Positions 1-51,578 of a stretch of 51,578 nt of DNA are shown here, piece by piece. The first letter of the stretch is position 1; every line of letters starts with the position of its first letter. Origin of the DNA: Candidatus Micrarchaeota archaeon (GTDB taxonomy: Archaea > Micrarchaeota > Micrarchaeia > Norongarragalinales > Norongarragalinaceae); contig JAZDNL010000080.1 of NCBI GenBank assembly GCA_043799765.1, positions 1 to 51,578 of the forward strand. The letters are read 5' to 3'. The notes under the pieces were generated by a model. It ran no database searches. It saw only the letters and a list, made by a program, of their open reading frames with translations, and had not been told where the DNA came from. Both the position numbers and the translations under genes were made by a program.

Positions 1-81
1 CGCGTACTGCTTGTTGAGCTCAAGGACGGTCCCGTCGCTTGTTATTTCTTCGACGAAAAAGGTGTCGGGCGTGAAATCCAC
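1..81 (-). CDS. 5' end of an ORF that runs off the window (GTG at 81, 4 nt after the aRF1 stop). The N-terminus VDFTPDTFFVEEITSDGTVLELNKQYA weakly recalls the PEDFxVxE start of TruD/Pus7-type pseudouridine synthases.
   Basis: Hand translation of the minus strand. Only 27 codons are visible, so the identity is tentative. Confidence 0.25.
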   Translation of the reverse strand, partial: MDFTPDTFFVEEITSDGTVLELNKQYA

Positions 82-85
82 TGAA

Positions 86-1285
86 TCACTTGTAGCGCAG
101 GAACGCGCCGACGCCGCGGAACGTGCCGCGGAACTGCGCGCCCTCGGCGGTTTCGGTCGAGATCATCTCAACGGGCACGCCCTGATCCTCGGCTATGCCT
201 ATCAGCTCGTTGCCGATGTCTATTTCGCTCTTGATTTTCCAGATTCCCCCGCATTCGCAGGGTTCTTCCTGCAGGGGGCCCTCCACCACGCGCTCCTTTG
301 TTTTTCCGCACCCCTCGCACGAGAATTTGACCCAATGGAGCTCCAGCCCCTCGGAAACAAGGAGGCGCTCCACTTGCCTGGCGAGCAGGGCGGCTTTTAT
401 CTCGTCGTACCCGTAAACCACCAGCCCGTTTTCCGAGATGGCCTTCATGAAGGAGTCGAGGAGTTTTTTCTCGACAATCGACTCCTGCTCCGAGATGATA
501 TCCCCGGATTTCTCGAGAATCTCGCGCAGGCCGAACTCGTCCGTATAGCCCGTATCCACCATGCCGAGAATCTTGAGCTGGTAGTTGAACGGTTTCGACT
601 TCAGGAAGTCCTCCTTCGCGGGACCCGGGCCGCCGACGATGACGCCCTTGAAGTTCTTCTCGGAAAGGAACGCGCCCATCGCCTCGCCGACGCGCTTGTA
701 ATAATACTCGACGCCCTCGACGTGCAGCCTGTCGTATCGGTTAGCCGATTGCCCTCCCTTCTGCACCTTCTGGTGGGCGGTGCTGTTCATCTTCTTGATT
801 ACCTTGATTTGCTTGCCTTTCAGCGTCGCCACGGTGGCTTCCTTCCCGTCCATCACGACGAGCCCGTAGCACCCCGTTTGCCCGAGCATCTCCTCCAGCG
901 GCTCTATGACGAATGTGGACTCGCAGCGGTAGAACCCGACCGTCAGCGGAATAGGCGGCACCACCGAGTAGATGCGCATGTCCACCTTCCCCTCTGTTTC
1001 CGAAATGTTTCCGCAGAAAATCGCGATGCCGGTCGAAGGCGCCTTGTGCACGCCCTTGATGAAGTGCATTATCTTTTCAAGAGCCGCCTGCACGTTCTTC
1101 TGCGTGCTCTTGCTCTTGATATTTCCGGCTTGTCCGAACTCCTCGCGCAGTTTCGACGCCATGTCCGCCACGGGATAGTCGGGCGGCATGTAGACGCTGA
1201 TGAGCTCGGTCCCCCTGCCGCGGAACTTCTTCAGGGCCTCTATCTGCTTCTTGAAGTCGTACATTTCCTTTGACTGTTCGCCCAT
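86..1285 (-). CDS. prf1: Peptide chain release factor aRF1
   Basis: NIKS motif (GNIKSKST), YxCxxxF (FYRCESTF), GGQ (KGGQSANRYDRL) and the typical TELISVYMPP N-domain. The C-domain has a CxxC...CxC zinc-ribbon insert. An alternative start is M8 at 1264. Confidence 0.95.
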   Translation of the reverse strand: MGEQSKEMYDFKKQIEALKKFRGRGTELISVYMPPDYPVADMASKLREEFGQAGNIKSKSTQKNVQAALEKIMHFIKGVHKAPSTGIAIFCGNISETEGKVDMRIYSVVPPIPLTVGFYRCESTFVIEPLEEMLGQTGCYGLVVMDGKEATVATLKGKQIKVIKKMNSTAHQKVQKGGQSANRYDRLHVEGVEYYYKRVGEAMGAFLSEKNFKGVIVGGPGPAKEDFLKSKPFNYQLKILGMVDTGYTDEFGLREILEKSGDIISEQESIVEKKLLDSFMKAISENGLVVYGYDEIKAALLARQVERLLVSEGLELHWVKFSCEGCGKTKERVVEGPLQEEPCECGGIWKIKSEIDIGNELIGIAEDQGVPVEMISTETAEGAQFRGTFRGVGAFLRYK

Positions 1286-1292
1286 TTCACAA

Positions 1293-2279
1293 TCAGCCCT
1301 TGAACATCGTCAAATCAAACACGAGGCTTAGCGATACGAGATACAGCAGTATGAGCGCGACGCCCTCGGAGCGCGTCAGCTGCTTCTTGTTGTACGTGAA
1401 GAAGAACACCAGCAGGAAGGATATCGCCATGAATCCGTAACCGACGAGCGCCTGGCCGAAGTCGAACGTTTTGTCGCCGACGTTGAACAGCGCGGCGATT
1501 CCGAGGACGAACGTCAGTTCCGTAATGAAGCTGCCGATGATGTCGCCCCATATCACCTCTTCCTCCTTCTGCTTCAGGGCGTTCAGGTTGAGCATGAGCT
1601 CCGGCACGGTGATGCCGAGAGCGACGACGCCGAAGCCGATTATCATCTCGGGCAATCCCAGCGCGATGCTGATGTCGACCGCCTGCGTTACGATGATATC
1701 CGCGGCGATGATGATGACGCCGAGCCACACTATCGCCTTCGCAATCGCCCGTTCCTTGCCGTGGCGGTAGAACGCCATCTTGGGCGCCGCGTCGCCGAGT
1801 TCGAGCTGGATTCCTCCAGTCTTCTTGTGGAAAGATTCCTGCTCCTTCACATTGTAGACGTACATCAGGTACACGACAAGCAGGATGATGCCCTCGAGGA
1901 ACGTCAGGCGGTTGTCTATCAGGAGGAAGAACGGAATCATCAGCACGAAGAAAATCCAGCCGACGTTCTCGAGTATGGTTTTCTCGCGCACCCTGAAATT
2001 GCCCTTGACGATTGTGATGATGCCGAGCACCAGGCAGAGGACGATGATGTTCGCGCCGATGATGGCGCCGATTGCCAGGGGAAGCTGCCCGCGGGCGGCG
2101 GCGTTCGCCGCCACGAACGTGTCGGGAAGGGACGTTCCCAGCCCGAGCAGTATGAACGCGACGAAAAACTTCGGCAGCTTCAGGTAGATGGAAAGCACGC
2201 TGAGCTCGCGGATGAGCTTCATATTTGCGTATCCGAGGGCGAGCAGTACAAGCAGCAGCGTGCTAAGCTGTGCGAACAT
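1293..2279 (-). CDS. CaCA-family Na+/Ca2+ (cation/Ca2+) exchanger
   Basis: Polytopic membrane protein with two alpha-repeat signatures (GLGTSLPDTFVA and LGITVPELMLNL ... GDIIGS). Confidence 0.8.
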   Translation of the reverse strand: MFAQLSTLLLVLLALGYANMKLIRELSVLSIYLKLPKFFVAFILLGLGTSLPDTFVAANAAARGQLPLAIGAIIGANIIVLCLVLGIITIVKGNFRVREKTILENVGWIFFVLMIPFFLLIDNRLTFLEGIILLVVYLMYVYNVKEQESFHKKTGGIQLELGDAAPKMAFYRHGKERAIAKAIVWLGVIIIAADIIVTQAVDISIALGLPEMIIGFGVVALGITVPELMLNLNALKQKEEEVIWGDIIGSFITELTFVLGIAALFNVGDKTFDFGQALVGYGFMAISFLLVFFFTYNKKQLTRSEGVALILLYLVSLSLVFDLTMFKG

Positions 2280-2280
2280 G

Positions 2281-2311
2281 CTTTAAATTATCCGCCATTT
2301 ACTTAAATAGG
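2281..2311. promoter_or_regulatory. Divergent promoter spacer with two TATA-like boxes (CTTTAAATTAT, ACTTAAATAGG)
   Basis: Each box lies about 25 nt from one of the flanking start codons (ATG 2279 on minus, TTG 2315/2321 on plus). Confidence 0.45.
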
Positions 2312-2320
2312 TGTTTGTTT

Positions 2321-4951
2321 TTGGCGTGGCATTCCTCGAACGCGCATGACGCCGTATCGAAATTGGCGTCCTCGCTTCACGGGCTTTCCCAGGCGGAGGC
2401 GGAGCGCAGGCTTGCGGAAAAAGGCGCGAACGAGCTTAAGGAGGCGCCCCGCGCCGGGCCGTTGCGCATGTTTCTCGGCCAGTTCGAGGACTTCATGATT
2501 CTCATCCTTATAGCTGCGGCTGTGGTTTCCGCGCTGCTCGGCGAATATCTGGACGCAGGCGCCATCATCGCCATAGTGGTTCTGAACGCGATACTCGGTT
2601 TCGTGCAGGAGTACCGCGCGGAGAAGGCGATCGCAGCGTTGAAAAAGATGAGCGCGCCGCAGGCGCGGGTGCTGCGCGACGGGCACGAACGGAAAATAGA
2701 GACGCGACTGCTCGTGCCAGGCGACATAGTCCTCCTGGCGGAGGGAGACCGCGCGCCCGCCGATTGCCGCATTATCGAGGCGGTTTCGCTAGAGACGGAC
2801 GAGGCAGCGCTCACCGGCGAATCGCTCCCCGTTCACAAGGCTTCGGAAGCGGTTTCGGAGAAGGCGCCGCTTGCGGAGCGCAGGTCGATGCTGTTCGCGG
2901 GAACCGTCGTAACGCGCGGCCGCGGCAAGGCGCTCGTCGTCGAAACTGGGATGCGCACCGAACTCGGCAAAATCGCGCAACTCGTGCAGGACACGCAGGA
3001 CGAGGACACGCCGCTCAAGAAGCGGCTGGAGAGAATGGGCAAGCAGCTCGGCATAATAGCGCTCGTAATATGCGCGCTGGTTTTCGTCGCGGGATTCCTG
3101 CGCGGCGAGGACGCGCTGGAGATGTTCCTCACCAGCGTTTCGCTTGCTGTTGCCGCCATACCCGAAGGCCTGCCCGCCGTTGTCACGATAACGCTCGCGG
3201 TCGGCGTGCAGCGCATGGTTTCGCGCAAGGCAATCATACGGAAACTTCCGGCAGTGGAGACGCTCGGCGCAGCTACGGTTATATGCTCGGACAAGACCGG
3301 CACGCTCACGCGCAACGAGATGACGGTGCGCGAGCTTTGGCTTCCCGATGCGGCGTACCACGTAACCGGCGCCGGCTACGCCCCTGCCGGCGACTTCCTC
3401 GCCGACGGGAAGAAGGCGGACGTGCTGAAGGACGGATCGGCGCGCCTGCTTATCGAAACCTCGGTGCTCTGCAACAACGCCTCTTTCGAGGAGGGCAAGG
3501 TGCTGGGCGACCCCACCGAGGGAAGCCTGCTCGTGCTCGCCGCGAAAGCCGGGCTCGGCGTAGAGAAGGCGCGCCGCGACAACGCGTTCGTTTCCGAAAT
3601 TCCGTTCGACTCGTCGCGCAAGATGATGACGGTCGTGCGCAGGGACGGGCGTGCCGCTACTGCATACACGAAGGGCGCGGCGGAGATAGTAGTCGAAAGG
3701 TGCGCGTACGTCCTCAGGGCAGGAAAGGATGTCCGCATCACTCCCGCATTGCGGCGCCAAATCCTCGAGGCGAACAAGTCGATGGCGTCCAAGGCGCTTC
3801 GTGTTTTGGCGTTCGCCGTTAAAGCTGGAACAAAGGACGCAGAAACGGGCATGACCTTCGTCGGCTTGTGCGGGATGAACGACCCGCCGCGTTCCGAGGC
3901 AAAGGAAGCGGTTTCGCTTTGCAAGACGGCGGGCATACGCGTGATGATGATTACCGGCGACAACGCCGAAACCGCGAAGGCGGTGGCGCGCGAACTCGGC
4001 ATAGCGTCGGAGGGCGTGCTCACTGGCCCCGACATCGACTCCCTCTCGGATTACGAGTTCGGCAAGGCCGTCGCGACCGTGTCGGTGTTCGCCCGCGTCT
4101 CGCCGGAGCACAAGCTGCGCATCGTCGACGCGCTGAAGAAGCGCGGCGAAATCGTCGCGATGACGGGTGACGGCGTGAACGATGCGCCTGCGCTGAAGAA
4201 GGCGGACATCGGCGTCGGCATGGGCATCACCGGCACGGACGTCTCGAAGGAAGCCAGCGACATGATAGTCACTGATGATAATTTCGCTTCGATAGTGTCC
4301 GCAGTCGAGGAGGGACGCATCATATTCGACAACATACTCAAGACGGTGCGCTACCTCATCTCGTGCAACGTCGGCGAGATTCTCACGATATTCATCGCGG
4401 TAATCGTCGGCCTGAAGACGCCGCTCCTGCCCATCCAGATCCTGTGGATGAACCTCGTCACCGACAGCCTTCCCGCGCTCGCGCTCGGCATGGATCCCAA
4501 GGATCCCGACGTGATGCGCCGAAAGCCGCGCGACCCGTCGGAAAGCATCCTCAACAAGCGCACGCTGATTTCCGCGCTTTCCATGGGAATACTGATGGCC
4601 GCGGGCGTGCTAGGCGTCTATCTCTACGTGATGCCCGAAGGCGTGGAGAAGGCGCGCACGATGGCGTTCACCACTATAATATTCTTCCAGTTCTTCTACG
4701 CGTTCTCGGTGCGCAGCGACAGGCATTCCATACTGCACATCGGCGCGCTGTCCAACAAACTGCTCGTAGGCGCGATAGCGTTCGCGGCGCTCCTGCAGTT
4801 GGCAATAATCTATCTGCCCGCCGCCCAGCCGATATTCAAGACGTCGCCTCTCGTTGTGCAGGACTTCCTGCTCGCGATCGCGGTTTCGTCGACGGCGCTC
4901 ATTCTTCCGGAAATACACAAGTTCATGAAGCGGCGCGGGGTGGTTGCATGA
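2321..4951 (+). CDS. P-type Ca2+-transporting ATPase (P2A/SERCA-like)
   Basis: CSDKTGTLT phosphorylation motif, TGES, TGDNAETA, TGDGVNDAPALKKADIG and 10-TM topology. The track start at 2270 overlaps the divergent gene. In-frame TTG at 2315/2321 precedes the conserved WHS...GLS..EA..RL N-terminus. Confidence 0.92.
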   Translation: MAWHSSNAHDAVSKLASSLHGLSQAEAERRLAEKGANELKEAPRAGPLRMFLGQFEDFMILILIAAAVVSALLGEYLDAGAIIAIVVLNAILGFVQEYRAEKAIAALKKMSAPQARVLRDGHERKIETRLLVPGDIVLLAEGDRAPADCRIIEAVSLETDEAALTGESLPVHKASEAVSEKAPLAERRSMLFAGTVVTRGRGKALVVETGMRTELGKIAQLVQDTQDEDTPLKKRLERMGKQLGIIALVICALVFVAGFLRGEDALEMFLTSVSLAVAAIPEGLPAVVTITLAVGVQRMVSRKAIIRKLPAVETLGAATVICSDKTGTLTRNEMTVRELWLPDAAYHVTGAGYAPAGDFLADGKKADVLKDGSARLLIETSVLCNNASFEEGKVLGDPTEGSLLVLAAKAGLGVEKARRDNAFVSEIPFDSSRKMMTVVRRDGRAATAYTKGAAEIVVERCAYVLRAGKDVRITPALRRQILEANKSMASKALRVLAFAVKAGTKDAETGMTFVGLCGMNDPPRSEAKEAVSLCKTAGIRVMMITGDNAETAKAVARELGIASEGVLTGPDIDSLSDYEFGKAVATVSVFARVSPEHKLRIVDALKKRGEIVAMTGDGVNDAPALKKADIGVGMGITGTDVSKEASDMIVTDDNFASIVSAVEEGRIIFDNILKTVRYLISCNVGEILTIFIAVIVGLKTPLLPIQILWMNLVTDSLPALALGMDPKDPDVMRRKPRDPSESILNKRTLISALSMGILMAAGVLGVYLYVMPEGVEKARTMAFTTIIFFQFFYAFSVRSDRHSILHIGALSNKLLVGAIAFAALLQLAIIYLPAAQPIFKTSPLVVQDFLLAIAVSSTALILPEIHKFMKRRGVVA

Positions 4952-5376
4952 AGAAGGTTCGCGACGTGATGCGCAAGGGGTTCATTTCCATAGACAGCGG
5001 TGCTTCCGTGAAGGAGGCGTGCGCGAGGATGGCGGAACAGTGCAAGCCCGTGCTGCTCGTTCTCGACGGAGGCAAGCTTGCGGGGATACTCACGGACGGC
5101 GACATGCTGCGCGCGTTCTACCTCAAGGTTTCCACCTTTGCGCGCGGCGACGACGAGTTCTATAAGATGAAGGAAAAGGTGCAGGCGCTGGCGGACACGA
5201 AGGTTTCCGACATCATGACGCTTCGGCCCAAGACGCTGTCCGAAGACGACGACGTTTCGAAGGCGGCGGCGCTCCTGAGGCGGTACAATCTCAAGCGCAT
5301 TCCCGTGATCGACGCCTCGGGCAAGCCCTTGGGCACGGTGGAGCGTCTGGACGTAGTGATGAGCGTCCTGGAATAA
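4948..5376 (+). CDS. CBS-domain pair protein (142 aa)
   Basis: Two CBS repeats (VRDVM...LTDGDMLR; VSDIMT...IPVID). The ATG overlaps the ATPase stop (ATGA at 4948-4951). Confidence 0.85.
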   Translation: MKKVRDVMRKGFISIDSGASVKEACARMAEQCKPVLLVLDGGKLAGILTDGDMLRAFYLKVSTFARGDDEFYKMKEKVQALADTKVSDIMTLRPKTLSEDDDVSKAAALLRRYNLKRIPVIDASGKPLGTVERLDVVMSVLE

Positions 5377-5405
5377 TGAGCCGCTTCTCCGCCGATTCCC
5401 CTCCC

Positions 5406-7745
5406 CTATGCGCTGCGTGCTTTCTTCAGCAGCGCTTTCATCTCGGCGCTCGCCACGATGCGCCTCGTGACGTCGATTACGTCGGGGTTCACGGAGATGC
5501 TGTCGATTCCGAACTCGACCAGCGCCTCGGCGAACTCGGGATAAACGGAGGGCGCCTGCCCGCAGATGCCGACGCGCACGCCGTGCTTGTGGCAGCCGTC
5601 TATCACCGCCTTGACGCTCTTCAGCACCGAGGGGTCGCGCTCGTCGAAGTCCTCCGCCACTATAGTGGAATCCCTGTCGACTCCGAGCGTGAGCTGCGTC
5701 AAATCATTGCTCCCTATGCTCATGAAGTCAATTCCGATTTCGCAGAACTCCTCCGCCAGAACCACGGTGGAAGGAACCTCGCACATGATTCCGAACTTGA
5801 AGTCGTAGTTGCGCACCAGCCCCTCTTCCTCCGTTATGCGCTTGCATACCCTGAGCTCGTGCAGCGTGCGCACGAACGGGATCATCAGCCAAAGGTTCTT
5901 CATCCCGAACTCCTCGCGCACCTTCTTGATGGCGTGCAGTTCCATGCGGAACACGTCGGGGTCCTTGACGTATCTGAAGCAGCCGCGGTACCCTATCATC
6001 GGGTTCTCTTCCTGCGGTTCGAACTCCGCGCCGCCTTCGAGGTTTCGGTACTCGTTCGTCTTGAAGTCCGTTGCCCTGTATATTACGGGTCTCGGGTAGA
6101 ACGCCGAGCAAACCGTGCGCAATCCGTTCGCGAGCGCGTCGACGAACTCCTGCTCGCGGTGTTCCGCCACGAGCTTCTTCGGGTGCACGCCAAGCCCCGC
6201 GATCATGAACTCCGCTCTGAGCAGCCCGACGCCGTCGCAGTCCTTTGCGCCGACTTCCTCGGCTTTTTCCGTCTCCGCGATGTTCACGTAAATCTTAGTG
6301 CCTGTTATGACGTGGCTTGGCGCAGCCGCCATTACGACGGTAGCCGCCTGTCCTTCCACATGCGCGGGTTTCGCCGCGCCTTCTATCGACACCTCGCCGT
6401 CGTAGACGATTCCGCGCTTCGCGTCAACCGTGATAACCTGCCCGTCCTTCAGCTTCGCCGTCGCATCCTTGGTGCCGACGATGCACGGCACGCCCAGCTC
6501 GCGCGAAACAATCGCAGCATGGCACGTCATCCCGCCCGCATCCGTGACAATCGCGGCGGCGCGCTTCATGGCGGGAACGTAATCCGGGGAGGTCATCTTG
6601 GCGACCAGGACGTCGCCCTTGAGCACGCGGTCGATTTCGGACGCATCCCTGACTATCTTCACGGGACCCGAGGCTACGCCTGGGGACGAGCCCATCCCGC
6701 GAAGCAGCACGGTTCCGTCCCCCGCGGCAATGGGCGTGGCTGCCTGCACAGCCGCTTCAGCCTTCTTCTTCTTTCCGAGAGTGGTGATCGCGCGCGACTG
6801 CACTATGTAGCGTTTTCCTTTCTCGATGGCCCATTCGATGTCCTGGGGGAAGGCGTAATGCTCGTCGATTCTCCTTCCGAACTCCGCGAGCGCCACGATG
6901 TCGTCGTCCGTGATTTTCTGCGCCTCGCGCATCTCCTCGGGCACGTCGACGGTTTCGTCCCCGCCCTGGGGCGCGCGAATGATCATGATGTCCTGCTTCG
7001 CGATGTTCTTCTCGCGTATGGCGAGCGATTCCCTGTCCACTATGTACCTGTCTGGCGTCACCGTTCCCGAAACAATCGCCTCTCCCAGCCCGAAGCCCGC
7101 CTCGATGACGATGGCGCTCCTGTCCTCGGTCATCGGGTCTGCCGTGAACATTATGCCGCTCTTCTCGCTGTCCACCATCTTCTGCACGATGGCGCACAAA
7201 CCGACGCGCATGTGGTCGAACCCGTTCTCCACGCGGTAATAAATCGCGCGTGCCTCGAAAAGCGAAGCCCAGCAGTCCTTCACCGCCTTCACGACGCCGT
7301 CCGCGCCGGAAACGTTGAGAAAGGTCGCCTGCTGCCCCGCGAACGACGCCTCGGGCAGGTCCTCGGCTGTTGCCGAAGAGCGCACCGCGACCATTATTTC
7401 CTCGTTCATCGAGGGTATCAAATCCGTCCCGCACAGCCTGTTGTAGGCGCGCACGATTTCCGAGCGCGTCTCCTTCGGCATCTGCGACTCGACCATCGCC
7501 TTCTTGATGCGCACGCTCGCCTTCTGGAGCTTCAGCGTGTCCTGCACGTCTATGGACGTTTCGCTTCGGATGAGCGGCTCCAAGCCCGCGGCCTTTATGA
7601 ATTCGAAGTATGCGCCCGAACTGACAACGAACGCAGGCGGCACGGGGAAACCCGCCTTCGCCATCTCGCCGAGGTTCGCGGCCTTTCCGCCCGCAATGGC
7701 GAGGCTGTTCCTGTCTATCTCGTCGAGCCAGTAAACCGCTTTCAT
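5406..7745 (-). CDS. ppsA: Phosphoenolpyruvate synthase (pyruvate, water dikinase)
   Basis: N-terminal ATP-grasp (GGKAANLGEM), swivel His domain (GGMTCHAAIVSRELGVPCIVGT) and a C-terminal PEP/pyruvate TIM barrel (SIGSNDLTQ). Start taken at MKAVYWLDEI (7745), about 33 nt from a TATA. Confidence 0.93.
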   Translation of the reverse strand: MKAVYWLDEIDRNSLAIAGGKAANLGEMAKAGFPVPPAFVVSSGAYFEFIKAAGLEPLIRSETSIDVQDTLKLQKASVRIKKAMVESQMPKETRSEIVRAYNRLCGTDLIPSMNEEIMVAVRSSATAEDLPEASFAGQQATFLNVSGADGVVKAVKDCWASLFEARAIYYRVENGFDHMRVGLCAIVQKMVDSEKSGIMFTADPMTEDRSAIVIEAGFGLGEAIVSGTVTPDRYIVDRESLAIREKNIAKQDIMIIRAPQGGDETVDVPEEMREAQKITDDDIVALAEFGRRIDEHYAFPQDIEWAIEKGKRYIVQSRAITTLGKKKKAEAAVQAATPIAAGDGTVLLRGMGSSPGVASGPVKIVRDASEIDRVLKGDVLVAKMTSPDYVPAMKRAAAIVTDAGGMTCHAAIVSRELGVPCIVGTKDATAKLKDGQVITVDAKRGIVYDGEVSIEGAAKPAHVEGQAATVVMAAAPSHVITGTKIYVNIAETEKAEEVGAKDCDGVGLLRAEFMIAGLGVHPKKLVAEHREQEFVDALANGLRTVCSAFYPRPVIYRATDFKTNEYRNLEGGAEFEPQEENPMIGYRGCFRYVKDPDVFRMELHAIKKVREEFGMKNLWLMIPFVRTLHELRVCKRITEEEGLVRNYDFKFGIMCEVPSTVVLAEEFCEIGIDFMSIGSNDLTQLTLGVDRDSTIVAEDFDERDPSVLKSVKAVIDGCHKHGVRVGICGQAPSVYPEFAEALVEFGIDSISVNPDVIDVTRRIVASAEMKALLKKARSA

Positions 7746-7772
7746 AATCGCACCTGCACCTAGAACCCAACG

Positions 7773-7784
7773 CTTTTTAATAAT
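7773..7784. promoter_or_regulatory. Shared TATA box (CTTTTTAATAAT) between ppsA and the 7804/7848 unit
   Basis: Centre is about 26 nt upstream of ATG 7804 (plus) and about 33 nt upstream of ATG 7745 (minus). Confidence 0.45.
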
Positions 7785-7805
7785 CCTTGCGTGCGCCTTC
7801 TGCAT

Positions 7806-7827
7806 GACGCATTCCGCTGAATGCGTC
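7806..7827 (+). repeat. Hairpin element copy 1 (GACGCATTC-CGCT-GAATGCGTC), preceded by CAT so the unit begins ATGACGCAT
   Basis: 9-bp perfect stem. Related copies are at 12574-12595 and 31757-31777. Confidence 0.7.
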
Positions 7828-7847
7828 GTCCAAGGCGGAGAGGGTGA

Positions 7848-8036
7848 GTGAGTATGGAGTTCAGCAAAACAGCCGTTGTAAGCCTGCTGATAGGAATCGT
7901 CGTCCTGCTCGCGTCGTGGTACGCATGGTTCGCCCAGTTGGACACGTACATGATGATCACCACCGCGCTCGTCGGCGGGGTGCTCTGGTTCGGAATCGCG
8001 CTCGTCGTTCTCGGGCTGCTCATGATTTTCGCGTGA
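7848..8036 (+). CDS. Small two-TM membrane protein (62 aa; GTG 7848 or ATG 7854)
   Basis: Two hydrophobic helices, preceded by GGAGAGGGTGA. A 15-codon upstream ORF (7804-7851) ends across its start. Confidence 0.5.
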   Translation: MSMEFSKTAVVSLLIGIVVLLASWYAWFAQLDTYMMITTALVGGVLWFGIALVVLGLLMIFA

Positions 8037-8071
8037 GCCTATTTTAAACGCGCCCGCCCTAATTATCCGCT

Positions 8072-9823
8072 ATGAGGATCGCGGTGCTGGACAGGGGAAA
8101 GTGCAAGTTCGGTACCTGCGGGTATGCCTGCATAAAGGTGTGCCCGGGCGTGAAGATGCGCGAGGAAACCATCGTGCAGGGCAAGGACGGCTACCCCGTA
8201 ATCAGCGAGGAGCTGTGCAGCGGCTGCGGTTTGTGCGCGAAAAAGTGCCCCTTCGGCGCAATCAAGATAGTGAACCTTCCGGGCGAATCCGGAAAGCCCT
8301 TCTTCCAGTACGGGCCGAACACGTTCCGGCTTTACGGATACCTGCTGCCGAAGGAGCGGAGCGTGGTGGGCGTGGTCGGGGTGAACGCCATAGGCAAAAC
8401 CACCGCGCTGGAAATCCTCCGCGGCGCCATCCGCCCAAATTTCGGGAAATATTCGAAGAAGCTTTCATGGGACGAAATCAAGGAGGCGGTGCGGGGGCAG
8501 GAGATCGTGAACTACCTGCAGGCGCTCGAGGAGAAGCGGTTCAGGGTGGCGCACAAGATGCAGTACGTCGAGGCGCTCGCGAAGTCGCGCAAGACCTTGC
8601 AGGCAGCGCTTGAGGAAGTGGACGAGACGGGCGGGGCGGAAAAGGTGGCGGCCGAGCTGGAATTGTCGGCTTCGCTTTCGCGCAAGCTTTCCGAACTCAG
8701 CGGAGGCGAACTGCAGCGCACCGCAATCGCCTGTACCCTGCTGCGCGACGCCGACGCATATTTCTTCGACGAGCTGTCGAGTTATCTAGACGTCCGCCAG
8801 CGCCTGCTTGTGGCGAAGCGCATACGTGCGCTCGCCGAGGAGAAGAGCGTCGTCGTAGTGGAGCACGATCTGGCGCTGCTCGACTACCTCAGCGATTACG
8901 TGCAGGTGCTTTACGGCGTGCGCGGCGTTTACGGGAAAATATCCGCGCTCAAGGGCACGCGGGTGGGCATAAACGAGTTCCTCGACGGGTATCTCCGCGA
9001 CGAGAACGTGCGGTTCCGCGATTATGCGATCAAGTTCGACGTGAGGGGCGCTTCGGAAGGAAGGAAGGGCGCTGTTTCGCTGGCGTACAACGGCATGCGC
9101 AAGCACTATCCGGCGTTCTCGCTGGCGGTTGACGCCGGAAAGATATACGAGGGCGAGGTGCTCGGCATACTCGGGCCGAACGCAATCGGAAAAAGCACGT
9201 TCGTCAAGATGCTCGCAGGCGTCGAGAAGCCGGACGGGGGCGAAACAGGCGCGGAAAAGAAGAGGGTGGCGTACAAGCCGCAGTACCTGAAGAGCGCCTT
9301 CGAAGGCACCGTGCGGCAGCTTCTTGCGCAATCAAACGTGGACGCCGCCTCGTTCGAGGAAGTAAAGCACAGGCTCGACCTCCTGGATTTGATGGACAAG
9401 GACGTGGCGCACCTGAGCGGAGGGGAATTGCAGCGCCTGTCAATAGCGCTGTGCCTGTGCACGAAGGCGGACGTCTATCTGCTGGACGAGCCGTCGGCGT
9501 TCCTCGACGTGGAGCAGCGCCTGAACGTCGCCCATCTCGTGAGAAAAACGCGCGACTCCGAGGACAAGCCCGCATTCGTTGTCGACCACGACATACTGTT
9601 CATAGATTCGGTGAGCGACCGCCTTGTCGTATTCGAGGGCGCGCCCGCGAAGGAGGGCAGGGCGTCGCCGCCTAAGGGGATGCGCGAGGGAATGCATTCG
9701 TTCCTGCGCGAGATGGGCGTCACGTTCCGCAGGGACCCGGAAACGGGAAGGCCGCGCGCGAACAAGCCCGGTTCGCAAACGGACGCGGAGCAGAAGGCGA
9801 GCGGCAACTATTACTATGCCTAG
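8072..9823 (+). CDS. abce1: ABCE1 / RNase L inhibitor-type ribosome recycling ATPase
   Basis: N-terminal double 4Fe-4S domain (CKFGTCGYACIKVCPG; CSGCGLCAKKCPFGAI), two ABC cassettes (GVNAIGKTT, GPNAIGKST, LSGGELQR twice). TATA CTATTTTAAAC lies about 25 nt upstream. Confidence 0.95.
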   Translation: MRIAVLDRGKCKFGTCGYACIKVCPGVKMREETIVQGKDGYPVISEELCSGCGLCAKKCPFGAIKIVNLPGESGKPFFQYGPNTFRLYGYLLPKERSVVGVVGVNAIGKTTALEILRGAIRPNFGKYSKKLSWDEIKEAVRGQEIVNYLQALEEKRFRVAHKMQYVEALAKSRKTLQAALEEVDETGGAEKVAAELELSASLSRKLSELSGGELQRTAIACTLLRDADAYFFDELSSYLDVRQRLLVAKRIRALAEEKSVVVVEHDLALLDYLSDYVQVLYGVRGVYGKISALKGTRVGINEFLDGYLRDENVRFRDYAIKFDVRGASEGRKGAVSLAYNGMRKHYPAFSLAVDAGKIYEGEVLGILGPNAIGKSTFVKMLAGVEKPDGGETGAEKKRVAYKPQYLKSAFEGTVRQLLAQSNVDAASFEEVKHRLDLLDLMDKDVAHLSGGELQRLSIALCLCTKADVYLLDEPSAFLDVEQRLNVAHLVRKTRDSEDKPAFVVDHDILFIDSVSDRLVVFEGAPAKEGRASPPKGMREGMHSFLREMGVTFRRDPETGRPRANKPGSQTDAEQKASGNYYYA

Positions 9824-9912
9824 AAGGAATAGCGCACGGGGAAGTAGTCCGCCCACCAGGAAACCGCCATGAGGAAAAGGCAGAACGCGAACCATCCCTG
9901 CAGGAACTCCAT
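9820..9912 (-). CDS. Candidate 30-aa hydrophobic micro-protein (MEFLQGWFAFCLFLMAVSWWADYFPVRYSF)
   Basis: Hand translation. The ATG lies about 25 nt from the TATA at 9931-9940. Below the size cut-off of the ORF track. Confidence 0.3.
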   Translation of the reverse strand: MEFLQGWFAFCLFLMAVSWWADYFPVRYSF

Positions 9913-9930
9913 GAGGAAATCGGGGGGCAA

Positions 9931-9940
9931 CCGATATTAA
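9931..9940. promoter_or_regulatory. Central TATA-like box (CCGATATTAA) between two divergent micro-ORFs
   Basis: Equidistant (about 25 nt) from ATG 9912 (minus) and GTG 9962 (plus). Confidence 0.4.
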
Positions 9941-9961
9941 GGCGTTTTGATTCCGTTTTCC

Positions 9962-10090
9962 GTGGACGTCTTCGGGATCGCGCTCATTGCGGGAACGATT
10001 TACGCGGCGGCGAAGTACCTTCCTGATTTCTCTTTTGACGAGAGAGTGGCGGGGCTGGCGGTCATAATCGTCTACCTGCTGTCGCTCTGA
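9962..10090 (+). CDS. Candidate 42-aa membrane micro-protein (VDVFGIALIAGTIYAAAKYLPDFSFDERVAGLAVIIVYLLSL)
   Basis: Hand translation with a GTG start about 26 nt downstream of the TATA centre. Two hydrophobic segments. Confidence 0.35.
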   Translation: MDVFGIALIAGTIYAAAKYLPDFSFDERVAGLAVIIVYLLSL

Positions 10091-10092
10091 TT

Positions 10093-10680
10093 TTACGCCT
10101 GCTTAACTATCCGGTTGTACTGGTCCAGCGCAACCCACGCCTGTGCGTCGTCCTTCTCCCAGAAGCACACCCACGTGGAGGCGGGCAATCCGGCGGAGAA
10201 TGTTTCGAATTCCGAGCCGTCAAGCCACGGGCAATATTCCATCGCCTTCTTCTGGTCGTACTCCTGCAGGTAGAACGCGCATCCCCTCGCTCCGTCGCCG
10301 AGCGCGGTTATCTCCGCCAGTTTGCCAGAGTCAATAAGCGCCTCCTCCCTGTAAACGACGGGAGTCTTGACGGAGCAGTTCTTTATCGCGTCCTCCGGAC
10401 GGAAGCCGAAGGGCACGAGCGTGTAGTAGCGCCTCTGCACCGTCGGGCATTTCGCGTGCGGATTAAAGGCGACGCGCGCGTCGGCGCTCCATCCGCCGGG
10501 CGTCTGCTCCACGCTTAGCAGCTCAACGTAGGCGCCCGCGCCCTGCAGCGGCGTCAAATCGTCCATTATCAGCTGAGTCGCCTGCTCCTTCGTCAGCGTC
10601 GTGGAGGGCGTCGGGATCAGCATGTAAACGAGTATGGCTGCGACTAGTATCAGAACGAGCGCCGCCATCTTACGCAACAC
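10093..10680 (-). CDS. Membrane-anchored extracellular protein, unknown function
   Basis: N-terminal TM (AALVLILVAAILVYMLIP) followed by a Cys-containing soluble domain. Last gene of the pilin-like cluster. Confidence 0.6.
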   Translation of the reverse strand: MLRKMAALVLILVAAILVYMLIPTPSTTLTKEQATQLIMDDLTPLQGAGAYVELLSVEQTPGGWSADARVAFNPHAKCPTVQRRYYTLVPFGFRPEDAIKNCSVKTPVVYREEALIDSGKLAEITALGDGARGCAFYLQEYDQKKAMEYCPWLDGSEFETFSAGLPASTWVCFWEKDDAQAWVALDQYNRIVKQA

Positions 10681-10725
10681 ACAAATCCCCGACTAATTGG
10701 AGGCAGCCCGCACTTATAAACATTT

Positions 10726-11301
10726 TTAAGGAATAGGCGGCGGCGTGGGCGTCGGGCACCGCACCGCGTAGCCTGCAACGGCGTTTTCCCCTTCCGTAAG
10801 CGCCATGCGGAAAACCCCCTCGTCGTCGCGGGTTGCTTCGGCGTCAAGCGTGCGCACCATCATGCCGTTCTTGATCGCGTTCTTCGAGGAGGCGCCCATG
10901 GAAATCGTCGCCGAGACGTGGTACGCCGCGCCTTTCTCGCCGGAGGAAACCTCCTCGCACGATGACGCGCCCTCAAGAACGTACGCTATTTCGTGGGTCG
11001 AGTTCGCGTTCAGGCGCTTTGTTGCGTTCTCAAGGTATGCGGCGAGGTTCGCTCCGAAATAGCCGCAGAACGTGCTTTCCATGGAGCAGCCCCATGACGC
11101 GTACGCCGCGTCGGCCGCGCAGTCGTCGAACGCGCGGCTGTAGAAAGCCGCCGCGTCCTCGAACGCGAATGCGTTGTCCTGCGCTTCGGTTGAAACGAGC
11201 GAGAAGTCCTTGCCGCCCGAAATCCCGAGCGTGAGCCCCGCGAGCGAGGCGAACGAGACGGTGACCAAGGCGGCTACGATGGTGGTCATGAACGCCCTCA
11301 T
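10726..11301 (-). CDS. N-terminally anchored extracellular protein, unknown function (191 aa)
   Basis: MRAFMTTIVAALVTVSFASLAGL hydrophobic N-terminus. The ATG overlaps the upstream stop (ATGA at 11298-11301). Confidence 0.6.
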   Translation of the reverse strand: MRAFMTTIVAALVTVSFASLAGLTLGISGGKDFSLVSTEAQDNAFAFEDAAAFYSRAFDDCAADAAYASWGCSMESTFCGYFGANLAAYLENATKRLNANSTHEIAYVLEGASSCEEVSSGEKGAAYHVSATISMGASSKNAIKNGMMVRTLDAEATRDDEGVFRMALTEGENAVAGYAVRCPTPTPPPIP

Positions 11302-11678
11302 CTGCTCACCCACGCCTCACTCACGCTGTTTTCATCCGTCGCGTCGGTTTCCTTCAGGCAGGCGTCCGCCATGTCCACGACGGTTTGCCCCCCGCACAGC
11401 GGCGGGTATTTCCTGTGCTCGACGCGCAGCGCAATCTCCGCGTCCTTCGGCGCGACGTTCGAAATTTTCAGTGCGGTCATGGCGGTGAAATCGTCCCCGC
11501 TTATCCTGCCTTCCGAATTCATTGCCAGATAATCCCTTCCGAGCGCGCGCATCTGCCCGTATTTCAGGTGTTCTGATTCGGCAGCGGTCCCGACCGCGTT
11601 CCAGACGTACGCTACCAGAAGAACGAGGCTGAGCGCGAACAGCGCGTCGGCGGTGAATATGAAGCCCTTCAGCCGCAT
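11298..11678 (-). CDS. Type IV pilin-like protein (class III signal peptide)
   Basis: MRLKG/FIFTADALFALSLVLLVAYVW: basic residues plus Gly, an acidic residue at about +6, then a hydrophobic helix. Confidence 0.65.
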   Translation of the reverse strand: MRLKGFIFTADALFALSLVLLVAYVWNAVGTAAESEHLKYGQMRALGRDYLAMNSEGRISGDDFTAMTALKISNVAPKDAEIALRVEHRKYPPLCGGQTVVDMADACLKETDATDENSVSEAWVSR

Positions 11679-12007
11679 ACCCTCACCTCAAGCACGCACG
11701 CCGTGTCCCCGCACCGTTTCAGGCGCGAACCCGTAAGCGTGTTCCCCGGGCACGGCGTGCCGCACGTGTCCTGCCACGATGTGCCGTTAGCGTAGCGCAG
11801 GATTTGGCAGTAGTCCGCGCTCGGCGGCGCTTCGTTTGCCGCGAGCATGTGCGCGATTGTTTCCGCCTCGTTCGAGTAAAGCGCGCCGTAGTCGAGCGCC
11901 TTGCGCGTCGACATCTCGCCCGTCTGCAGGAGCATTCCCAGCGATACGCCGGATATCACGAGCACTCCCACGAAGAAGTCCATCGAAAGAAGTTGCGCCC
12001 TCTTCAT
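11669..12007 (-). CDS. Type IV pilin-like protein (class III signal peptide), 112 aa
   Basis: MKRA/QLLSMDFFVGVLVISGVSLGMLL. The ATG overlaps the upstream stop (ATGA at 12004-12007). The track ORF extends further upstream without support. Confidence 0.65.
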   Translation of the reverse strand: MKRAQLLSMDFFVGVLVISGVSLGMLLQTGEMSTRKALDYGALYSNEAETIAHMLAANEAPPSADYCQILRYANGTSWQDTCGTPCPGNTLTGSRLKRCGDTACVLEVRVCG

Positions 12008-12441
12008 CGGCACGCGCCCTCCCTTATCGCGGCTTTGCCGCTCGTGTTCAGCCACGCGCAGACGCTCATTCCAGTTTCGTCGCACTGTTCGTAGAAAGAG
12101 AAGTCCTCGATGCCGCAGACCACCGGTTTCTCAATCACCTGTGGTTCCTCGGACATGATGCGCATCGCGACGGAGTCTCCGCTCCTGTTGATCCAGTAGG
12201 GCACGCCCTCGCCGCCGGCTACGACGCAGGGGAGCGTGAACGTTATGTTTTCGCCGAAGGCGCAGGCGTCGTTCGCCGCGCCCGAGACGATTCCCGCGCC
12301 CACCATTCCCTGCGCGAGAAGGGACGTGCGCACTGTGCTGTCGCGCATCCCGCCCACCATGTAGTTCATCCAGTAGAGTATGAACGCGAAAAGCGCGAAC
12401 GCGAGGAACAACTCTATGGAAATCTGCCCGCGGCGCGACAT
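12004..12441 (-). CDS. Type IV pilin-like protein (class III signal peptide), 145 aa
   Basis: MSRRG/QISIELFLAFALFAFILYW matches the RGQ-ISxE class-III signal pattern. TATA lies 25 nt upstream. Confidence 0.7.
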   Translation of the reverse strand: MSRRGQISIELFLAFALFAFILYWMNYMVGGMRDSTVRTSLLAQGMVGAGIVSGAANDACAFGENITFTLPCVVAGGEGVPYWINRSGDSVAMRIMSEEPQVIEKPVVCGIEDFSFYEQCDETGMSVCAWLNTSGKAAIREGACR

Positions 12442-12460
12442 GAACGCATTACTCACGCTG

Positions 12461-12470
12461 TTTATTAAAA
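12461..12470 (-). promoter_or_regulatory. TATA box (minus-strand TTTTAATAAA) of the pilin-like operon
   Basis: Centre is about 25 nt upstream of ATG 12441. Confidence 0.5.
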
Positions 12471-12484
12471 TACACCGAACCCGC

Positions 12485-12602
12485 AAGGGGGGTTTCACCC
12501 CCCTTTCAGTTCAGCGGTTCTCCTGATTTCCCCCCGTTTTTAGTGCAGGTTTTGCGAACGCCGCGTCTTGCTGGACGCATGCCGCGGCATGCGTCATGTA
12601 AC
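12485..12602 (-). ncRNA. Candidate small transcription unit: TATA, 5' hairpin element, 28-codon ORF (12511-12597, MTHAAACVQQDAAFAKPALKTGGNQENR), G6/C6 hairpin
   Basis: TATA TATTTTAATAAG at 12623-12634, about 30 nt upstream. The G6-UGAAA-C6 hairpin at 12487-12503 follows the stop. No homology evidence. Confidence 0.3.
12574..12595 (-). repeat. Hairpin element copy 2: perfect 22-nt palindrome GACGCATGCCGCGGCATGCGTC followed by ATG (reads ATGACGCAT on the minus strand)
   Basis: Read directly from the sequence. Intergenic. Confidence 0.75.
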
Positions 12603-12626
12603 CGCGACGCGAGCAAAAAGTGCTTA

Positions 12627-13787
12627 TTAAAATACATGGAGGGACGCGCCAAGCGACCAAAGAATCGCGGGCAGAATCAGCGCGCCCATGGAGTAGCTGC
12701 GCCTTGTCCCCGAAAGAATCGGCATCACGCCTATTGCCGCGGCAATCCCGCAGACGAAAAGCCCCGCAGACCCCTCGAAGAGAAAAACCGCCGCGACTAT
12801 GGCGAGAAGAAGCGACGCGTACGCCTTCCTTCCTATCCTTATGCCGACGAACAGCCTATACGCCGCAAGAAGCGCCGCCACTGAAACGCAGAGCGCGAAC
12901 AGTCCCGCAGCAACGAGCATCGCGGTTTGCGTCCAATCGGTCCTGCCAAGAAAATCCTGCACCGCCGCTGCCGCTCCGGAGCGCGCCTTCCCGAGCATCG
13001 AAATTCCCGCGAAATCCGCCACCATCTTCGACGCGGTTACCGACGACGCCAGCACCAGGAACCCCTCGCCGCTCCATTCGCCGATTGCCATGAATGCCGC
13101 AGCACTCAGGAACGCCGGGTTGAGCGCGGGGAGTAATGGCGAGAAAACTCCCGCCACCGCGCCTGCTGCGATTAACGGCACGCCTGCCTTTACTTCCGCG
13201 CAGTCCTTCTGCTTCTTCGGTTCCCCTTCCCCCCGCATCGCGTTTAGCAGGGCGGGGATGCCGAAAAGCCCCGTGAGAAGCGGGAATAGCGGCTCGCGCA
13301 GAAGCGGCGTCGAGAAAACGAGAAAGCCGAACACTCCCGAAAGTGCGAACACAACCGTCCCCTTCCACTCCTTATCCGCCCATAGCGACGCTATGACTAT
13401 TCCCGAAAGCAGCGCCCATGTCAGCGGCTTTACCGCGCTGTAAAGCAGGGGCACGGCGAACCATGCGAACGGGAGCAGTGCAAGCGCCGCGACGATTCCT
13501 CCGAGCAAGCCGTGTAGCATTAATTTCAGCGCCCTTGCCCCCTCGCCCCGCAGTGCGAGCTCCTGCGCCGGAAGCACGGACGCGCTCTGCCCAGCGCTCG
13601 GAAGTGCGAAAAAAACAGCGGGCAGCGTTTCCGAAACCATGTGGCTGAACGCGAGGGCTACGACGAACACGCTTCCTTCGAGGCTGGGCAGCGACGGAAG
13701 GAAGCGTATCAGCAGATTAGTGTGCAAAAACGGAAGCAGTCCCGCCAGAAAGCCGACTACCGTCCCAGCAAGCACCCACGCAATCAT
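12627..13787 (-). CDS. Polytopic membrane protein, DUF112/TctA-like (COG1784-type)
   Basis: About 10 TM segments. GLLPFLHTN and VLPAQELALRGEGARAL resemble the GLiPGlHxN / LPxHxxxxxGxG signatures of the family. Family assignment is from memory only. Confidence 0.55.
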   Translation of the reverse strand: MIAWVLAGTVVGFLAGLLPFLHTNLLIRFLPSLPSLEGSVFVVALAFSHMVSETLPAVFFALPSAGQSASVLPAQELALRGEGARALKLMLHGLLGGIVAALALLPFAWFAVPLLYSAVKPLTWALLSGIVIASLWADKEWKGTVVFALSGVFGFLVFSTPLLREPLFPLLTGLFGIPALLNAMRGEGEPKKQKDCAEVKAGVPLIAAGAVAGVFSPLLPALNPAFLSAAAFMAIGEWSGEGFLVLASSVTASKMVADFAGISMLGKARSGAAAAVQDFLGRTDWTQTAMLVAAGLFALCVSVAALLAAYRLFVGIRIGRKAYASLLLAIVAAVFLFEGSAGLFVCGIAAAIGVMPILSGTRRSYSMGALILPAILWSLGASLHVF

Positions 13788-14140
13788 TTCAGCTCAACGC
13801 TTCTTGCAACCAGGCCGTCCTCGCCGAAAACGCCCTCTACGTCGGCGTAGCGGCCGCTTTTCACAGTGCGGAAATCTACGGGAAAGTTATCGGCGCGGAA
13901 AACCGCCACGTCAACGCAGCGTTTGCCGCACAGGCTGAAAAAAGCGTTCCCTCCCTCGACGCGCATCCCCTGAACCCTTCCCCACGCGATTACCAGCCTG
14001 CCGACGTCGCCGTCGTTCAGTTCGTCGACGGTTTTCTCCTCCGGCGTGAGCGTCGTGCCGAAGAACCAGAGCCCGGCGATTCCGATTGCCGCAAGCAGGG
14101 CGCATGCGCGGAACAGCGTTTCGTCGTCCATCTTACGCAC
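13784..14140 (-). CDS. Membrane-anchored small protein with an OB-fold-like C-terminal domain
   Basis: N-terminal TM (ACALLAAIGIAGLWFF) and a beta-rich domain (GRLVIAWGRVQGMRVEGGNAFFSL). Its stop overlaps the downstream start (ATGA at 13784-13787). Start is GTG 14140 or ATG 14131. Confidence 0.5.
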   Translation of the reverse strand: MRKMDDETLFRACALLAAIGIAGLWFFGTTLTPEEKTVDELNDGDVGRLVIAWGRVQGMRVEGGNAFFSLCGKRCVDVAVFRADNFPVDFRTVKSGRYADVEGVFGEDGLVARSVELK

Positions 14141-14495
14141 AGTATTGGTAGTTCGTCGCGATGACGCAGTAGGCGTTTTCCGTCTGCGAGTAGGGCGCCA
14201 GCACCTGCTTCACCCTCTGCGTGATGCGCTGCCTCATCGCTTCCGAGGCGCCTATGTTCCCGCCGCCTGCGTCATAGAGTTTGGGGCGGAGGGAGACGAT
14301 GCCGTTGGAGACGGAATAGTCCATTGAAGTGAACGTTATCCCCTCGGCGCTAGCCTCCTCGAAAGCCGCCATGCGCGCCGCGCCGACCCCGAGGTTGAGT
14401 TCGGTCTCGCGCAGCACGCCTATCAGCACGACCACCGCAAGCGTGACAAGGAATGCGACCACGAAGATATATTCGACGCTCGCTTGCGCCCTCAT
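14133..14495 (-). CDS. Type IV pilin-like protein (class III signal peptide), 120 aa
   Basis: MRA/QASVEYIFVVAFLVTLAVVVLIGVL. The ATG overlaps the stop of the beta-helix gene (ATGA at 14492-14495). Confidence 0.65.
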   Translation of the reverse strand: MRAQASVEYIFVVAFLVTLAVVVLIGVLRETELNLGVGAARMAAFEEASAEGITFTSMDYSVSNGIVSLRPKLYDAGGGNIGASEAMRQRITQRVKQVLAPYSQTENAYCVIATNYQYCA

Positions 14496-17053
14496 CTCTT
14501 GCGCCTCAACGCCCAGAACGCGAACAGCGCCGCGCCGAGCGCGAGCAGCGGCGTCATTTCGGGAGTTGCCTTCGGCGGCTGGCCGAATTTCACGACGTTT
14601 TCGGACCACGAATCGTACGACTTTCCGTTTATCACCGAGTGCGCCACGAGCGTATACGTTCCCGGCGCTTTCGTGTCAATCTCGAAAAGGTGCATGCCCT
14701 CTTGGCAGCCCTTGTATCTCCCCGCGCCGGCGTCCGCGCCGTCCCTGGTTGCGGTGAGCGTCATCGCAGGGTCGCACAGCCCCGTCCCGTTTATCAGGAG
14801 CGACACCGTCGCCTCGTACGTGTTTCCGAGCTGCAAGCCGGTGTGCCTCGCAACCTTGAAGTATACCCCCTGAGGAAGCGGAATCGTCGGCGCGCCCTGT
14901 CCCTGCGGCGGCGTGCTGGGCGTTTCCGTTGCCGCCATCATGCCCTTGATTATCACGGGCAGCATCGTCTCCTTGGTGAACGAGTCGTCGCCTGTTTCGC
15001 AATTATCGCCGGAACACGCCTCCCAGCCGTACGGGTTGTAATCTCCCGAATCGGCGAACGAAAGAACGCTTCCCGACATTCCCGCTCCCGCAGTGCTTCC
15101 GAAAACCCATTCAGTTGCGTTGAAAGGCGCAGTCAGCAAGCCGTTCCTGACAGTTCCGGAATATTTCTTTCCGGTGGTTTTGCTCGTCATCTTGAAGGTG
15201 CCGTCAAGCGGGTTGTCGTTCTCGTCGGTTACCCTGACCGCCACCCACCACTGCCTCTCAGCGGTGCTTGTCGCGTCGTTTATTATGTTCGCGTTCTGGC
15301 CGCAGTCGCCTGAGCAGCCGCCGAGGATTGTGTTAAGCAAAACGTAGTCCGCACCGTTCCTTCCCTCAACTGAGCCGAGCGTGTTTTTCTCGGAAACGCC
15401 GCTTCCGCCGTCGAAGAGAACGACTCCCAAATCGTTGTTGTAAAGGTAAGCCCCGCTTCCCTTAACGCTGACAGCAAAACCCTCCGCGGGTTTGATGCTG
15501 TTGCCCGAAACCACGCCGCCGTTGTTCAGGACGACTTTCGCGTACTGCTGTTCGGGAGGAACTGGCGTGGAAGCTGCCGGCGGCGTGGATGCCTGCCCTC
15601 CCTGTCCGGGAGCGCCTGTTCCGGTCTGCGCGCATCTCCAGCACGCCTGCCCGCTTTGGAGGCACGGGAAGGTCTCCTGCTGCCACGTGCCGGTGCAGAG
15701 CGGGAACGTCGGCTGCCCGGAAGCGCAGGTGTACGGGCACAGCGCCTCGAAGCTCGCCCTGCTCGCGGAAGAGCCGCTTATCCCGGTCGAAGCCTCGGAA
15801 ATCACGTTATTTTCGATGCGGCAGAAGCCGTCGCACGTTATGCTTTTCTCCGGTTGCAGCGCGATGCTGCTTTCCCTGATGACGTTGCTCCCGCTGCCTG
15901 CAGCGACGTTGCCCCCTGAAATCGTGATGCCCGCCGCGTCGGTTATTGTCACGCCCTCAATCGTGTTTCCCGCTCCCTCTACGGAAATCGTGATATTTTT
16001 GCCGAACGCGGTGTTCTTGACTGAGTTGTTGTTCCCCAGGCGAAGAACGGCGTTGTCCTCCGTGAACTGCGTCCCGTCGAAGACGTTGTTGTCGAATGCG
16101 GTGCCCGACGTTGTCTGCGAGTTCAGGACCATGTCCGAGTTCTCGAACTTCACGCCGTCGAACTTGTTGGAGTTGGCTTCGGGGTCGATACGCAACTCGG
16201 TTCCAACGGAACCGCCCTTAACGGTGTTGGAAGTCCCCCTTATGAAAAGTTTTCCGGCTATTGTGTTGTTTTCTAGAATATCTTCTTTAGAGTCCCAATA
16301 TTCAGTGCTGAGCGTTATGGAATATTCTGTCGGATCCCTGAAATCGTTCCCACTAATCGTGCTTGAATTGGTTTTAACCAAGCCCAAACCGTTCGGATTG
16401 TTGAAGACGTTGTCCGAAACTACGTTGTTAAGACACGAACTCAAAGAAATAGAATACTGAGCTGGATCGTTTGTGGAAAACTCGTTGGAAGAAATCTCTA
16501 CGGAACTCGAATATTCAACAAAAACCGCTTGTTTCTCGCAGTTGTTAAACTGATTTCCAATTATTTTAGCACTGTCTGCCTGACTAAGCAGGACACAGAC
16601 GCGATTACTTCCGAAATAGTTATTTTCTATAATCACTCCGTTCGCCTTAACTAACAATCCCATTTTGTTATTTTCAGAAGAAATATAGCCGCATTCGCTT
16701 ATCTTGCTGTCGCGCATTTCAAAATTCGAACCCGCATCAACCCAGAACGTGTATCTGTTCTCGTTCGCCGACTTTATCTCGGAGGATGCGAGGATGTTCA
16801 TCGTTCCGCCCTTAACCCAGATGTTGGCGGTTCCGTTGGATGCACCGTCCATTATGAGCGTCGTTCCACTGAGTAGAAGCGTTCCGCCCGAATTGACGAC
16901 GACTGTGGGCGTTTGGATGGTTCTGCCCGTAAGATCGAGCGTCTGTCCAGTTGCGACGGTTATGCCCTTAGGCATCTGTTCCGTCGTTGCGGCGGCGACA
17001 AGCGTCGCACTGGCAACCAGATAAAGCAACAGCCTAGCGATATTCTTCATCAT
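14492..17053 (-). CDS. 853-aa secreted right-handed beta-helix (PbH1/NosD-like repeat) surface protein with C-terminal TM anchor
   Basis: Signal peptide. Repeated N/S/G-rich about 22-aa units (IIGNQFNN..., VVSDNVFNN..., ISGNDFRD...). Cys-rich and Pro/Thr linker. The C-terminus is PLLALGAALFAFWALRRKR. A GGAGG sits 8 nt upstream of the ATG. Confidence 0.85.
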   Translation of the reverse strand: MMKNIARLLLYLVASATLVAAATTEQMPKGITVATGQTLDLTGRTIQTPTVVVNSGGTLLLSGTTLIMDGASNGTANIWVKGGTMNILASSEIKSANENRYTFWVDAGSNFEMRDSKISECGYISSENNKMGLLVKANGVIIENNYFGSNRVCVLLSQADSAKIIGNQFNNCEKQAVFVEYSSSVEISSNEFSTNDPAQYSISLSSCLNNVVSDNVFNNPNGLGLVKTNSSTISGNDFRDPTEYSITLSTEYWDSKEDILENNTIAGKLFIRGTSNTVKGGSVGTELRIDPEANSNKFDGVKFENSDMVLNSQTTSGTAFDNNVFDGTQFTEDNAVLRLGNNNSVKNTAFGKNITISVEGAGNTIEGVTITDAAGITISGGNVAAGSGSNVIRESSIALQPEKSITCDGFCRIENNVISEASTGISGSSASRASFEALCPYTCASGQPTFPLCTGTWQQETFPCLQSGQACWRCAQTGTGAPGQGGQASTPPAASTPVPPEQQYAKVVLNNGGVVSGNSIKPAEGFAVSVKGSGAYLYNNDLGVVLFDGGSGVSEKNTLGSVEGRNGADYVLLNTILGGCSGDCGQNANIINDATSTAERQWWVAVRVTDENDNPLDGTFKMTSKTTGKKYSGTVRNGLLTAPFNATEWVFGSTAGAGMSGSVLSFADSGDYNPYGWEACSGDNCETGDDSFTKETMLPVIIKGMMAATETPSTPPQGQGAPTIPLPQGVYFKVARHTGLQLGNTYEATVSLLINGTGLCDPAMTLTATRDGADAGAGRYKGCQEGMHLFEIDTKAPGTYTLVAHSVINGKSYDSWSENVVKFGQPPKATPEMTPLLALGAALFAFWALRRKR

Positions 17054-17118
17054 AGCAGTTCCCTCCTACTCAAAACGACTCACGGAGGGAATACTGGGCG
17101 GCTATATTAAAAGGTAGC

Positions 17119-17150
17119 GAAAAAGAAGGGAAAAAACGGAAAGAAAGGGA
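17119..17150 (-). terminator. Oligo-T tract cluster (minus strand TCCCTTTCTTTCCGTTTTTTCCCTTCTTTTTC)
   Basis: Immediately downstream of the 17153 stop. Archaeal terminators are typically T-runs. The next promoter (CTATATTAAAAGG, 17102-17114) follows. Confidence 0.5.
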
Positions 17151-17152
17151 GT

Positions 17153-17815
17153 TTAGCGTCTGGCCCGTTTCGTCTTTAGAACTGAAGCAGTGCGCCCCGT
17201 AAGTACGTCAATATAGTCGCCGAGATAGCTTACGAATGGTGCGCACACTGACGTATAGTCGGGCGCAGCAACCGCGGTCGCACGTTTTCCGCCAAATCCA
17301 TCCCACGCGACGTCAATTCTTACCTGCGGCGGACTTCCGCCCTGCTGGTTTCCGTTCTTAATCGGAGGGCAGCCCGCAAGCACCCACGCCGAGGAACTAG
17401 ACGTAAACTGTCCTCCCGTCAGCGTTACCTGCGCCAAGTTATGCCACGAGTAAAGCGGCCCCTGCGGAACAGAATTAGCAGTTCCGCCTTTGGTGGTTCT
17501 GCTTCCCAGCACCTGTACTCCCGAACCACCTTTTATTCCGTTGACGTCCGTGAACTGCTCGTAGCAGGTAAGCGTCGCTGGATACATTCCAGAATACGCG
17601 AACGACGTTAGTTCGACCTTGAACATCCTTCCAGCCGAAGGATGCCCAGTCGGTCCTACCGAATAAATCCAGCCGTGGTTGCTTCCGGAAACGCACAGCC
17701 AGGCCGAATATGTCCAAGAGCCCTGCGGCATGTCATGTTCCGCCCAGCAATCAACTGCGGAAACGAACGGCAGCAACGCCGCAACCAGAATCCCGAAAAC
17801 GATTTTGTTCATCAA
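17153..17815 (-). CDS. Secreted Cys-containing protein, paralog A (220 aa), unknown function
   Basis: Sec-type signal (ALLPFVSAV/DCW). Shares a family with 17822-18340, including a 48-aa identical block. Confidence 0.7.
   Translation of the reverse strand: MMNKIVFGILVAALLPFVSAVDCWAEHDMPQGSWTYSAWLCVSGSNHGWIYSVGPTGHPSAGRMFKVELTSFAYSGMYPATLTCYEQFTDVNGIKGGSGVQVLGSRTTKGGTANSVPQGPLYSWHNLAQVTLTGGQFTSSSSAWVLAGCPPIKNGNQQGGSPPQVRIDVAWDGFGGKRATAVAAPDYTSVCAPFVSYLGDYIDVLTGRTASVLKTKRARR
17298..17425. repeat. 128-bp block identical to 17847-17974
   Basis: Base-by-base comparison. Identity extends to 17289/17838 with 2 mismatches. Confidence 0.9.
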
Positions 17816-17821
17816 AAAACC

Positions 17822-18340
17822 TCAGCGCTTACTCTTACCGCCGAACCCATCCCACGCGACGTCAATTCTTACCTGCGGCGGACTTCCGCCCTGCTGGTTT
17901 CCGTTCTTAATCGGAGGGCAGCCCGCAAGCACCCACGCCGAGGAACTAGACGTAAACTGTCCTCCCGTCAGCGTCACCGTCTGCCCCGTGTACATCCACC
18001 AATAATTCCCAGGAACGCCCATCTGTTTGTAGCACTTCAGCGTCGCCGGATACATGCCCGAATATTGGAATCCCTGCAGATAAACCTTGTACGTCTGCCC
18101 GGCTTCCGGATGTCCGGAAGGCGCAGTCGTGACAATCTGCCCGTGCAGCATCATCGAGAACGGTCCGCTCTGCCCGTATATATTACAGAAATAACCCACG
18201 ACCTGCGTGGAGTTGCACGTCCACGCGGACCACGTCCACAGTCCGTTCTGCATCTGCTGGACATCCCAGCAGCTGGCAGACGCGAAAGTCGCAGCAGCGA
18301 CGAAAACGAGTCCGAAAACGATTGCCTTCCAGTTCGTCAT
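17822..18340 (-). CDS. Secreted Cys-containing protein, paralog B (172 aa), unknown function
   Basis: Sec-type signal (AAATFASA/SCW). Shares SGMYPATL.CY and the identical VTLTGGQFTSSSSAWVLAGCPPIKNGNQQGGSPPQVRIDVAWDGFGGK block with paralog A. Confidence 0.7.
   Translation of the reverse strand: MTNWKAIVFGLVFVAAATFASASCWDVQQMQNGLWTWSAWTCNSTQVVGYFCNIYGQSGPFSMMLHGQIVTTAPSGHPEAGQTYKVYLQGFQYSGMYPATLKCYKQMGVPGNYWWMYTGQTVTLTGGQFTSSSSAWVLAGCPPIKNGNQQGGSPPQVRIDVAWDGFGGKSKR
17847..17974. repeat. 128-bp block identical to 17298-17425
   Basis: Base-by-base comparison, offset 549 nt. Confidence 0.9.
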
Positions 18341-18369
18341 ATTGTTTCCTAATTAGTTCGTTTCCGGCG

Positions 18370-18377
18370 TTTATAAA
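18370..18377 (-). promoter_or_regulatory. Palindromic TATA box TTTATAAA upstream of the paralog pair
   Basis: About 30 nt upstream of ATG 18340. Confidence 0.5.
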
Positions 18378-18581
18378 TGTTACCTTTCAGTAGTTACAAT
18401 AAGGCAGTAACACGTCTGGCCGGCGGCTGGCTTCCCTTCAAAACCGTGTCAGTAACCGTTACTCCGTCCGCGTTTTCAACCAGCAGCGCAGTTGCGTTTT
18501 TCGCGCCCCTGGAACCGCATGTGAGCCTCCGGAGGTGTTACCCTTTTCGAGATGCGGCTCCAAGGGTTTCGCGGTTTGCCC

Positions 18582-19031
18582 TCACTGCAGCCTCGCGCAC
18601 GCAATTCTCGCCTTTCCGTTGTAGTTTTCCACGGTCACGCGGTACCATCCGGCTTCGAGAGGAGTGGCGCACTGCATCAGCACGTCCCCGAGCAGCCGCC
18701 TTCCAAACACCCGCCGGCCGCTGATGCCGAAATCGCGCATCCTCTCCTCCTCTAGCGTGCAGTAAATCGCCTTTTCCGCGTCGTCGTAGAAGAAGCAGTT
18801 GGTTTCCGCGCCCGCGAACACGTCGCGATGAAGAACGCTGCCGTTCCCCGAAAGGGTGACATAGTTGGCGGCAAACGAAACGTCGTCAACAAGCGTTTTC
18901 GAGAGCAATGCCGCATCAAGCGTGCGGGTGCGCGCGGTTTCGCCGGTCGCAACAGTATAAAGCAAAAGCATGAAGGCGATTATAACCGCCGTCACGAGGA
19001 AGAATTCCACGCCGAGCTGCGCCTTTCGCAT
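18582..19031 (-). CDS. Type IV pilin-like protein (class III signal peptide), 149 aa
   Basis: MRKA/QLGVEFFLVTAVIIAFMLLLY. Starts 6 nt downstream of the prepilin peptidase gene. Confidence 0.7.
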   Translation of the reverse strand: MRKAQLGVEFFLVTAVIIAFMLLLYTVATGETARTRTLDAALLSKTLVDDVSFAANYVTLSGNGSVLHRDVFAGAETNCFFYDDAEKAIYCTLEEERMRDFGISGRRVFGRRLLGDVLMQCATPLEAGWYRVTVENYNGKARIACARLQ

Positions 19032-19037
19032 GATTCC

Positions 19038-19475
19038 TCAAACGATTCCCGACTTAAATAATGCTGCTGTTGCGAGCGTTCCCGCGCATAGGAACGGGAC
19101 AAAGGACGCTTTTCCCCGCAGGGTTTCGCCGCGAACCAGCCGCCATCCCGCCATCAGCATCGCCGCCGCGACGAATGAAATCGGCAGCATCATTATCTCC
19201 GCGCCGTCCGCAAGCAGAGGCATCCCCGCCGAAAGCGCGATGAAGCACTTGGCATCCCCGCCGCCCCATATTTTGAAGAAGAAGAGCGCATAGGCGAAGG
19301 CGAACGACGACAGGATGAAAGCGAGGTAAGCGGTTGCGTCTTCCGCCATCATTACCCCTGCCGCCCCTGTCGGCAAAAAATAGAGCGCGTTGAGTTCATT
19401 CGGCACCCTTTTCTCGCGGACGTCGTGCCACGACGCTATTGCGGCGTAAACAAGGGCATTCGCCTCGAACAGCAC
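19038..19475 (-). CDS. Archaeal A24-family prepilin/preflagellin peptidase (short form, 145 aa)
   Basis: Two catalytic Asp contexts: WHDVREKRVPN and WGGGDAKCF. About 5 TM segments. GTG start about 23 nt from the TATA. Confidence 0.75.
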   Translation of the reverse strand: MLFEANALVYAAIASWHDVREKRVPNELNALYFLPTGAAGVMMAEDATAYLAFILSSFAFAYALFFFKIWGGGDAKCFIALSAGMPLLADGAEIMMLPISFVAAAMLMAGWRLVRGETLRGKASFVPFLCAGTLATAALFKSGIV

Positions 19476-19492
19476 GGAAAAGAAAGGGCGTG

Positions 19493-19503
19493 CTTTTTAA
19501 TAT
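19493..19503. promoter_or_regulatory. Shared TATA box (CTTTTTAATAT) between the prepilin peptidase gene and pyrD
   Basis: About 23 nt from GTG 19475 (minus) and about 25 nt from ATG 19523 (plus). Confidence 0.45.
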
Positions 19504-19522
19504 GCGATTCGTAATGGTTGCG

Positions 19523-20434
19523 ATGAACCCGCTCGGAGTTTCCTTCTGCGGCAGCCGCCTGCGGAATCCCACCGTTCTCGCGTCGGGAGTGCTCGGCATA
19601 ACCGCCGCTCAGCTCAAGCGCGCCGAGGACGGGGGCGCCGGCGCCGTGACGATGAAGTCCATCGGTCCGGAAGAGCGCGTCGGAAATAGAAACCCGACGT
19701 GCGTCGCTCTTCAGCACGGCATGCTCAACGCCATGGGCCTGCCTTCGCCAGGATACGAGGCGATGGAGGAGGAGTGGCGCGATTTAAAGAAAATGAAGAT
19801 TCCGGTTTTCGCCAGCATTTACGGTGCGAGCGTCGAGGACTTCCGCCGCGTTGCCGCTTACGTCGCGGAACGCAAGCCCGCGCTGATCGAACTCAACATT
19901 TCCTGCCCCAACACCGCGGAGCACGGGCAGATTTTCGGCTTCGAGCCGTCGATTGCCGCGGACGTAGTCGAAGCGGTGAAGGTTGTTTCGGGCAAGGTTC
20001 CGGTCTCGGTCAAGCTCACCCCCAACACTGGCAAGATAGCCGCGGTTGCGAGGGCGTGCGAGGAAGCGGGAGCCGACGCGATATGCGCCATAAACACCGT
20101 CGCGGGAATGGCGATAAACATCGAGGCGCGCAAACCCGTTCTTTCGTTCAAAAAAGGCGGATATTCGGGGCCCGCGATAAAACCGATAGCGGTCAGGTGC
20201 GTTTACGACCTTTACGAAACCGTCGGCATCCCAGTACTGGGCGTAGGCGGCATTACCACCGGCCGCGACGCGATTGAGATGATGGAGGCGGGCGCTTCCG
20301 CCGTCGGAATCGGTTCGGGCGTTTACTACCGCGGACCGAACGTTTTCAAACTCGTATGCGACGAGATGCGCGAATGGATGCGCTGCAACGGCGTTTCGTC
20401 CGTGAAATCGCTGGTCGGTGCGGCTCATGATTGA
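19523..20434 (+). CDS. pyrD: Dihydroorotate dehydrogenase, class 1B catalytic subunit
   Basis: LRNPTVLASG, NISCPN active-site Cys and GGITTGRDAIEMMEAGASAVGIGS. The adjacent pyrK supports class 1B. Earlier in-frame starts (19439, 19502) overlap the TATA. Confidence 0.9.
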   Translation: MNPLGVSFCGSRLRNPTVLASGVLGITAAQLKRAEDGGAGAVTMKSIGPEERVGNRNPTCVALQHGMLNAMGLPSPGYEAMEEEWRDLKKMKIPVFASIYGASVEDFRRVAAYVAERKPALIELNISCPNTAEHGQIFGFEPSIAADVVEAVKVVSGKVPVSVKLTPNTGKIAAVARACEEAGADAICAINTVAGMAINIEARKPVLSFKKGGYSGPAIKPIAVRCVYDLYETVGIPVLGVGGITTGRDAIEMMEAGASAVGIGSGVYYRGPNVFKLVCDEMREWMRCNGVSSVKSLVGAAHD

Positions 20435-21194
20435 CTTCCCGCGCATGGTGAGGGTTGCGGCTACGAAAAAGGACGGAGGCGTCGTCATCCTTTCGCTCGC
20501 CGAACGCTTCCCCAGCCAACCGGGGCAGTTCGCGATGCTCTGGCTTCCCGGAAAGGGCGAGAAGCCGTACTCGTTCCTTTCGGAAAATGAATTCGGAATC
20601 GCGCCAGTAGGGGAATTCAGCAGGGCGCTCGCTTCGCTCAAGAAGGGCGATTCCGTAGGCGTGCGCGGACCTTATGGGAAGGGCTTTGTTTTGAAAGGCA
20701 AGCGTGCGCTTTTGGTCGGAGGCGGGTGCGGGGTGGTCCCGCTCGCGTTCCTCGCAAAAGAGGCGAAAGAAAAAGGAGTTGCAGTAACCGCAATCTCTGG
20801 CGCGAAGACCGCGTCATTACTCTCGCTGCATTCGCGGCTTTCCCCCTGCGGTTCCGTTTCATCTTGTACGGACGACGGCACGAAGGGAAGGAAGGGGTTT
20901 GTCACGAATGCGTTGTTGGACGCTCTTGTCCTCAAACATTACGACTGCGTCTACGCTTGCGGGCCCGAGAAGATGCTCCGCGCGGTTGCGGAAATCTGCG
21001 AAAAGAAGAACGTGCCCTGCCAGATATCCGCGGAGCGCTCGATGAAATGCGGGCTCGGCGTATGCGGGCAGTGCGACGTGGACGGGCTTCTCGTCTGCCG
21101 CGACGGGCCTGTTTTTGAGGGAAGGGAACTGCTGAAACGCCCCTCATTTGGAAGGGCAAGGCTCGCGCCTTCCGGAAAAGTCACAGCAATTTGA
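20427..21194 (+). CDS. pyrK: Dihydroorotate dehydrogenase electron-transfer subunit
   Basis: FAD/NAD-binding fold (GQFAMLWLPGKGEKPYS, LLVGGGCGVVP) and a C-terminal 2Fe-2S motif (CGLGVCGQCDVDGLLVC). Overlaps the pyrD stop. GTG 20418 is an alternative start. Confidence 0.88.
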   Translation: MIDFPRMVRVAATKKDGGVVILSLAERFPSQPGQFAMLWLPGKGEKPYSFLSENEFGIAPVGEFSRALASLKKGDSVGVRGPYGKGFVLKGKRALLVGGGCGVVPLAFLAKEAKEKGVAVTAISGAKTASLLSLHSRLSPCGSVSSCTDDGTKGRKGFVTNALLDALVLKHYDCVYACGPEKMLRAVAEICEKKNVPCQISAERSMKCGLGVCGQCDVDGLLVCRDGPVFEGRELLKRPSFGRARLAPSGKVTAI

Positions 21195-21525
21195 GCTTGC
21201 CCGTGATGGCGTCGATTTCGCTCTCGTCAGCCGGGCCGATTGCGCACGCCGTGATGGTGCCGGGCTCTATCTGCGTGTGCCCCGCGTCGCGTATCAGCGA
21301 CGAAGGAAGCTTCGCCCTCTTCGCCTTGTCAAAAACAGCCAGCAACTCCTTCTCGGAGGAAACCTTCAGCGCGACCTTTTCCATGCCGGATGTCTGCCAC
21401 GTCCGTTTCGCGGCATCGCTTGCCTTAAGGAAGGAGTCCAGCGACGCGTGACAGCATTGCGCCGCGATTTTGCCCTTCCCCATCTTGAGGTCCGCCCTTA
21501 TCACGATCACCTGCTTCAGCGCCAT
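21181..21525 (-). CDS. pth2: Peptidyl-tRNA hydrolase, archaeal type
   Basis: KQVIVIRADLKMGKGKIAAQCCHAS ... IRDAGHTQIEPGTITACAIGP matches the Pth2 family. Confidence 0.9.
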   Translation of the reverse strand: MALKQVIVIRADLKMGKGKIAAQCCHASLDSFLKASDAAKRTWQTSGMEKVALKVSSEKELLAVFDKAKRAKLPSSLIRDAGHTQIEPGTITACAIGPADESEIDAITGKLKLL

Positions 21526-21590
21526 GAACGCATTTCGCAGCCGTGCTTTTTAACCGCGCGTTTTTTATTTTCCAGCTGCGTTACGCCGTC

Positions 21591-21992
21591 ATGAAAAAAC
21601 AGGAATGGAACGCGGACAAGGCGTTCGAAAAGGACTTCAAGCACTTCTTCCCGGAGGCGGAGTTCGACTTCCCCCGCCCGGTTTTCGAGACGTTCGAAAC
21701 CGCTTCCGAAGTCGTGGTAACCGCCGAGGTTCCGGGAATCCGCAAGGATGATTTGCGGCTGAACGTTTCCGAACGGGGGCTGGAACTGGGCGTGGTGAGG
21801 CGGGAACATTCCGAAAAACAACGGGCAGGAACGCACGAGTCGTCGTCGCGCCTGAGCGGTTTCACCCGTTATACGTCTTTTCCGTGCGCCGTTGACGCCA
21901 GCCGCGCCAAGGCGAGCTTCAGGAACGGCATCCTCGAGGTGCGTGTGCCGAAAAAGGAGAGGCACGCCGGACGTCCCGTGCGCATAGGGTAA
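21591..21992 (+). CDS. hsp20: Small heat-shock protein (Hsp20/alpha-crystallin)
   Basis: Alpha-crystallin core (VVVTAEVPGIRKDDLRLNVSERGLEL ... ASFRNGILEVRVPKK). ATG 21591 lies about 25 nt after TTTTTTATTT. Confidence 0.85.
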   Translation: MKKQEWNADKAFEKDFKHFFPEAEFDFPRPVFETFETASEVVVTAEVPGIRKDDLRLNVSERGLELGVVRREHSEKQRAGTHESSSRLSGFTRYTSFPCAVDASRAKASFRNGILEVRVPKKERHAGRPVRIG

Positions 21993-22022
21993 GTTTTAAA
22001 CGTGCGCGCACAATATCCTTCC

Positions 22023-23297
22023 ATGCAGCACACGCCGATAAACGAAATTCTCACGGGGCACGTCGAGGAGGGCGAATCCGTGCGCATACGCGGCTGGATA
22101 TACCGCACGCGTTCTTCCGGTGGTGTAGCCTTCGTCGTTGTGCGCGACCCCTCGGGCGTAATCCAATGCGCCGTGAAAAAAGGCGCGTCGAAGGGTTTCG
22201 AGGACTCCGTGAAGGCGCTTATCGAATCCTCGGTTCAGGTTGCTGGTGTTGTGAAAAAGGACAGCCGCGCACCAGGCGGCTACGAACTGCAGGCTTCTTC
22301 TTTTGAAGTCACGCACTTCAGCGAAACGTTCCCTATATCAAAGGACCAGAGCACGGAGTTCCTGCTTGACGTCCGCCATCTGTGGCTGCGCTCGCAGCAC
22401 CTGACGAACGTGCTCAAGTCGCGGCACTTCATAGTGAAATACCTGCGCGACTTCTTCGACGAGCAGGGATTCTGGGAGATTTCGCCCCCCATCATCACGA
22501 AGAGCGGCTGCGAGGGCGGGAGCACGCTGTTCGAACTCAACTATTTCGGTGAGAAGGCGTACCTGTCGCAGAGCGGGCAGCTTTACAACGAGGCGTTCAT
22601 CACCGCGCTTGAAAAAGTGTTCATACTCGCGCCTTCCTTCCGCGCTGAAAAAAGCCGCACGGTAAAGCACCTAACGGAATACTGGCATCTCGAGGAGGAA
22701 GCGGCATACTTCGACAATGAGGACAACATGCGGCTGCAGGAGGAGATGGTTTCGTTCGTCGCGCAGGAGTTCGCGAAAAAGAACGCGGATCTGCTCGTGC
22801 ATTTCAAACGCAAGCCCGAGGAGCTGCTGGTAGTGGAGCCTCCCTTCGAGCGCATGACGTACGAGGGCGCGATTAAGAAGTGCGGCTTGAAGTACGGCGA
22901 CGACTTCGGCGCCCCCGACGAGGCGACTCTTACCGAGGGCTTTGACAAGCCCATTTTCGTTAAGAACTTCCCGAAGGAGATAAAGCCGTTCTACATGGCG
23001 ATTGCCGCCGACAACAAGCACGCGTTATGCGCGGATTTGTTCGCCCCGGGCGGGCACGGCGAAATTATCGGCGGTTCCCAGCGCGAGTGGGAGTACGACA
23101 AGCTCGTTGCGCGCATGAAAGCCGAGGGGCTCGATCTGAAAGAGTACGAGTGGTATCTGGATCTGCGCCGCTACGGTTCCGTTCCCCACAGCGGTTTCGG
23201 CCTGGGAGTCGAGCGTCTCGTGAAATGGATGCTGAACCTCGAGCACATCCGCGACGCAATCGCGTTCCCGCGCGTGATAAACAGGGCATACCCGTGA
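22023..23297 (+). CDS. asnS: Asparaginyl-tRNA synthetase
   Basis: Class IIb: N-terminal OB domain, SGQLY, FRAEKSRTVKHLTEYWHLEEE, GGSQRE and GFGLGVERL. An AsnRS-type rather than AspRS-type signature. Confidence 0.85.
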   Translation: MQHTPINEILTGHVEEGESVRIRGWIYRTRSSGGVAFVVVRDPSGVIQCAVKKGASKGFEDSVKALIESSVQVAGVVKKDSRAPGGYELQASSFEVTHFSETFPISKDQSTEFLLDVRHLWLRSQHLTNVLKSRHFIVKYLRDFFDEQGFWEISPPIITKSGCEGGSTLFELNYFGEKAYLSQSGQLYNEAFITALEKVFILAPSFRAEKSRTVKHLTEYWHLEEEAAYFDNEDNMRLQEEMVSFVAQEFAKKNADLLVHFKRKPEELLVVEPPFERMTYEGAIKKCGLKYGDDFGAPDEATLTEGFDKPIFVKNFPKEIKPFYMAIAADNKHALCADLFAPGGHGEIIGGSQREWEYDKLVARMKAEGLDLKEYEWYLDLRRYGSVPHSGFGLGVERLVKWMLNLEHIRDAIAFPRVINRAYP

Positions 23298-23301
23298 TAT
23301 T

Positions 23302-23715
23302 ATGGAACCAATAAGACAAATAGCGAATGTAGTGAGGGCGGGGTTACCGCGCGCAACAGTCCGCCTGTCCGGCCGGATTGTGCTGGGAAAAGGGACGTAT
23401 CCAGTGTATACTGGCGTGCACGTGGTCATCCCCGGGATGTCCCGAAGAAAAACCTACATGGCGGTGCAGCGGGCGCTGAAGAAGAGCAGTTACTTCAGAA
23501 CCCGTAGCCAGGACAGCTTGGATCCCCGGAGCGTATTCGTAATGAAAGAGCACGACGAGGGCGTTTCCGTGCACCTTCCGCTGGCCGTTGAGAAAAGCAC
23601 CCTGGAAGCAATCCGCGAAAAGGCGGTCGAGGCTAAGTTGTCGCAGCGGACGGCAAATCGCGAGACGAAGCGCGTAAAGGCGAGATCCGTGAAGGTACGT
23701 TTCTCGAAACGCTGA
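23302..23715 (+). CDS. Hypothetical basic protein; start uncertain (ATG 23302, GTG 23332, ATG 23437)
   Basis: ORF only, with plausible composition in the C-terminal two thirds. Confidence 0.35.
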   Translation: MEPIRQIANVVRAGLPRATVRLSGRIVLGKGTYPVYTGVHVVIPGMSRRKTYMAVQRALKKSSYFRTRSQDSLDPRSVFVMKEHDEGVSVHLPLAVEKSTLEAIREKAVEAKLSQRTANRETKRVKARSVKVRFSKR

Positions 23716-23979
23716 CTACTGTTCCTGCCTGTTCTTCCACGCCTCGAGCCTGCGCGCCGAGTCCAGTTCAATAACCCGGAAGGCGTATGATTGCAGTACG
23801 CTCGCAAGCGCGAGGGCGTCCTTGGCGCCGAGATAGACGCGCTCCTCTTTCAAGCGCAACGCGATATTAGAGGGCATCGCCTTCCCGTCCTTCTCTTTGC
23901 CTTCCCAGACGCTAACGTCGACCCGCGCCTCCTTGTAGGGCAGGCGCAACTGTAGCGCATCAAGCGGTCTTTCAGCCAT
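23716..23979 (-). CDS. Hypothetical 87-aa protein
   Basis: Balanced composition. GGTGGA lies 6 nt upstream of the ATG. Convergent with 23302-23715. Confidence 0.5.
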   Translation of the reverse strand: MAERPLDALQLRLPYKEARVDVSVWEGKEKDGKAMPSNIALRLKEERVYLGAKDALALASVLQSYAFRVIELDSARRLEAWKNRQEQ

Positions 23980-24135
23980 TTTCCATCCACCACGCAGAAG
24001 TCCGACCGGAAGGCAGACGGCCGCCGGGCGATTTCGCCTCCGTCGCAGCCGCCGCCTTGGTCAAATTCGTTCAGCGTATTCGGCACTGACGCCGCGCTTT
24101 TAAAGAAAAGCCGACGCGTGGCTGCCAGTGAAAAG

Positions 24136-24208
24136 TGGGGGGACTGAGATTCGAACTCAGGTCGCCAGCTCCCAAAGCTGGCAGGATGCCAGGCTACCCC
24201 ATCCCCCC
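24136..24208 (-). tRNA. tRNA-Pro (anticodon UGG), 73 nt, no intron, CCA not encoded
   Basis: Hand-folded: acceptor GGGGGGA/TCCCCCC, T arm CTGAG-TTCGAAT-CTCAG, anticodon stem CCAGC/GCTGG, loop TTTGGGA. TATA (minus TTTTTATG) lies about 25 nt upstream. Confidence 0.9.
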
Positions 24209-24242
24209 TCTAAGGGTTTTGGCTCGTCCGCATAAAAACAGT

Positions 24243-25880
24243 TCAGTCGTCGCCCCTGAGGAACTTCATCAGGCGCGTAAAGCGCCCCTGCGTCATCTGC
24301 GGCGCGGATGGCTGCCCGCCGAACTGCTGCTGCTGTTGCGCCGGCTGGTATTGCTGGGGCGCCTGCGGCTGTTGCGGAATCACCGGCTTCTGCTGCGGAG
24401 GCTGCTGGAGCTTGCGTATGTCGACAGGTTCGCCGCTGAGCGCCTTCTCCTCGTCCTTCATCTTCTTCAAATAGTAGAGCCCTCCCACGAGCGTGAGCAG
24501 CAGTATGATCCCGCCGCCGATGGTGACGAAGTCGATTTCGTTCTCCTTCGGCATCGTCGCCTGCGCGCGGTTCGCGAGAGCGGTTGCGTTCGTCGCAATC
24601 TGCCCGAACAGTTCGGCGTTCACCTTGCCCTGCTTGAGGAACGCCTCGTTGGAGCGGAGCGAAACCTTCAGCGCCTGCAGCTCCCTCTGCATGTCGACGA
24701 CGCGCTCATCGTTGTTGCCGAGGCGCTTCGTCAAGTCGTCTATGCCCGAGGTGGCGTTCGCAACCGCGAGGACGCTAAGCGAGTAAGTGGGGTACAAATC
24801 GTTGTACGTCTTCAGGGCCGCGTCCATCGCCGCGCTCGTGTTGGTGAAGTTGGCGGCAATTGCCGCCGAGGACGTGTTGCCGCCCGTTGTCAAGAGCGAG
24901 CTTATGAGCGTGCCTTGGAGCGTCTGGAGTTCTCCGAGCTTCGTGTTGAGGTAGGTGATGTCCACCTTGTTCACCGCCTTGTACTTCATCACCGTGGCGT
25001 TCACCTGCGACGCGGTTTTGTTGAGCGTCTCCGTCTGCGCCGCGATGGTGTGCCTGGTTGCCGCGCGTTCCTTCCTGGTCGCAGTCGCGGCGATTACCTG
25101 CGACGTGATGCGCGTTGAGTTCGGGAAGCCGGTTCCGCCGGTCGCATCCATTATGTCGTTGAGCGCCATGGTAAGGTTCGCGTTCTCGGCGCAGGAGCGG
25201 AGTTCGCCGCGCACGTAGAACGCGTAGTAGAACGTCGCGACTATCAGATTGTGCGAAACCGTGAGGTTGGCGTATTTGTCGCTGATGATTTCCGCGCTTG
25301 TGCGTATGTCGCCGTTTTCCTTGGATATCCTGTCGATGTCCCTCCGCGATATCGCCGCGTCCATGTCCACGATGCTTCCCTGCATTTCCAGCACCGCGGC
25401 CTCAACCGCGGGATACGTCGCATTCAGCGAAAGCATCGCGTCATACTCGTTGTAGTATTGGCCGCGGGCGGCGCGTATGAGCAGGTACGGCATCGCGTAG
25501 ATCGTCTTGGGTATGAATGCCTTAACGCCCTCGGCGCACCCGCCTGCGGTTTCATTCACTACCAGGAAGTCGGTGGCGATCCTGTCGCGCTTGCTGCTGT
25601 AGTTGTAGGAGTCGAAGCGCGCCTGCAGGTATCGCTTCACCAGCTCGGTGATGCGCGCCTCGTCGGTTACCGGCTCCACCCTGCCCGCCTTCTGCTCGAG
25701 AAGGACCGTTTCGGCGTTGTTCGTCAGCACCATGTAGATGCTGTCGTCGGGGTTCGGAAGCTGCACTAGCGTGGCGGTTTCGCCCGTTTCCGCGTAAAAC
25801 AGCGCCTCGTCGCTGACATTCAGCGCGAAGGCGAACGACGCGGCGATGAGCGCGAAAAATAGCGCTGTCTTAATTCGCAT
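24243..25880 (-). CDS. Type I membrane surface protein, helical and rich in N-x-S/T sequons, with a Gln/Pro-rich cytoplasmic tail
   Basis: Signal peptide (ALFFALIAASFAFALN). C-terminal TM (IGGGIILLLTLVGGLYYL). Tail is PPQQKPVIPQQPQAPQQYQPAQQQQQFGGQP. Confidence 0.75.
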   Translation of the reverse strand: MRIKTALFFALIAASFAFALNVSDEALFYAETGETATLVQLPNPDDSIYMVLTNNAETVLLEQKAGRVEPVTDEARITELVKRYLQARFDSYNYSSKRDRIATDFLVVNETAGGCAEGVKAFIPKTIYAMPYLLIRAARGQYYNEYDAMLSLNATYPAVEAAVLEMQGSIVDMDAAISRRDIDRISKENGDIRTSAEIISDKYANLTVSHNLIVATFYYAFYVRGELRSCAENANLTMALNDIMDATGGTGFPNSTRITSQVIAATATRKERAATRHTIAAQTETLNKTASQVNATVMKYKAVNKVDITYLNTKLGELQTLQGTLISSLLTTGGNTSSAAIAANFTNTSAAMDAALKTYNDLYPTYSLSVLAVANATSGIDDLTKRLGNNDERVVDMQRELQALKVSLRSNEAFLKQGKVNAELFGQIATNATALANRAQATMPKENEIDFVTIGGGIILLLTLVGGLYYLKKMKDEEKALSGEPVDIRKLQQPPQQKPVIPQQPQAPQQYQPAQQQQQFGGQPSAPQMTQGRFTRLMKFLRGDD

Positions 25881-25919
25881 AAGCTTATTAATAATCGGCG
25901 TTTATAAATATGATTTACC

Positions 25920-26014
25920 CCCGCTGTAGCTCAACCTGGCAGAGCGTCTGACTGTAGTTTGTTGCGCGAAGAGCGGATATCAGAATGTTGCCAGTTCAAA
26001 TCTGGCCGGCGGGA
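25920..26014 (+). tRNA. tRNA-Tyr (anticodon GUA) with a 21-nt intron at the canonical 37/38 position (25958-25978)
   Basis: Hand-folded: C1:G72 acceptor CCCGCTG/CGGCGGG, D arm GCTC/GAGC, anticodon stem TCTGA/TCAGA, loop CTGTAG|intron|A, T arm GCCAG-TTCAAAT-CTGGC. CUGU (loop) can pair with GCGG (intron), leaving 3-nt bulges at both splice sites, consistent with bulge-helix-bulge. Confidence 0.88.
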
Positions 26015-27638
26015 CTTCAAGGACACGGGGCTGGTCGAATTCAATAAACGCTTTCTCATAACCGCGGCGTTGCCTTATGCCAATGGCGAGCTTCATATCG
26101 GGGGACTGCGGAGCACGTACCTTCCCGCGGATGTATTCTCGCGCTACTGCAAGCTCCGCGGCTACGAGACGCTTTTCGTATGCGCGACCGATGAACATGG
26201 CGCGCCAATCGAGATTAATGCCGCCCGGGCAGGGGTTCCGCCGGAAGAGTTCGTCAAACGCTTCCGTCCCAAGCACCGCAAGGACTTCTCCGAAGCCGGC
26301 ATTGTATTCGATTCGTTCCATTACACGCATTCCGCCGAGGACAAGCAGCTTTCCGAAGAATTTTTCGAGGCTCTGAAAGCGGGCGGCCACATCTTCAAGA
26401 AGAAGGTGATGCAGACGTACTGCCCGAAGTGCGCCCGCGTGCTTCCCGACAGGTACGTCAAGGGCGTGTGCCCGAACTGCGGCACCCACGACCAGTACGG
26501 CGATTACTGCGAGAAATGCGGCAAGACGTATACCACCGACGATTTGGTTACCCCCTATTGCGCGCTCTGCAACGGCGTGCCCGAGAAGCAGGAGGTCGAG
26601 CATTTCTTCTTCAAGCTCAGCGCCTTCAAGCCGTTCTTCGAGGAATGGTTCGAAACGAACAAGGATTTGCAGCCGGACGTCGTCAACTACCTGCGCAACT
26701 GGCTGAAGGACTTGCAGGACTGGGATATAACCCGCGACGGGCCTTATTTCGGAATCCCGATTCCCGGCGCGAAGGAGCAGTACTTCTACGTCTGGTTCGA
26801 CGCGCCCATCGGTTATATCGCCTCCGCGAAGGCGTGGTGCGATTCAAACGGTTCGGATCTGAAGACGTGGTGGAGCGAGGACACGGAAATCGTGCACTTC
26901 ATCGGCAAGGACATAGTCTACCACCACTACCTGTTCTGGCCAGCGATGCTGAAGGGCGCGGGATGGGCGCTTCCGCGAAGAATACCCAGCCGCGGCTACC
27001 TAAACGTCGAAGGCGAAAAAATGAGCAAGAGCCGCGGCACGTTCATTCTGCTGTCGGATTTCACGCGGAAGTTCCGGCCGGACTACCTGCGGTATTATCT
27101 AACCGCCGTGACGCCGAACAATTCGAGCGATGGAAACTTTTCCTGGCACGAGTTCGGGCAGCGCGTCAACAACGAGCTCATCGACTCCTACGGGAATCTC
27201 GTGAACCGCGTGCTCACGTTCATTTACAACAAATACGACGCCGTGATACCGATAACGAACGAGTTCACCGAGGAGGACAAGGCGTTCGAGAAGGAGATTT
27301 CCGTCATGCTCGACGAGACGGCGAAGAGCTACGAGGCGGTCGAGCTCAAGACGGCGCTTGAGAAGGCGCTCGCGTTCAGCGGGCGCGCGAACAAATACTT
27401 CAACGACGGCGCGCCGTGGAAGAAGAAGGAGCACGCGCCCACGGTTTTGCTGCTGTCCGCAAGGGCGGTGTACGCGCTTTCAGTCGCATTGCACCCGATC
27501 ATACCGTTCTCGACTCATAAAGTCTTCGAATGCTTCGGTTCCGAACCGAAATGGGGCGGTTCGATTGCCGCGGGCTTGAAGATAAACAAGCCAGAACTGC
27601 TTTTCGCGAAAATAGAGGACGGGCAGCTCAAGCTCTGA
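25959..27638 (+). CDS. metG: Methionyl-tRNA synthetase (no C-terminal dimerisation/Trbp111 domain); start codon unresolved
   Basis: ALPYANGELHIGG (HIGH), zinc knuckles (CPKCARV...CPNCG...CEKCG) and KMSKSRG. The coordinates are the open frame. Its first 56 nt overlap tRNA-Tyr (see findings). Confidence 0.88.
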   Translation: MLREERISECCQFKSGRRDFKDTGLVEFNKRFLITAALPYANGELHIGGLRSTYLPADVFSRYCKLRGYETLFVCATDEHGAPIEINAARAGVPPEEFVKRFRPKHRKDFSEAGIVFDSFHYTHSAEDKQLSEEFFEALKAGGHIFKKKVMQTYCPKCARVLPDRYVKGVCPNCGTHDQYGDYCEKCGKTYTTDDLVTPYCALCNGVPEKQEVEHFFFKLSAFKPFFEEWFETNKDLQPDVVNYLRNWLKDLQDWDITRDGPYFGIPIPGAKEQYFYVWFDAPIGYIASAKAWCDSNGSDLKTWWSEDTEIVHFIGKDIVYHHYLFWPAMLKGAGWALPRRIPSRGYLNVEGEKMSKSRGTFILLSDFTRKFRPDYLRYYLTAVTPNNSSDGNFSWHEFGQRVNNELIDSYGNLVNRVLTFIYNKYDAVIPITNEFTEEDKAFEKEISVMLDETAKSYEAVELKTALEKALAFSGRANKYFNDGAPWKKKEHAPTVLLLSARAVYALSVALHPIIPFSTHKVFECFGSEPKWGGSIAAGLKINKPELLFAKIEDGQLKL

Positions 27639-28095
27639 GGCGTCCGCGTATTTCCGAAGCAATATCGTCGCGCGTCCTTAATTTTCCGTTTCTCACGCAT
27701 TTTACGACGATCCATTTCTTTTCCTTCGCAAGGCGCCTGTATTCCTCCCGAACGCGCCTTTGGTAGCTGCTATTCTTTTCGTGCCTGTCCTTTTTCCTGC
27801 CCCGTTTAACAAGCAGTTTTTCCGCGAAACTTTGCGGCATATCGAGAAGGATGACTGCGTCGGGAACAGGCATGCGGCTGTCCATGGCTTCCATCCATTT
27901 TTTCAGCGACGCGCGCTGCGATGGAGGAGCGCGGGACAACTGAAAGGCTAGGTTTGAGAACGTGTACCGGTCGCATACTATGCTTTTTCCGCGTTTTAGG
28001 AGCGCATTCATTAACCCGCGGAACTGGTACCTGTCCAGCGAGTACAGCAGGACGGCTTCCTCGATGGAAGCGCCGTTCTTCAGGTACTGCTTCAC
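27628..28095 (-). CDS. tmk: Thymidylate kinase, C-terminal fragment (frame B). The frame stays open upstream to about 28125.
   Basis: ...AYETKYGKLVKQYLKNG..., DRYTFSNLAFQ and the lid/basic region. Lacks the P-loop, which is in another frame. Confidence 0.8.
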   Translation of the reverse strand: MKQYLKNGASIEEAVLLYSLDRYQFRGLMNALLKRGKSIVCDRYTFSNLAFQLSRAPPSQRASLKKWMEAMDSRMPVPDAVILLDMPQSFAEKLLVKRGRKKDRHEKNSSYQRRVREEYRRLAKEKKWIVVKCVRNGKLRTRDDIASEIRGRLRA

Positions 28096-28220
28096 GAGTT
28101 TCCCGTATTTCGTCTCGTAGGCGGGAAGCGCATGTACTTCGCGCGCAGTCTTTTCGCAAGAAGAAGCGCCTGGGTCTTTTTGCCGGAAGCGTCGCCGCCC
28201 TCGATTACGGCGAAAGTCAC
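28092..28220 (-). pseudogene. tmk: Thymidylate kinase N-terminal P-loop fragment (frame A), separated from the rest of tmk by a 1-nt frame change
   Basis: VTFAVIEGGDASGKKTQALLLAKRLRAKYMRFP then out-of-frame residues and a stop. The GTG overlaps the upstream stop (GTGA at 28217-28220). Confidence 0.75.
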
Positions 28221-28792
28221 GCAGGCACCCCTATCCCCATTTTCAGCAGGACTGCGACGGCGGGAATCAGCAGGTTGTCGTCAACCGGGAAGTCAATCGC
28301 CTCGACAAAAGCGAGGATGACGGAATAGAACAGGACGGCGTTGAACGGCACGAACAGCGACGCGGACGCAACGGAGGCGACGATGAACGCCGCCAAGCCC
28401 TCGACGCTCTTGCTTTTGTTCCAAGCAAGCGGGTGCATGCCGCGCACGCCGATTATCGTCGCGAACCCGTCGCCGAACGCGAGGACGCATATCATGGCGA
28501 GCGCGAAGGAAAGGGACTGCGAGAACGTCACGAGGAAGAGGCAGCCGACGACGTACATGAGCGCGCCCTTGCCGGGGAACTCGACGAACCTGCGCTCGAA
28601 CGTGTCGAGGACTCTGTCCACGAGTTTGTTCCTTCCGCCGAGCCGGTGCCAGTTCAGGAGCGCGAGCCCTCCGGCGAGGCAGGCGAAAAGGAACGCGACG
28701 AGCGCGTTCTCGCCGAGCGTAACGCCGACGCCCACGAGCAGCGCCCCGAACGCCATGTGCGCTGCCTGCCTTTTGGTTTCGAAGGCGCTCAT
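28217..28792 (-). CDS. Polyprenol (dolichol) kinase / CTP-transferase-family membrane protein (191 aa)
   Basis: Polytopic. AFGDGFATIIGVRGMHPLAWNKSKSVEG resembles the GDxxAxxxG...K(S/T)xEG motif of the dolichol kinase / phosphatidate cytidylyltransferase superfamily. Confidence 0.6.
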   Translation of the reverse strand: MSAFETKRQAAHMAFGALLVGVGVTLGENALVAFLFACLAGGLALLNWHRLGGRNKLVDRVLDTFERRFVEFPGKGALMYVVGCLFLVTFSQSLSFALAMICVLAFGDGFATIIGVRGMHPLAWNKSKSVEGLAAFIVASVASASLFVPFNAVLFYSVILAFVEAIDFPVDDNLLIPAVAVLLKMGIGVPA

Positions 28793-29244
28793 CAGTCCAT
28801 CAGCCCGTGGCGCACCGCCACTTCCTCGTCCTTGAGCTTGTAGGCGATTGACCAGACGATGCAGTAAATCAGTGCGCCGAGCGCGAATCCGCCGATTACC
28901 TGCGGCACGGTGTGCACGCCCAGCGCGACGCGCGAGCCGCCTATCGCCAGCGCGGCTACCAGGAAGAAGGGGAACGACGTGCTGCCTATTGCGCCGAACG
29001 CGAACACAGCTGCGCTCGCCGTGTGAACCGACGGGAATCCTTCTGACTGCGGGCAGGACTCCTGCCCGACGCACGGCCTGTCCTCCGCGTAAAACTGCTT
29101 CGCCATGGGCGCGATAAGCGCAGTGAGCAGGAGCGCGATTATGAAAACCTTCTTGTGCCTGAACCAGAAAAGCCCCGCTATGGTGAAACAGGCGAGCAGC
29201 ACGTAGTAGTACTGCTGTATCCACTGCGAGACGTCCCAAAGCAT
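28792..29244 (-). CDS. PAP2-family (type 2 phosphatidic acid / polyprenyl-diphosphate) phosphatase
   Basis: KQFYAEDRP, PSVHTA and SRVALGVHTVPQV match KxxxxxxRP / PSGH / SRxxxxxHxxxD. ATG 29244 lies 26 nt from the TATA. The track ORF extension to 29397 is unsupported. Confidence 0.75.
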   Translation of the reverse strand: MLWDVSQWIQQYYYVLLACFTIAGLFWFRHKKVFIIALLLTALIAPMAKQFYAEDRPCVGQESCPQSEGFPSVHTASAAVFAFGAIGSTSFPFFLVAALAIGGSRVALGVHTVPQVIGGFALGALIYCIVWSIAYKLKDEEVAVRHGLMD

Positions 29245-29266
29245 ATACAAGTAAGCAACAAAAAGG

Positions 29267-29279
29267 CTTATTAAAAAGG
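29267..29279. promoter_or_regulatory. Shared TATA box (CTTATTAAAAAGG) between the PAP2 operon and the 29297 surface-protein gene
   Basis: About 25 nt from both ATG 29244 (minus) and ATG 29297 (plus). Confidence 0.5.
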
Positions 29280-29296
29280 GTTGCCCAAATCCCCTT

Positions 29297-31633
29297 ATGA
29301 AAAAGGCGTCTGTCCTCGCCTTGCTTTTGCTAGCCATGCCTATTTGCGCGTGCGAGTTTCTGGACGTCTCCCTGCTGGACTCCGCCGACGTAGCCAAGGG
29401 GGTTGTCGCGGTTTACCCGATTACCCTCACAAATACGGGTTTGAACGACATGCTGGCGAAGCTGTCGGGGGACTGCCCTGCGGGATTGGAATGCACGCTC
29501 CAGCCCTCGCCTGCGTGGGCGACGCTTTATCCTACGCAGTCCAAGACGTTCACGCTTCTTGTTGACACCGCCGGCGCGACGCCGGGCAATTACGCGATTC
29601 CGATAGACATAACGATGGGCGCATCAACGCTTCCCTGCGAGCACGTCGAGATGCAGCTCACTGTTCAGCCGGAAACCGAGGCGGAGGTTCCGGCGTTCAA
29701 CGTTTCCATCTCCTCGAACGCCAACGTCACGGGCCTGCCGGGCGACGAGGTGGAATTCACCGTCACGATAACGAACAACCGCGACGGAACCGCTTATGCA
29801 TCGCTCGAACTCGTGGGTCCGTTCGCGGAAACGACCAGGTTCGCCGCATCGACGGTGACGCTGCAGCCGCATCAAACCAAGGAAATCATGGTTACGCTCC
29901 TCATCCCGCCCGGAACCCCCGGTAGCGTCTACCAGAACGCGGTGCTTGTGAAGGCGCTCGGCCCCGAGTGCTGCGAGAAGCAGTACGAATTCCCGCTTCA
30001 GGTGTGCGTGTTTGGAGCGCCGTTGCAGCTCGTCCTGCAGAACGAGCCGATCTACTGCATCCCCGTCCAGCACGGCAACTCGACGACGTGGGAGCTGATG
30101 GTGCGCAACGACGGCGACATCGAGGGTCCCTTTAATATCGAGGTTGACGGGCACCCCGACATGGTTTCCGTTTCGCCCTCTTTGCTTGAAGTGGCGAAGG
30201 GCGACCGCCGTCCAGTGACGCTCACGATAAACGCGCCTACAACCACGATTCTCGACCTCTACTATTACTCGCTCAAGGTGAAGTACCTCGACTGGACTGT
30301 TTTCCTGAAACCGTACTGCTTCGACGTGCAGGCGAAGGTGGATTTCGAGGTTGAGAAGGACGCGTCCTACGACGTAGTGCGCTGCGTGATGCAGAGCATC
30401 CCGCTGAAGGTGCGCAACACCGGCTCCATCGCGGAGGGCTATGAAATCGAGGTGCAGCCTCCCTATGGCATGCTCGTCGTTCCCACGCCGCGTTCGTTCT
30501 CCCTCGGTCCCGGCGAGTCCAAGGACGTCCAGCTCGTCGTGACGACGTCGCTTTACAAGACGCCGCTCGGACCTAACCACATTCCGATTGTCGTGCGCAC
30601 GTCGCGGATCGCGAAGGCGTTCGACATCCCGATCACGCTTGTTTCGAGCAACCGCACCGGCGAGTCCTACCTTACGATTATTCCCAAGGAGCTCGGCGCC
30701 GCGCCCGGGCAGCAGTCCTCGGACACGATATCCGTGACGAACACGAAGAACACGACGCTCTTTGAAACCTCGCTGACTATCGAGGGCATACCCCCTGCGT
30801 GGTATTCCGTTTCTCCGAACCCGCAGAACATCGACCCGAAGAAAACCGTTTCCTTCGGCGTTGAATTCAATCCGCCGGCAGAGGCGGAGCCTGGAAAATA
30901 CAACGTGAATATAACGGCGGCGGCACTGGGCGGGGAAAGCGTCAAGGTCGCCACCGTGTTCTCGCTGGAGGCTGAACCCCCGTCGATGTCGATGGCGGTT
31001 TCCGACGCGGGCTATTACGGCTCCGACGAATCGAAGGAAATTGTAGTTTCCGTAACCGTACGCAACACCGGCGGCACGGCGCTGAGCAGCGTGCGCCCCG
31101 CGCTTTCGGGATTGCAGTTCGCTTCGAACCCGTCTTCGTTTGATTTGAAGCCTGGCGAATCCAAGACGATGATAGTGACCGTAAGCGGCGTCGATTCGAC
31201 CCGCGCGCCGTACCTTCCGCTTGCGGTGCAATCAGCAGACGGCACGCAATCAAACGCGGTGAACCTGCCGACCAAGAAGACGGTGGTCGAGAAGGCGGGC
31301 GGGGTGCCGTGGCTGGTTTACGCGGTTGTCGCGCTTATAGTGCTTCTGTTCGCGCTCGCGTTTTACGCGCGCAAGGAGCAGAGGGAGGAGATGGCGGAAG
31401 CGGGGCTGAAGCAGGAAGGCGAGATGCCCGCCGCCCCGCCTGTTGCCGAGTTCGGCGAGGAAACCGAGGGGCAGCGCGTGCTTCCCGAGTACGAAGGCGA
31501 GGAAGCGCCCGGATTCGAGGCTGACGAGCTCGCCATACACGAGCCGCCGCTGCCGCGCGCAAAGAAGAGGCGCGTCGTCGTGAAGAAAAAAGCCGTGCGC
31601 CGCGTCGTTGTCAAGAAGAAAAAGAAGCGCTGA
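29297..31633 (+). CDS. 778-aa surface protein with repeated Ig-like (CARDB/NEW3-like) beta modules, a single C-terminal TM and a charged cytoplasmic tail
   Basis: Signal peptide. Recurring motifs of the type ...V.V.NTG.....; TM is VPWLVYAVVALIVLLFALAFYA. Acidic stretch, then KKRRVVVKKKAVRRVVVKKKKKR. Confidence 0.8.
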   Translation: MKKASVLALLLLAMPICACEFLDVSLLDSADVAKGVVAVYPITLTNTGLNDMLAKLSGDCPAGLECTLQPSPAWATLYPTQSKTFTLLVDTAGATPGNYAIPIDITMGASTLPCEHVEMQLTVQPETEAEVPAFNVSISSNANVTGLPGDEVEFTVTITNNRDGTAYASLELVGPFAETTRFAASTVTLQPHQTKEIMVTLLIPPGTPGSVYQNAVLVKALGPECCEKQYEFPLQVCVFGAPLQLVLQNEPIYCIPVQHGNSTTWELMVRNDGDIEGPFNIEVDGHPDMVSVSPSLLEVAKGDRRPVTLTINAPTTTILDLYYYSLKVKYLDWTVFLKPYCFDVQAKVDFEVEKDASYDVVRCVMQSIPLKVRNTGSIAEGYEIEVQPPYGMLVVPTPRSFSLGPGESKDVQLVVTTSLYKTPLGPNHIPIVVRTSRIAKAFDIPITLVSSNRTGESYLTIIPKELGAAPGQQSSDTISVTNTKNTTLFETSLTIEGIPPAWYSVSPNPQNIDPKKTVSFGVEFNPPAEAEPGKYNVNITAAALGGESVKVATVFSLEAEPPSMSMAVSDAGYYGSDESKEIVVSVTVRNTGGTALSSVRPALSGLQFASNPSSFDLKPGESKTMIVTVSGVDSTRAPYLPLAVQSADGTQSNAVNLPTKKTVVEKAGGVPWLVYAVVALIVLLFALAFYARKEQREEMAEAGLKQEGEMPAAPPVAEFGEETEGQRVLPEYEGEEAPGFEADELAIHEPPLPRAKKRRVVVKKKAVRRVVVKKKKKR

Positions 31634-31801
31634 TTATCTGAGGCACGCGGGCGTTTCGTTGCGCCCTTTGTGGAATCTCACGCACTCGCAGCAGATTCCG
31701 TGGCGCTCGCATTCCGTGTGTTTGCACGGGCAGGTTTTCTCGTTTTCCCCTTGTTTGACGCATCCCGCGGATGCGTCATGCAGGGCGCGCCACTCCGTCA
31801 T
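31634..31801 (-). CDS. Small Cys-rich (putative metal-binding) protein, 55 aa
   Basis: CVKQGENEKTCPCKHTECERHGICCECVRFHKGRNETPACL. The ATG overlaps the upstream stop (ATGA at 31798-31801). It resembles the CxC...C.RxG.CCEC..xH...P.C small-protein family as I recall it. Confidence 0.5.
   Translation of the reverse strand: MTEWRALHDASAGCVKQGENEKTCPCKHTECERHGICCECVRFHKGRNETPACLR
31757..31777 (-). repeat. Hairpin element copy 3 (GACGCATCC-CGC-GGATGCGTC, followed by ATG on plus; reads ATGACGCAT on minus), inside the small Cys-rich ORF
   Basis: 9-bp perfect stem with a 3-nt loop. Confidence 0.7.
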
Positions 31802-32310
31802 TCTTCCTGCGCCTTCTTGAGTATCTCCTTGCCGCGCTCGGCGCGCCACTTCATGCGATCCCGGAATTTCTTCAGCTCGTCGCCGGTCATCGTCTTCTCG
31901 AGGACGTACTGCGCGTATTCATGCGCGGTTGCGGAGGCGTCGAGTATCAGCGACTGCGCCTCGTCCATCTTCAGCGTAATCTCGCGCGGCTTCTGGATTT
32001 CAACCGCAATCGGGCTGTACTTGAACGCGAGGTTGAGGAGCGCGCTCAGGTTGTTGCCCAGCACCTTCACCTCGGCAATCGTGCTCCATTTTCCCTCTTT
32101 TTCCATCGGGGGCTCGATTTCGCCCTTGCAGTAGAGTATTCCGCGCTCGTTCGTCATCCTTCCGATAAAATCCACCATGACGCCGCTCACCTCATCCTGC
32201 GAGGAGCCGTGGGCGTCGAAGTGATACAGCGCGAGAACCGCGCCCTTCCTGCACGCCTCGTCGAAAAGCCTTTCGAGGTCCTGCTCGGAAGCTTCCTTGA
32301 ATTTGTCCAT
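31798..32310 (-). CDS. Hypothetical cytoplasmic protein (170 aa)
   Basis: Well-balanced composition. TATA (minus TTTTTAAAC) lies about 25 nt upstream. No family recognised. Confidence 0.65.
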   Translation of the reverse strand: MDKFKEASEQDLERLFDEACRKGAVLALYHFDAHGSSQDEVSGVMVDFIGRMTNERGILYCKGEIEPPMEKEGKWSTIAEVKVLGNNLSALLNLAFKYSPIAVEIQKPREITLKMDEAQSLILDASATAHEYAQYVLEKTMTGDELKKFRDRMKWRAERGKEILKKAQEE

Positions 32311-32356
32311 ATCCGATAAATAGGGCGCGGGTGTTTAAAAACAACAAGGCTTATTA

Positions 32357-34084
32357 ATGGGGTTCGCGGAAAACCTTTCTTTGTTTTCGGGAGGCGATGG
32401 CGTGGGGAAAAAAGAGCTTGCGGCTGTCGGGAAGAAGACGACGGAGCACGAATTCTACGCGTCCACGCTGAAGGGCTATAAGCCGGGAAAAACGAAATAC
32501 GTAGTCATCACCGGCAGCGTGATTTCCGGCCTGGGCAAGGGCGTGTTCTCGGCGGTGCTCGCGAAGCTTCTGCAGGATCGCGGCTTGAAAGTCTCGCCGA
32601 TGAAATTCGACGGATATCTCAACGTGGACGCGGGGACGCTGAACCCCTACAGGCACGGCGAAGTGTTCGTTTTGGACGACGGGACCGAGTGCGACATGGA
32701 CCTCGGGACATACGAGCGCTTCCTAGACAGCCACCTGAGCGCCGACAACTACATCACCGCGGGCAAGCTCTTCTCGCAGATCCTGAAGAGGGAGCGCGAG
32801 GGCAAGTACCTGGGGCGCGACGTCATGTTCGTCCCGCACGTCACGGGTTTCATCAAGGATTTCGTCCGCACGCTCGGCGTGAAAACAAAGTCGGACGTCG
32901 TGCTCGTCGAGGTCGGCGGGACGGTCGGCGACATAGAGAACAGCTATTTCATAGAGGCGATGCGCGAGCTTTCCTACGAAGAGGGCGCGGGGAACGTCTG
33001 CTACGTGAACGTCACGTATATCCTGAAGCCGGGCACGCTAGGCGAGCAGAAAAGCAAGGCGGCGCAGTTCGGAATACGCGCGCTGATGTCGCAGGGGATC
33101 CAGCCGCACATCATCGCCTGCAGGGCGAGCGAGCCAGTTGCGGAAAAGGTGCGCGAAAAGGTGAGCATCGCTTCCAACGTTCCGCTGGAGCGCGTCGTCT
33201 CCTTCCCCGACGTGGACACGATTTACGCGGTCCCCCAGATGTTCAAGGACTCGAAGCTGGACGGCGCGGTGATGGAAATCCTCGGGCTTAAGGGGAAAGC
33301 GCCTCGCGACGGATGGAACGCGTTCGTCCGGCGCATTAGGCACCCCAGGAAGACGGTGCGCGTCGGCATCACGGGGAAATACACGGGCTTGCACGATTCA
33401 TACGCAAGCATCCTGCACTCGCTCGAGCACGCGGGCGCCGCGAACGACGCGCGCGTGCACGTCGAGTGGATAGAGACGAGTGAGATTACGGATAAGAACG
33501 CGGCGTCGCGCCTGAAGGGGCTGGACGGCATCATCGTCCCGGGCGGGTTCGGCTCGCGAGGATGGGAAGGAAAGATCGCGTGCTCGAAGCACGCGCGCGA
33601 ACACGACCTTCCTTACCTAGGATTGTGCCTCGGATTCCAGACCGCGGTGGTCGACGTAGCTAGGCATGTCTGCGGCCTGAAAAACGCCGATTCAACGGAA
33701 ATGGAGCCAAAAACTGCCCACCCCGTCATCGAGCTGCTTCCGCAGCAGCTGGACGTCGAGGGACTGGGCGGAAACATGCGCCTCGGCGCGAGGACCGTTG
33801 AGATAACGAAGGGTTCGTTCGCCTGCAAGCTCTACGGCGGGGCGACGCGCACGAAGGAGCGCTTCCGGCACCGCTATGAATGCAACCCCGATTACGTGAA
33901 GCAGCTGCAGGAGGCGGGGCTCGTGTTCTCGGGATGCGACACGCACCACACGGTGATGCAGATACTCGAATACCCGAAGAACAGGTTCTTCATGGGCTCG
34001 CAGTTCCATCCCGAATTCCTGTCGCGTCCAATGAAGCCGCACCCGCTTTTCAACGGATTCATCGCAGCGTGCGTGAGAAAATGA
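32357..34084 (+). CDS. pyrG: CTP synthase
   Basis: KYVVITGSVISGLGKG synthase domain and GATase domain (GLCLGFQ, FMGSQFHPEF). The conserved core begins about 45 codons after ATG 32357. GTG 32402, preceded by GGGAGG, is an alternative start. Confidence 0.93.
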   Translation: MGFAENLSLFSGGDGVGKKELAAVGKKTTEHEFYASTLKGYKPGKTKYVVITGSVISGLGKGVFSAVLAKLLQDRGLKVSPMKFDGYLNVDAGTLNPYRHGEVFVLDDGTECDMDLGTYERFLDSHLSADNYITAGKLFSQILKREREGKYLGRDVMFVPHVTGFIKDFVRTLGVKTKSDVVLVEVGGTVGDIENSYFIEAMRELSYEEGAGNVCYVNVTYILKPGTLGEQKSKAAQFGIRALMSQGIQPHIIACRASEPVAEKVREKVSIASNVPLERVVSFPDVDTIYAVPQMFKDSKLDGAVMEILGLKGKAPRDGWNAFVRRIRHPRKTVRVGITGKYTGLHDSYASILHSLEHAGAANDARVHVEWIETSEITDKNAASRLKGLDGIIVPGGFGSRGWEGKIACSKHAREHDLPYLGLCLGFQTAVVDVARHVCGLKNADSTEMEPKTAHPVIELLPQQLDVEGLGGNMRLGARTVEITKGSFACKLYGGATRTKERFRHRYECNPDYVKQLQEAGLVFSGCDTHHTVMQILEYPKNRFFMGSQFHPEFLSRPMKPHPLFNGFIAACVRK

Positions 34085-34779
34085 GCGTTTCGCTTGACGG
34101 CAACATCGTGCTTTTCGGAGGGCGCAGGATAATGCCGACGTCGGTGCGCAAGCTCGGCGACATGAAGCCGGTGCTGATGGAGCCGAAGGAGGCGGACGCC
34201 GCGCCTGGCAGGATACAATACTATATGTACCGCGCCCTGACGAGGGATGCCGACGAGGGCGTTTTCAGCTCTTCAGGGCTCCGATACGACGTGACGGTCA
34301 TCCCTCCGCTGCCCATAGGCCGCGAATTCAACAAAACAGTCGGGCACTACCACGCCGATGCGTCGCCGGGACTTTCGTTCGCGGAAGTTTATGAGGTGAT
34401 TGCTGGGGAGGCGCACTACCTGCTGCAGTCGCGCGATTTGGCGCAGTGCGTTCTCGTGCGCGCGAAGGCGGGCGACCAGGTCGTCGTGCCGCCTAATTTC
34501 GGGCACGTTACGATAAACCCGTCGGCTTCGGAAACGCTCGTGATGGCGAACGTAGTCGGCACGTTCCAGAGCGACTACTCGCTTTACGAAAAAATGCGCG
34601 GCGCGGCGTACTACGAAACTACGGACAAGCGCCTGATGCCGAACCCCGAGTACGGGGAGGGGAAAAAGCACCTTCGCCTTGAAAACGCGAAGCGCCTTTA
34701 CGAAAAGCCGCTTTACGAGGCGTTCACGGCGCAGCCGCAGCGTTTCTCCTTCCTGCGCGACCCCACGCTTTTTAAATAA
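34081..34779 (+). CDS. pgiA: Cupin-type glucose-6-phosphate isomerase
   Basis: TVGHYHA......FAEVYEVIAGEAHYLLQ ... VVVPPNFGHVTINP matches the cupin PGI metal-binding motif known from Thermococcales. The ATG overlaps the pyrG stop (ATGA). Confidence 0.78.
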   Translation: MSVSLDGNIVLFGGRRIMPTSVRKLGDMKPVLMEPKEADAAPGRIQYYMYRALTRDADEGVFSSSGLRYDVTVIPPLPIGREFNKTVGHYHADASPGLSFAEVYEVIAGEAHYLLQSRDLAQCVLVRAKAGDQVVVPPNFGHVTINPSASETLVMANVVGTFQSDYSLYEKMRGAAYYETTDKRLMPNPEYGEGKKHLRLENAKRLYEKPLYEAFTAQPQRFSFLRDPTLFK

Positions 34780-34797
34780 GCGGCGGATAATCGTTTC

Positions 34798-35949
34798 ATG
34801 CGCCGGCTGCTGTTTGCGTTCCTGCTGTTCGCCCCGATGATATGCGCGGTTCCGGGGTGCAACGATTTCGTCATAGCCGCCGACTCGCGAGGCACCTTCA
34901 TCCCGTTTTCCATCACCGAGGAGGGCAGGTACGACGCCGTGCGCTTCGTTTCCGTGTTCGACAACGCATTCGGTACGCAGCACGGGGAAGTCCTCGTTAT
35001 AGCGAACAACATCGCGGGCACGCAGGTCGCAGAGGGCACGATATTCCTTCCGCTCACGACCCTCTACTCGGCGAGCCTTTTCGACTACGCCGCCAAGCAG
35101 AAGAACAACACGGTGGCGTACTTCTGCGACGGCGTCCAGACGGACACGTGGACAATCGACTTCCTCCCGTCGTTCTCCGTCACGACGAACGCCACCATCT
35201 CCGGCAAGTTCCTGAAGGTGACGTCGCCGAAGCCGTACGCGTTCGCATTCGACTACAACAGGAGCGTGGCGAGCACGTTCTACGTCCTCGCCGCCGCATC
35301 CGAAGGCAGGACCGCGGGCACCGTGTTCTTTGAAACCGGGCCGGGAGTGTTCGAGCAGGCGAGGATGAGGGGCGTGGTTTACGTCGCGTGCTGCACGAAC
35401 CAGTGCGAGGACGCCAACCGCAGGTGCTCGTCGAAGGTGATTACCACCGACGATTTCTGCGCCGGCGCGACGACGCTCATGGACTACAGCTGCGTCAACG
35501 ACGCCTGCGTTCCCAAGGAAACGGAGTGCGCGTTCGGCTGCGACATAAACGGCTGCCTTCCGGGCAACCCGTACTGCAGCGATTCCGACAGGGGCGCGCT
35601 GATATTCAACAAGGGGTACGCCGAAGGGGTTGACGACACGTACACGCGCTTCAACGAAACCGACGCGTGCGTAAGCGACTACAAGCTCAGGGAATACGAT
35701 TGCATGGGGCACAACCTCTCGTCGGCTGATTTCGACTGCTTCTACGGCTGCTACGACGGCGCGTGCATGCGCCCGCCGAAACCGACCGTGGTGTCGCCGG
35801 CCGTGGGCACGCCCACTCCTGTTATTCCCGAGGCGCCGAGAACCGTCGAGGACAACACCGCGCTGCAGGTTGCGGGCGCAATCGCGCTGCTGGCGATAGT
35901 GCTCGCGCTTGGTTATGCGGACTTCGCCAAGAAGAAGGAAAAGAAGTAG
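34798..35949 (+). CDS. Secreted Cys-rich surface protein with C-terminal TM anchor
   Basis: Signal peptide (LLFAFLLFAPMICAVPGC), repeated C-x-C modules in the second half, a Pro-rich linker and TM ALQVAGAIALLAIVLALGYA plus a KKKEKK tail. Confidence 0.7.
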   Translation: MRRLLFAFLLFAPMICAVPGCNDFVIAADSRGTFIPFSITEEGRYDAVRFVSVFDNAFGTQHGEVLVIANNIAGTQVAEGTIFLPLTTLYSASLFDYAAKQKNNTVAYFCDGVQTDTWTIDFLPSFSVTTNATISGKFLKVTSPKPYAFAFDYNRSVASTFYVLAAASEGRTAGTVFFETGPGVFEQARMRGVVYVACCTNQCEDANRRCSSKVITTDDFCAGATTLMDYSCVNDACVPKETECAFGCDINGCLPGNPYCSDSDRGALIFNKGYAEGVDDTYTRFNETDACVSDYKLREYDCMGHNLSSADFDCFYGCYDGACMRPPKPTVVSPAVGTPTPVIPEAPRTVEDNTALQVAGAIALLAIVLALGYADFAKKKEKK

Positions 35950-35952
35950 GCA

Positions 35953-36600
35953 TCACGCCTTTTTGACTTTTTTCCAGTCGTCGAGGAAGCGCTGTATCCC
36001 CTTGTCCGTCAGGGGATGTCCGAGGCACTGCTTGAGAACGGGGAATGGAATAGTCGCAACGTGCGCCCCTGCTTTTGCGGATTCAAGCACGTGCTCGGGC
36101 TTGCGGATGCTCGCCGCGATTATCTCCGTCTTGTAGCCGTAGTTCCTGTAAATCTGCACGGCGTCGCGTACGGGCTGCATCCCGTCCTCGCCGATGTCGT
36201 CGAGGCGTCCGATGAAGATGCTGGCATAGGTCGCGCCTGCCTTCGCGGCGAGCAACGCCTGGTTCGCGGTGAAGACGAGCGTCACGTTGGTTTTGATGCC
36301 CCTGTTCTTCAGTTCCCCGGCCGCCTTCAATCCCTCCGCAGTCATCGGGATTTTGATTATGACGTTCGGCGCCACCTTGGAAAGGGGAAGCGCCTCCTCC
36401 ACCATGCCCTTCGCGTCTTCCGCAACCACTTCCGCGCTCACGGGCCCCTTGGTAAGCGAGCAAATCTCCTTCAGTATCGGGAGGAACGGCTTTCCTTCCC
36501 TCGCGGCAAGCGTAGGGTTGGTGGTTACGCCGTCAACTACGCCCCATGAAACCGCTTCCCTGATTTCGGCGACGTTCGCCGTGTCGACGAAAATTTTCAT
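35953..36600 (-). CDS. tal: Transaldolase / fructose-6-phosphate aldolase (short, type 3B)
   Basis: [29 protein letters not shown] (Schiff-base Lys) and [31 protein letters not shown]. Confidence 0.9.
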
Positions 36601-36617
36601 GCTTTTCCTTCGTCGGC

Positions 36618-36628
36618 AATATTAATAT
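36618..36628. promoter_or_regulatory. Shared near-palindromic TATA (AATATTAATAT) between tal and purA
   Basis: About 23 nt from ATG 36600 (minus) and about 27 nt from ATG 36650 (plus). Confidence 0.5.
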
Positions 36629-36649
36629 GCGTTTCTTCCTTATCCGTTC

Positions 36650-37951
36650 ATGGCATGTGTTATAGTCGTAGGCGCGCAGTGGGGCGACGAGGGAAAAGGG
36701 AAGGTAGTCGATTACTACGCCGAGCAGGCGGACGCAGTTGTTCGATACAGCGGCGGAAGCAACGCCGGGCACACGGTAATCGCGGGAAAAAAGAAGGCGA
36801 AGCTGCACCTGCTTCCGTCGGGAATACTGCACGGAAAGCGCGTCTTCGTGGGCGCGGGAATTGTCCTCGACCCCAAGACGCTTCTCGAGGAAATCGCCGA
36901 GATTGAAAAGCAGGACATTCCCGTCAAGCTCGTGCTCAGCGAGAGGGCGCACGTCGTTCTTCCGATTCACCGCGAACTCGACGAGCTTCAGGAAAAGGCG
37001 AAGGGCAAGCTTGCGGCAGGCACCACCAAGCGCGGAATCGGGCCGTGCTTCTCGGACAAGGCGGCGCGCTTCGGCATACGCGTCGCGGAACTCATCGACG
37101 AAAAAGCACTGAAGGAGCGGCTGAAGACGCTTTACGAACTGAAGCAGAAGGAAGTGGAGTGCGTTTACGGTGGCAAGTCCAAGTCGTCCTTCGACGCGGT
37201 TTACAAGGAATACGCCGAATACGGCAGGCTTCTGAAAAAATACGTCGGCGATGTGTCGCTCGAGGTCAACCGAATGCTCGACGACGGCGAGTCGGTTCTG
37301 CTCGAAGGAACGCAGGGTGCGATGCTCGACATAGACCACGGATTGTATCCTTTCGGCTCCTCTTCCTCCGTAATAGCGGGAGGCGCGTGCTCGGGCACCG
37401 GCGTGGGGCCGACGCGCATCACCGACGTCGTTGGCGTGGTGAAGGCGTACACGTCGCGCGTAGGTGAAGGCCCGGTTCCTACTGAACTGACCGATGCGCT
37501 TGCGGACAAGATACGCGAGAGCGGCGGAGAATACGGCACCACAACTGGGCGCCCCCGCCGCATCGGCTGGATTGACTGCGTCACGCTCAGGCATGCAATC
37601 CGCGTCAACGGCATCACCAAAATCGCGCTTACAAAAGCGGACGTGCTCGGAGGGCTCAAGGAGGTTAAAATCTGCACCTCTTACGAGCTGGACGGGAAGA
37701 AAATCGAGGAGACGCCCCCTGCCTCAATTGCCCAGTTCTCGGCGTGCAAGCCCGCCTACGAGGCGATGAAGTGCTGGCCCTCCATGCCTGAGAAGGAATG
37801 GCGGCGGGCGTGTGCAGCGGGCACCGATGCGCTCCCCCTGGAGTTCAGGGCGTATCTCCTCCGCATCGCGGAACTGGCTCGCCGTCCCATTGCACTGGTC
37901 TCGCTGGGGCCGGACCGCGCCGACACCCTGGAACTGAAACGCGTCTTTTAA
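36650..37951 (+). CDS. purA: Adenylosuccinate synthetase
   Basis: GAQWGDEGKGK P-loop, GGSNAGHTV, TTKRGIGP and GTTTGRPRR. Confidence 0.93.
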   Translation: MACVIVVGAQWGDEGKGKVVDYYAEQADAVVRYSGGSNAGHTVIAGKKKAKLHLLPSGILHGKRVFVGAGIVLDPKTLLEEIAEIEKQDIPVKLVLSERAHVVLPIHRELDELQEKAKGKLAAGTTKRGIGPCFSDKAARFGIRVAELIDEKALKERLKTLYELKQKEVECVYGGKSKSSFDAVYKEYAEYGRLLKKYVGDVSLEVNRMLDDGESVLLEGTQGAMLDIDHGLYPFGSSSSVIAGGACSGTGVGPTRITDVVGVVKAYTSRVGEGPVPTELTDALADKIRESGGEYGTTTGRPRRIGWIDCVTLRHAIRVNGITKIALTKADVLGGLKEVKICTSYELDGKKIEETPPASIAQFSACKPAYEAMKCWPSMPEKEWRRACAAGTDALPLEFRAYLLRIAELARRPIALVSLGPDRADTLELKRVF

Positions 37952-38098
37952 CCAGGTTCCAAGGCAGGGGAAGCCCCCTTTCGGGTGATTTATAAACCCC
38001 TTTTCCCTAATTATTCCAGTTGGATGCCCATAAAGCGTACGGTGCGCTCCCTCGCGGGAACGGGCTGAAAGCGCGGGCATCCCTGGACGTGAAAGAGA

Positions 38099-38260
38099 AT
38101 GGCATATGACGACGACCGCGGCCCGAGGCAGTCCTACAAGGCGACTTGCTCGGAGTGCGGACAGGAGTGCGAGGTTCCCTTCAAGCCGACCGAAGGACGC
38201 CCCGTGTACTGCAACGAGTGCTTCAAGAAGCACAGGAAGCCGAGAAACGACAGATACTAG
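38099..38260 (+). CDS. 53-aa zinc-ribbon protein (CxxC-x18-CxxC)
   Basis: MAYDDDRGPRQSYKATCSECGQECEVPFKPTEGRPVYCNECFKKHRKPRNDRY. The VPFxP...RPVYCxxC pattern recurs in small Zn-ribbon proteins. Below the ORF-track cut-off, hand translated. Confidence 0.6.
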   Translation: MAYDDDRGPRQSYKATCSECGQECEVPFKPTEGRPVYCNECFKKHRKPRNDRY

Positions 38261-38293
38261 ATTTCTGCTTCTAGGCTAAAAAACAGTAGCAGT

Positions 38294-38521
38294 TTACTTT
38301 TTCTTTTTATTTTTTCTGCGAGCTTCAGCGCCAGCATTCTTGGGCATCGCCAGCCTGATTATGACCGCGGCGGCGGCTCCGATGAGCGAGAGCGGACCGA
38401 ACAATACAAACAGCGCCACGATTAGCGCCACTAAAAACAAAAGGGTGCGCGGTTCAGCCAAAAGAAAGAATGGGACGGCGAACCCCGCGCATATCGAAAG
38501 AATCTGATAGACGTCAACCAT
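38294..38521 (-). CDS. Small two-TM membrane protein with a Lys-rich tail (75 aa)
   Basis: Starts 3 nt after the thermosome stop. Hydrophobic segments and a RRKNKKKK C-terminus. Confidence 0.5.
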   Translation of the reverse strand: MVDVYQILSICAGFAVPFFLLAEPRTLLFLVALIVALFVLFGPLSLIGAAAAVIIRLAMPKNAGAEARRKNKKKK

Positions 38522-38524
38522 AGC

Positions 38525-40153
38525 TCAGTCCATTTCCATGCCGCCACCGCCCGCGGGTGCGGACGGCCTGCCTCTCGCGGCGATGATGTCGTCGATGCGG
38601 AGAATCATCTCCGTCACCTCGGACGCGCTCTGGATAGCCTGCTTCTTCACCTTGAGCGGCTCGATGACGGTGTTCCTGAGATCCCCGGTCTTCGCGGCGT
38701 ATACGTCCACGCCGATGCTCCTGCCGCCCTTCTCATGCTTCGTGCGCAGGTCGACGAGCGTGTCTATCGCGTCGATGCCGCAGGACTCCGCGAGCGCGCG
38801 CGGTATGACCTCCATGGCTTCCGCGAACGCCTGTATGGCGAGTTGCTCGCGCCCCCCCACCTCCACGGCGAACTTGCGGAGGCGCATCGCGATTTCCATC
38901 TCGATTGCCCCGCCCCCGATGACGTACTTGCCGTCCTGCACCGCCGAGGAGACGGCGCCTATGGCGTCGACAACCGCGCGCTCCGCCTCGTCGACCACGT
39001 GCCGGGTCCCGCCGCGCACGAGAAGCGTGACGCTCTTCGGGTCCTTGCACTTTTCTACGAAAATCATCTGTTCGCCCGAAATCTTGCGCTCCTCGACGAT
39101 TCCCGCGAATCCCAAATCCTTGTTGCTGAGGTCGTCGAGGGTGGTGACGATGCGGCCGCCGCTCGCGCGCACGAGCTTCTCCATGTCGCTCTTCTTCACG
39201 CGCCTTGCGGCGATGATGCCCTTCTTGTAGAGGTAGTGCTGCGCCACGTCGTCGATGCCCTTCTGGCAGAACAGGACGTTGCAGCCGCTTGCCGCCACCT
39301 TTTCAACCATGGTCTTGAGCATCTTCTCCTCCTGCTGGAGGAACTCGGACATCTGGTCGGGCGAGTTTATGTTGATGCGCGCGTCGGTTTCGGTTTTCTC
39401 GATTTCGAGCGCGGTGTCTATGAGCGCGATTTTCGCGTTCTCGATTTTCTTCGGCATTCCGGGGTGCACGACCTCCTTGTCGATGAGCACTCCGTTTATG
39501 AGCGCCGTCTGGTTGACGTCCCCGCCCTGCTTCTTCTCAAGCTTGATGTAGTCCTTGTCGACGTAGGTTTTCCCGTCCTTCTGCTCGGCGACCTGCACGA
39601 TCGCCTGCACTACCATCTTTGAGAGCGTCGCGTTCACCGCGCCGGTTGAAACGGTTTTCGAGCCCATGCTGATGCCCGCTATTTTTTCGAGCGTCGGGAT
39701 GTCCTTGAGCGTCACCTTCTCACCCACTTCCTCCAGAATCGCGATTGCCTTCTCAGCTGCGCTCTTGTATCCCGCAATCAGCGTGGACGCATGGATGTCC
39801 TGGTCGAGCAGTCCCGCCGCGTTCTTGAGCAGTTCTCCCGCGAGCACAACCGCGCTGGTGGTTCCGTCGCCGACCTCCTCGTCCTGGGTTTTCGCAATCT
39901 CCACCATCATCTTCGCTGCGGGGTGCTCGATGTTCATCTCCTGCAGAATCGTCGCGCCGTCGTTGGTGATGACGATGTCGCCCATCTCGGACACCATCAT
40001 CTTGTCCATCCCGCGCGGGCCGAGCGTCGTCTTAACCGCGCTTGCAACCGCGTACGCCACGGCGATGTTCGTGCGCTGCGCGTCCCTTCCGAGAACGCGC
40101 GAGCTGCCTTCCGGCAGAAGCAAAACCTGCTGTCCGAGTTGTCCTTGCGTCAT
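38525..40153 (-). CDS. ths: Thermosome subunit (group II chaperonin)
   Basis: TLGPRGMDKMMV, ITNDGATIL, VGDGTTSAVVLAGELL and a GGGGMEMD C-terminus, 542 aa. GAGGTGGA lies 5 nt upstream of ATG 40153. The track ORF extension to 40726 is unsupported. Confidence 0.93.
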   Translation of the reverse strand: MTQGQLGQQVLLLPEGSSRVLGRDAQRTNIAVAYAVASAVKTTLGPRGMDKMMVSEMGDIVITNDGATILQEMNIEHPAAKMMVEIAKTQDEEVGDGTTSAVVLAGELLKNAAGLLDQDIHASTLIAGYKSAAEKAIAILEEVGEKVTLKDIPTLEKIAGISMGSKTVSTGAVNATLSKMVVQAIVQVAEQKDGKTYVDKDYIKLEKKQGGDVNQTALINGVLIDKEVVHPGMPKKIENAKIALIDTALEIEKTETDARININSPDQMSEFLQQEEKMLKTMVEKVAASGCNVLFCQKGIDDVAQHYLYKKGIIAARRVKKSDMEKLVRASGGRIVTTLDDLSNKDLGFAGIVEERKISGEQMIFVEKCKDPKSVTLLVRGGTRHVVDEAERAVVDAIGAVSSAVQDGKYVIGGGAIEMEIAMRLRKFAVEVGGREQLAIQAFAEAMEVIPRALAESCGIDAIDTLVDLRTKHEKGGRSIGVDVYAAKTGDLRNTVIEPLKVKKQAIQSASEVTEMILRIDDIIAARGRPSAPAGGGGMEMD

Positions 40154-40257
40154 ATCCGTCCACCTCTTAATTAAACGTTTAAACAGGCAGTTGCCCACCT
40201 TAAAACGAGCGTTATAACCATAGCCCGAACGGCAATAAAAAACTATCGCTGGGCAGC

Positions 40258-40806
40258 CTATTCTTTGCCCCTGTGCAGGCGTCCATAGTGCCATTCGAAC
40301 GGCTTCTCGGGATGCGGCCATCCCATCAAGAAGCGCCTGCCGGGCGTCGTCTGGTATGCGAGGTAGTCCAGAACCCAGTGCGAAGAATACGCGACGAGCG
40401 CGACCAGCGCAAGAACCTGCGAGCCGCTTGCAGCAAAAACCGCGAACGTGTAGACGAGGACAAAGGCAAACCCCGAGCCGGGCGTTTCCATTCCCTTTGC
40501 GCGTATCGGCCTTGTTTTGTAAAGTACGAACGAAATCACCGCGGCTGTTGCTGCGGCGATCGCGACTGTTGCTGCCGCGTCCCATCCCATCGGCTGTTCG
40601 AGGATGCCCAGAAGGAGCAGGAAGCTTCCTGCGAACGCCGCCAGCACGACCAGTTTCCACAGCCACTCGCGGTGCTCGAAATCCGGCAGCATCCCGCCAA
40701 GCCCCGCAACCAGTAGCACCTGCCACGACATCTCCGCAGGAACGAAAAGCGCCAGCAGGACGAAAATAACCGCGACTGCGAAAACGAGGTGGTAAGCGGG
40801 CTTCAC
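40258..40806 (-). CDS. Membrane-bound metal-dependent hydrolase-like protein (DUF457/YdjM-like)
   Basis: His near the N-terminus (PAYHLVF), LPDFEH motif and multiple TMs. TATA (minus ATTAATAAGC) lies about 25 nt upstream. Confidence 0.5.
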   Translation of the reverse strand: MKPAYHLVFAVAVIFVLLALFVPAEMSWQVLLVAGLGGMLPDFEHREWLWKLVVLAAFAGSFLLLLGILEQPMGWDAAATVAIAAATAAVISFVLYKTRPIRAKGMETPGSGFAFVLVYTFAVFAASGSQVLALVALVAYSSHWVLDYLAYQTTPGRRFLMGWPHPEKPFEWHYGRLHRGKE

Positions 40807-40830
40807 AAAACTACCTGCCGCCGCGGCTTA

Positions 40831-42309
40831 TTAATCGTTAAGCTTTTTCACGATTCCGCGCGTCGCATCCACTTCGACCAGGTCGCCGTCCTTCAGGATC
40901 CTGGTGGCGTTGCGCGTCCCGACGACGCACGGCACGCCGAGTTCGCGCGAAACAATCGCGGCATGGCACGTCAGCCCGCCCTGGTCCGTGACTATCGCCG
41001 CAGCCTTCCTCATCGCCAGCACCATTTCGGGATTCGTGCTCATCGACACGAGGATGTCGCCCTCGTTCATCTTGCCCAGGTCCTCCTTCAGGTTTACTAT
41101 CCTGACGATGCCCCTTGCGAATCCCGCGCTGGCGCACGTGCCCCTGAGTTCTGCGGCAGCTTCGGATATTTCGGCAATCAGCGCGTCGAATCCGCGCTCA
41201 TCCCCGCCGGTGGCGATTGAGAAAACGCCGTCGATGACGCAGAGGGCGCGGTCGCCCGACCTGGCTTTGATTTTTTCAACTGGAACCGGCGCGCCGCCGA
41301 GGCAGTCCGCAATCTCTTCGTAGGACAGCAGCCGCAGTTCCTTCACGCTTATGCCAAGCCGCTTTGCAATCTCGCCAAGCAGGGAGTCCAGCACGTACCA
41401 GGAAAGCGTCAGTTCCTCTATGCGGTACGCCTTCAGGTACGCCATCTCCCCCGCAATCCAGAATCTCCTGAGTTCTTCGTCGCCGAACGACAGCTCCTCG
41501 CGCAGCTCGTCCTTCCTGCCCTCCGCAGTTTTCCGCTGCCCCTTCAGCTTTTCCAGTTCCCCGGCAGCGCCGCCCCCCGCCAGGTCCGCCCGCAGCAAAT
41601 CCTCGTAATATTTCATGTCCCATTTCACGGGTCCCTCTATGAAAAACGAAAGCCAGCAGAACCTGCGCTGGTGTTCAGCGACGCGCCCCTTGAGGCTTTC
41701 CGCCGCCGCGAACCCGCTCTCCAGAAATGCGCGTTTTTCCGCATCCGCCGCGCCTGAAACCAGTTCCAGCCACGCGATGCGTTCTTTCGTTATTTGCGTC
41801 TGTTCGGACGGCATTGTCAGTTCCGCGAGGCACCTGACCGCCTTTTCGCTTCCCACCCTCTTTTCGAGGTTTTTGCGCAAAATCCGGGCGTACTCGTTCT
41901 CCTGGTCGTCGTTGACGTAGTCCAGTATCCCGCTCAGCCCCCCGACCGCAAGCATGTCCGCGTGCGCCTTGGCGTAGTCGTGCATCAGGGATTCCAACTC
42001 GCGCAGATTTTTGGCTTCCAGCGATTTTATCCTTCCTTCCCAGCCGCGAAGCACCGAAGCCTTTTCCCTCAACTCCTCAGCATATTTTTCGATGAAGCCG
42101 GTTTCGTCAATCATTTTCAGGATATTCCCGGACGCCTCCCTAAGCACCTCGTCGTCCAGGAACCAGTAGGTCCTGCAGTTTTTGATTAGTACGACGGTCG
42201 ACAGAGGCTTTCCTGCGAACCGGTTTCCAGCCGCGCTCCACCCCCTGATGTGGCTTTCCATCGGTATTATCGACAGCAGGCGGAGTTCCTCGATGTATTT
42301 GAGTTTCAT
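40831..42309 (-). CDS. PEP-utilising-enzyme mobile (swivel phosphohistidine) domain protein with a large unassigned helical N-terminal region
   Basis: The C-terminal about 90 aa (GDILVSMSTNPEMVLAMRKAAAIVTDQGGLTCHAAIVSRELGVPCVVGT) parallels the ppsA swivel domain. No ATP-grasp or TIM-barrel motifs were recognised. Confidence 0.8.
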   Translation of the reverse strand: MKLKYIEELRLLSIIPMESHIRGWSAAGNRFAGKPLSTVVLIKNCRTYWFLDDEVLREASGNILKMIDETGFIEKYAEELREKASVLRGWEGRIKSLEAKNLRELESLMHDYAKAHADMLAVGGLSGILDYVNDDQENEYARILRKNLEKRVGSEKAVRCLAELTMPSEQTQITKERIAWLELVSGAADAEKRAFLESGFAAAESLKGRVAEHQRRFCWLSFFIEGPVKWDMKYYEDLLRADLAGGGAAGELEKLKGQRKTAEGRKDELREELSFGDEELRRFWIAGEMAYLKAYRIEELTLSWYVLDSLLGEIAKRLGISVKELRLLSYEEIADCLGGAPVPVEKIKARSGDRALCVIDGVFSIATGGDERGFDALIAEISEAAAELRGTCASAGFARGIVRIVNLKEDLGKMNEGDILVSMSTNPEMVLAMRKAAAIVTDQGGLTCHAAIVSRELGVPCVVGTRNATRILKDGDLVEVDATRGIVKKLND

Positions 42310-42502
42310 GGCGCTCCTGCCTCTGCGGCGGGGAAAAGCGCGGGGGGCGGGATTTTCGGACTTTTTCGAGTTCGTTCGAACCCACGTAGCGCGTTAATGC
42401 GCTAACGGCTTAGCAGGCCGCCGCAATAGCCACTATGCGACCCCCGCGCGCAGATTATTTGGAGACGCCGCTTTTTATATCAGCCGCACAATAATCACTT
42501 TC

Positions 42503-43813
42503 GTGTTCCTGCTGCGCAACTGCAACATCGTCGGCTCGGGCGAGCGCGACGTTCTTTTCGACTCCAAAATCCGCAAAATAGGCAAAAACCTCCGGGCAGA
42601 CGAGTCGTTCGACGCACGGGGGATGCTCCTTCTTCCCGGCTTGATAGATTCCCACGTGCATTTCCGCGAACCCGGCGGGGAGCAGAAGGAGGGCTGGGAA
42701 ACGGGCTCCCGCGCCGCCGCGCACGGCGGAATCACCTGCGTTCTCGACATGCCGAACACGAGCCCGCCGACGACAACCGTCGCGGCGCTCGAACAGAAGC
42801 GGAAACTCGTCGCCCCGAAGAGCATAATCGACTTCGGGTTGCATTTCGGCGCCACCTCGGACAACGTCGGTGAAATTCTCAAGGCGCGCAACATCCCCTC
42901 GGTCAAGGTTTTTCTCGGTTCAAGCACGGGTTCATTGCTGTTGGAAGAGAATGTCCGCGCGGTTTTCCAAGCCGCGAAGAAAAGGAAGAAGCCCGCGTTC
43001 GTCCATGCCGAGGACGAGGGCGCCATCAGGCATTTCGGCGAGGTTTTCAAAAAGCGCGCAGCTGCAAACCCCCGCACGTATTCCGCCGCGTCCATCCACA
43101 GCATGGTGCGCTCGAACGAAGCCGCTGCGGAAGCAGCCGCACGGGCGCTTCGCATCGCGGACAAGGCGGGCAACCGCATGCATCTCGCGCACTGCACAAC
43201 CGCGCAGGAGGCGGAGCTGGTGTATGCGGCGAAAAGAAAAGGCGTTTCCGTTACCATGGAGGTGACGCCGCACCATCTTTTCCTTACGGCCGACGACATG
43301 AAGAAGCTCGGCAACTTCGGGAAGGTGAATCCGCCCCTGCGTTCGAGAAAGGACGTGGCCGCGCTTTGGAGCGCACTGCGTTCCGGCATCGTTGATACGG
43401 TTGCGACCGACCACGCGCCGCACATGCGGGGTGAAAAGGAAGCCGATTACTGGGCCGCGCCCTCGGGGATGCCCGGCGTGGAAACGCTTCTGCCGCTGCT
43501 GCTCGACGCCGCGTCCAAGCGCATGCTTTCCCTGGAAGACATCCGGCGCCTCTGCTGCGAAAACCCCGCGAAGATATTCGGCATAAAACACAAGGGAAGA
43601 ATCGCGGTTGGCTGCGATGCGGACCTGACTCTCGTGGACCTGCGCCTGACGAAAAAAGTGCGGCCGGAGGAGCTTCTCACGAAATGCAAGTGGAGCGCCT
43701 TTGACGGCATGCGCCTGAAAGGATGGCCCGTGCGCGTCTGGAGCCGGGGCGCGGCTGTATTCGACGGCGAAACCGTGATTCCGCACGAAGGGAAGGAAGC
43801 GTCATTCGATTAG
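42503..43813 (+). CDS. pyrC: Dihydroorotase (class I amidohydrolase)
   Basis: GLIDSHVHFREPG, NTSPP, VATDHAPH and APSGMPGVETLLPLLL. The GTG start lies about 25 nt after GCTTTTTATAT. Confidence 0.88.
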   Translation: MFLLRNCNIVGSGERDVLFDSKIRKIGKNLRADESFDARGMLLLPGLIDSHVHFREPGGEQKEGWETGSRAAAHGGITCVLDMPNTSPPTTTVAALEQKRKLVAPKSIIDFGLHFGATSDNVGEILKARNIPSVKVFLGSSTGSLLLEENVRAVFQAAKKRKKPAFVHAEDEGAIRHFGEVFKKRAAANPRTYSAASIHSMVRSNEAAAEAAARALRIADKAGNRMHLAHCTTAQEAELVYAAKRKGVSVTMEVTPHHLFLTADDMKKLGNFGKVNPPLRSRKDVAALWSALRSGIVDTVATDHAPHMRGEKEADYWAAPSGMPGVETLLPLLLDAASKRMLSLEDIRRLCCENPAKIFGIKHKGRIAVGCDADLTLVDLRLTKKVRPEELLTKCKWSAFDGMRLKGWPVRVWSRGAAVFDGETVIPHEGKEASFD

Positions 43814-44410
43814 GTTCGGCAGTGCGTCCGCGAGGGTGTCGGCGCGCACGATGCGTATGCGCTGCCCGATTTCCGCGTGCTTTATGGTCTGGTTTTCCGA
43901 AATCACGAACACCGTCTTGCCTGCCTCTGCTGCGGCAATCATTTTCTCGTCTATCCCGCCAACTGGCGAGAGCTCCCCGCCATCCGTCAAGGCGGCGCTG
44001 ATTACCGCGTCGCTCCTCATTCCCCTCTGCAAATAGTTGGCAACCAACGCGCTCGCAAAAGCCGCTCCCGCGCTTTCGCCGGCGACGTTTTCCTGCGGGG
44101 TGAGCATGTCCAGCGTGATATCATAGCCCCGCATGCTTACGCCGAGCGCTTCTTCGGCGGCGGCGCGCGCCTCGAGCAGCGACTGCTCCGTGTCCTCGCG
44201 GAAGCGGGCGTTCTGGATGTTTACGAACGTCTTCCCACTTCCGGGTTGCGCGTAAATCTCGAACCAGACGAGTACCCCTTTTCCGTCAAGCGTAATCGCG
44301 CACGCCTGGAACTTCGTTGTATAGTGCGGCGACGGCAGGAGCAGGTATCCGACGACGAGCGCGAGCCCGCACAAAACAAAAAGCGCAAGGAGTGCGAGCT
44401 TCTTCATCAT
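43802..44410 (-). CDS. Membrane-anchored Lon-type (S16) protease-domain protein without ATPase domain
   Basis: N-terminal TM. GESAGAAFASAL (Ser) and PVGGIDEKMIAAAEAG (Lys) match the Lon proteolytic Ser-Lys dyad context. Confidence 0.7.
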   Translation of the reverse strand: MMKKLALLALFVLCGLALVVGYLLLPSPHYTTKFQACAITLDGKGVLVWFEIYAQPGSGKTFVNIQNARFREDTEQSLLEARAAAEEALGVSMRGYDITLDMLTPQENVAGESAGAAFASALVANYLQRGMRSDAVISAALTDGGELSPVGGIDEKMIAAAEAGKTVFVISENQTIKHAEIGQRIRIVRADTLADALPNLIE

Positions 44411-44482
44411 GGCTCTCTCACTTTCTCATCAGCGGCACTTTTTGCTCGGCTTCGCCTCGCAAAACCTGCACTAAAAACGCCT

Positions 44483-45118
44483 TCATTTTCGCATCAACGC
44501 GTACGCTTCCGCGACAGTTGAAACCTCGACTACCTGCAATCCTTCCTCCTCTACGCCCTCGCCTTTTGGCACAAGGAACACCGAGTAGCCCGCCTCCTTC
44601 ACGGCAGCGGCCTTTTCCTCCACTCTTCCGACGGACGCGATTTCCCCGTCGCCGTTTCCCAGCTTCCCGGTAATCAGCGTGTCGTTCCTCAGTTCCTCGC
44701 CGCGGAGCGCCGCAATCGTGGCGATGGCTGCGGCGGCGCCGGCGCTGTACCCGCCGACGGCGTCGGAAGGCGCGGTTATCGAATAGTAAACGTTCTTCTC
44801 CGACAGGTTTTCATTGGTCAGCCGCTCCGCCACGTCAAGCGCGAGCCTCAGCGACGATTGCGTTTCCGTGTTTATCAGCGGCTTGGAGGAATCGAAGCGC
44901 ACGAACACCGCGCCGTCTCCGTCGGTTACGGTGACGGTGAGGTTTGCGAGCGCGCCGCTTCCCTCAAGGTCAACCGCGGGAAGGCCGAGGGTGACGGTGT
45001 GGGACGACTGCGCTATCGCGGCTTCATTCTGCGCGGCGTTGCTTTCCGCATAGTGGTATCCGACTATCAGCGCCACTGCGGCGCAGGCAACGAGAAGCAG
45101 GATAAACGGCTTCCTCAT
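44483..45118 (-). CDS. Membrane-anchored Lon-type (S16) protease-domain protein, paralog
   Basis: N-terminal TM. GGYSAGAAAAIATIAAL and SVGRVEEKAAAVKEAG. The ATG overlaps the purF stop (ATGA at 45115-45118). Confidence 0.65.
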   Translation of the reverse strand: MRKPFILLLVACAAVALIVGYHYAESNAAQNEAAIAQSSHTVTLGLPAVDLEGSGALANLTVTVTDGDGAVFVRFDSSKPLINTETQSSLRLALDVAERLTNENLSEKNVYYSITAPSDAVGGYSAGAAAAIATIAALRGEELRNDTLITGKLGNGDGEIASVGRVEEKAAAVKEAGYSVFLVPKGEGVEEEGLQVVEVSTVAEAYALMRK

Positions 45119-46518
45119 CCGCGCTCGACCCTGTCCTGTTCGCGCGACGCGCAAACGCGGCGCTTGTCCTCGTCAGTAACCTGCGTCGGGTATTCGCCGT
45201 TCAGGCACGCCATGCACAGCCCGTCGACGCCGATGGCGCGCTTCATGCCCTCGATGGAAAGATAGGTGAGCTCGTCGCACCCGACGTGCTCGCACACCTG
45301 CTTTTCCGTCCTGCCCGACGCGATGAGTTCCTTAGTTGACGGGAAGTCGATTCCGTAGAAGCAGGGATGCCTGATTGGGGGGCACGTGATTATGAGGTGG
45401 ACGCGCTTCGTCTCCTTCTTCAGGAGCGAGACGATTTTCTTCGACGTTGTGCCGCGCACGATGCTGTCATCAACAAGCCCGATGTTTTTGTCCTTCACCA
45501 CGAACGCCAACGGGTTCAGTTTCGTGCGCACGGCGCGCTCGCGTTGCGCCTGCGTCGGCATTATGAACGTGCGGCCGATGTACCTATTTTTCATCAGCCC
45601 CTCACGGCACGGCACCTTGATTTCCTCCGCCAGCGACTGCGCGGCGGTGCGCGCGGTGTCCGGCACGGGAACGATGACGTCCAAATCGTCCTTCTCCACC
45701 AGCTTCGCCAGCTCCTGCCCCAGCCGCAGGCGCGCGTCGTATACGTTCCTGCCGTCAATCGTCGAGTCCGGCCGCGCGAAATACACCCACTCGAACATGC
45801 AGTGCGCCGGCTTCTCCGGCTTTACCATGCGGCTGTGCATCGCGCCGCTTGAATCGATGTAAACCGCCTCGCCAGGCGCGACGTCGCGCACGATTTTCGC
45901 GCCTATTGCGTCGAACGCGACGCTTTCGGAAGCGAAGAATTTCGTCCCGTCCTCGCGTTCGCCCATCACGAGCGGCTTTATGCCGTGGGGGTCCCTGAAC
46001 GCGAGCAGCCCGCCCTTCACGAACGCGACCACCGAATAGCTGCCGTTGACGTCGTTCATCACGGCTTCGACAGCGAGGAAAACCGCCCGCGGGTCTATTG
46101 TTTTTTCGCGGGAGAGCGCGTCGGCGAAGCGGTGAAGTACGATTTCGATGTCGCAGTTCGAGCGCGCCCTGTCGGAATACCGCTGCCGCAGTTCGTCATA
46201 ATTTATGACGTTGCCGTTGTGCGCCATCGCTATGCCGCATGGTTCGCTGACGGAAAACGGCTGCGCATCCCTGTACGGATTGGAGCCGATGGTGGCGTAG
46301 CGCACGTGCCCGATGCCGACGCGGCCGCACAGGTCGGCAAGCGTCTCCGAGTCGAAGATGTCCTCGACATAGCCGACGCTCTTCTTGTTTTCTATATGCG
46401 CGCCGTCGAACACCGCCATCCCGGCGGAATCCTGGCCGCGGTGCTGCATTGCTATGAGCCCGGCGTACAAATCCGGCGCTACGTCTTTAGTTCCAATCGC
46501 GCCGATTATTCCGCACAA
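45115..46518 (-). CDS. purF: Amidophosphoribosyltransferase
   Basis: (M)CGIIG N-terminal nucleophile Cys with a TTG start, HRGQDSAG and a PRTase motif (VDDSIVRGTT). Confidence 0.93.
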   Translation of the reverse strand: MCGIIGAIGTKDVAPDLYAGLIAMQHRGQDSAGMAVFDGAHIENKKSVGYVEDIFDSETLADLCGRVGIGHVRYATIGSNPYRDAQPFSVSEPCGIAMAHNGNVINYDELRQRYSDRARSNCDIEIVLHRFADALSREKTIDPRAVFLAVEAVMNDVNGSYSVVAFVKGGLLAFRDPHGIKPLVMGEREDGTKFFASESVAFDAIGAKIVRDVAPGEAVYIDSSGAMHSRMVKPEKPAHCMFEWVYFARPDSTIDGRNVYDARLRLGQELAKLVEKDDLDVIVPVPDTARTAAQSLAEEIKVPCREGLMKNRYIGRTFIMPTQAQRERAVRTKLNPLAFVVKDKNIGLVDDSIVRGTTSKKIVSLLKKETKRVHLIITCPPIRHPCFYGIDFPSTKELIASGRTEKQVCEHVGCDELTYLSIEGMKRAIGVDGLCMACLNGEYPTQVTDEDKRRVCASREQDRVERG

Positions 46519-46541
46519 AGAGATTCCCCTTCAGATGCTTA

Positions 46542-47282
46542 TTACCGCGCCAAGCCTTTAAACCCTTTCGCGAGCTCCGCAACCGTGACGAAGCGTGCGC
46601 CCCCGCTTTTCAGGAGCCGCACCACTTCGCGAAGTCGCATGCGCCTTTCCGCCGGATTTTTCGCCCTTCCCGCCTCGCCGTAATCGGTGTGCCACGAATG
46701 CGTGGCGATGACCGCGTCGCCCTTAAGCAGCGCAGCGTGCTCCTTCGCGCCGCGTTTTCCTTCCATCAGCGCCCAGAGCGCGCATTTCTTCGGCGTTTTT
46801 AGAAGAACGAATCCCTCCGCCGTTTCTTCCGTCTCGCCGCACACGTTCGCCTCGTACCTGAACCCGCAATCGCGAAGAACCCGCCGCGTCGCGGCGTCGC
46901 TTTTCCAGTAGGGGGAGCTCCAGCCCGCCGGAGTAATGCCGAAAAGCGAAGCAATTGTTTCCTTTGCCTTTTTCACCACCTTCCTTTTGTCCGCATCCCC
47001 TAGTTTCGTCAGGTCTTCGTGCTCGTAGCCGTGGCAGCCGATTTCGTGCTTTTTTGCGATTGCGCGGAAATCAAAGTCGCCGGAAAGTTTTTTAGCCGTG
47101 CGGGCTTCGAAAAACAGGGTGGCGCGGATTTTTTCCTCATCTAGGAAACGCAGCAGCCACTTCAGCCCCTTTTTAGTGTGTACGAACGAGAGGCGGTTTT
47201 TTCCCTTCGTTCTCCTGCGCCCGCCGTCCTCTATGGTATAGTCGGGATCGACGTCAACCGCGAAGGCGATCCTCACCTGCAT
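46542..47282 (-). CDS. Polysaccharide deacetylase (NodB-type) family protein
   Basis: FAVDVD, GCHGYEHE and SSPYW correspond to NodB motifs 1-3. Confidence 0.65.
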   Translation of the reverse strand: MQVRIAFAVDVDPDYTIEDGGRRRTKGKNRLSFVHTKKGLKWLLRFLDEEKIRATLFFEARTAKKLSGDFDFRAIAKKHEIGCHGYEHEDLTKLGDADKRKVVKKAKETIASLFGITPAGWSSPYWKSDAATRRVLRDCGFRYEANVCGETEETAEGFVLLKTPKKCALWALMEGKRGAKEHAALLKGDAVIATHSWHTDYGEAGRAKNPAERRMRLREVVRLLKSGGARFVTVAELAKGFKGLAR

Positions 47283-48112
47283 CCCTGCGCACGGGCCGCG
47301 CGGAGCGTGTTCTCGAGGAGCATTGCGATCGTCATCGGCCCGCTGCCGCCCGGAACCGGCGTAATCGCGGAAGCCACGCCGCGCACTCCCTCATCAACGT
47401 CGCCTACGAGTTTTCCGGCCACCTTCGTAGTGCCGACGTCTATGACTACCGCGCCCTTCTTCACCATGTCCGCGGTTATCATGCGGGGTTTGCCAACAGC
47501 GACGACCAGCACATCCGCCTGTTTCGTGATGGCGGCAAGATTTCTCGTCTTTGAATGGCACTGCGTAACTGTCGCGTCCGCCTGCAGAAGAAGCGCCGCA
47601 ACGGGCTTGCCCACGATGTTGCTCCTGCCTACGACGACCGCGTGCTTTCCCGTCAAATCGATTCCCGTTTCCGCTATCAGCCGCATGACGCCCCTCGGCG
47701 TCGCGGGTACGAATGCGGGGTTTCCCATGTGCAGCCTTCCGACGTTGTGCGGATTGAAGCCGTCCACGTCCTTTTCAGGCGCAACCTCCTCGAGCACGCG
47801 GTTCTCGTTGATGTGCTTCGGAACGGGAACCTGCACCAGGATACCGTGAACCGACTTGTCGGCGTTAAGTTCGCGTATGCATTTCAGCAGTTCCGCCTCG
47901 CTTGTTTCCTCGGGCAGTTTCACGTTCCTGCTCTTCATGCCCGCGCCCACGCAGGCGACTTCCTTCATCGAAACGTAAACCTTCGACGCGGGGTCCTCGC
48001 CGACGAGAACAACCGAAAGGCAAGGCTTCGTCTTCATCCCTGTGACTTCCTTCGCCACGCCCGCGCGGATTTTTTCCGCTATTGCCTTGCCGTCTATGAT
48101 GCGCGCGGTCAT
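47273..48112 (-). CDS. folD: Bifunctional methylene-THF dehydrogenase / methenyl-THF cyclohydrolase
   Basis: IIDGKAIA, VGEDPASKVYVSMK, GILVQVPVPKH, DVDGF and VVVGRSNIVGKP. The ATG overlaps the purN stop (ATGA at 48109-48112). Confidence 0.92.
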   Translation of the reverse strand: MTARIIDGKAIAEKIRAGVAKEVTGMKTKPCLSVVLVGEDPASKVYVSMKEVACVGAGMKSRNVKLPEETSEAELLKCIRELNADKSVHGILVQVPVPKHINENRVLEEVAPEKDVDGFNPHNVGRLHMGNPAFVPATPRGVMRLIAETGIDLTGKHAVVVGRSNIVGKPVAALLLQADATVTQCHSKTRNLAAITKQADVLVVAVGKPRMITADMVKKGAVVIDVGTTKVAGKLVGDVDEGVRGVASAITPVPGGSGPMTIAMLLENTLRAARAQGCR

Positions 48113-48708
48113 TTGCGGAACACCCTCCTGCCTTCTATGCGAAGCCTGCCTTCCGCGAAAAGCTTGATCGCCTCGGGAAGCGCCTTGTGCTCCTGCTCGA
48201 GTATCCGTGCGGAAAGCGTCTCCTCGGTGTCGTCGTCCATCACTGGCACCGTCTTCTGCAGGATGATCGGGCCGTGGTCGCACTCCTCGTCCACGAAATG
48301 AACCGTGCAGCCCGAAACCTTCGCCCCCCATTCGAGCGCGTCGCGTTGCCCGTGCGTTCCAGGGAACGAGGGAAGCAGCGCGGGATGGATGTTTATGATT
48401 TTGTTGCGGAACGCTTCGACGAATACCGGCGAAACGAGGCGCATGTAGCCCGCGAGAACAACAAGCCCTACGCCGCGCTTGCGCATTTCTGCGACGAGCT
48501 TGGCGTCGTACTCCTCGCGTTTCATTCCCTTCGGGGAAATAAAGAGCGCCTCGGCGCCTGCCTTCTTCGCGCGCTGCAGCGCGAGCGCGCCTTCCTTGTC
48601 GCTTATCACGACGGCAACCTTTGCGGGAATCCTGCCCGCCCCGCACTCGTCCAGAATCGCCTGCAGGTTGCTGCCCCTTCCGGAAGCAAGCACACCCACC
48701 TTCAGCAT
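48109..48708 (-). CDS. purN: Phosphoribosylglycinamide formyltransferase
   Basis: VLASGRGSNLQAI, INIHPALLPSFPG and SGCTVHFVDEECDHGPII. Confidence 0.92.
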   Translation of the reverse strand: MLKVGVLASGRGSNLQAILDECGAGRIPAKVAVVISDKEGALALQRAKKAGAEALFISPKGMKREEYDAKLVAEMRKRGVGLVVLAGYMRLVSPVFVEAFRNKIINIHPALLPSFPGTHGQRDALEWGAKVSGCTVHFVDEECDHGPIILQKTVPVMDDDTEETLSARILEQEHKALPEAIKLFAEGRLRIEGRRVFRK

Positions 48709-49112
48709 GATATGATTTCCGCGACGCTCTTTTTAATCAGTTTGGCGCCGAGAGAACGGGCGGCTTTTGCCGCGGCGGCGTCCTCGCACTCGCCCGACCA
48801 AAAAGCCTTCTTTCCGCACCTTATTTTCTCGACGCAGAACGACGCGCTGCCTTTTGAAAAGACGAAACTGCGTTCCTTTTTAACGACGAATGCGGGATGG
48901 TCCGGAATGAATGCCGCGCCTTCCATAAGGACGCGCTTTCCCCTTCCGTCCGAATAAACCAGCTTCGCCTTGGCTCCGCACACCCTCACCCTCAATCGCG
49001 GCGACAAATAATAGTCGGTGAACGTGGTTCCCTTTGATTCGGAAAAACCCGCCTTCTCCGCCTTCCTTCTAAAAGTATCGAAGTCGCGCAGCAGGAAGCG
49101 CAGCTCGTTCAT
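48702..49112 (-). CDS. Hypothetical protein, possibly a degenerate CYTH-like (CyaB/ThTPase) fold
   Basis: The pattern ELRFLL...F.DYYL..RLRVR ... VKKERSFVF ... resembles the CYTH strand order, but the acidic catalytic motifs are not evident. Overlaps both neighbours. Confidence 0.35.
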   Translation of the reverse strand: MNELRFLLRDFDTFRRKAEKAGFSESKGTTFTDYYLSPRLRVRVCGAKAKLVYSDGRGKRVLMEGAAFIPDHPAFVVKKERSFVFSKGSASFCVEKIRCGKKAFWSGECEDAAAAKAARSLGAKLIKKSVAEIISC

Positions 49113-50386
49113 TCTTCCTTTAGCTCGCGTATCTGCGCCAGCCTGCCCTCGAGGTCCTCCTTCAGCTTGGGCGCGATGAAGTTCTTCGTGTAGAAGTCAG
49201 CCTTCGCGGCTATTGAAAGCGCTCCCGCAAGGGCGCGGGCGATTTTGCCGCGCTTCCCAAGGGGCGCCGTGTTTATCATCGGGTCCTGGAAAATGATTCC
49301 GTGCTTCGGCGTGGAAATGCGCTTGTTCTTCAGGTGCTTGAACAGCGCCTTCTCAGCGCCCATCACCTGCACAGTTGACGACGGAAGCCGCGCAAGCCTT
49401 TCCAGGCTGCCTGCAAGCGAAAGCAACCGCGAAGCGAGCATGGGCTCGATCAGGTAGCAAAGGTTCGGCATCTCCTTCAGCGCCTTTTCCTTCGCGTATT
49501 CCTCGAGAAGCGCGCGCGTTTCCGCAAGCGCGGCTATCTCGGACGCCAGCCTCCTTATCGCCGCGCGGTCCTTCTCGTCGAACGGCGCGCCGAAGCTCTT
49601 CGAGAGCAATGCCTTCGCCTTCTCCGCGCCGACGTACTTCGCCAGCTCCTCCTCGGGCATCTGGCGCCTGTCGCCGTATTTGGAATACAATTCGCAGACG
49701 GTTTCCTCGTTCTTCAGGTCGAGTTCGGGGAAATTCAGCTGCGCCCACTCGCTCAGGCGCTGGTACATCAGGCTCTTCACATTGTCCAAGTCGTCGATTG
49801 CGCGAACCGCCTGTATAAGCGACGACTCCGGACGCTTGTAAGCATCCTGCACGCCTTCCTTCGCGCGTTCGAGGAAAGAGCTCCTGCGTTCGGCGAATCC
49901 TCCTTCGCGCCTTTCGCCGCGGAACCCTCCTTCTCTCCTGTCCCCGCCGCGATATTCCTCGCGTCTGAAACCGCCCTCCCTGCGCGGTCCCCTGAAGCCG
50001 CCCTCTCTCGGCGGACCTCTGAATCCGCTACCCTCGCGCCTTTGGAATCCGCCCTCCCTGGCCGGGCCGCGGTCGAACCCGCCTTCCCTAGGCGGACTGC
50101 GAGTGAACCCGCCCTCTCTAGGTGGGCCTCTGAAACTTCCCTCGCGCCTTTCACCGGAACCGCCGCTCGGCCTGCTTCCGCCGTAGCTTCCAGTTTCGCG
50201 CCTTTCTCCGCCGCCTTGGTATCCTTCGCGCTTGAAGCCGCCCTCGCGCCTTTCACCAGAACCGCCGCTCGGCCTGTAGCTTCCGCCTTCGCGTCTCTCG
50301 CCTGAGCCTCCGCTTCTATGCGGCGCGCTTCCGCTCGGCTTTCCACCGCTATAACGGTTGCTCTTGAAGCTGCGTTTCTTAAACAT
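49109..50386 (-). CDS. nop5: Nop5 (Nop56/58) homolog: NOSIC plus Nop domains preceded by an about 175-aa Arg/Gly/Glu repeat region
   Basis: RLSEWAQLNFPEL (NOSIC) and LARLPSSTVQVMGAEKALFKHL...TPKHGIIFQ...KRGKIARALAGALSIAAKADFY (Nop). GGGGAG lies 8 nt upstream of ATG 50386. Confidence 0.85.
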   Translation of the reverse strand: MFKKRSFKSNRYSGGKPSGSAPHRSGGSGERREGGSYRPSGGSGERREGGFKREGYQGGGERRETGSYGGSRPSGGSGERREGSFRGPPREGGFTRSPPREGGFDRGPAREGGFQRREGSGFRGPPREGGFRGPRREGGFRREEYRGGDRREGGFRGERREGGFAERRSSFLERAKEGVQDAYKRPESSLIQAVRAIDDLDNVKSLMYQRLSEWAQLNFPELDLKNEETVCELYSKYGDRRQMPEEELAKYVGAEKAKALLSKSFGAPFDEKDRAAIRRLASEIAALAETRALLEEYAKEKALKEMPNLCYLIEPMLASRLLSLAGSLERLARLPSSTVQVMGAEKALFKHLKNKRISTPKHGIIFQDPMINTAPLGKRGKIARALAGALSIAAKADFYTKNFIAPKLKEDLEGRLAQIRELKEE

Positions 50387-50460
50387 TGAATATCTCCCCT
50401 CGGATAGCGCGTACCCGCGCTTCGAACAAGATATTTAATCCCCCGCCTATTAAATACCGT

Positions 50461-51578
50461 ATGGCTTCCAGCGTTGAAAAAGTGGTTAACCTCTGTTCGC
50501 GCCGAGGGTTCGTGCTGGCGTCAGCGGACGCCTACGGGCAGTTGGCGGGCTTCTTCGAGTACGCGGGATACGGCGCGCAGCTCAAAAAGAACCTGGAGGA
50601 GTCCTGGTGGGGCGCTTTCGTCAAGCACCGCGAGGACGTTGTTGGAATCGACGGCAGCCTGCTGCTTCCCCGCGCGGTTTGGAAAGCGTCGGGGCATCTG
50701 GATGCGTTCAACGATCCGCTTGTCTCCTGTACGAAGTGCCGTTCGCGTTTCCGTGCTGACCATCTCGTAGAGGAGGAGCTCAAGCTCAGCGTCGAGGGGT
50801 TGCCGATGGAGAAGCTCGCGGAGCTGATCAAGGAACACAAACTCAAGTGCCCCAAGTGCAAGGGCGAACTCGGCGAGGCGAAGCCCTTCAACCTGATGTT
50901 CAAGACGTACGTGGGAGCAATAGCGGATGAGGCGGGCGAGATTTACCTGAGACCGGAAACCGCCCAGAATATTTTCACCGATTACAAGACGGTTTCCCTC
51001 GCAAGCCGCAAGCAGGTGCCGTTCGGCATTGCGCAGCTTGGAAGGGCGTTCAGAAACGAAATAGCGCCTCGCAACTTCCTTTTCCGCGTGCGCGAGTTCA
51101 CGCAGATGGAAGTGGAGTACTTCGTCCATCCCGATAAACTGAATGAATGCACACTGCCGAAGGAATTGCTGGACATCGAAGTCGCCATACTAACGGCAGA
51201 AGCGCAGGAAAAGAAAACCGACGCCGCTATCCTTTCCTTCGCCGACATGATTGACAAAAAAATCATCGGCACAAAGTGGCACGCCTACTGGCTCGCGGAA
51301 TGCGTTTACTGGCTGCAGTCGCTCGGCTTGAAAAAAACAAGCATGCGCCTCCGCCAGCACGTTTCAGGCGAACTTTCCCATTATTCCCGTGAGACGTGGG
51401 ACATCGAGTTCAACTACGGGGACTGGGGCTGGAAGGAACTGCTCGGAGTCGCGAACAGGGGCGATTACGACATCACCCAGCACGCAAAGGGTTCCGGAAA
51501 GGATATGTCGCTTTTCGACGAGGCGTCGAAGCAGAGGTTCGTTCCAGTTGTGATAGAGCCGTCCGGAGGAATCGACCG
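50461..51578 (+). CDS. glyS: Glycyl-tRNA synthetase (archaeal/eukaryotic alpha2 type), 3' end outside the window
   Basis: Hand translation: MASSVEKVVNLCSRRGFVLASADAYGQLAGFFEYAGYGAQLKKNL..., FNLMFKT, YLRPETAQ, GRAFRNEIAPR, REFTQMEVEYF. Absent from the ORF track because no stop is reached. Confidence 0.9.
   Translation, partial: MASSVEKVVNLCSRRGFVLASADAYGQLAGFFEYAGYGAQLKKNLEESWWGAFVKHREDVVGIDGSLLLPRAVWKASGHLDAFNDPLVSCTKCRSRFRADHLVEEELKLSVEGLPMEKLAELIKEHKLKCPKCKGELGEAKPFNLMFKTYVGAIADEAGEIYLRPETAQNIFTDYKTVSLASRKQVPFGIAQLGRAFRNEIAPRNFLFRVREFTQMEVEYFVHPDKLNECTLPKELLDIEVAILTAEAQEKKTDAAILSFADMIDKKIIGTKWHAYWLAECVYWLQSLGLKKTSMRLRQHVSGELSHYSRETWDIEFNYGDWGWKELLGVANRGDYDITQHAKGSGKDMSLFDEASKQRFVPVVIEPSGGID

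Follow-up and report, generated by a model that had tools for sequence, protein, structure and literature searches.

A prepilin peptidase and pilin-like gene cluster of Micrarchaeota: probable accessory segment of a clade 1 type IV filament operon with an embedded OB-TctA pair

Is a cluster that encodes a prepilin peptidase and a series of pilin-like proteins, but no assembly motor, a self-contained surface module or one part of a larger filament system? The question is raised by a 51.6-kb stretch of DNA, termed the window, from a genome of the Micrarchaeota (DPANN), tiny symbiotic archaea, near Ca. Norongarragalina meridionalis; the OB protein described below is 89% identical to its counterpart in that organism, and the TctA protein shares 84-91% identity with proteins from Micrarchaeota. 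ORF calls place 13 co-directional genes at positions 10093-19475, all on the minus strand (Table 1), with the peptidase gene as the first of the operon and the gene of a 195-aa anchored protein as the last. Six gene junctions overlap, four of them as 4-nt ATGA (beta-helix to pilin at 14495, OB to TctA, 12007 and 11301), one by 8 nt and one by 10 nt, in agreement with an earlier note on this DNA, which had described a minus-strand run joined by ATGA overlaps. The TATA-like box TTAAAAAG is a candidate promoter, from which a leaderless operon transcript could arise. The peptidase GTG and the likely start of the divergent pyrD are only ~26 nt apart.

Table 1. Features of the cluster in order of transcription (coordinates of the window; a slash precedes position +1 of class-III N-termini)
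Feature	Position	Strand	Basis
TATA-like box TTAAAAAG	19493..19500	-	18-25 nt 5' of peptidase GTG start
Short A24 prepilin peptidase, 145 aa	19038..19475	-	Pfam Peptidase_A24
Pilin-like protein 1, MRKA/QLGVEFF (Q+1, E+5)	18582..19031	-	Motif and positional orthologues
Secreted Cys-containing protein, paralogue A, 172 aa, Sec-type signal	17822..18340	-	Sequence
Secreted Cys-containing protein, paralogue B, 220 aa	17153..17815	-	Identity to paralogue A
Surface protein, 853 aa, right-handed beta-helix	14492..17053	-	Pfam Beta_helix, NosD; sequence
Pilin-like protein 2, MRA/QASVEY	14133..14495	-	Motif; start overlaps beta-helix stop by 4 nt
118-aa protein, N-terminal TM helix and OB-fold domain (nucleic-acid-binding type)	13784..14140	-	Orthologue alignment, PF01336 in orthologues
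TctA/DUF112-family polytopic membrane protein, 386 aa, arCOG04469-type	12627..13787	-	Pfam TctA
Pilin-like protein 3, MSRRG/QISIELF	12004..12441	-	Conserved motif
Pilin-like protein 4, MKRA/QLLSMDF	11669..12007	-	Conserved motif; ATGA overlap
Pilin-like protein 5, MRLKG/FIFTADA	11298..11678	-	Conserved motif
Pilin-like protein 6, MRA/FMTTIV, 191 aa from ATG 11301	10726..11301	-	Conserved motif, alignment
195-aa protein, plain N-terminal membrane anchor	10093..10680	-	Alignment; conserved Cys/Trp residues

The peptidase matches Pfam Peptidase_A24 with 35.2 bits (cut-off 26.5), which is its sole Pfam match, the Arc_PepC domain that EppA-type enzymes carry being absent; a PDB sequence search with this protein returned no match. 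Residues D18 and D74, the latter within WGGGD, which we take to be the catalytic Asp pair by analogy with FlaK/PibD, are both present in the 145-aa protein and invariant in 20/20 micrarchaeal orthologues, so that its earlier assignment as an A24 peptidase holds. Orthologue length extends from 145 to 362 aa, the window's enzyme being the shortest of the 20. In loci L001, L010, L012 and L020 the position of the window's peptidase is taken by long orthologues (335-362 aa), and Arc_PepC was confirmed in those of L001/L002 and L010.

All five class-III N-termini quoted previously are present, but the count rises to six with MRA/FMTTIV, which shares the K/R-G/A-aromatic signature, kept in its orthologues (consensus [KR][GA]/F..S). 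This sixth protein displays four conserved Cys, and its ATGA overlap holds if translation starts at 11301. Orthologue consensus sequences are [KR][GAS]/Q[LI][GS][IV]EFF for pilin-like 1, [KR][GAS]/Q[LIF][FL]S[MLV]D[FL] for pilin-like 4 and [KR][GA]/F.FT.DA for pilin-like 5, while [KR][GA]/Q.S[LI]E[LMF]F lies directly 3' of TctA in ~24 of 29 micrarchaeal loci, those in which the profile detects pilin-like 3. The pattern [AG]/Q.[SG].E[FYL] is present in three proteins of the window. A strict motif ([KR][GAS]Q...[ED][YFL] with a hydrophobic stretch after it) has three occurrences among the window's six-frame ORFs, all of them within the cluster, and a looser class-III rule selects 10 distinct ORFs among 1323 starts, six of which are the six cluster genes. 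Scored against PF04021 (cut-off 23.7 bits), pilin-like 2 and pilin-like 3 reach 14.2 and 13.7 bits, respectively, and the other pilin-like proteins of the window give no match. The motifs of the six N-termini are conserved position by position, and pilin-like 1 is matched by both the tiny-pilin and the pilin profiles. The class-III motif is absent from all orthologues of the 195-aa anchored protein, for which no PDB or Pfam relative was found.

The absence of an ATPase or platform gene, reported in the earlier note, was confirmed: large ORFs scanned across the window gave no Pfam match to T2SSE or T2SSF, and the relatives' ATPase and TadC profiles detected nothing in its stop-to-stop ORFs, the ATPase profile even at E<=10. 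Likewise, the window has no ORF for a tiny major pilin without a globular domain. The description of the cluster as an orphan, however, is correct only locally. Across 29 micrarchaeal loci (26 non-redundant), the conserved order is A24 peptidase, two Q+1 pilin-like proteins, TM-anchored OB protein, TctA, four pilin-like proteins and one anchored protein, backed by Pfam labels in L001, L003 and L004. Fourteen loci have at least 6 kb of upstream sequence and are thus comparable; in eight of these, two TadC-like (T2SSF) genes lie directly upstream, together with 3-6 tiny Flp/Epd-type pilins, and seven of the eight also carry a T2SSE ATPase ahead of these (confirmed by Pfam in L010, L020 and L028). 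The L004 genome places the motor behind a four-gene insertion, and 6/14 comparable loci are without an adjacent motor. Every other locus with at least ~0.5 kb of upstream sequence has 1-6 tiny pilins 5' of the peptidase gene, in contrast to the window, which has none; these small proteins score 24.8-36.9 bits against PF04021, above its cut-off. The unrelated housekeeping neighbours RLI and Pelota are also conserved beside the cluster, and conserved synteny is for that reason weaker evidence here than usual. Since the relatives encode a TadC pair, tiny pilins and a T2SSE ATPase immediately upstream, the cluster is best explained as the accessory half of a clade 1 pilus operon; we consider it probable that it constitutes the promoter-proximal peptidase and minor-pilin/accessory segment of a Micrarchaeota-wide type IV filament operon (Epd/Tad-like, clade 1/system 1).

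A motor-less module, in which the peptidase processes class-III surface proteins that stay membrane-anchored by their hydrophobic N-termini and form no filament, would accommodate the lack of motor and major pilin in 51.6 kb as well as the six comparable loci without an adjacent motor; some archaeal substrate-binding proteins behave in this way, and PibD-type peptidases have a precedent for non-pilin substrates (PMC4858521). It is nevertheless improbable, considering that in 7-8 genomes the orthologues form a continuous run with genes for ATPase, TadC and major pilins, that Q+1/E+5 N-termini are of the pilin type and that Micrarchaeota generally carry ATPases named CpaF family by NCBI. Nor does the cluster resemble a remnant decaying after loss of the motor, a very remote prospect that is already largely refuted. 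The shortest peptidase of the family and the missing tiny pilins would fit such decay, but all ORFs are intact, the catalytic Asp residues are kept and peptidases of 148-163 aa occur in the motor-adjacent loci L028, L041 and L079. Moreover, two sister contigs keep both gene content and gene order up to the point where they end, and comparison with these genomes gives dN/dS values of 0.07-0.40 for the nine genes that run from the beta-helix protein to the 195-aa anchored protein, indicating that the cluster genes present in both sister contigs are maintained.

As previously described, an 853-aa beta-helix protein and two secreted Cys-containing paralogues are encoded: the former matches PF13229 (Beta_helix; 67.9 bits) and PF05048 (NosD; 56.8 bits) and comprises a Sec signal, Cys-rich and Pro/Thr linkers and a C-terminal TM anchor ending in RRKR, and the latter are 51% identical to each other (E 4e-55), their genes sharing a 144-nt block at 97% identity. 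Loci L003, L013 and L040 carry members of the paralogue A family 5' of the peptidase gene, the paralogue B gene lies within a low-GC stretch and the beta-helix gene has a matching place in sister genome L006. The three genes form a variable, lower-GC cassette, which is the sole variable cargo of the cluster.

The translational coupling of a TctA-like protein and a TM-anchored OB protein to a pilin-like gene was also borne out, the 118-aa OB gene overlapping both neighbouring genes. Their status as cargo specific to this island was not, because the pair recurs at this position in all micrarchaeal loci examined, is mid-operon in each locus with both flanks and exists independently in other DPANN lineages (17 adjacent cases without pilins). 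The TctA protein matches PF01970 with 97.6 bits over profile positions 2-422 of 423, has 54 homologues, mostly DPANN, and displays a confident, all-helical predicted structure (pLDDT 92), for which a Foldseek search returned no solved structure as a basis for comparison. The window's own OB protein has no Pfam match and its AF2 model (pLDDT 48.6) is unusable, such that the assignment rests on positional orthologues, 26/31 of which match PF01336 (best E 2.5e-10); the family profile finds the AspRS OB domain, RPA32 and Stn1 in the PDB, and one member weakly matches DUF4131, the N-terminal OB of ComEC. TctB and TctC gave no Pfam match in the cluster proteins or in the relatives' neighbourhoods, where the conserved partner of TctA is the TM-OB protein. 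More distant TctA homologues lie in housekeeping contexts, and arCOG04469 is a near-universal, single-copy DPANN gene, which suggests a role independent of pili. OB and TctA thus make up a two-gene module of old standing in DPANN, which Micrarchaeota alone have within a pilus operon. It probably works as a secondary transporter whose OB partner is exposed on the outside.

Coupling to pilin-like genes on both sides, together with the mid-operon position, invites a different interpretation, in which the pilin-like proteins form not an adhesive pilus but a short pseudopilus or bindosome-like scaffold that passes substrate to OB and TctA, analogous to ComEA/ComEC pseudopili or the Sulfolobus bindosome. 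The substrate would be a host metabolite or nucleic acid/oligonucleotides, the latter proposed because the OB domain is of the PF01336 type; the family's match to nucleic-acid-binding OB folds, its single weak DUF4131 match and the fact that the relatives' ATPase scores on the bindosome BasE model, though below cut-off, point the same way. This is unlikely, given the pilin-free pairs and housekeeping contexts cited above, the near-universal single-copy occurrence of arCOG04469, the relatives' tiny Flp/Epd-type pilins, which point to a true filament, the lack of a nuclease or DNA-processing gene in the operon and the nucleotide biosynthesis genes encoded in the window. There is similarly only a slight chance that Micrarchaeota have built an ancient DPANN uptake module, a membrane-anchored OB protein plus a TctA-type permease, into the filament operon, so that pilin-like proteins and transporter form one machine capturing and importing host material, possibly nucleic acid; if true, a transporter family with no known link to type IV filaments would provide an archaeal counterpart of competence pseudopili or of the bindosome. 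For the pair, we regard co-expression with the pilus genes as likelier than a mechanical part in assembling the pilus.

Under the favoured accessory-segment reading, the motor and major-pilin genes of the window's genome would have been split off by rearrangement and would act in trans. The peptidase would trim six class-III precursors, which may then serve as primers or decoration of a thin pilus that touches a host cell or a surface, while the beta-helix protein, anchored at its C terminus, and the Sec-secreted paralogues would represent an adhesin-type cassette inserted into the operon. In Micrarchaeota, the pilus genes and the TM-OB/TctA pair would share a transcript. It is plausible that the cluster functions at the surface or in attachment.

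The combination had been regarded as undescribed, but clade 1 type IV pili in Micrarchaeota are already known (Golyshina 2017; PMC5498576), and system 1 has been reported in DPANN (10.64898/2026.04.22.720090). The transporter-like OB-TctA pair conserved among pilin genes, of which no description within a pilus operon was found in the literature, is the sole undescribed feature. Like bacterial TctA of TctABC systems, the 386-aa protein spans the whole Pfam TctA profile, although it is ~100 aa shorter, is partnered by the TM-anchored OB protein and has no TctB or TctC. ComEA/ComEC competence pseudopili and the Sulfolobus bindosome (Bas) likewise couple pilin-like proteins genetically to an uptake device, and ComEC carries an extracytoplasmic OB fold; the likeness of ComEC, ComEA and Bas substrate-binding proteins to the cluster is one of functional analogy only. 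Bacterial Tad/Flp systems share tiny Flp-like pilins with a [GA]/x...EY motif, a short A24 peptidase of their own (TadV-like) that has no methyltransferase domain, a pair of TadB/TadC-type platform proteins and, further downstream, genes for pseudopilins (TadE/TadF), whereas the archaeal system lacks secretin and outer-membrane parts and contains the embedded OB-TctA pair.

Two further parallels are archaeal. Epd pili, studied in Methanococcus maripaludis, correspond to archaeal type IV pilus clade 1 (Makarova 2016) and to system 1 of the 2026 preprint, the clade assignment of the relatives' ATPases following the names given by NCBI (CpaF family) and by Golyshina et al. In contrast with EppA (9-TM, arCOG02300), the 145-aa peptidase of the window consists of the core and has no Arc_PepC/9-TM extension; a DUF2341/PilY-like adhesin is absent and a beta-helix protein present instead, and Makarova's clade 1 accessory arCOGs include no TctA/DUF112 or OB protein. 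The window's minor pilins are likened to EpdA-C by signal motif alone. Ca. Mancarchaeum acidiphilum Mia14, of the same phylum, has a clade 1 system comprising two TadC proteins and an ATPase of the CpaF family, in which the peptidase gene, MIA14_0570, is encoded at a distance from those of the ATPase and TadC, MIA14_0170-0173 (PMC5498576), although Golyshina 2017 names no pilin-like genes, OB protein or TTT transporter in it. The likeness to EppA/Epd loci drawn in the earlier note is apt: an A24 peptidase heads a run of class-III minor pilins with Q at +1, and the relatives' operons add Arc_PepC, two TadC-like genes, a CpaF-named ATPase and tiny major pilins without a globular domain that pass PF04021. 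The parts of Epd systems can also sit at separate loci, and archaea provide documented cases of pilins and of ATPase/TadC modules that are encoded in trans (PMC4858521).

The thirteen ORFs at 10093-19475, all on the minus strand and running in one direction, looked like an orphan pilin island and are the conserved accessory half of a phylum-wide pilus operon. Synteny was examined in Pfam-annotated contigs carrying homologues and in 80 loci of a genome collection, and iterated profiles, one per window protein, were searched over all six-frame ORFs. Within the limits of the contigs, all 29 micrarchaeal loci, of which 26 are non-redundant, share one gene order comprising an A24 peptidase, two pilin-like proteins, often a secreted protein of ~170 aa, a TM-anchored OB protein, a TctA-like protein, four pilin-like proteins and one N-anchored protein, usually with RLI (opposite strand) and Pelota downstream. 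The TctA-like protein is 84-91% identical to relatives in Micrarchaeota MAGs, its named homologues being almost all from Micrarchaeota, and the OB protein shares 89% identity with one from Ca. Norongarragalina meridionalis, which assigns the window to Micrarchaeota, a DPANN lineage. Selection was estimated against the sister genomes L006 and L007, whose contigs both carry, in identical order, the beta-helix gene and everything downstream of it in the cluster, nine genes in all; missing from these contigs are the peptidase, pilin-like 1 and both secreted paralogues. The nine compared genes are under purifying selection (dN/dS 0.07-0.40, dS 0.44-1.09).

Features of the cluster and of other parts of the window
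Feature	Position	Strand	Observation
TTAAAAAG box	18-25 nt upstream of peptidase GTG		divergent pyrD immediately beyond
Peptidase_A24	19038-19475	-	Pfam 35.2 bits vs cut-off 26.5
Pilin-like 1 (upstream 1)	18582-19031	-	N-terminus [KR][GAS]/Q[LI][GS][IV]EFF
Secreted paralogue A	17822-18340	-	shared block 17835-17978
Secreted paralogue B	17153-17815	-	shared block 17286-17429
Beta_helix/NosD	14492-17053	-	853 aa; Pfam
Pilin-like 2 (upstream 2)	14133-14495	-	N-terminus /Q[AS][GSA][VI]E[FY]
TM-OB	13784-14140	-
TctA	12627-13787	-	Pfam 97.6 bits
Non-coding gap	12442-12626		185 nt
Pilin-like 3 (downstream 1)	12004-12441	-	N-terminus /Q.S[LI]E[LMF]F
Pilin-like 4 (downstream 2)	11669-12007	-	N-terminus /Q[LIF][FL]S.D[FL]
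Pilin-like 5 (downstream 3)	11298-11678	-	N-terminus /F.FT.DA
Pilin-like 6 (downstream 4)	10726-11301	-	N-terminus /F..S
Last anchored protein	10093-10680	-	plain membrane anchor only
PEP synthase, complete	5406-7805	-
Secreted protein	24243-25880	-	545 aa; signal peptide; no Pfam family
tRNA	25920-26014	+	95 nt; Rfam 55.5 bits
MetRS, longest ORF	25959-27638
Secreted repeat protein	29297-31633	+	778 aa; many Ig-like/NPCBM_assoc/FixG_C-type repeats
PEP-utilizers mobile domain only	40831-42309	-	492 aa
Tandem small protein	43802-44410	-	202 aa
Tandem small protein	44483-45154	-	223 aa

Junction lengths were computed from the starts that the conserved N-termini imply. Overlaps of 4 nt (ATGA) occur at four junctions (beta-helix to pilin-like 2, OB to TctA, pilin-like 3 to 4 and pilin-like 5 to 6) and two further overlaps measure 8 and 10 nt, the blocks being otherwise set apart by gaps of 241, 99, 185 and 45 nt. 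The gap between the TctA-like gene and the next pilin-like gene, which spans about 25-90 nt in relatives, could hold an internal promoter or other regulatory element. The box upstream of the peptidase fits a candidate promoter of the cluster's own, from which a leaderless transcript would start. Apart from the three Pfam assignments in the table, the remaining ten cluster proteins matched no Pfam family; NCBIfam assigned no family to any cluster protein of the window, and PDB sequence searches with the peptidase and the last two cluster proteins returned no match.

Neither T2SSE, the pilus motor ATPase domain, nor T2SSF, the platform domain, was detected among the large window ORFs checked by Pfam, in which housekeeping proteins were recognized, among them RLI, aRF1, PEP synthase, a P-type ATPase, a Na/Ca exchanger, AspRS, MetRS, CTP synthase, PurA, PurF, FolD, Nop56 and a thermosome subunit. 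Profiles of the relatives' ATPase, TadC and tiny (Flp/Epd-type major) pilins had no match outside the cluster in all stop-to-stop ORFs of the window. Both searches bear out the earlier note in that the 51.6 kb contain no assembly motor. The designation as orphan holds only locally, as in a number of relatives the motor adjoins the same operon. At least 6 kb of sequence lies upstream of the peptidase gene in 14 non-redundant loci. In eight of them the string continues with 3-6 genes for tiny pilins and a T2SSF pair, and seven of these eight have the T2SSE ATPase as well. The other six, the window among them, have no such continuation; of all loci with upstream sequence, only the window lacks a tiny pilin gene on that side of the peptidase. 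Taken as a whole, the phylum-wide operon starts with the ATPase, two TadC genes and the tiny pilins, continues through the peptidase and two pilin-like genes to OB and TctA, and closes with four pilin-like genes and the anchored protein. The genome of locus L004 has its ATPase, T2SSF pair and tiny pilins immediately past a four-gene insertion; in this Micrarchaeia genome (L086 13388-17570 / L004 4-5598) the block, which encodes phosphodiesterase/sulfatase-type enzymes, a UbiA prenyltransferase and a radical SAM protein, splits the motor and tiny pilins from a second tiny-pilin set and the peptidase. Many micrarchaeal T4P ATPases are ~950 aa long and carry intein-splicing, LAGLIDADG and HTH Pfam matches (proteins P0090, P0101, P0123, P0124, P0126, P0128 and others), and the pilus ATPase gene is thus a recurrent intein host in Micrarchaeota.

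Other observations concern the rest of the window. The tRNA found by Rfam but not by ARAGORN is probably of the archaeal intron-containing kind; since it extends into the start of the longest MetRS ORF, translation of MetRS likely begins further downstream. The two tandem small proteins have as their sole match the Lon protease C-terminal proteolytic domain. The protein with only a PEP-utilizers mobile domain is encoded separately from the complete PEP synthase.

Each pilin-like position keeps its own N-terminus across about 25 genomes. The five class-III candidates quoted in the earlier note were retained, but the conserved N-termini raise their number to six. A strict Q-type motif occurred three times in the six-frame ORFs of the window, each time inside the cluster; a looser rule matched 10 distinct ORFs, six of them cluster genes and the other four antisense or internal artefacts. 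Against PF04021, the Epd-type class III signal family (cut-off 23.7 bits), the relatives' tiny pilins pass with 24.8-36.9 bits while window proteins reach 13.7-14.2 bits, and the class-III case therefore rests on motif, position and operon context. Assignment of the peptidase to family A24 proved correct, the Pfam match exceeding the cut-off and both Asp residues being retained: D18 (D-x-R-x-x-x-[IV]-P-[ND]) and D74 (W-G-G-G-D-x-K-F) are invariant in 20 of 20 orthologues. The window peptidase is the shortest of these (145 to 362 aa), the long ones carrying Arc_PepC, like EppA. As peptidases of 148-163 aa also occur in the motor-adjacent loci L028, L041 and L079, shortness is no sign of decay.

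The secreted proteins and the beta-helix protein form the variable part of the cluster. A 144-nt block is 97% identical between the two Sec-secreted paralogues, which suggests recent gene conversion or acquisition. GC content at 16000-18500, a stretch spanning both paralogues and the N-terminal half of the beta-helix gene, is 48-56%, compared with 60-63% in other cluster parts and 60% for the window. Elsewhere the secreted family is found only in loci L003, L013 and L040, where it lies upstream of the peptidase; in L003 its members are followed by a 1321-aa NosD protein. Recurrence of the secreted-secreted-beta-helix order at another insertion point suggests an adhesin-type unit that is mobile and evolves fast. 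For the beta-helix protein a PGF-CTERM/archaeosortase signal was considered and ruled out, as neither a PGF motif nor a Pfam match was present; its C-terminus is a plain TM segment followed by RRKR. Outside the cluster, the 778-aa and 545-aa secreted proteins are possible S-layer or adhesin proteins. Micrarchaeota and other DPANN live attached to host cells, and the variable cassette of paralogues and beta-helix protein is a candidate determinant of host specificity.

In the OB family a single TM helix at the N-terminus precedes the OB domain (PF01336 in 26 of 31 members, PF13742 in 15), and the family profile matched the AspRS anticodon-binding OB, RPA32 and Stn1 in the PDB. The iterated profile also caught the AspRS anticodon-binding domain itself, and matches were filtered by size and position. 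For the OB protein, AF2 produced an unusable model when given 4 aligned sequences (pLDDT 48.6). The AF2 model of TctA was confident (pLDDT 92), with no structural neighbour in the PDB by Foldseek (nothing better than E 0.065, TM 0.21); a PDB sequence search with TctA gave chance-level matches only. In 18 micrarchaeal loci OB and TctA are neighbours, frequently overlapping by 4 nt; they are likewise adjacent in 17 loci from Woesearchaeota, Nanoarchaeota and further DPANN, near which no pilin, peptidase or motor gene was found except in L077. On this non-micrarchaeal DPANN contig, whose record is labelled 'uncultured Methanosarcinales', pilin-like genes, T2SSE and two T2SSF form a T4P cluster (475-7656) situated 2.3 kb upstream of the gene for the TctA-like protein (9947-11146), the sole case among 52 non-micrarchaeal loci. 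More distant TctA homologues have housekeeping-gene surroundings. Since the pair is adjacent across DPANN lineages and arCOG04469 (TTT-class transporter) is single copy in 13 of 15 DPANN genomes (Golyshina et al., PMC5498576), OB-TctA is an old, nearly universal DPANN module, which only Micrarchaeota have inside the pilus operon. Its fixed place and translational coupling there speak for joint work with the filament; its independence in other lineages and the generally high synteny of the whole region speak against it. Cooperation would connect a secondary transporter with type IV filaments, while an independent OB-TctA would still be a near-universal DPANN membrane module and putative transporter.

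The Makarova 2016 text and the accessible part of its supplement hold no DUF112, TctA or tricarboxylate entry, and the pair goes without mention there and in the 2026 preprint on type IV filament (TFF) systems of archaea (10.64898/2026.04.22.720090). A literature search on DPANN with TctA and pili retrieved one paper, with a single occurrence of each term; searches on Micrarchaeota with tricarboxylate transport and on DUF112 with archaea yielded nothing relevant, judged by title and abstract. OB-TctA within a pilus operon is thus apparently undescribed. The system as a whole works like the type IV filaments of archaeal clade 1/system 1, which are Epd-like and Tad-related, and most probably belongs to them; the likeness to Epd loci had been rightly recognized. 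Clade-1/system-1 has already been reported in Micrarchaeota, with the peptidase split off in Mia14 (Ca. Mancarchaeum acidiphilum; PMC5498576), and the preprint reports system 1 across DPANN in general (10.64898/2026.04.22.720090). The combination, proposed as undescribed, is so only locally. What is new is that the operon architecture is resolved phylum-wide, that a sixth class-III protein is recognized and that OB-TctA is a fixed insert.

Follow-up and report, generated by a model that had tools for sequence, protein, structure and literature searches.

Organisation of the locus

The window, by which we mean the whole stretch of 51,578 nucleotides of Micrarchaeota DNA that was analysed, contains three copies of a short palindromic sequence, designated H. 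The first lies in front of a small membrane-protein gene, the second upstream of the TATA box of a pilin operon and the third inside a gene for a DUF6485-like protein. The features discussed below are the following.

7794-7837, plus strand: copy 1 of hairpin H, a 44-nt unit CGCCTTCTGC ATGACGCATTCCGCTGAATGCGTC GTCCAAGGCG, with core palindrome 7806-7827
12462-12474, minus strand: downstream copy of the 13-nt direct repeat TGTATTTTAATAA, the TATA box of the pilin operon
12475-12535, minus strand: unit B, a third repeat family, containing a G6-UGAAA-C6 hairpin (12487-12503)
12511-12597, minus strand: 28-codon ORF MTHAAACVQQDAAFAKPALKTGGNQENR*, a by-product of the hairpin's ATG with no conserved coding sequence
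12536-12623, minus strand: element A, a separate palindromic repeat of about 44 nt (GCACTTTTTGCTC..TCGCAAAACCTGCACTAAAAAC), 88 nt long here with H in its apical loop
12559-12610, minus strand: copy 2 of H, nested in the apex of element A, with core palindrome 12574-12595 and an 'ATG' at 12597
12624-12636, minus strand: upstream copy of the same 13-nt direct repeat, read as a TATA box in the sequence-only reading
31747-31791, minus strand: copy 3 of H, with core palindrome 31757-31777, within the 5′-terminal part of the DUF6485-like gene (31634-31801), where it encodes ..ALHDASAGCVKQG..
44435-44478, plus strand: solo element A without hairpin H (inverted pair I15)

The motif ATGACGCAT-N-C..G-N'-ATGCGTC is present in three exact copies where chance would provide none. 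The pattern GACGCATNC-N2-6-GNATGCGTC has three exact matches in the window (7806-7827, 12574-12595 and 31757-31777), and ATGACGCAT was observed three times (7804 on the plus strand, 12597 and 31779 on the minus strand) against 0.29 expected. The three sequences are those that the sequence-only reading gave, and none of 100 dinucleotide-preserving shuffles produced a match to the pattern. The palindrome of copy 2 is perfect over 22 nt, that of copy 3 measures 21 nt because its loop has 3 nt, and the variable stem pair is T:A, G:C and C:G across the three copies. A covariance model search found no further copies of H in the window, and mismatch searches of it gave counts no higher than chance.

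Base pairing and anatomy of the hairpin

The compensatory change noticed at this single stem position extends well beyond the window. A scan of 596 Gb of genome sequence gave 39 archaeal matches, in which N and N' form a Watson-Crick pair in every case (A-T 18, G-C 10, C-G 7, T-A 4). The same pattern in bacteria is complementary at N/N' in only 40 of 90 matches. Alignment of 46 archaeal copies showed that all 413 stem cells are paired and that four of the nine stem positions change on both sides, from G-C to A-U, from U-A to C-G or G-C and from C-G to U-A. The N/N' position, one of these four, displays all four pair types in this alignment, and the outer pair covaries between phyla (U-A versus C-G). 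These data confirm H as a genuine hairpin family with several copies and preserved base pairing. This part of the sequence-only reading therefore stands, whereas its proposal of a self-contained RNA or micro-protein gene of about 115 nt does not.

H consists of a core of 21-24 nt within a full unit of about 36-45 nt. The stem of 9-10 bp is almost invariant (GACGCAU-N-C / G-N'-AUGCGUC) and carries an apical loop of 3-4 nt; the unit also comprises a 3x3 internal loop, with 5′ N-A-Y facing 3′ C-A-G or similar, and a short outer helix that reads CYUG/CARG in Micrarchaeia and CG/CG in genomes of the Aenigmatarchaeota type. G-U pairs occur in this helix. Locus-specific outer helices were not clearly stronger than chimeric controls (ddG of -16.4 versus -15.3 kcal/mol), and long outer helices of this kind were dropped as a general rule. 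Assignment to a known RNA family was rejected because a scan with Rfam 15 returned only tRNA, rRNA and RNase P matches and none for H, the best match over the element being sraA with 18 bits against a 56-bit cut-off. Tandem G.A pairs, a box C or D and a consistent ACA were all missing when the flanks were inspected, which disposes of K-turn, box C/D and H/ACA readings. A bulge-helix-bulge intron, which would have two 3-nt bulges on opposite strands around a 4-bp helix at its boundaries and would be cut out of the RNA, was likewise rejected: in the predicted folds a 9-bp helix sits on a symmetric 3x3 internal loop, and the copies in genes keep the reading frame.

Copy 2 belongs to a mosaic insertion

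The interval around copy 2 can be read as an unannotated gene for either a small RNA of about 115 nt or a micro-protein of 28 aa. In this model the gene would have a TATA box of its own and would end in a terminator hairpin. The layout that inspired this interpretation is real: the TATA-like sequence TTTTAATAA is present at 12624-12632 on the minus strand, 27 nt upstream of the ATG, and is followed by the 28-codon ORF and then by the G6/C6 hairpin. However, the interval is a mosaic of two further repeat families, both of which also occur on their own elsewhere. Together with H, element A folds with -41 kcal/mol (z = -4.2), and the same A+H composite is found at L005, L030, L104, L125, L154 and L160. 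Element A also occurs without H, at 44435-44478 of the window, at L102 in two copies and at L003; because the solo copy in the window carries no H, A and H are separable modules. The G6-UGAAA-C6 hairpin, the terminator in this model, is part of unit B. Homologues of this unit lie at L049, where it adjoins a tRNA and is as bare of H in its loop as in the window, and at L034 and L038, where H occupies the loop in opposite orientations.

The TATA box assigned to the transcription unit is itself a direct duplicate of the pilin TATA box. The 13-mer TGTATTTTAATAA has exactly two copies in the window against 0.01 expected, and these flank a 149-nt insertion composed of A, H and B (12475-12623). In Ca. 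Norongarragalina meridionalis (L005), the orthologous region between the genes lacks this whole segment; there a single TATA is present, and about 20 nt stand where the window has the insertion. The best explanation is that copy 2 arrived within a mosaic insertion and that the TATA box of the pilin operon was duplicated.

The 28-codon ORF exists as described, but its frame and length are not kept at L005, L030 and L104. Its paralogues read MTHAAACVQQDAARKTCTKNCEPA*, ..DAASQNLR* and ..VLRSQNLH*; beyond the hairpin-encoded MTH.A.CV.Q, frame and length differ in every other copy (15 to 67 aa). Copies and orthologues thus share only the residues that the hairpin itself encodes, and not the conserved frame and peptide of a small protein-coding gene. 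The same 'ATG' of the hairpin recurs in a tRNA intron and antisense inside aminoacyl-tRNA synthetase genes. The micro-protein was rejected on the variable frame and length, and a conserved small-RNA gene with its own promoter on the mosaic structure of the insertion, the duplicated TATA and the absence of the segment from L005. A gene at this site is therefore very improbable, the hairpin and the supposed terminator coming from separate repeat families that are each found independently elsewhere.

Copies 1 and 3 at a promoter and in a coding sequence

Copy 1, with a predicted fold of -24.9 kcal/mol, separates the TATA box (7775-7783) of the small membrane-protein gene from its ATG (7854); the ABCE1 gene comes next. 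Copy 1 is missing from the orthologous promoter region of L005, which can otherwise be aligned; L005 is the only comparator genome behind the direction of the indel in copies 1 and 2. Judging from the TATA spacing, copy 1 probably gives the mRNA of the small membrane-protein gene and ABCE1 a stable hairpin at its 5′ end or close to it. The position of copies 1 and 2 just downstream of TATA boxes, together with the perfect inverted repeat and its conserved half-sites (ATGCGTC), could also be taken to indicate that a dimeric transcription factor binds the palindrome as double-stranded DNA, in an operator that overlaps transcription start sites. This is hardly credible, because the inner stem positions covary, with pairing in every stem cell, and are neither conserved nor free, because copies lie within coding regions, tRNA introns and rRNA spacers, and because the orthologous L005 promoter does without the site. 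The operator was rejected on these grounds.

Copy 3 is missing at the orthologous loci L117 (about 82% DNA identity to the window), L118 (about 81%) and L125 (87-92%), and in ten of ten protein homologues. In a three-way alignment of the window with L117 and L118, the mean column identity is 86%. The proteins encoded at these three loci begin M.RK.CPNK / MTECKRKENEK, and the best explanation is that copy 3 rewrote the start and the N-terminus of a small Cys-rich protein. A TGC in the 3′ arm of the hairpin now provides the conserved first cysteine of the DUF6485-like protein.

Distribution of H in DPANN archaea

All three window copies are thus absent from the same sites in the closest relatives found, at 80-92% DNA identity. 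The related genomes carry H at other sites; L005 and L125 each have an A+H unit at a position where the window has none. The composite insertion in L005 is flanked by direct repeats of 11 nt, compared with 13 nt in the window, and no flanking direct repeats were seen around the one in L104. For H alone no clean target-site duplication was seen, the 11- and 13-nt repeats belonging to the composite units.

H is spread over several groups of DPANN archaea, its stem base being common to Micrarchaeia, Aenigmatarchaeota-type MAGs and one Nanohalobium MAG. The sampled contigs of PEXZ01, a Micrarchaeota MAG of roughly 1 Mb, contain at least 10 strict and at least 5 divergent copies. In the CysRS gene of this genome, 36 nt of H form a clean in-frame insertion of 12 aa, RPAGRIPRDASY, and five orthologues that are 58-86% identical lack it. 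The near-identical PAGRIPQDASYK lies in the reading frame of HisRS in this genome, and a further copy lies in that of GatE; the comparison with orthologues covered CysRS. The stretch derived from H in the CysRS and HisRS peptides, as predicted from the genes, is PAGRIPRDASYK. Orientation relative to the host genes is mixed, the CysRS, HisRS and GatE copies being in frame and antisense.

The sites occupied by H include 5′ UTRs, tRNA leaders, tRNA introns, rRNA spacers and in-frame positions within housekeeping genes. At least 11 of 24 Aenigmatarchaeota-type copies are inside tRNA or rRNA genes or at most 120 nt from them, in the sense orientation. Some are found 12-57 nt upstream of tRNAs (L042, L066, L024, L004), another inside a tRNA intron (L004, and by eye likewise L109 and L031), three, all in sense orientation, within the 16S-tRNA-23S spacer of L046 (their orthologues being present in L033), and one near the 5S rRNA gene of L031. 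Micrarchaeial copies are singletons, and L004 and L046 have two or three in direct orientation.

This distribution raises the possibility that H functions mainly as an RNA hairpin, a site where an RNA-processing or RNA-stability factor conserved in DPANN archaea binds or cleaves. Such a signal would mark those parts of precursor RNAs that are discarded (tRNA 5′ leaders and introns, and rRNA spacers) as well as the 5′ ends of some mRNAs, spread being secondary. The clustering of Aenigmatarchaeota-type copies at tRNA leaders, a tRNA intron, an rRNA spacer and a 5S rRNA gene agrees with such a role, as do the conservation of the stem sequence and 3x3 internal loop across phyla and the G-U pairs of the outer helix. 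Window copies 1 and 2 begin about 21-27 nt after a TATA box, and both orientations of H would yield the same RNA stem because the stem is a perfect palindrome. On the other hand, the three window copies and the copies in genes are dispensable in close relatives, H lies in frame and antisense within CysRS, HisRS and GatE, it occurs in both orientations inside the same host hairpin (unit B), and no Rfam family matches it. We consider a primary RNA function unlikely.

A probable short non-autonomous mobile element

The interpretation that we favour, with a probability of about 0.65, is that all three hairpins represent copies of a short mobile DNA element that is non-autonomous and resembles REP and Rickettsia palindromic elements (RPEs). 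H is not a hidden small-RNA or micro-protein gene, because it lands between genes, inside other repeats and in frame in essential genes. Its presence at orthologous sites varies between genomes that are 80-92% identical. It occupies the apical loops of further palindromic repeats, in both orientations, and inside housekeeping genes it is predicted to be read through as about 12 extra residues. Propagation would require the folded hairpin, as single-stranded DNA or as RNA, and a trans-acting enzyme would recognise this fold through the stem base and the flanks. An enzyme that reads the folded hairpin would explain why stem pairing is perfectly kept while the inner pairs and the loop vary.

No mobilising enzyme was found, and the window contains only housekeeping genes. 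For a nearby Y1 transposase or RAYT, tblastn of about 320 kb with IS200/IS605 TnpA and RAYT queries, a weak test, gave no match below E = 1. No parent IS for a MITE-like origin of H was found. A viral-contig scan produced two matches in a bacterial-looking context, which seem coincidental, and a virus or plasmid origin was rejected; exact-protein look-ups for two window proteins gave no match. More speculatively, H might be the recognition hairpin of an undescribed system common to several DPANN lineages, either a structure-specific machinery for single-strand transposition or 'hairpin-homing' that works without a RAYT-like enzyme, or an RNA-processing or quality-control factor that marks the leaders, introns and spacers of tRNA and rRNA precursors. 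We regard such a system as doubtful; if its second version were true, the genic and intergenic copies of Micrarchaeia would represent spill-over from it.

Short palindromic repeats of the REP and RPE kind have been catalogued almost only in bacteria, and H offers a compact, clearly delimited family among ultra-small DPANN archaea. It reshapes promoters and 5′ UTRs, probably rewrote the N-terminus of a protein, and accompanies the apparent duplication of a TATA box; in CysRS, it adds 12 residues to a tRNA synthetase. It also creates false start codons and ORFs for annotation, such as a 20-aa upstream extension of the PpsA ORF and the 28-codon ORF. The motif is ready for use in covariance models for masking and annotating DPANN genomes. 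With a stem conserved across phyla, a tight link to tRNA and rRNA genes that is seen in some lineages, and no known transposase, H is a tractable case for studying how such elements move and whether hosts co-opt them.

Comparison with known repeat systems

Literature searches for hairpin, MITE or REP elements of DPANN archaea or Micrarchaeota turned up no description of H. Its behaviour matches that of bacterial REP elements and RPEs. REP/REPIN-RAYT systems have stem-loop repeats of 20-40 nt, mostly arranged as inverted dimers, and a RAYT (Y1/HUH) transposase gene beside or together with them. The defining mark of a REP is a conserved tetranucleotide, GTAG or CGTC, left unpaired at one end of the palindrome, and the CGTC-tagged super-family has stems of 8-9 bp and loops of 4-5 nt (Di Nocera et al. 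2013, PMC3733652). They reach tens to hundreds of copies per genome, are often found inside larger palindromes and in some cases within genes, where they are read through, and no dedicated transposase has been identified for the CGTC type; the survey reported them from eight bacterial phyla only (PMC3733652). H resembles them as a short multi-copy stem-loop repeat (3 copies in the 51.6 kb window, at least 15 in the sampled PEXZ01 contigs and 46 aligned in archaea) and in its CGTC/GACG tetranucleotide adjoining A-T, as ATGACG / CGTCAT. In contrast to REPs, the CGTC of H lies at the base of the stem, where GACG is its partner in 46 of 46 copies, and there is no unpaired terminal tag; H has neither a GTAG tag nor a CCA tail, occurs mostly as singletons instead of head-to-head dimers, and resides in DPANN archaea with a stem common across phyla.

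Ogata and colleagues are said to have described, in 2000, the Rickettsia palindromic elements as selfish repeats in a reduced genome that lie in frame in unrelated essential genes. RPEs are about 100-150 bp long, encode 30-50 aa that are tolerated as an extra surface peptide, and are also present in non-coding RNA genes. H shares with them the in-frame position in unrelated protein genes (CysRS, HisRS, GatE and the DUF6485-like gene of the window), but its unit is of 36-45 nt and about 12 aa (36 nt in CysRS, about 44 nt between genes), its host is archaeal and there is no sequence similarity between the two. RPEs have been reviewed together with archaeal MITEs, which are listed for Sulfolobus, Halobacterium and Haloquadratum (PMC10969869). 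Like MITEs, H is non-autonomous, multi-copy, palindromic and insertion-polymorphic between relatives, and the A+H composites have short flanking direct repeats. It differs in being far smaller than known MITEs. These derive from an autonomous IS and carry terminal inverted repeats and a target-site duplication of fixed length, whereas H has no such repeats that can be traced to an IS element and lacks a consistent target-site duplication. Finally, Fujishima and colleagues reportedly described, in 2010, mobile tRNA introns of Thermoproteales in which related sequence recurs at different intron positions and in different genes. The tRNA-intron copies of H recall these introns; H, however, is not limited to introns, is predicted to form its 3x3 internal loop and not a bulge-helix-bulge, and its copies in genes are predicted to be translated rather than spliced.

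The hairpin repeat in the window and in other genomes

The short hairpin-forming repeat, here called H, lies at three places in the window:
about 7794-7837, plus strand, copy 1
about 12559-12610, minus strand, copy 2
about 31747-31791, minus strand, copy 3

A search with the pattern GACGCATNC-N2-6-GNATGCGTC returned three window matches (7806-7827, 12574-12595 and 31757-31777), with the sequences that the sequence-only reading had given, and none in any of 100 dinucleotide-preserving shuffles of the window; ATGACGCAT was found three times against 0.29 expected. The observation of a three-copy hairpin was thereby confirmed. Extra H-like matches in the window with up to three mismatches were not above chance, and a covariance model search of it found no fourth copy. 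Alignment of the three copies defined a common core of about 40 nt, (C)TGCATGACGCAT-N-CCGC-N-G-N'-ATGCGTC-NNN-CAAG, beyond which they are no longer similar.

The window (60% G+C) carries archaeal housekeeping genes (eRF1, P-type ATPase, PEP synthase, ABCE1), type-IV-pilin-like genes and genes for a TctA-like permease, AspRS, CTP synthase and a thermosome subunit; the window has no evident transposase or integrase. Parts of it are 78-92% identical to LFW-144_1 (Ca. Norongarragalina meridionalis, Micrarchaeia), other Micrarchaeota MAGs and metagenome contigs. Promoter-like TTTTAATAA boxes are located about 21 nt upstream of start codons, a spacing which suggests that the mRNAs are largely leaderless. 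Other repeats are present: a 144-nt direct repeat (17286-17429 and 17835-17978; 97% identity, 549 nt apart) sits in the only low-G+C stretch (51.5%, 16-18 kb), among ORFs without a Pfam match, and several families of 24-44-nt imperfect direct repeats at 49895-50303, within the minus-strand ORF 49109-50386, suggest a repetitive protein segment. H is not present in the genes for tRNA-Tyr(GTA) (25920-26015, plus strand, 21-nt intron) or the nearby tRNA-Pro(TGG) (24135-24208, minus strand). Near this position a relative, L107 (L numbers denote comparison loci or contigs in other genomes), has a further tRNA-like sequence next to a hairpin.

Scanning one genome per species in 185,579 species for ATGACGCATNC-N2-6-GNATGCGTC identified 113 loci. 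Thirty-four were from DPANN archaea, in about 11 assemblies: the Micrarchaeota MAG PEXZ01 (10 contigs), LFW-144_1 (5 contigs), four Aenigmatarchaeota MAGs, several unclassified "uncultured archaeon" MAGs and one Nanohalobium MAG. The free stem pair N/N' is Watson-Crick in 39/39 archaeal matches, with all four pair types present, against 40 complementary pairs in the 90 bacterial matches that served as an internal control. A covariance model of H recovered divergent copies invisible to the exact pattern, with double compensatory changes at other stem positions: position 4, G-C to A-U (L046:2770-2820); position 7, U-A to C-G (L003:2815, L049:6913, L102:2124, L025:5024) or to G-C (L101:460); and position 9, C-G to U-A (L031:3144). 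Across the 46 copies of the final alignment, the 9-bp helix is paired in 413/413 cells, both-side changes occur at 4/9 positions, and the structure scores above every column shuffle and every slid register. A metagenome scan, run unbiased with no flank specified, revealed asymmetric flanks that define the full motif 5'-CYTG / N-A-Y / stem-loop-stem / C-A-G / CARG-3'. From the outside in, the layout is an outer helix with Y-R covariation, a 3x3 internal loop and the conserved helix. This architecture is unchanged in Aenigmatarchaeota-type copies (CG / UAU / stem / UAU / CG(AAA)), and the outer pair switches, U-A versus C-G, between Micrarchaeia-type and Aenigmatarchaeota-type copies. Because the stems are paired and the asymmetric flanks conserved, the hairpin is under selection as a structure, and the stem base and flanks as sequence. 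The compensatory change first seen in the window copies thus extends well past them, and the proposal of a hairpin family is supported both by the further copies and by covariation.

Association with stable RNA genes

Aenigmatarchaeota-type copies are strikingly tied to stable-RNA genes, as they would be if H were a real RNA processing or stability signal in those genomes. H is found 12-57 nt upstream of tRNAs (L042, L066, L024, L004) and within a tRNA intron (L004). The 16S-tRNA-23S spacer of L046 contains three copies in sense orientation, which have orthologues in L033, and in L031 (region 2912-3170) a copy follows a 5S rRNA gene at a distance of about 120 nt. The association could instead reflect target preference or tolerance, since RNA processing removes whatever is inserted at such places. 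Either orientation of H gives the same, perfectly palindromic RNA stem, so that orientation does not decide between an RNA signal and mobile DNA. Overall, an RNA-level signal, the main rival to the mobile-DNA reading, is considered unlikely.

Several related observations were made in these loci. The minus-strand region 1-5017 of L046 (assembly CBEVTC01, an unclassified archaeal MAG with Aenigmatarchaeota-type hairpins) has a weak H also upstream of 16S. By eye, further copies lie within oddly interrupted tRNA genes of L055, L080, L109/L113 and L110, in which tRNA-like halves (acceptor and D-arm, or T-arm) are separated by long H-containing inserts; they are called by neither ARAGORN nor the Rfam tRNA model and could be split tRNA genes or ones with several introns. 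Positions 7192-7536 (minus strand) of L109 match archaeal RNase P RNA at 53 bits, well short of the 84-bit gathering score (E = 4.5e-12), which points to a divergent or reduced form of this RNA in that DPANN lineage.

Turnover at orthologous sites

In the nearest relatives found, H is absent at the orthologous positions of all three window copies. At copy 1, the promoter region of L005 (Ca. Norongarragalina meridionalis) aligns base for base to ...TTTTTAATAATCCTTGCGTG and resumes before the ATG, without the 34-44 nt or so that hold the hairpin. At copy 2, a 149-nt insertion (12475-12623) stands against about 20 nt in L005, and it is bracketed by two copies of TGTATTTTAATAA (12462-12474 and 12624-12636; 0.01 expected by chance). 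Copy 3 is missing from L117 and L118, whose DNA across the region is about 82% and 81% identical to that of the window (86% mean column identity in the three-way alignment), and from L125 too (87-92% identity). The orthologous genes of these contigs begin ATG GCC AGG AAG AAA TGC CCG.. or MTECKRKENEK.., and 10/10 protein homologues have the short N-terminus M.RK.CPNK.ENEK.CPC. In the window gene the original start codon and four codons are replaced, the ORF starts at an ATG overlapping the stop of the upstream gene, and TGC in the 3' arm of the hairpin aligns with the conserved first cysteine; copy 3 has likely altered the protein N-terminus. The converse also occurs: hairpin-bearing units lie between the equivalents of window positions 10086 and 10098 in L005 (88 nt, flanked by an 11-nt direct repeat) and of 32340 and 32346 in L125, and the window is empty at both sites. 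Judged from these alignments, H is mobile.

Between its MJ0538-like and DUF6485-like genes L125, which is the nearest relative at the copy-3 locus, has an insert of about 740 nt (5934-6676) that the window lacks; the two small overlapping ORFs in it (106 and 121 aa) resemble a toxin-antitoxin-type cassette.

Nesting of H in other repeats

At copy 2, H is combined in a mosaic with two other repeat families, element A and unit B:
element A without H: window 44435-44478, plus strand; L102 2239-2287 and 2352-2395; L003 2695-2741
element A with H at its apex: window 12536-12623; L005, L030, L104, L125, L154, L160
unit B: window 12475-12535, minus strand; L049 1190-1275; L034 5160-5275; L038 6575-6700

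Element A, GCACTTTTTGCTC..TCGCAAAACCTGCACTAAAAAC, is a palindromic intergenic repeat of about 44 nt with T-runs on both strands, which may act as a bidirectional terminator; in L102, H, A and A make up a 300-nt mosaic. At the end of unit B (about 61 nt), a G-rich/C-rich hairpin precedes UUGCGGGUUCG, a sequence similar to what might remain of a tRNA T-arm. In L049 and L038 the unit lies directly downstream of the 3' end of a tRNA; in the window it is an orphan that has no tRNA close by. Bare beside the tRNA in L049, it holds H within the same loop in L034 and L038, in opposite orientations. An RNA domain that evolved in place would hardly give this arrangement; independent insertions would.

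The sequence-only reading had taken the copy-2 interval for a mini transcription unit with its own TATA box, a 28-codon ORF and, after its stop, a G6-UGAAA-C6 hairpin. This gene dissolves into the parts of the mosaic insertion. Since the two TGTATTTTAATAA copies bracket the insertion, the TATA box duplicates that of the pilin operon; the ATG comes from the conserved 5' flank of H and is found wherever the hairpin is; and the G6-UGAAA-C6 hairpin, the supposed terminator, belongs to unit B. ORFs opened by this ATG share only the hairpin-encoded MTH.A.CV.Q, after which frame and length differ (15-67 aa), and no Rfam family matches the interval or related loci. A conserved gene was therefore rejected. 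A short transcript is possible in this strain, given the TATA box 27 nt upstream, and would be an accident of insertion.

In-frame copies inside essential genes

H also occurs within the genes for CysRS (L073) and HisRS (L025) of PEXZ01 and, as a variant, GatE (L049) of LFW-144_1, with Pfam domains flanking it on both sides in the same frame. In CysRS it encodes a 12-residue insertion, RPAGRIPRDASY, in the linker between the catalytic and DALR domains; the 36 nt consist of GTAT, the 22-nt palindrome and CAGCAGGACG, read on the opposite strand. Orthologue comparison, which covered CysRS among the three, showed that five orthologues lack the insertion: three with 84-86% identity, of which the Ca. 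Norongarragalina protein is one, and two with 58-62%. HisRS carries the near-identical PAGRIPQDASYK. In-frame genic insertion is known from Rickettsia palindromic elements (PMC10969869) and intragenic copies from REPs (PMC3733652).

Possible mechanism and local effects

It is established that H is selected as a structure, turns over between relatives, nests in the loops of hairpins and has in-frame genic copies, and that its orientation relative to host genes is mixed. A trans-acting protein would recognise the folded H through the stem base GACGCA/UGCGUC and the internal loop and mobilise it, most likely on single-stranded DNA, by analogy with the RAYT and IS200/IS605 enzymes that act on REP hairpins. 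A weak test, tblastn over about 320 kb with approximate TnpA/RAYT queries, found no mobilising enzyme, and no consistent target-site duplication was found for H alone. Two target sites were already similar to a portion of H (TGCGTG beside copy 1, ATGC..AACAGG at copy 3), a resemblance which makes microhomology-guided insertion or template switching possible, if speculative.

Copy 1 likely gives the small-membrane-protein/ABCE1 mRNA a hairpin of predicted -25 kcal/mol at its 5' end or close to it, as judged from the inferred start site. The start ATG of the PEP synthase (PpsA) ORF (5406-7805, minus strand, 799 aa) is the reverse complement of CAT in copy 1; the true start is likely MKAVYWLDE near 7745, so that H makes a false 20-aa N-terminal extension for gene callers. 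H is of moderate to high interest to those who study mobile elements or the genomes of archaea, and of less interest as a finding on regulation in the window.

Comparison with known systems

Genome papers on Ca. Norongarragalina and Micrarchaeota make no mention of repeats, hairpins or transposases, and targeted literature searches found no description of H. Among described systems, H comes nearest to bacterial REPs, above all to the CGTC-tagged super-family, which has 8-9 bp stems, 4-5 nt loops and no dedicated transposase, inserts into larger palindromes and has genic copies; the survey of these REPs reported them from bacterial phyla only (PMC3733652). A bacterial hairpin family with the same stem, GACGCATCC-N5-6-GGATGCGTC, occurs in Acidobacteria/Terriglobia MAGs (L023, L036, L050, L061, L068, L086, L094, L112) and in Allosphingosinicella (L088), with a CGTC-type REP-like palindrome, GATCCCTCGC..GCTCGGGAT|GACG, immediately upstream, a hint that H is related to bacterial CGTC REPs or that the two converged. 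Like these REPs, H contains CGTC adjoining A-T; unlike them, it is archaeal and has neither a CCA tail nor the dimer habit, and its CGTC, being paired, is not the tag by which REPs are defined. Its behaviour is like that of a Rickettsia palindromic element (RPE), although H is three to four times smaller. H thus appears to work like a REP or RPE while belonging to no defined family.

Follow-up and report, generated by a model that had tools for sequence, protein, structure and literature searches.

The single Nop5 gene found in this micrarchaeal genome encodes a protein that lacks the N-terminal fibrillarin-binding domain (NTD) of archaeal Nop5 and carries a disordered, repetitive tail in front of its folded part. 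Our reading, to which we give a probability of roughly three in four, is that this protein is the single Nop5 scaffold of a retained C/D sRNP, in which fibrillarin would be recruited independently of the NTD and the tail would be an accessory. The window, i.e. the whole stretch of DNA that was analysed, comprises 51,578 nt. The host assembly consists of 722 kb in 98 contigs and is 76% complete, and the closest named relative of the host is Ca. Norongarragalina meridionalis. The features discussed below are collected in Table 1.

Table 1. Features of the nop5 locus (window coordinates) and candidate C/D sRNAs (contigs of the host assembly, C numbers).
Feature	Position	Strand	Remarks
nop5 (aNOP56) orthologue	49109..50386	-	425 aa, stop codon included
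Coiled-coil and Nop (L7Ae/K-turn-binding) domains, codons 171-425	49112..49876	-	Pfam, phmmer against the PDB, AF2, Foldseek
Disordered R/G/E/S/P/F repeat tail, codons 1-170	49877..50386	-	REGGF and GGSGERREG units, basic tip MFKKRSFK; composition, AF2, dN/dS
Two 44-nt direct repeat copies	50131-50174 and 50233-50276	.	91% identical; encode PSGGSGERREG units
Imperfect tandem arrays, periods 27 and 30 nt	49895..50122	.	encode xxREGGFxx units
Purine-rich GAGGGGAG, possible Shine-Dalgarno element	50394..50401	-	7 nt 5' of the ATG
TATA-like ATTAAATA	50432..50439	-	about 46-53 nt 5' of the ATG; box and flanks conserved in G143; putative promoter element
C/D sRNA candidate sR2	C14:5040-5100	+	descriptor scan
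C/D sRNA candidate	C58:3311-3369	-	descriptor scan
C/D sRNA candidate	C70:2944-3001	+	descriptor scan
C/D sRNA candidate	C78:5941-5998	+	descriptor scan
C/D sRNA candidate	C90:12030-12088	-	descriptor scan

Identity of the protein

The C-terminal part of the protein had been described in the first-pass annotation as a normal NOSIC plus Nop domain. Pfam assigns a single domain to the whole protein, Nop (PF01798, residues 197-417, E 9e-47); the region aligns well with archaeal Nop5 but gives no separate NOSIC match, and the description thus holds apart from the NOSIC label. In phmmer searches against the PDB, residues 172-421 align to positions 122-376 of S. solfataricus Nop5 and residues 179-421 to positions 130-377 of P. 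furiosus Nop5, with 186 bits for archaeal Nop5 as opposed to about 100-124 for Nop56/58 and about 40 for Prp31. The coiled-coil and Nop domains are 40-44% identical to those of the archaeal proteins of known structure (P. furiosus 2NNW and 3NMU, S. solfataricus 3ID5 and 3PLA).

An AF2 model built on 117 homologues is all-helical over residues 163-421 (pLDDT 85-98, above 90 in the Nop domain), and its long helices 163-218 and 271-305 make up a predicted coiled-coil dimerisation domain. The top Foldseek match was 3PLA_A, Nop5 within the active S. solfataricus C/D RNP, and the highest target coverage was obtained for 3NVI_A and 3ICX_A (TMt 0.89-0.90). The latter two are engineered, N-terminally truncated Nop5 constructs, 3NVI solved with L7Ae and RNA only and 3ICX alone. 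They are nearly co-extensive with the folded part found here, with the difference that the constructs were made in the laboratory, whereas the present protein represents the natural and only Nop5 of its phylum.

A search of the whole assembly returned one Nop-domain gene. A second, canonical nop5 would have made the present gene a Prp31-like paralogue, as the first-pass annotation pointed out; no such gene was found in the 76%-complete genome, nor does the protein contain Prp31_C or any other Pfam domain besides Nop. As a single Nop gene is present here and likewise in 150 of 151 Micrarchaeota genomes, and as the Nop5 bit score lies above those for Nop56/58 and Prp31, we identify the protein from its sequence as the sole Nop5 orthologue of the genome and not as a Prp31-like paralogue. 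Its likeness to archaeal Nop5 extends to the single copy, to the co-occurrence with fibrillarin, candidate C/D guides and (in relatives) L7Ae, and to the nop5-fib gene order kept in some relatives. It differs in having no NTD of about 120 aa, in carrying some 165 aa of disordered R/G/E tail, and in scoring below the cut-off of the NCBIfam equivalog for aNOP56 (NF011121; 256.7 bits against 452).

Absence of the N-terminal domain

The claim of the first-pass annotation that the fibrillarin-binding domain is absent is supported by our searches. PF08156 (NOP5NT) has no match in this Nop5; since that profile remains below its cut-off even in archaeal control genomes it is unsuitable as a test for the NTD, and we used PF21572, a custom HMM, NCBIfam coverage and the AF2 model instead. 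PF21572 gave no match in the host genome at E <= 10. The custom HMM, built on 12 canonical NTDs, reached a best E of 0.49 against all six-frame ORFs of the host genome, and in NF011121 this Nop5 matched profile positions 128-379 of 417, leaving positions 1-127 unmatched. A cryptic NOP5NT fold, which would have spoken against the claim, was looked for in the AF2 model, and residues 1-160 were found to be disordered throughout (pLDDT 41-56, no secondary structure).

The PF21572 and custom HMM searches also returned no stand-alone or split NTD elsewhere in the 76%-complete genome. Weak PF21572 matches (15-19 bits) in five other genomes were rejected as NTDs, as they belong to unrelated proteins, two of them small and Toprim-like, and no homologue of these proteins was found in the host genome.

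The gene order 3' of nop5 is as previously described, with a CYTH-like ORF and then purN (AlphaFold model and Pfam agree), and without an adjoining fibrillarin gene; fibrillarin is unlinked and encoded on another contig (C72:2056-2673, about 216 aa). The downstream ORF of 136 aa is translationally coupled to nop5 and is a genus-restricted orphan with three homologues. In view of its genus restriction and the CYTH/TTM-like fold of its AlphaFold model we rejected it as a split NTD or an adaptor.

Distribution of the domain and of the tail in Micrarchaeota

It had been proposed that the tail replaced the NTD. This we do not uphold, as the NTD is missing throughout the phylum and the majority of relatives lack the tail as well. 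The single Nop genes of the phylum lie mostly in stop-to-stop frames of 256-350 aa, which leaves no room for an NTD in addition to the 255-aa core, and PF21572 exceeded its cut-off in none of the 151 genomes. We further surveyed the best 120 homologues from a database of 5.8 billion proteins. Bare proteins of about 257 aa, which open with MGRE or MKRE right where the first coiled-coil helix begins, account for 81 of these; an R/G-rich N-terminal tail is present in 11, a similar C-terminal tail in 14, and a fusion with fibrillarin in one. A canonical NTD was seen in 13 of the 120, the most distant ones, including one from Desulfurococcales.

Sequences from 32 loci were compared. Tails occur in these at either terminus and in many families, with similar composition and a similar basic-aromatic tip, which reads MFKKRSFK at the N-terminal end and ...FKKFNKNRR, ...KRFNKGRR or ...FFKKRRDE at the C-terminal end. 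From the single short Nop frames across the phylum, the bare majority and the presence of tails at both ends we infer that the loss of the NTD dates back to the phylum's ancestor and did not take place in this gene, and that the tail is a later, optional and lineage-variable appendage at either terminus.

The repeat tail

The tail has a length of about 165 aa and reaches to about residue 170. The composition count bears out the earlier description of about 175 N-terminal residues consisting almost only of R, G, E, S, P and F, with eight REGGF and three SGGSGERREG units (GGSGERREG in our count), to which one REGGS unit can be added. Residues 1-169 contain 47 G, 37 R, 21 E, 18 S, 12 F and 12 P, and carry a net charge of +19. 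The DNA repeat of 36 nt with one mismatch was found as reported, and forms the core of the longer repeat of 44 nt. The label "RGG/GAR-like" is appropriate for the composition, R and G together making up 50% of the tail, but not for the motif, since the recurring unit is REGG(F) and a true RGG triplet occurs once. It should be noted that a TRAM RNA-binding protein of the same genome (C45:5821-6171) also bears an RGG tail.

The GAR/RGG region of eukaryotic fibrillarin and the KKE/D tails of Nop56 and Nop58 are likewise disordered appendages of C/D RNPs that are rich in Arg/Gly or in charge. The present tail differs from these in that it sits on Nop5, is an REGGF polyampholyte with 12% Glu and one RGG, and was acquired within one archaeal phylum. 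By analogy, it is plausible that the tail is functionally comparable to the GAR and KKE/D tails in RNA binding or condensation.

An alternative is that the tail is a functionless expansion, generated by slippage in a GC-rich gene and tolerated without being selected. The tandemly repetitive DNA would be in line with this, and so would the highly variable length and sequence among relatives, most of which have no tail. However, over 149 tail codons aligned with the orthologue of the sister genome the dN/dS is 0.215 at a dS of 1.25 (core dN/dS 0.093), and we therefore regard the tail as being under purifying selection. The recurrence of R/G/E/aromatic tails with similar tips at either terminus in many families, together with the RGG tail of the TRAM protein, also argues against a functionless expansion, which we consider unlikely.

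Fibrillarin and L7Ae

The first-pass annotation had suggested that the genome be searched for fibrillarin, L7Ae and C/D sRNAs. Fibrillarin and five sRNA candidates were found in this way, and from the L7Ae family only L30e. Throughout the phylum fibrillarin is present in 149 of 151 genomes. Long open frames around it were examined as possible extra domains and rejected as non-coding read-through, the plain protein being about 216-225 aa long.

Six genomes from the order of the host (G056, G149, G146, G137, G077 and G046) have fib directly 3' of an NTD-less nop5, and in most of the phylum the two genes are unlinked. A metagenomic protein, P0026, is a fusion of Nop5, an RG linker and fibrillarin; it is a singleton on one contig, and a search for further Nop5-fibrillarin fusions returned none besides it. 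In the operon-bearing relatives the tail lies between Nop5 and fibrillarin, and in P0026 it forms the linker.

The L30e gene, which lies in an L30e-NusA-S12-S7 cluster, is the only match to the L7Ae family in the 76%-complete host genome. As 24 of the 25 genomes of the order contain a strong second match to this family, consistent with L7Ae, the L7Ae gene of the host is probably located in the unassembled quarter of its genome.

Candidate box C/D guide RNAs and their predicted targets

The host genome was scanned with a descriptor in the order box C, guide, D', loop, C', guide, box D. The scan gave 15 matches, against none in the reversed genome, and five C/D sRNA candidates with at most two box mismatches, against 0-1 in the reversed-genome null. 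At least four of the five are intergenic, and in each of them a short stem-loop separates D' from C'; Rfam contained no family matching these loci.

The clearest targets were obtained for sR2. Its D' guide can pair over 12 bp, one of them G-U and the other 11 Watson-Crick, with the pre-tRNA(CAU) encoded at C72:36-149, and its D guide over 10 bp, all Watson-Crick, with the pre-tRNA-Leu(CAA) encoded on C97; both precursors contain an intron. For both guides the N+5 nucleotide, i.e. the fifth from the D or D' box, is C34, and a score of at least 11 against the tRNA set is attained by only 0.15% of shuffled guides. In archaea, C/D targeting of position 34 is documented for tRNA-Met and tRNA-Leu(CAA) in PMC7994747 (section 6) and in PMC4033218, which cites sR-tMet. 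With the haloarchaeal sR-tMet and the Pyrococcus position-34 guides sR2 has in common both tRNA C34 targets, the N+5 rule and the intron-containing precursors. It differs from them in that a single dual guide serves both targets, in that the partner Nop5 has no NTD, and in a D'-C' stem-loop that would give a true K-turn and not a K-loop.

The tRNA(CAU) guide pattern was detected in 8 of 19 genomes of the order, where the backward control gave 0, and phylum-wide in 14 of 151 genomes as against 7 for the control. Full orthologous dual guides are present in G113, G146 and G137, and also in G051 and G093, the latter two having a bare Nop5 (frames of 272 and 270 aa). The first bases of the tRNA(CAU) intron vary between genomes and the 5' portion of the guide varies with them, the pairs being CGTG/GCAC here, CGC/GCG in G113, TGC/ACG in G146 and AG/TC in G020. 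These compensatory changes in guide and intron indicate selection on the pairing and on its register, in organisms with an NTD-less Nop5.

The host genome contains no 23S and only a fragment of 16S, and targets of the remaining four sRNAs were sought in the LSU rRNA of relatives, where the matches did not rise above the shuffled-guide null. A tentative 10-bp match was seen between the D guide of sR5 and the UGACUCUCUU stretch of the LSU rRNA of G086.

These guides also bear on a second alternative, in which Nop5 would be a Prp31-like organiser of K-turn RNPs that binds L7Ae-sRNA as a chaperone or assembly factor, with fibrillarin working alone or with some other partner. The architecture is that of the N-terminally truncated constructs and resembles that of the NTD-less Prp31 (PMC11213020). 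Prp31 of the U4 snRNP, too, consists of Nop and coiled coil with no NTD, and its partner on the K-turn is a protein of the L7Ae family; moreover, nop5 and fib are unlinked here as in most of the phylum. On the other hand, identity to Prp31 is 16-19%, the host has no spliceosome, and the protein scores far higher against Nop5 than against Prp31. The guides place N+5 precisely on C34 of both tRNAs and covary with these targets, and such a register matters only if the RNP positions a methyltransferase. The nop5-fib operons of six relatives with NTD-less Nop5, the fusion, and the retention of fibrillarin in nearly all of these reduced genomes point the same way, and we find it quite unlikely that Nop5 has taken on a Prp31-like role.

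Start site and assembly of the repeat region

A start codon after the repeats would remove the tail from the protein, and this possibility had been raised in the first-pass annotation. No usable internal start was found: ATG, GTG and TTG are all absent from the stretch that separates the repeats from the conserved helix SFLERAKEGV, and the next candidate, a GTG at V179, would cut off conserved sequence. In the sister genome (G143, from the sister genus, corresponding to Ca. Norongarragalina meridionalis, P0002), where the core is 89% identical to that of this Nop5, the orthologue has a colinear tail of 165 aa that begins with MFKKRTF at the same start position, with GTG as start codon. In view of the dN/dS value, the conserved MFKKR N-terminus, the shared start position and the promoter-like box upstream, we conclude on comparative grounds that the tail is translated.

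Exact matches in contigs from unrelated metagenomes cover positions 49775-49925, 50109-50259 and 50304-50450; these contigs are short and of low depth, and none spans the whole repeat region. Together with the repetitiveness of the region and its largely open other two frames (0 and 8 stops), this would leave some room for an artefact, i.e. for a start after the repeats or for collapse or chimerism of the repeat region during assembly, but the missing internal start, the colinear tail of the sister genome, the two exact matches at 50109-50259 and 50304-50450 from other samples and the promoter-like box in front of the annotated ATG make such an artefact highly improbable.

Discussion

To our knowledge, the NTD of Nop5, Nop56 and Nop58 is the fibrillarin handle in all structural and biochemical work on C/D RNPs, and it is considered indispensable in all archaea and eukaryotes studied. 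Our literature search, which included Micrarchaeota genomics papers, gave nothing linking Micrarchaeota or DPANN with Nop5 or fibrillarin, and a preprint on IS110 and Nop5 mentions NTD loss only for the eukaryotic Prp31. New observations are the retained nop5-fib operons, the fusion protein and the C/D sRNA candidates, among them a dual guide for tRNA C34 that covaries with its target.

As fibrillarin and guide RNAs persist although the NTD is absent, recruitment of fibrillarin must, on the genomic evidence, be independent of the NTD. Most likely, guided 2'-O-methylation continues. We thus picture a Nop5 that most likely still dimerises, binds L7Ae-sRNA and supports methylation catalysed by fibrillarin, with Cm34 of tRNA-Met and tRNA-Leu(CAA) as candidate products, and in which fibrillarin would be brought to the N+5 nucleotide through a contact other than the NTD. 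The first-pass annotation had spoken of a rewired C/D RNP. Rewiring is plausible, but an abandoned RNP is not what we see, as fibrillarin, N+5 guides and the nop5-fib operons of relatives persist; the operons, the fusion and the covarying dual guide shift the balance towards an RNP that is rewired and still active.

The tail cannot be the general solution for recruitment, as bare relatives keep the guide RNAs. An accessory role is favoured by the purifying selection, by the recurrence at both ends, by the position in operons and fusion, and by the tail of the TRAM protein, and we suggest that the tail is probably a non-specific RNA-binding or annealing arm, or a flexible tether of the RNP. Further, we speculate that this is a functional C/D methylation RNP without the Nop5 NTD, where fibrillarin would be recruited by the coiled coil, by a new factor or by the duplex of guide and substrate, and where in tail-bearing lineages the tail with its basic-aromatic tip may serve as a flexible leash or an RNA clamp; for this more specific version we see the chances as about even.

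A whole phylum that has no handle, yet has fibrillarin and N+5 guides, would mean that either a second mode of fibrillarin recruitment exists or the minimal requirements of a C/D RNP are looser than assumed. Being small, the system lends itself to a direct test with four recombinant components and one defined tRNA as target. The variable Arg/Gly/Glu tails, in turn, may be a prokaryotic counterpart of the GAR and KKE/D appendages seen on eukaryotic snoRNP proteins.

Candidate box C/D sRNAs and intron-containing tRNA genes

Five box C/D sRNA candidates were located in the genome of the organism itself. Where archaeal sRNAs typically have a short K-loop, these candidates carry a stem-loop between D' and C'; a stem of 3-5 bp was found in this interval in all five, often with a GNRA-like loop. 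The C14 candidate (sR2) is a predicted dual guide, with C34 as its target in both tRNA(CAU) and tRNA-Leu(CAA); each of these two tRNAs is encoded by an intron-containing gene. The tRNA(CAU) gene on C72 was wrongly called tRNA-Ala(cgc) by ARAGORN, and the end sequence common to C52 and C72 indicates an assembly overlap. In the relatives G056 (L042, 3687 nt) and G020 (L043/L044, three pieces across 6.7 kb), the 23S rRNA genes are expanded by large insertions, probably introns, when set against that of G086, which is 2925 nt long.

Coordinates of the features in the window and on other contigs (C) of the same assembly
Feature	Location	Strand	Remarks
136-aa ORF	window 48702-49112	-	overlaps nop5 stop codon (ATGA)
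small TRAM-domain protein	C45:5821-6171	-	Pfam E 1e-12
tRNA(CAU) gene	C72:36-149; second occurrence at end of C52		intron-containing
tRNA-Leu(CAA) gene	C97:49-169	-	intron-containing
box C/D sRNA candidate	C14:5040-5100	+	sR2
box C/D sRNA candidate	C58:3311-3369	-	
box C/D sRNA candidate	C70:2944-3001	+	
box C/D sRNA candidate	C78:5941-5998	+	
box C/D sRNA candidate	C90:12030-12088	-	

The ORF adjacent to nop5 and weak NTD matches

The 136-aa ORF gave no match in Pfam or NCBIfam, and it has only three close homologues, none with a named source outside the genus. In the AF2 model (pLDDT 87.5) the protein adopts a shortened fold of the CYTH/triphosphate-tunnel type.

The archaeal Nop5 NTD model gave weak, sub-threshold matches to two mutually homologous small Toprim-like proteins (L084 in G043 and L085 in G066; 128 and 141 aa). 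As no homologue of these is present in the organism's own genome, we judged them unrelated to the Nop5 NTD.

Fusions and RG-rich tails

In the search of 5.8 billion proteins we detected a single Nop5-fibrillarin fusion, P0026 (513 aa, JGI metagenome contig), in which an NTD-less Nop5 is naturally joined to a complete fibrillarin, with some 40 aa of RG-rich linker between the two. Further, the proteins P0124, P0128, P0136 and P0125-P0158 include metagenomic fibrillarins with an N- or C-terminal R/G/S/N-rich tail, along with a fibrillarin-NUDIX fusion family of about 330 aa.

The R/G-rich tails of the relatives' Nop5 genes (L016-L035) have a similar basic-aromatic motif at the distal tip, whichever protein end bears them (MFKKRSFK or MAYGRKPFRK at the N-end; FKKFNKNRR, KRFNKGRR or FFKKRRDE at the C-end), and this tip may be a short linear motif. 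The TRAM-domain protein bears a GGGDRGGDRGGDRGGYGGGF tail at its N-terminus, hence RG-rich tails in this genome are not confined to Nop5.
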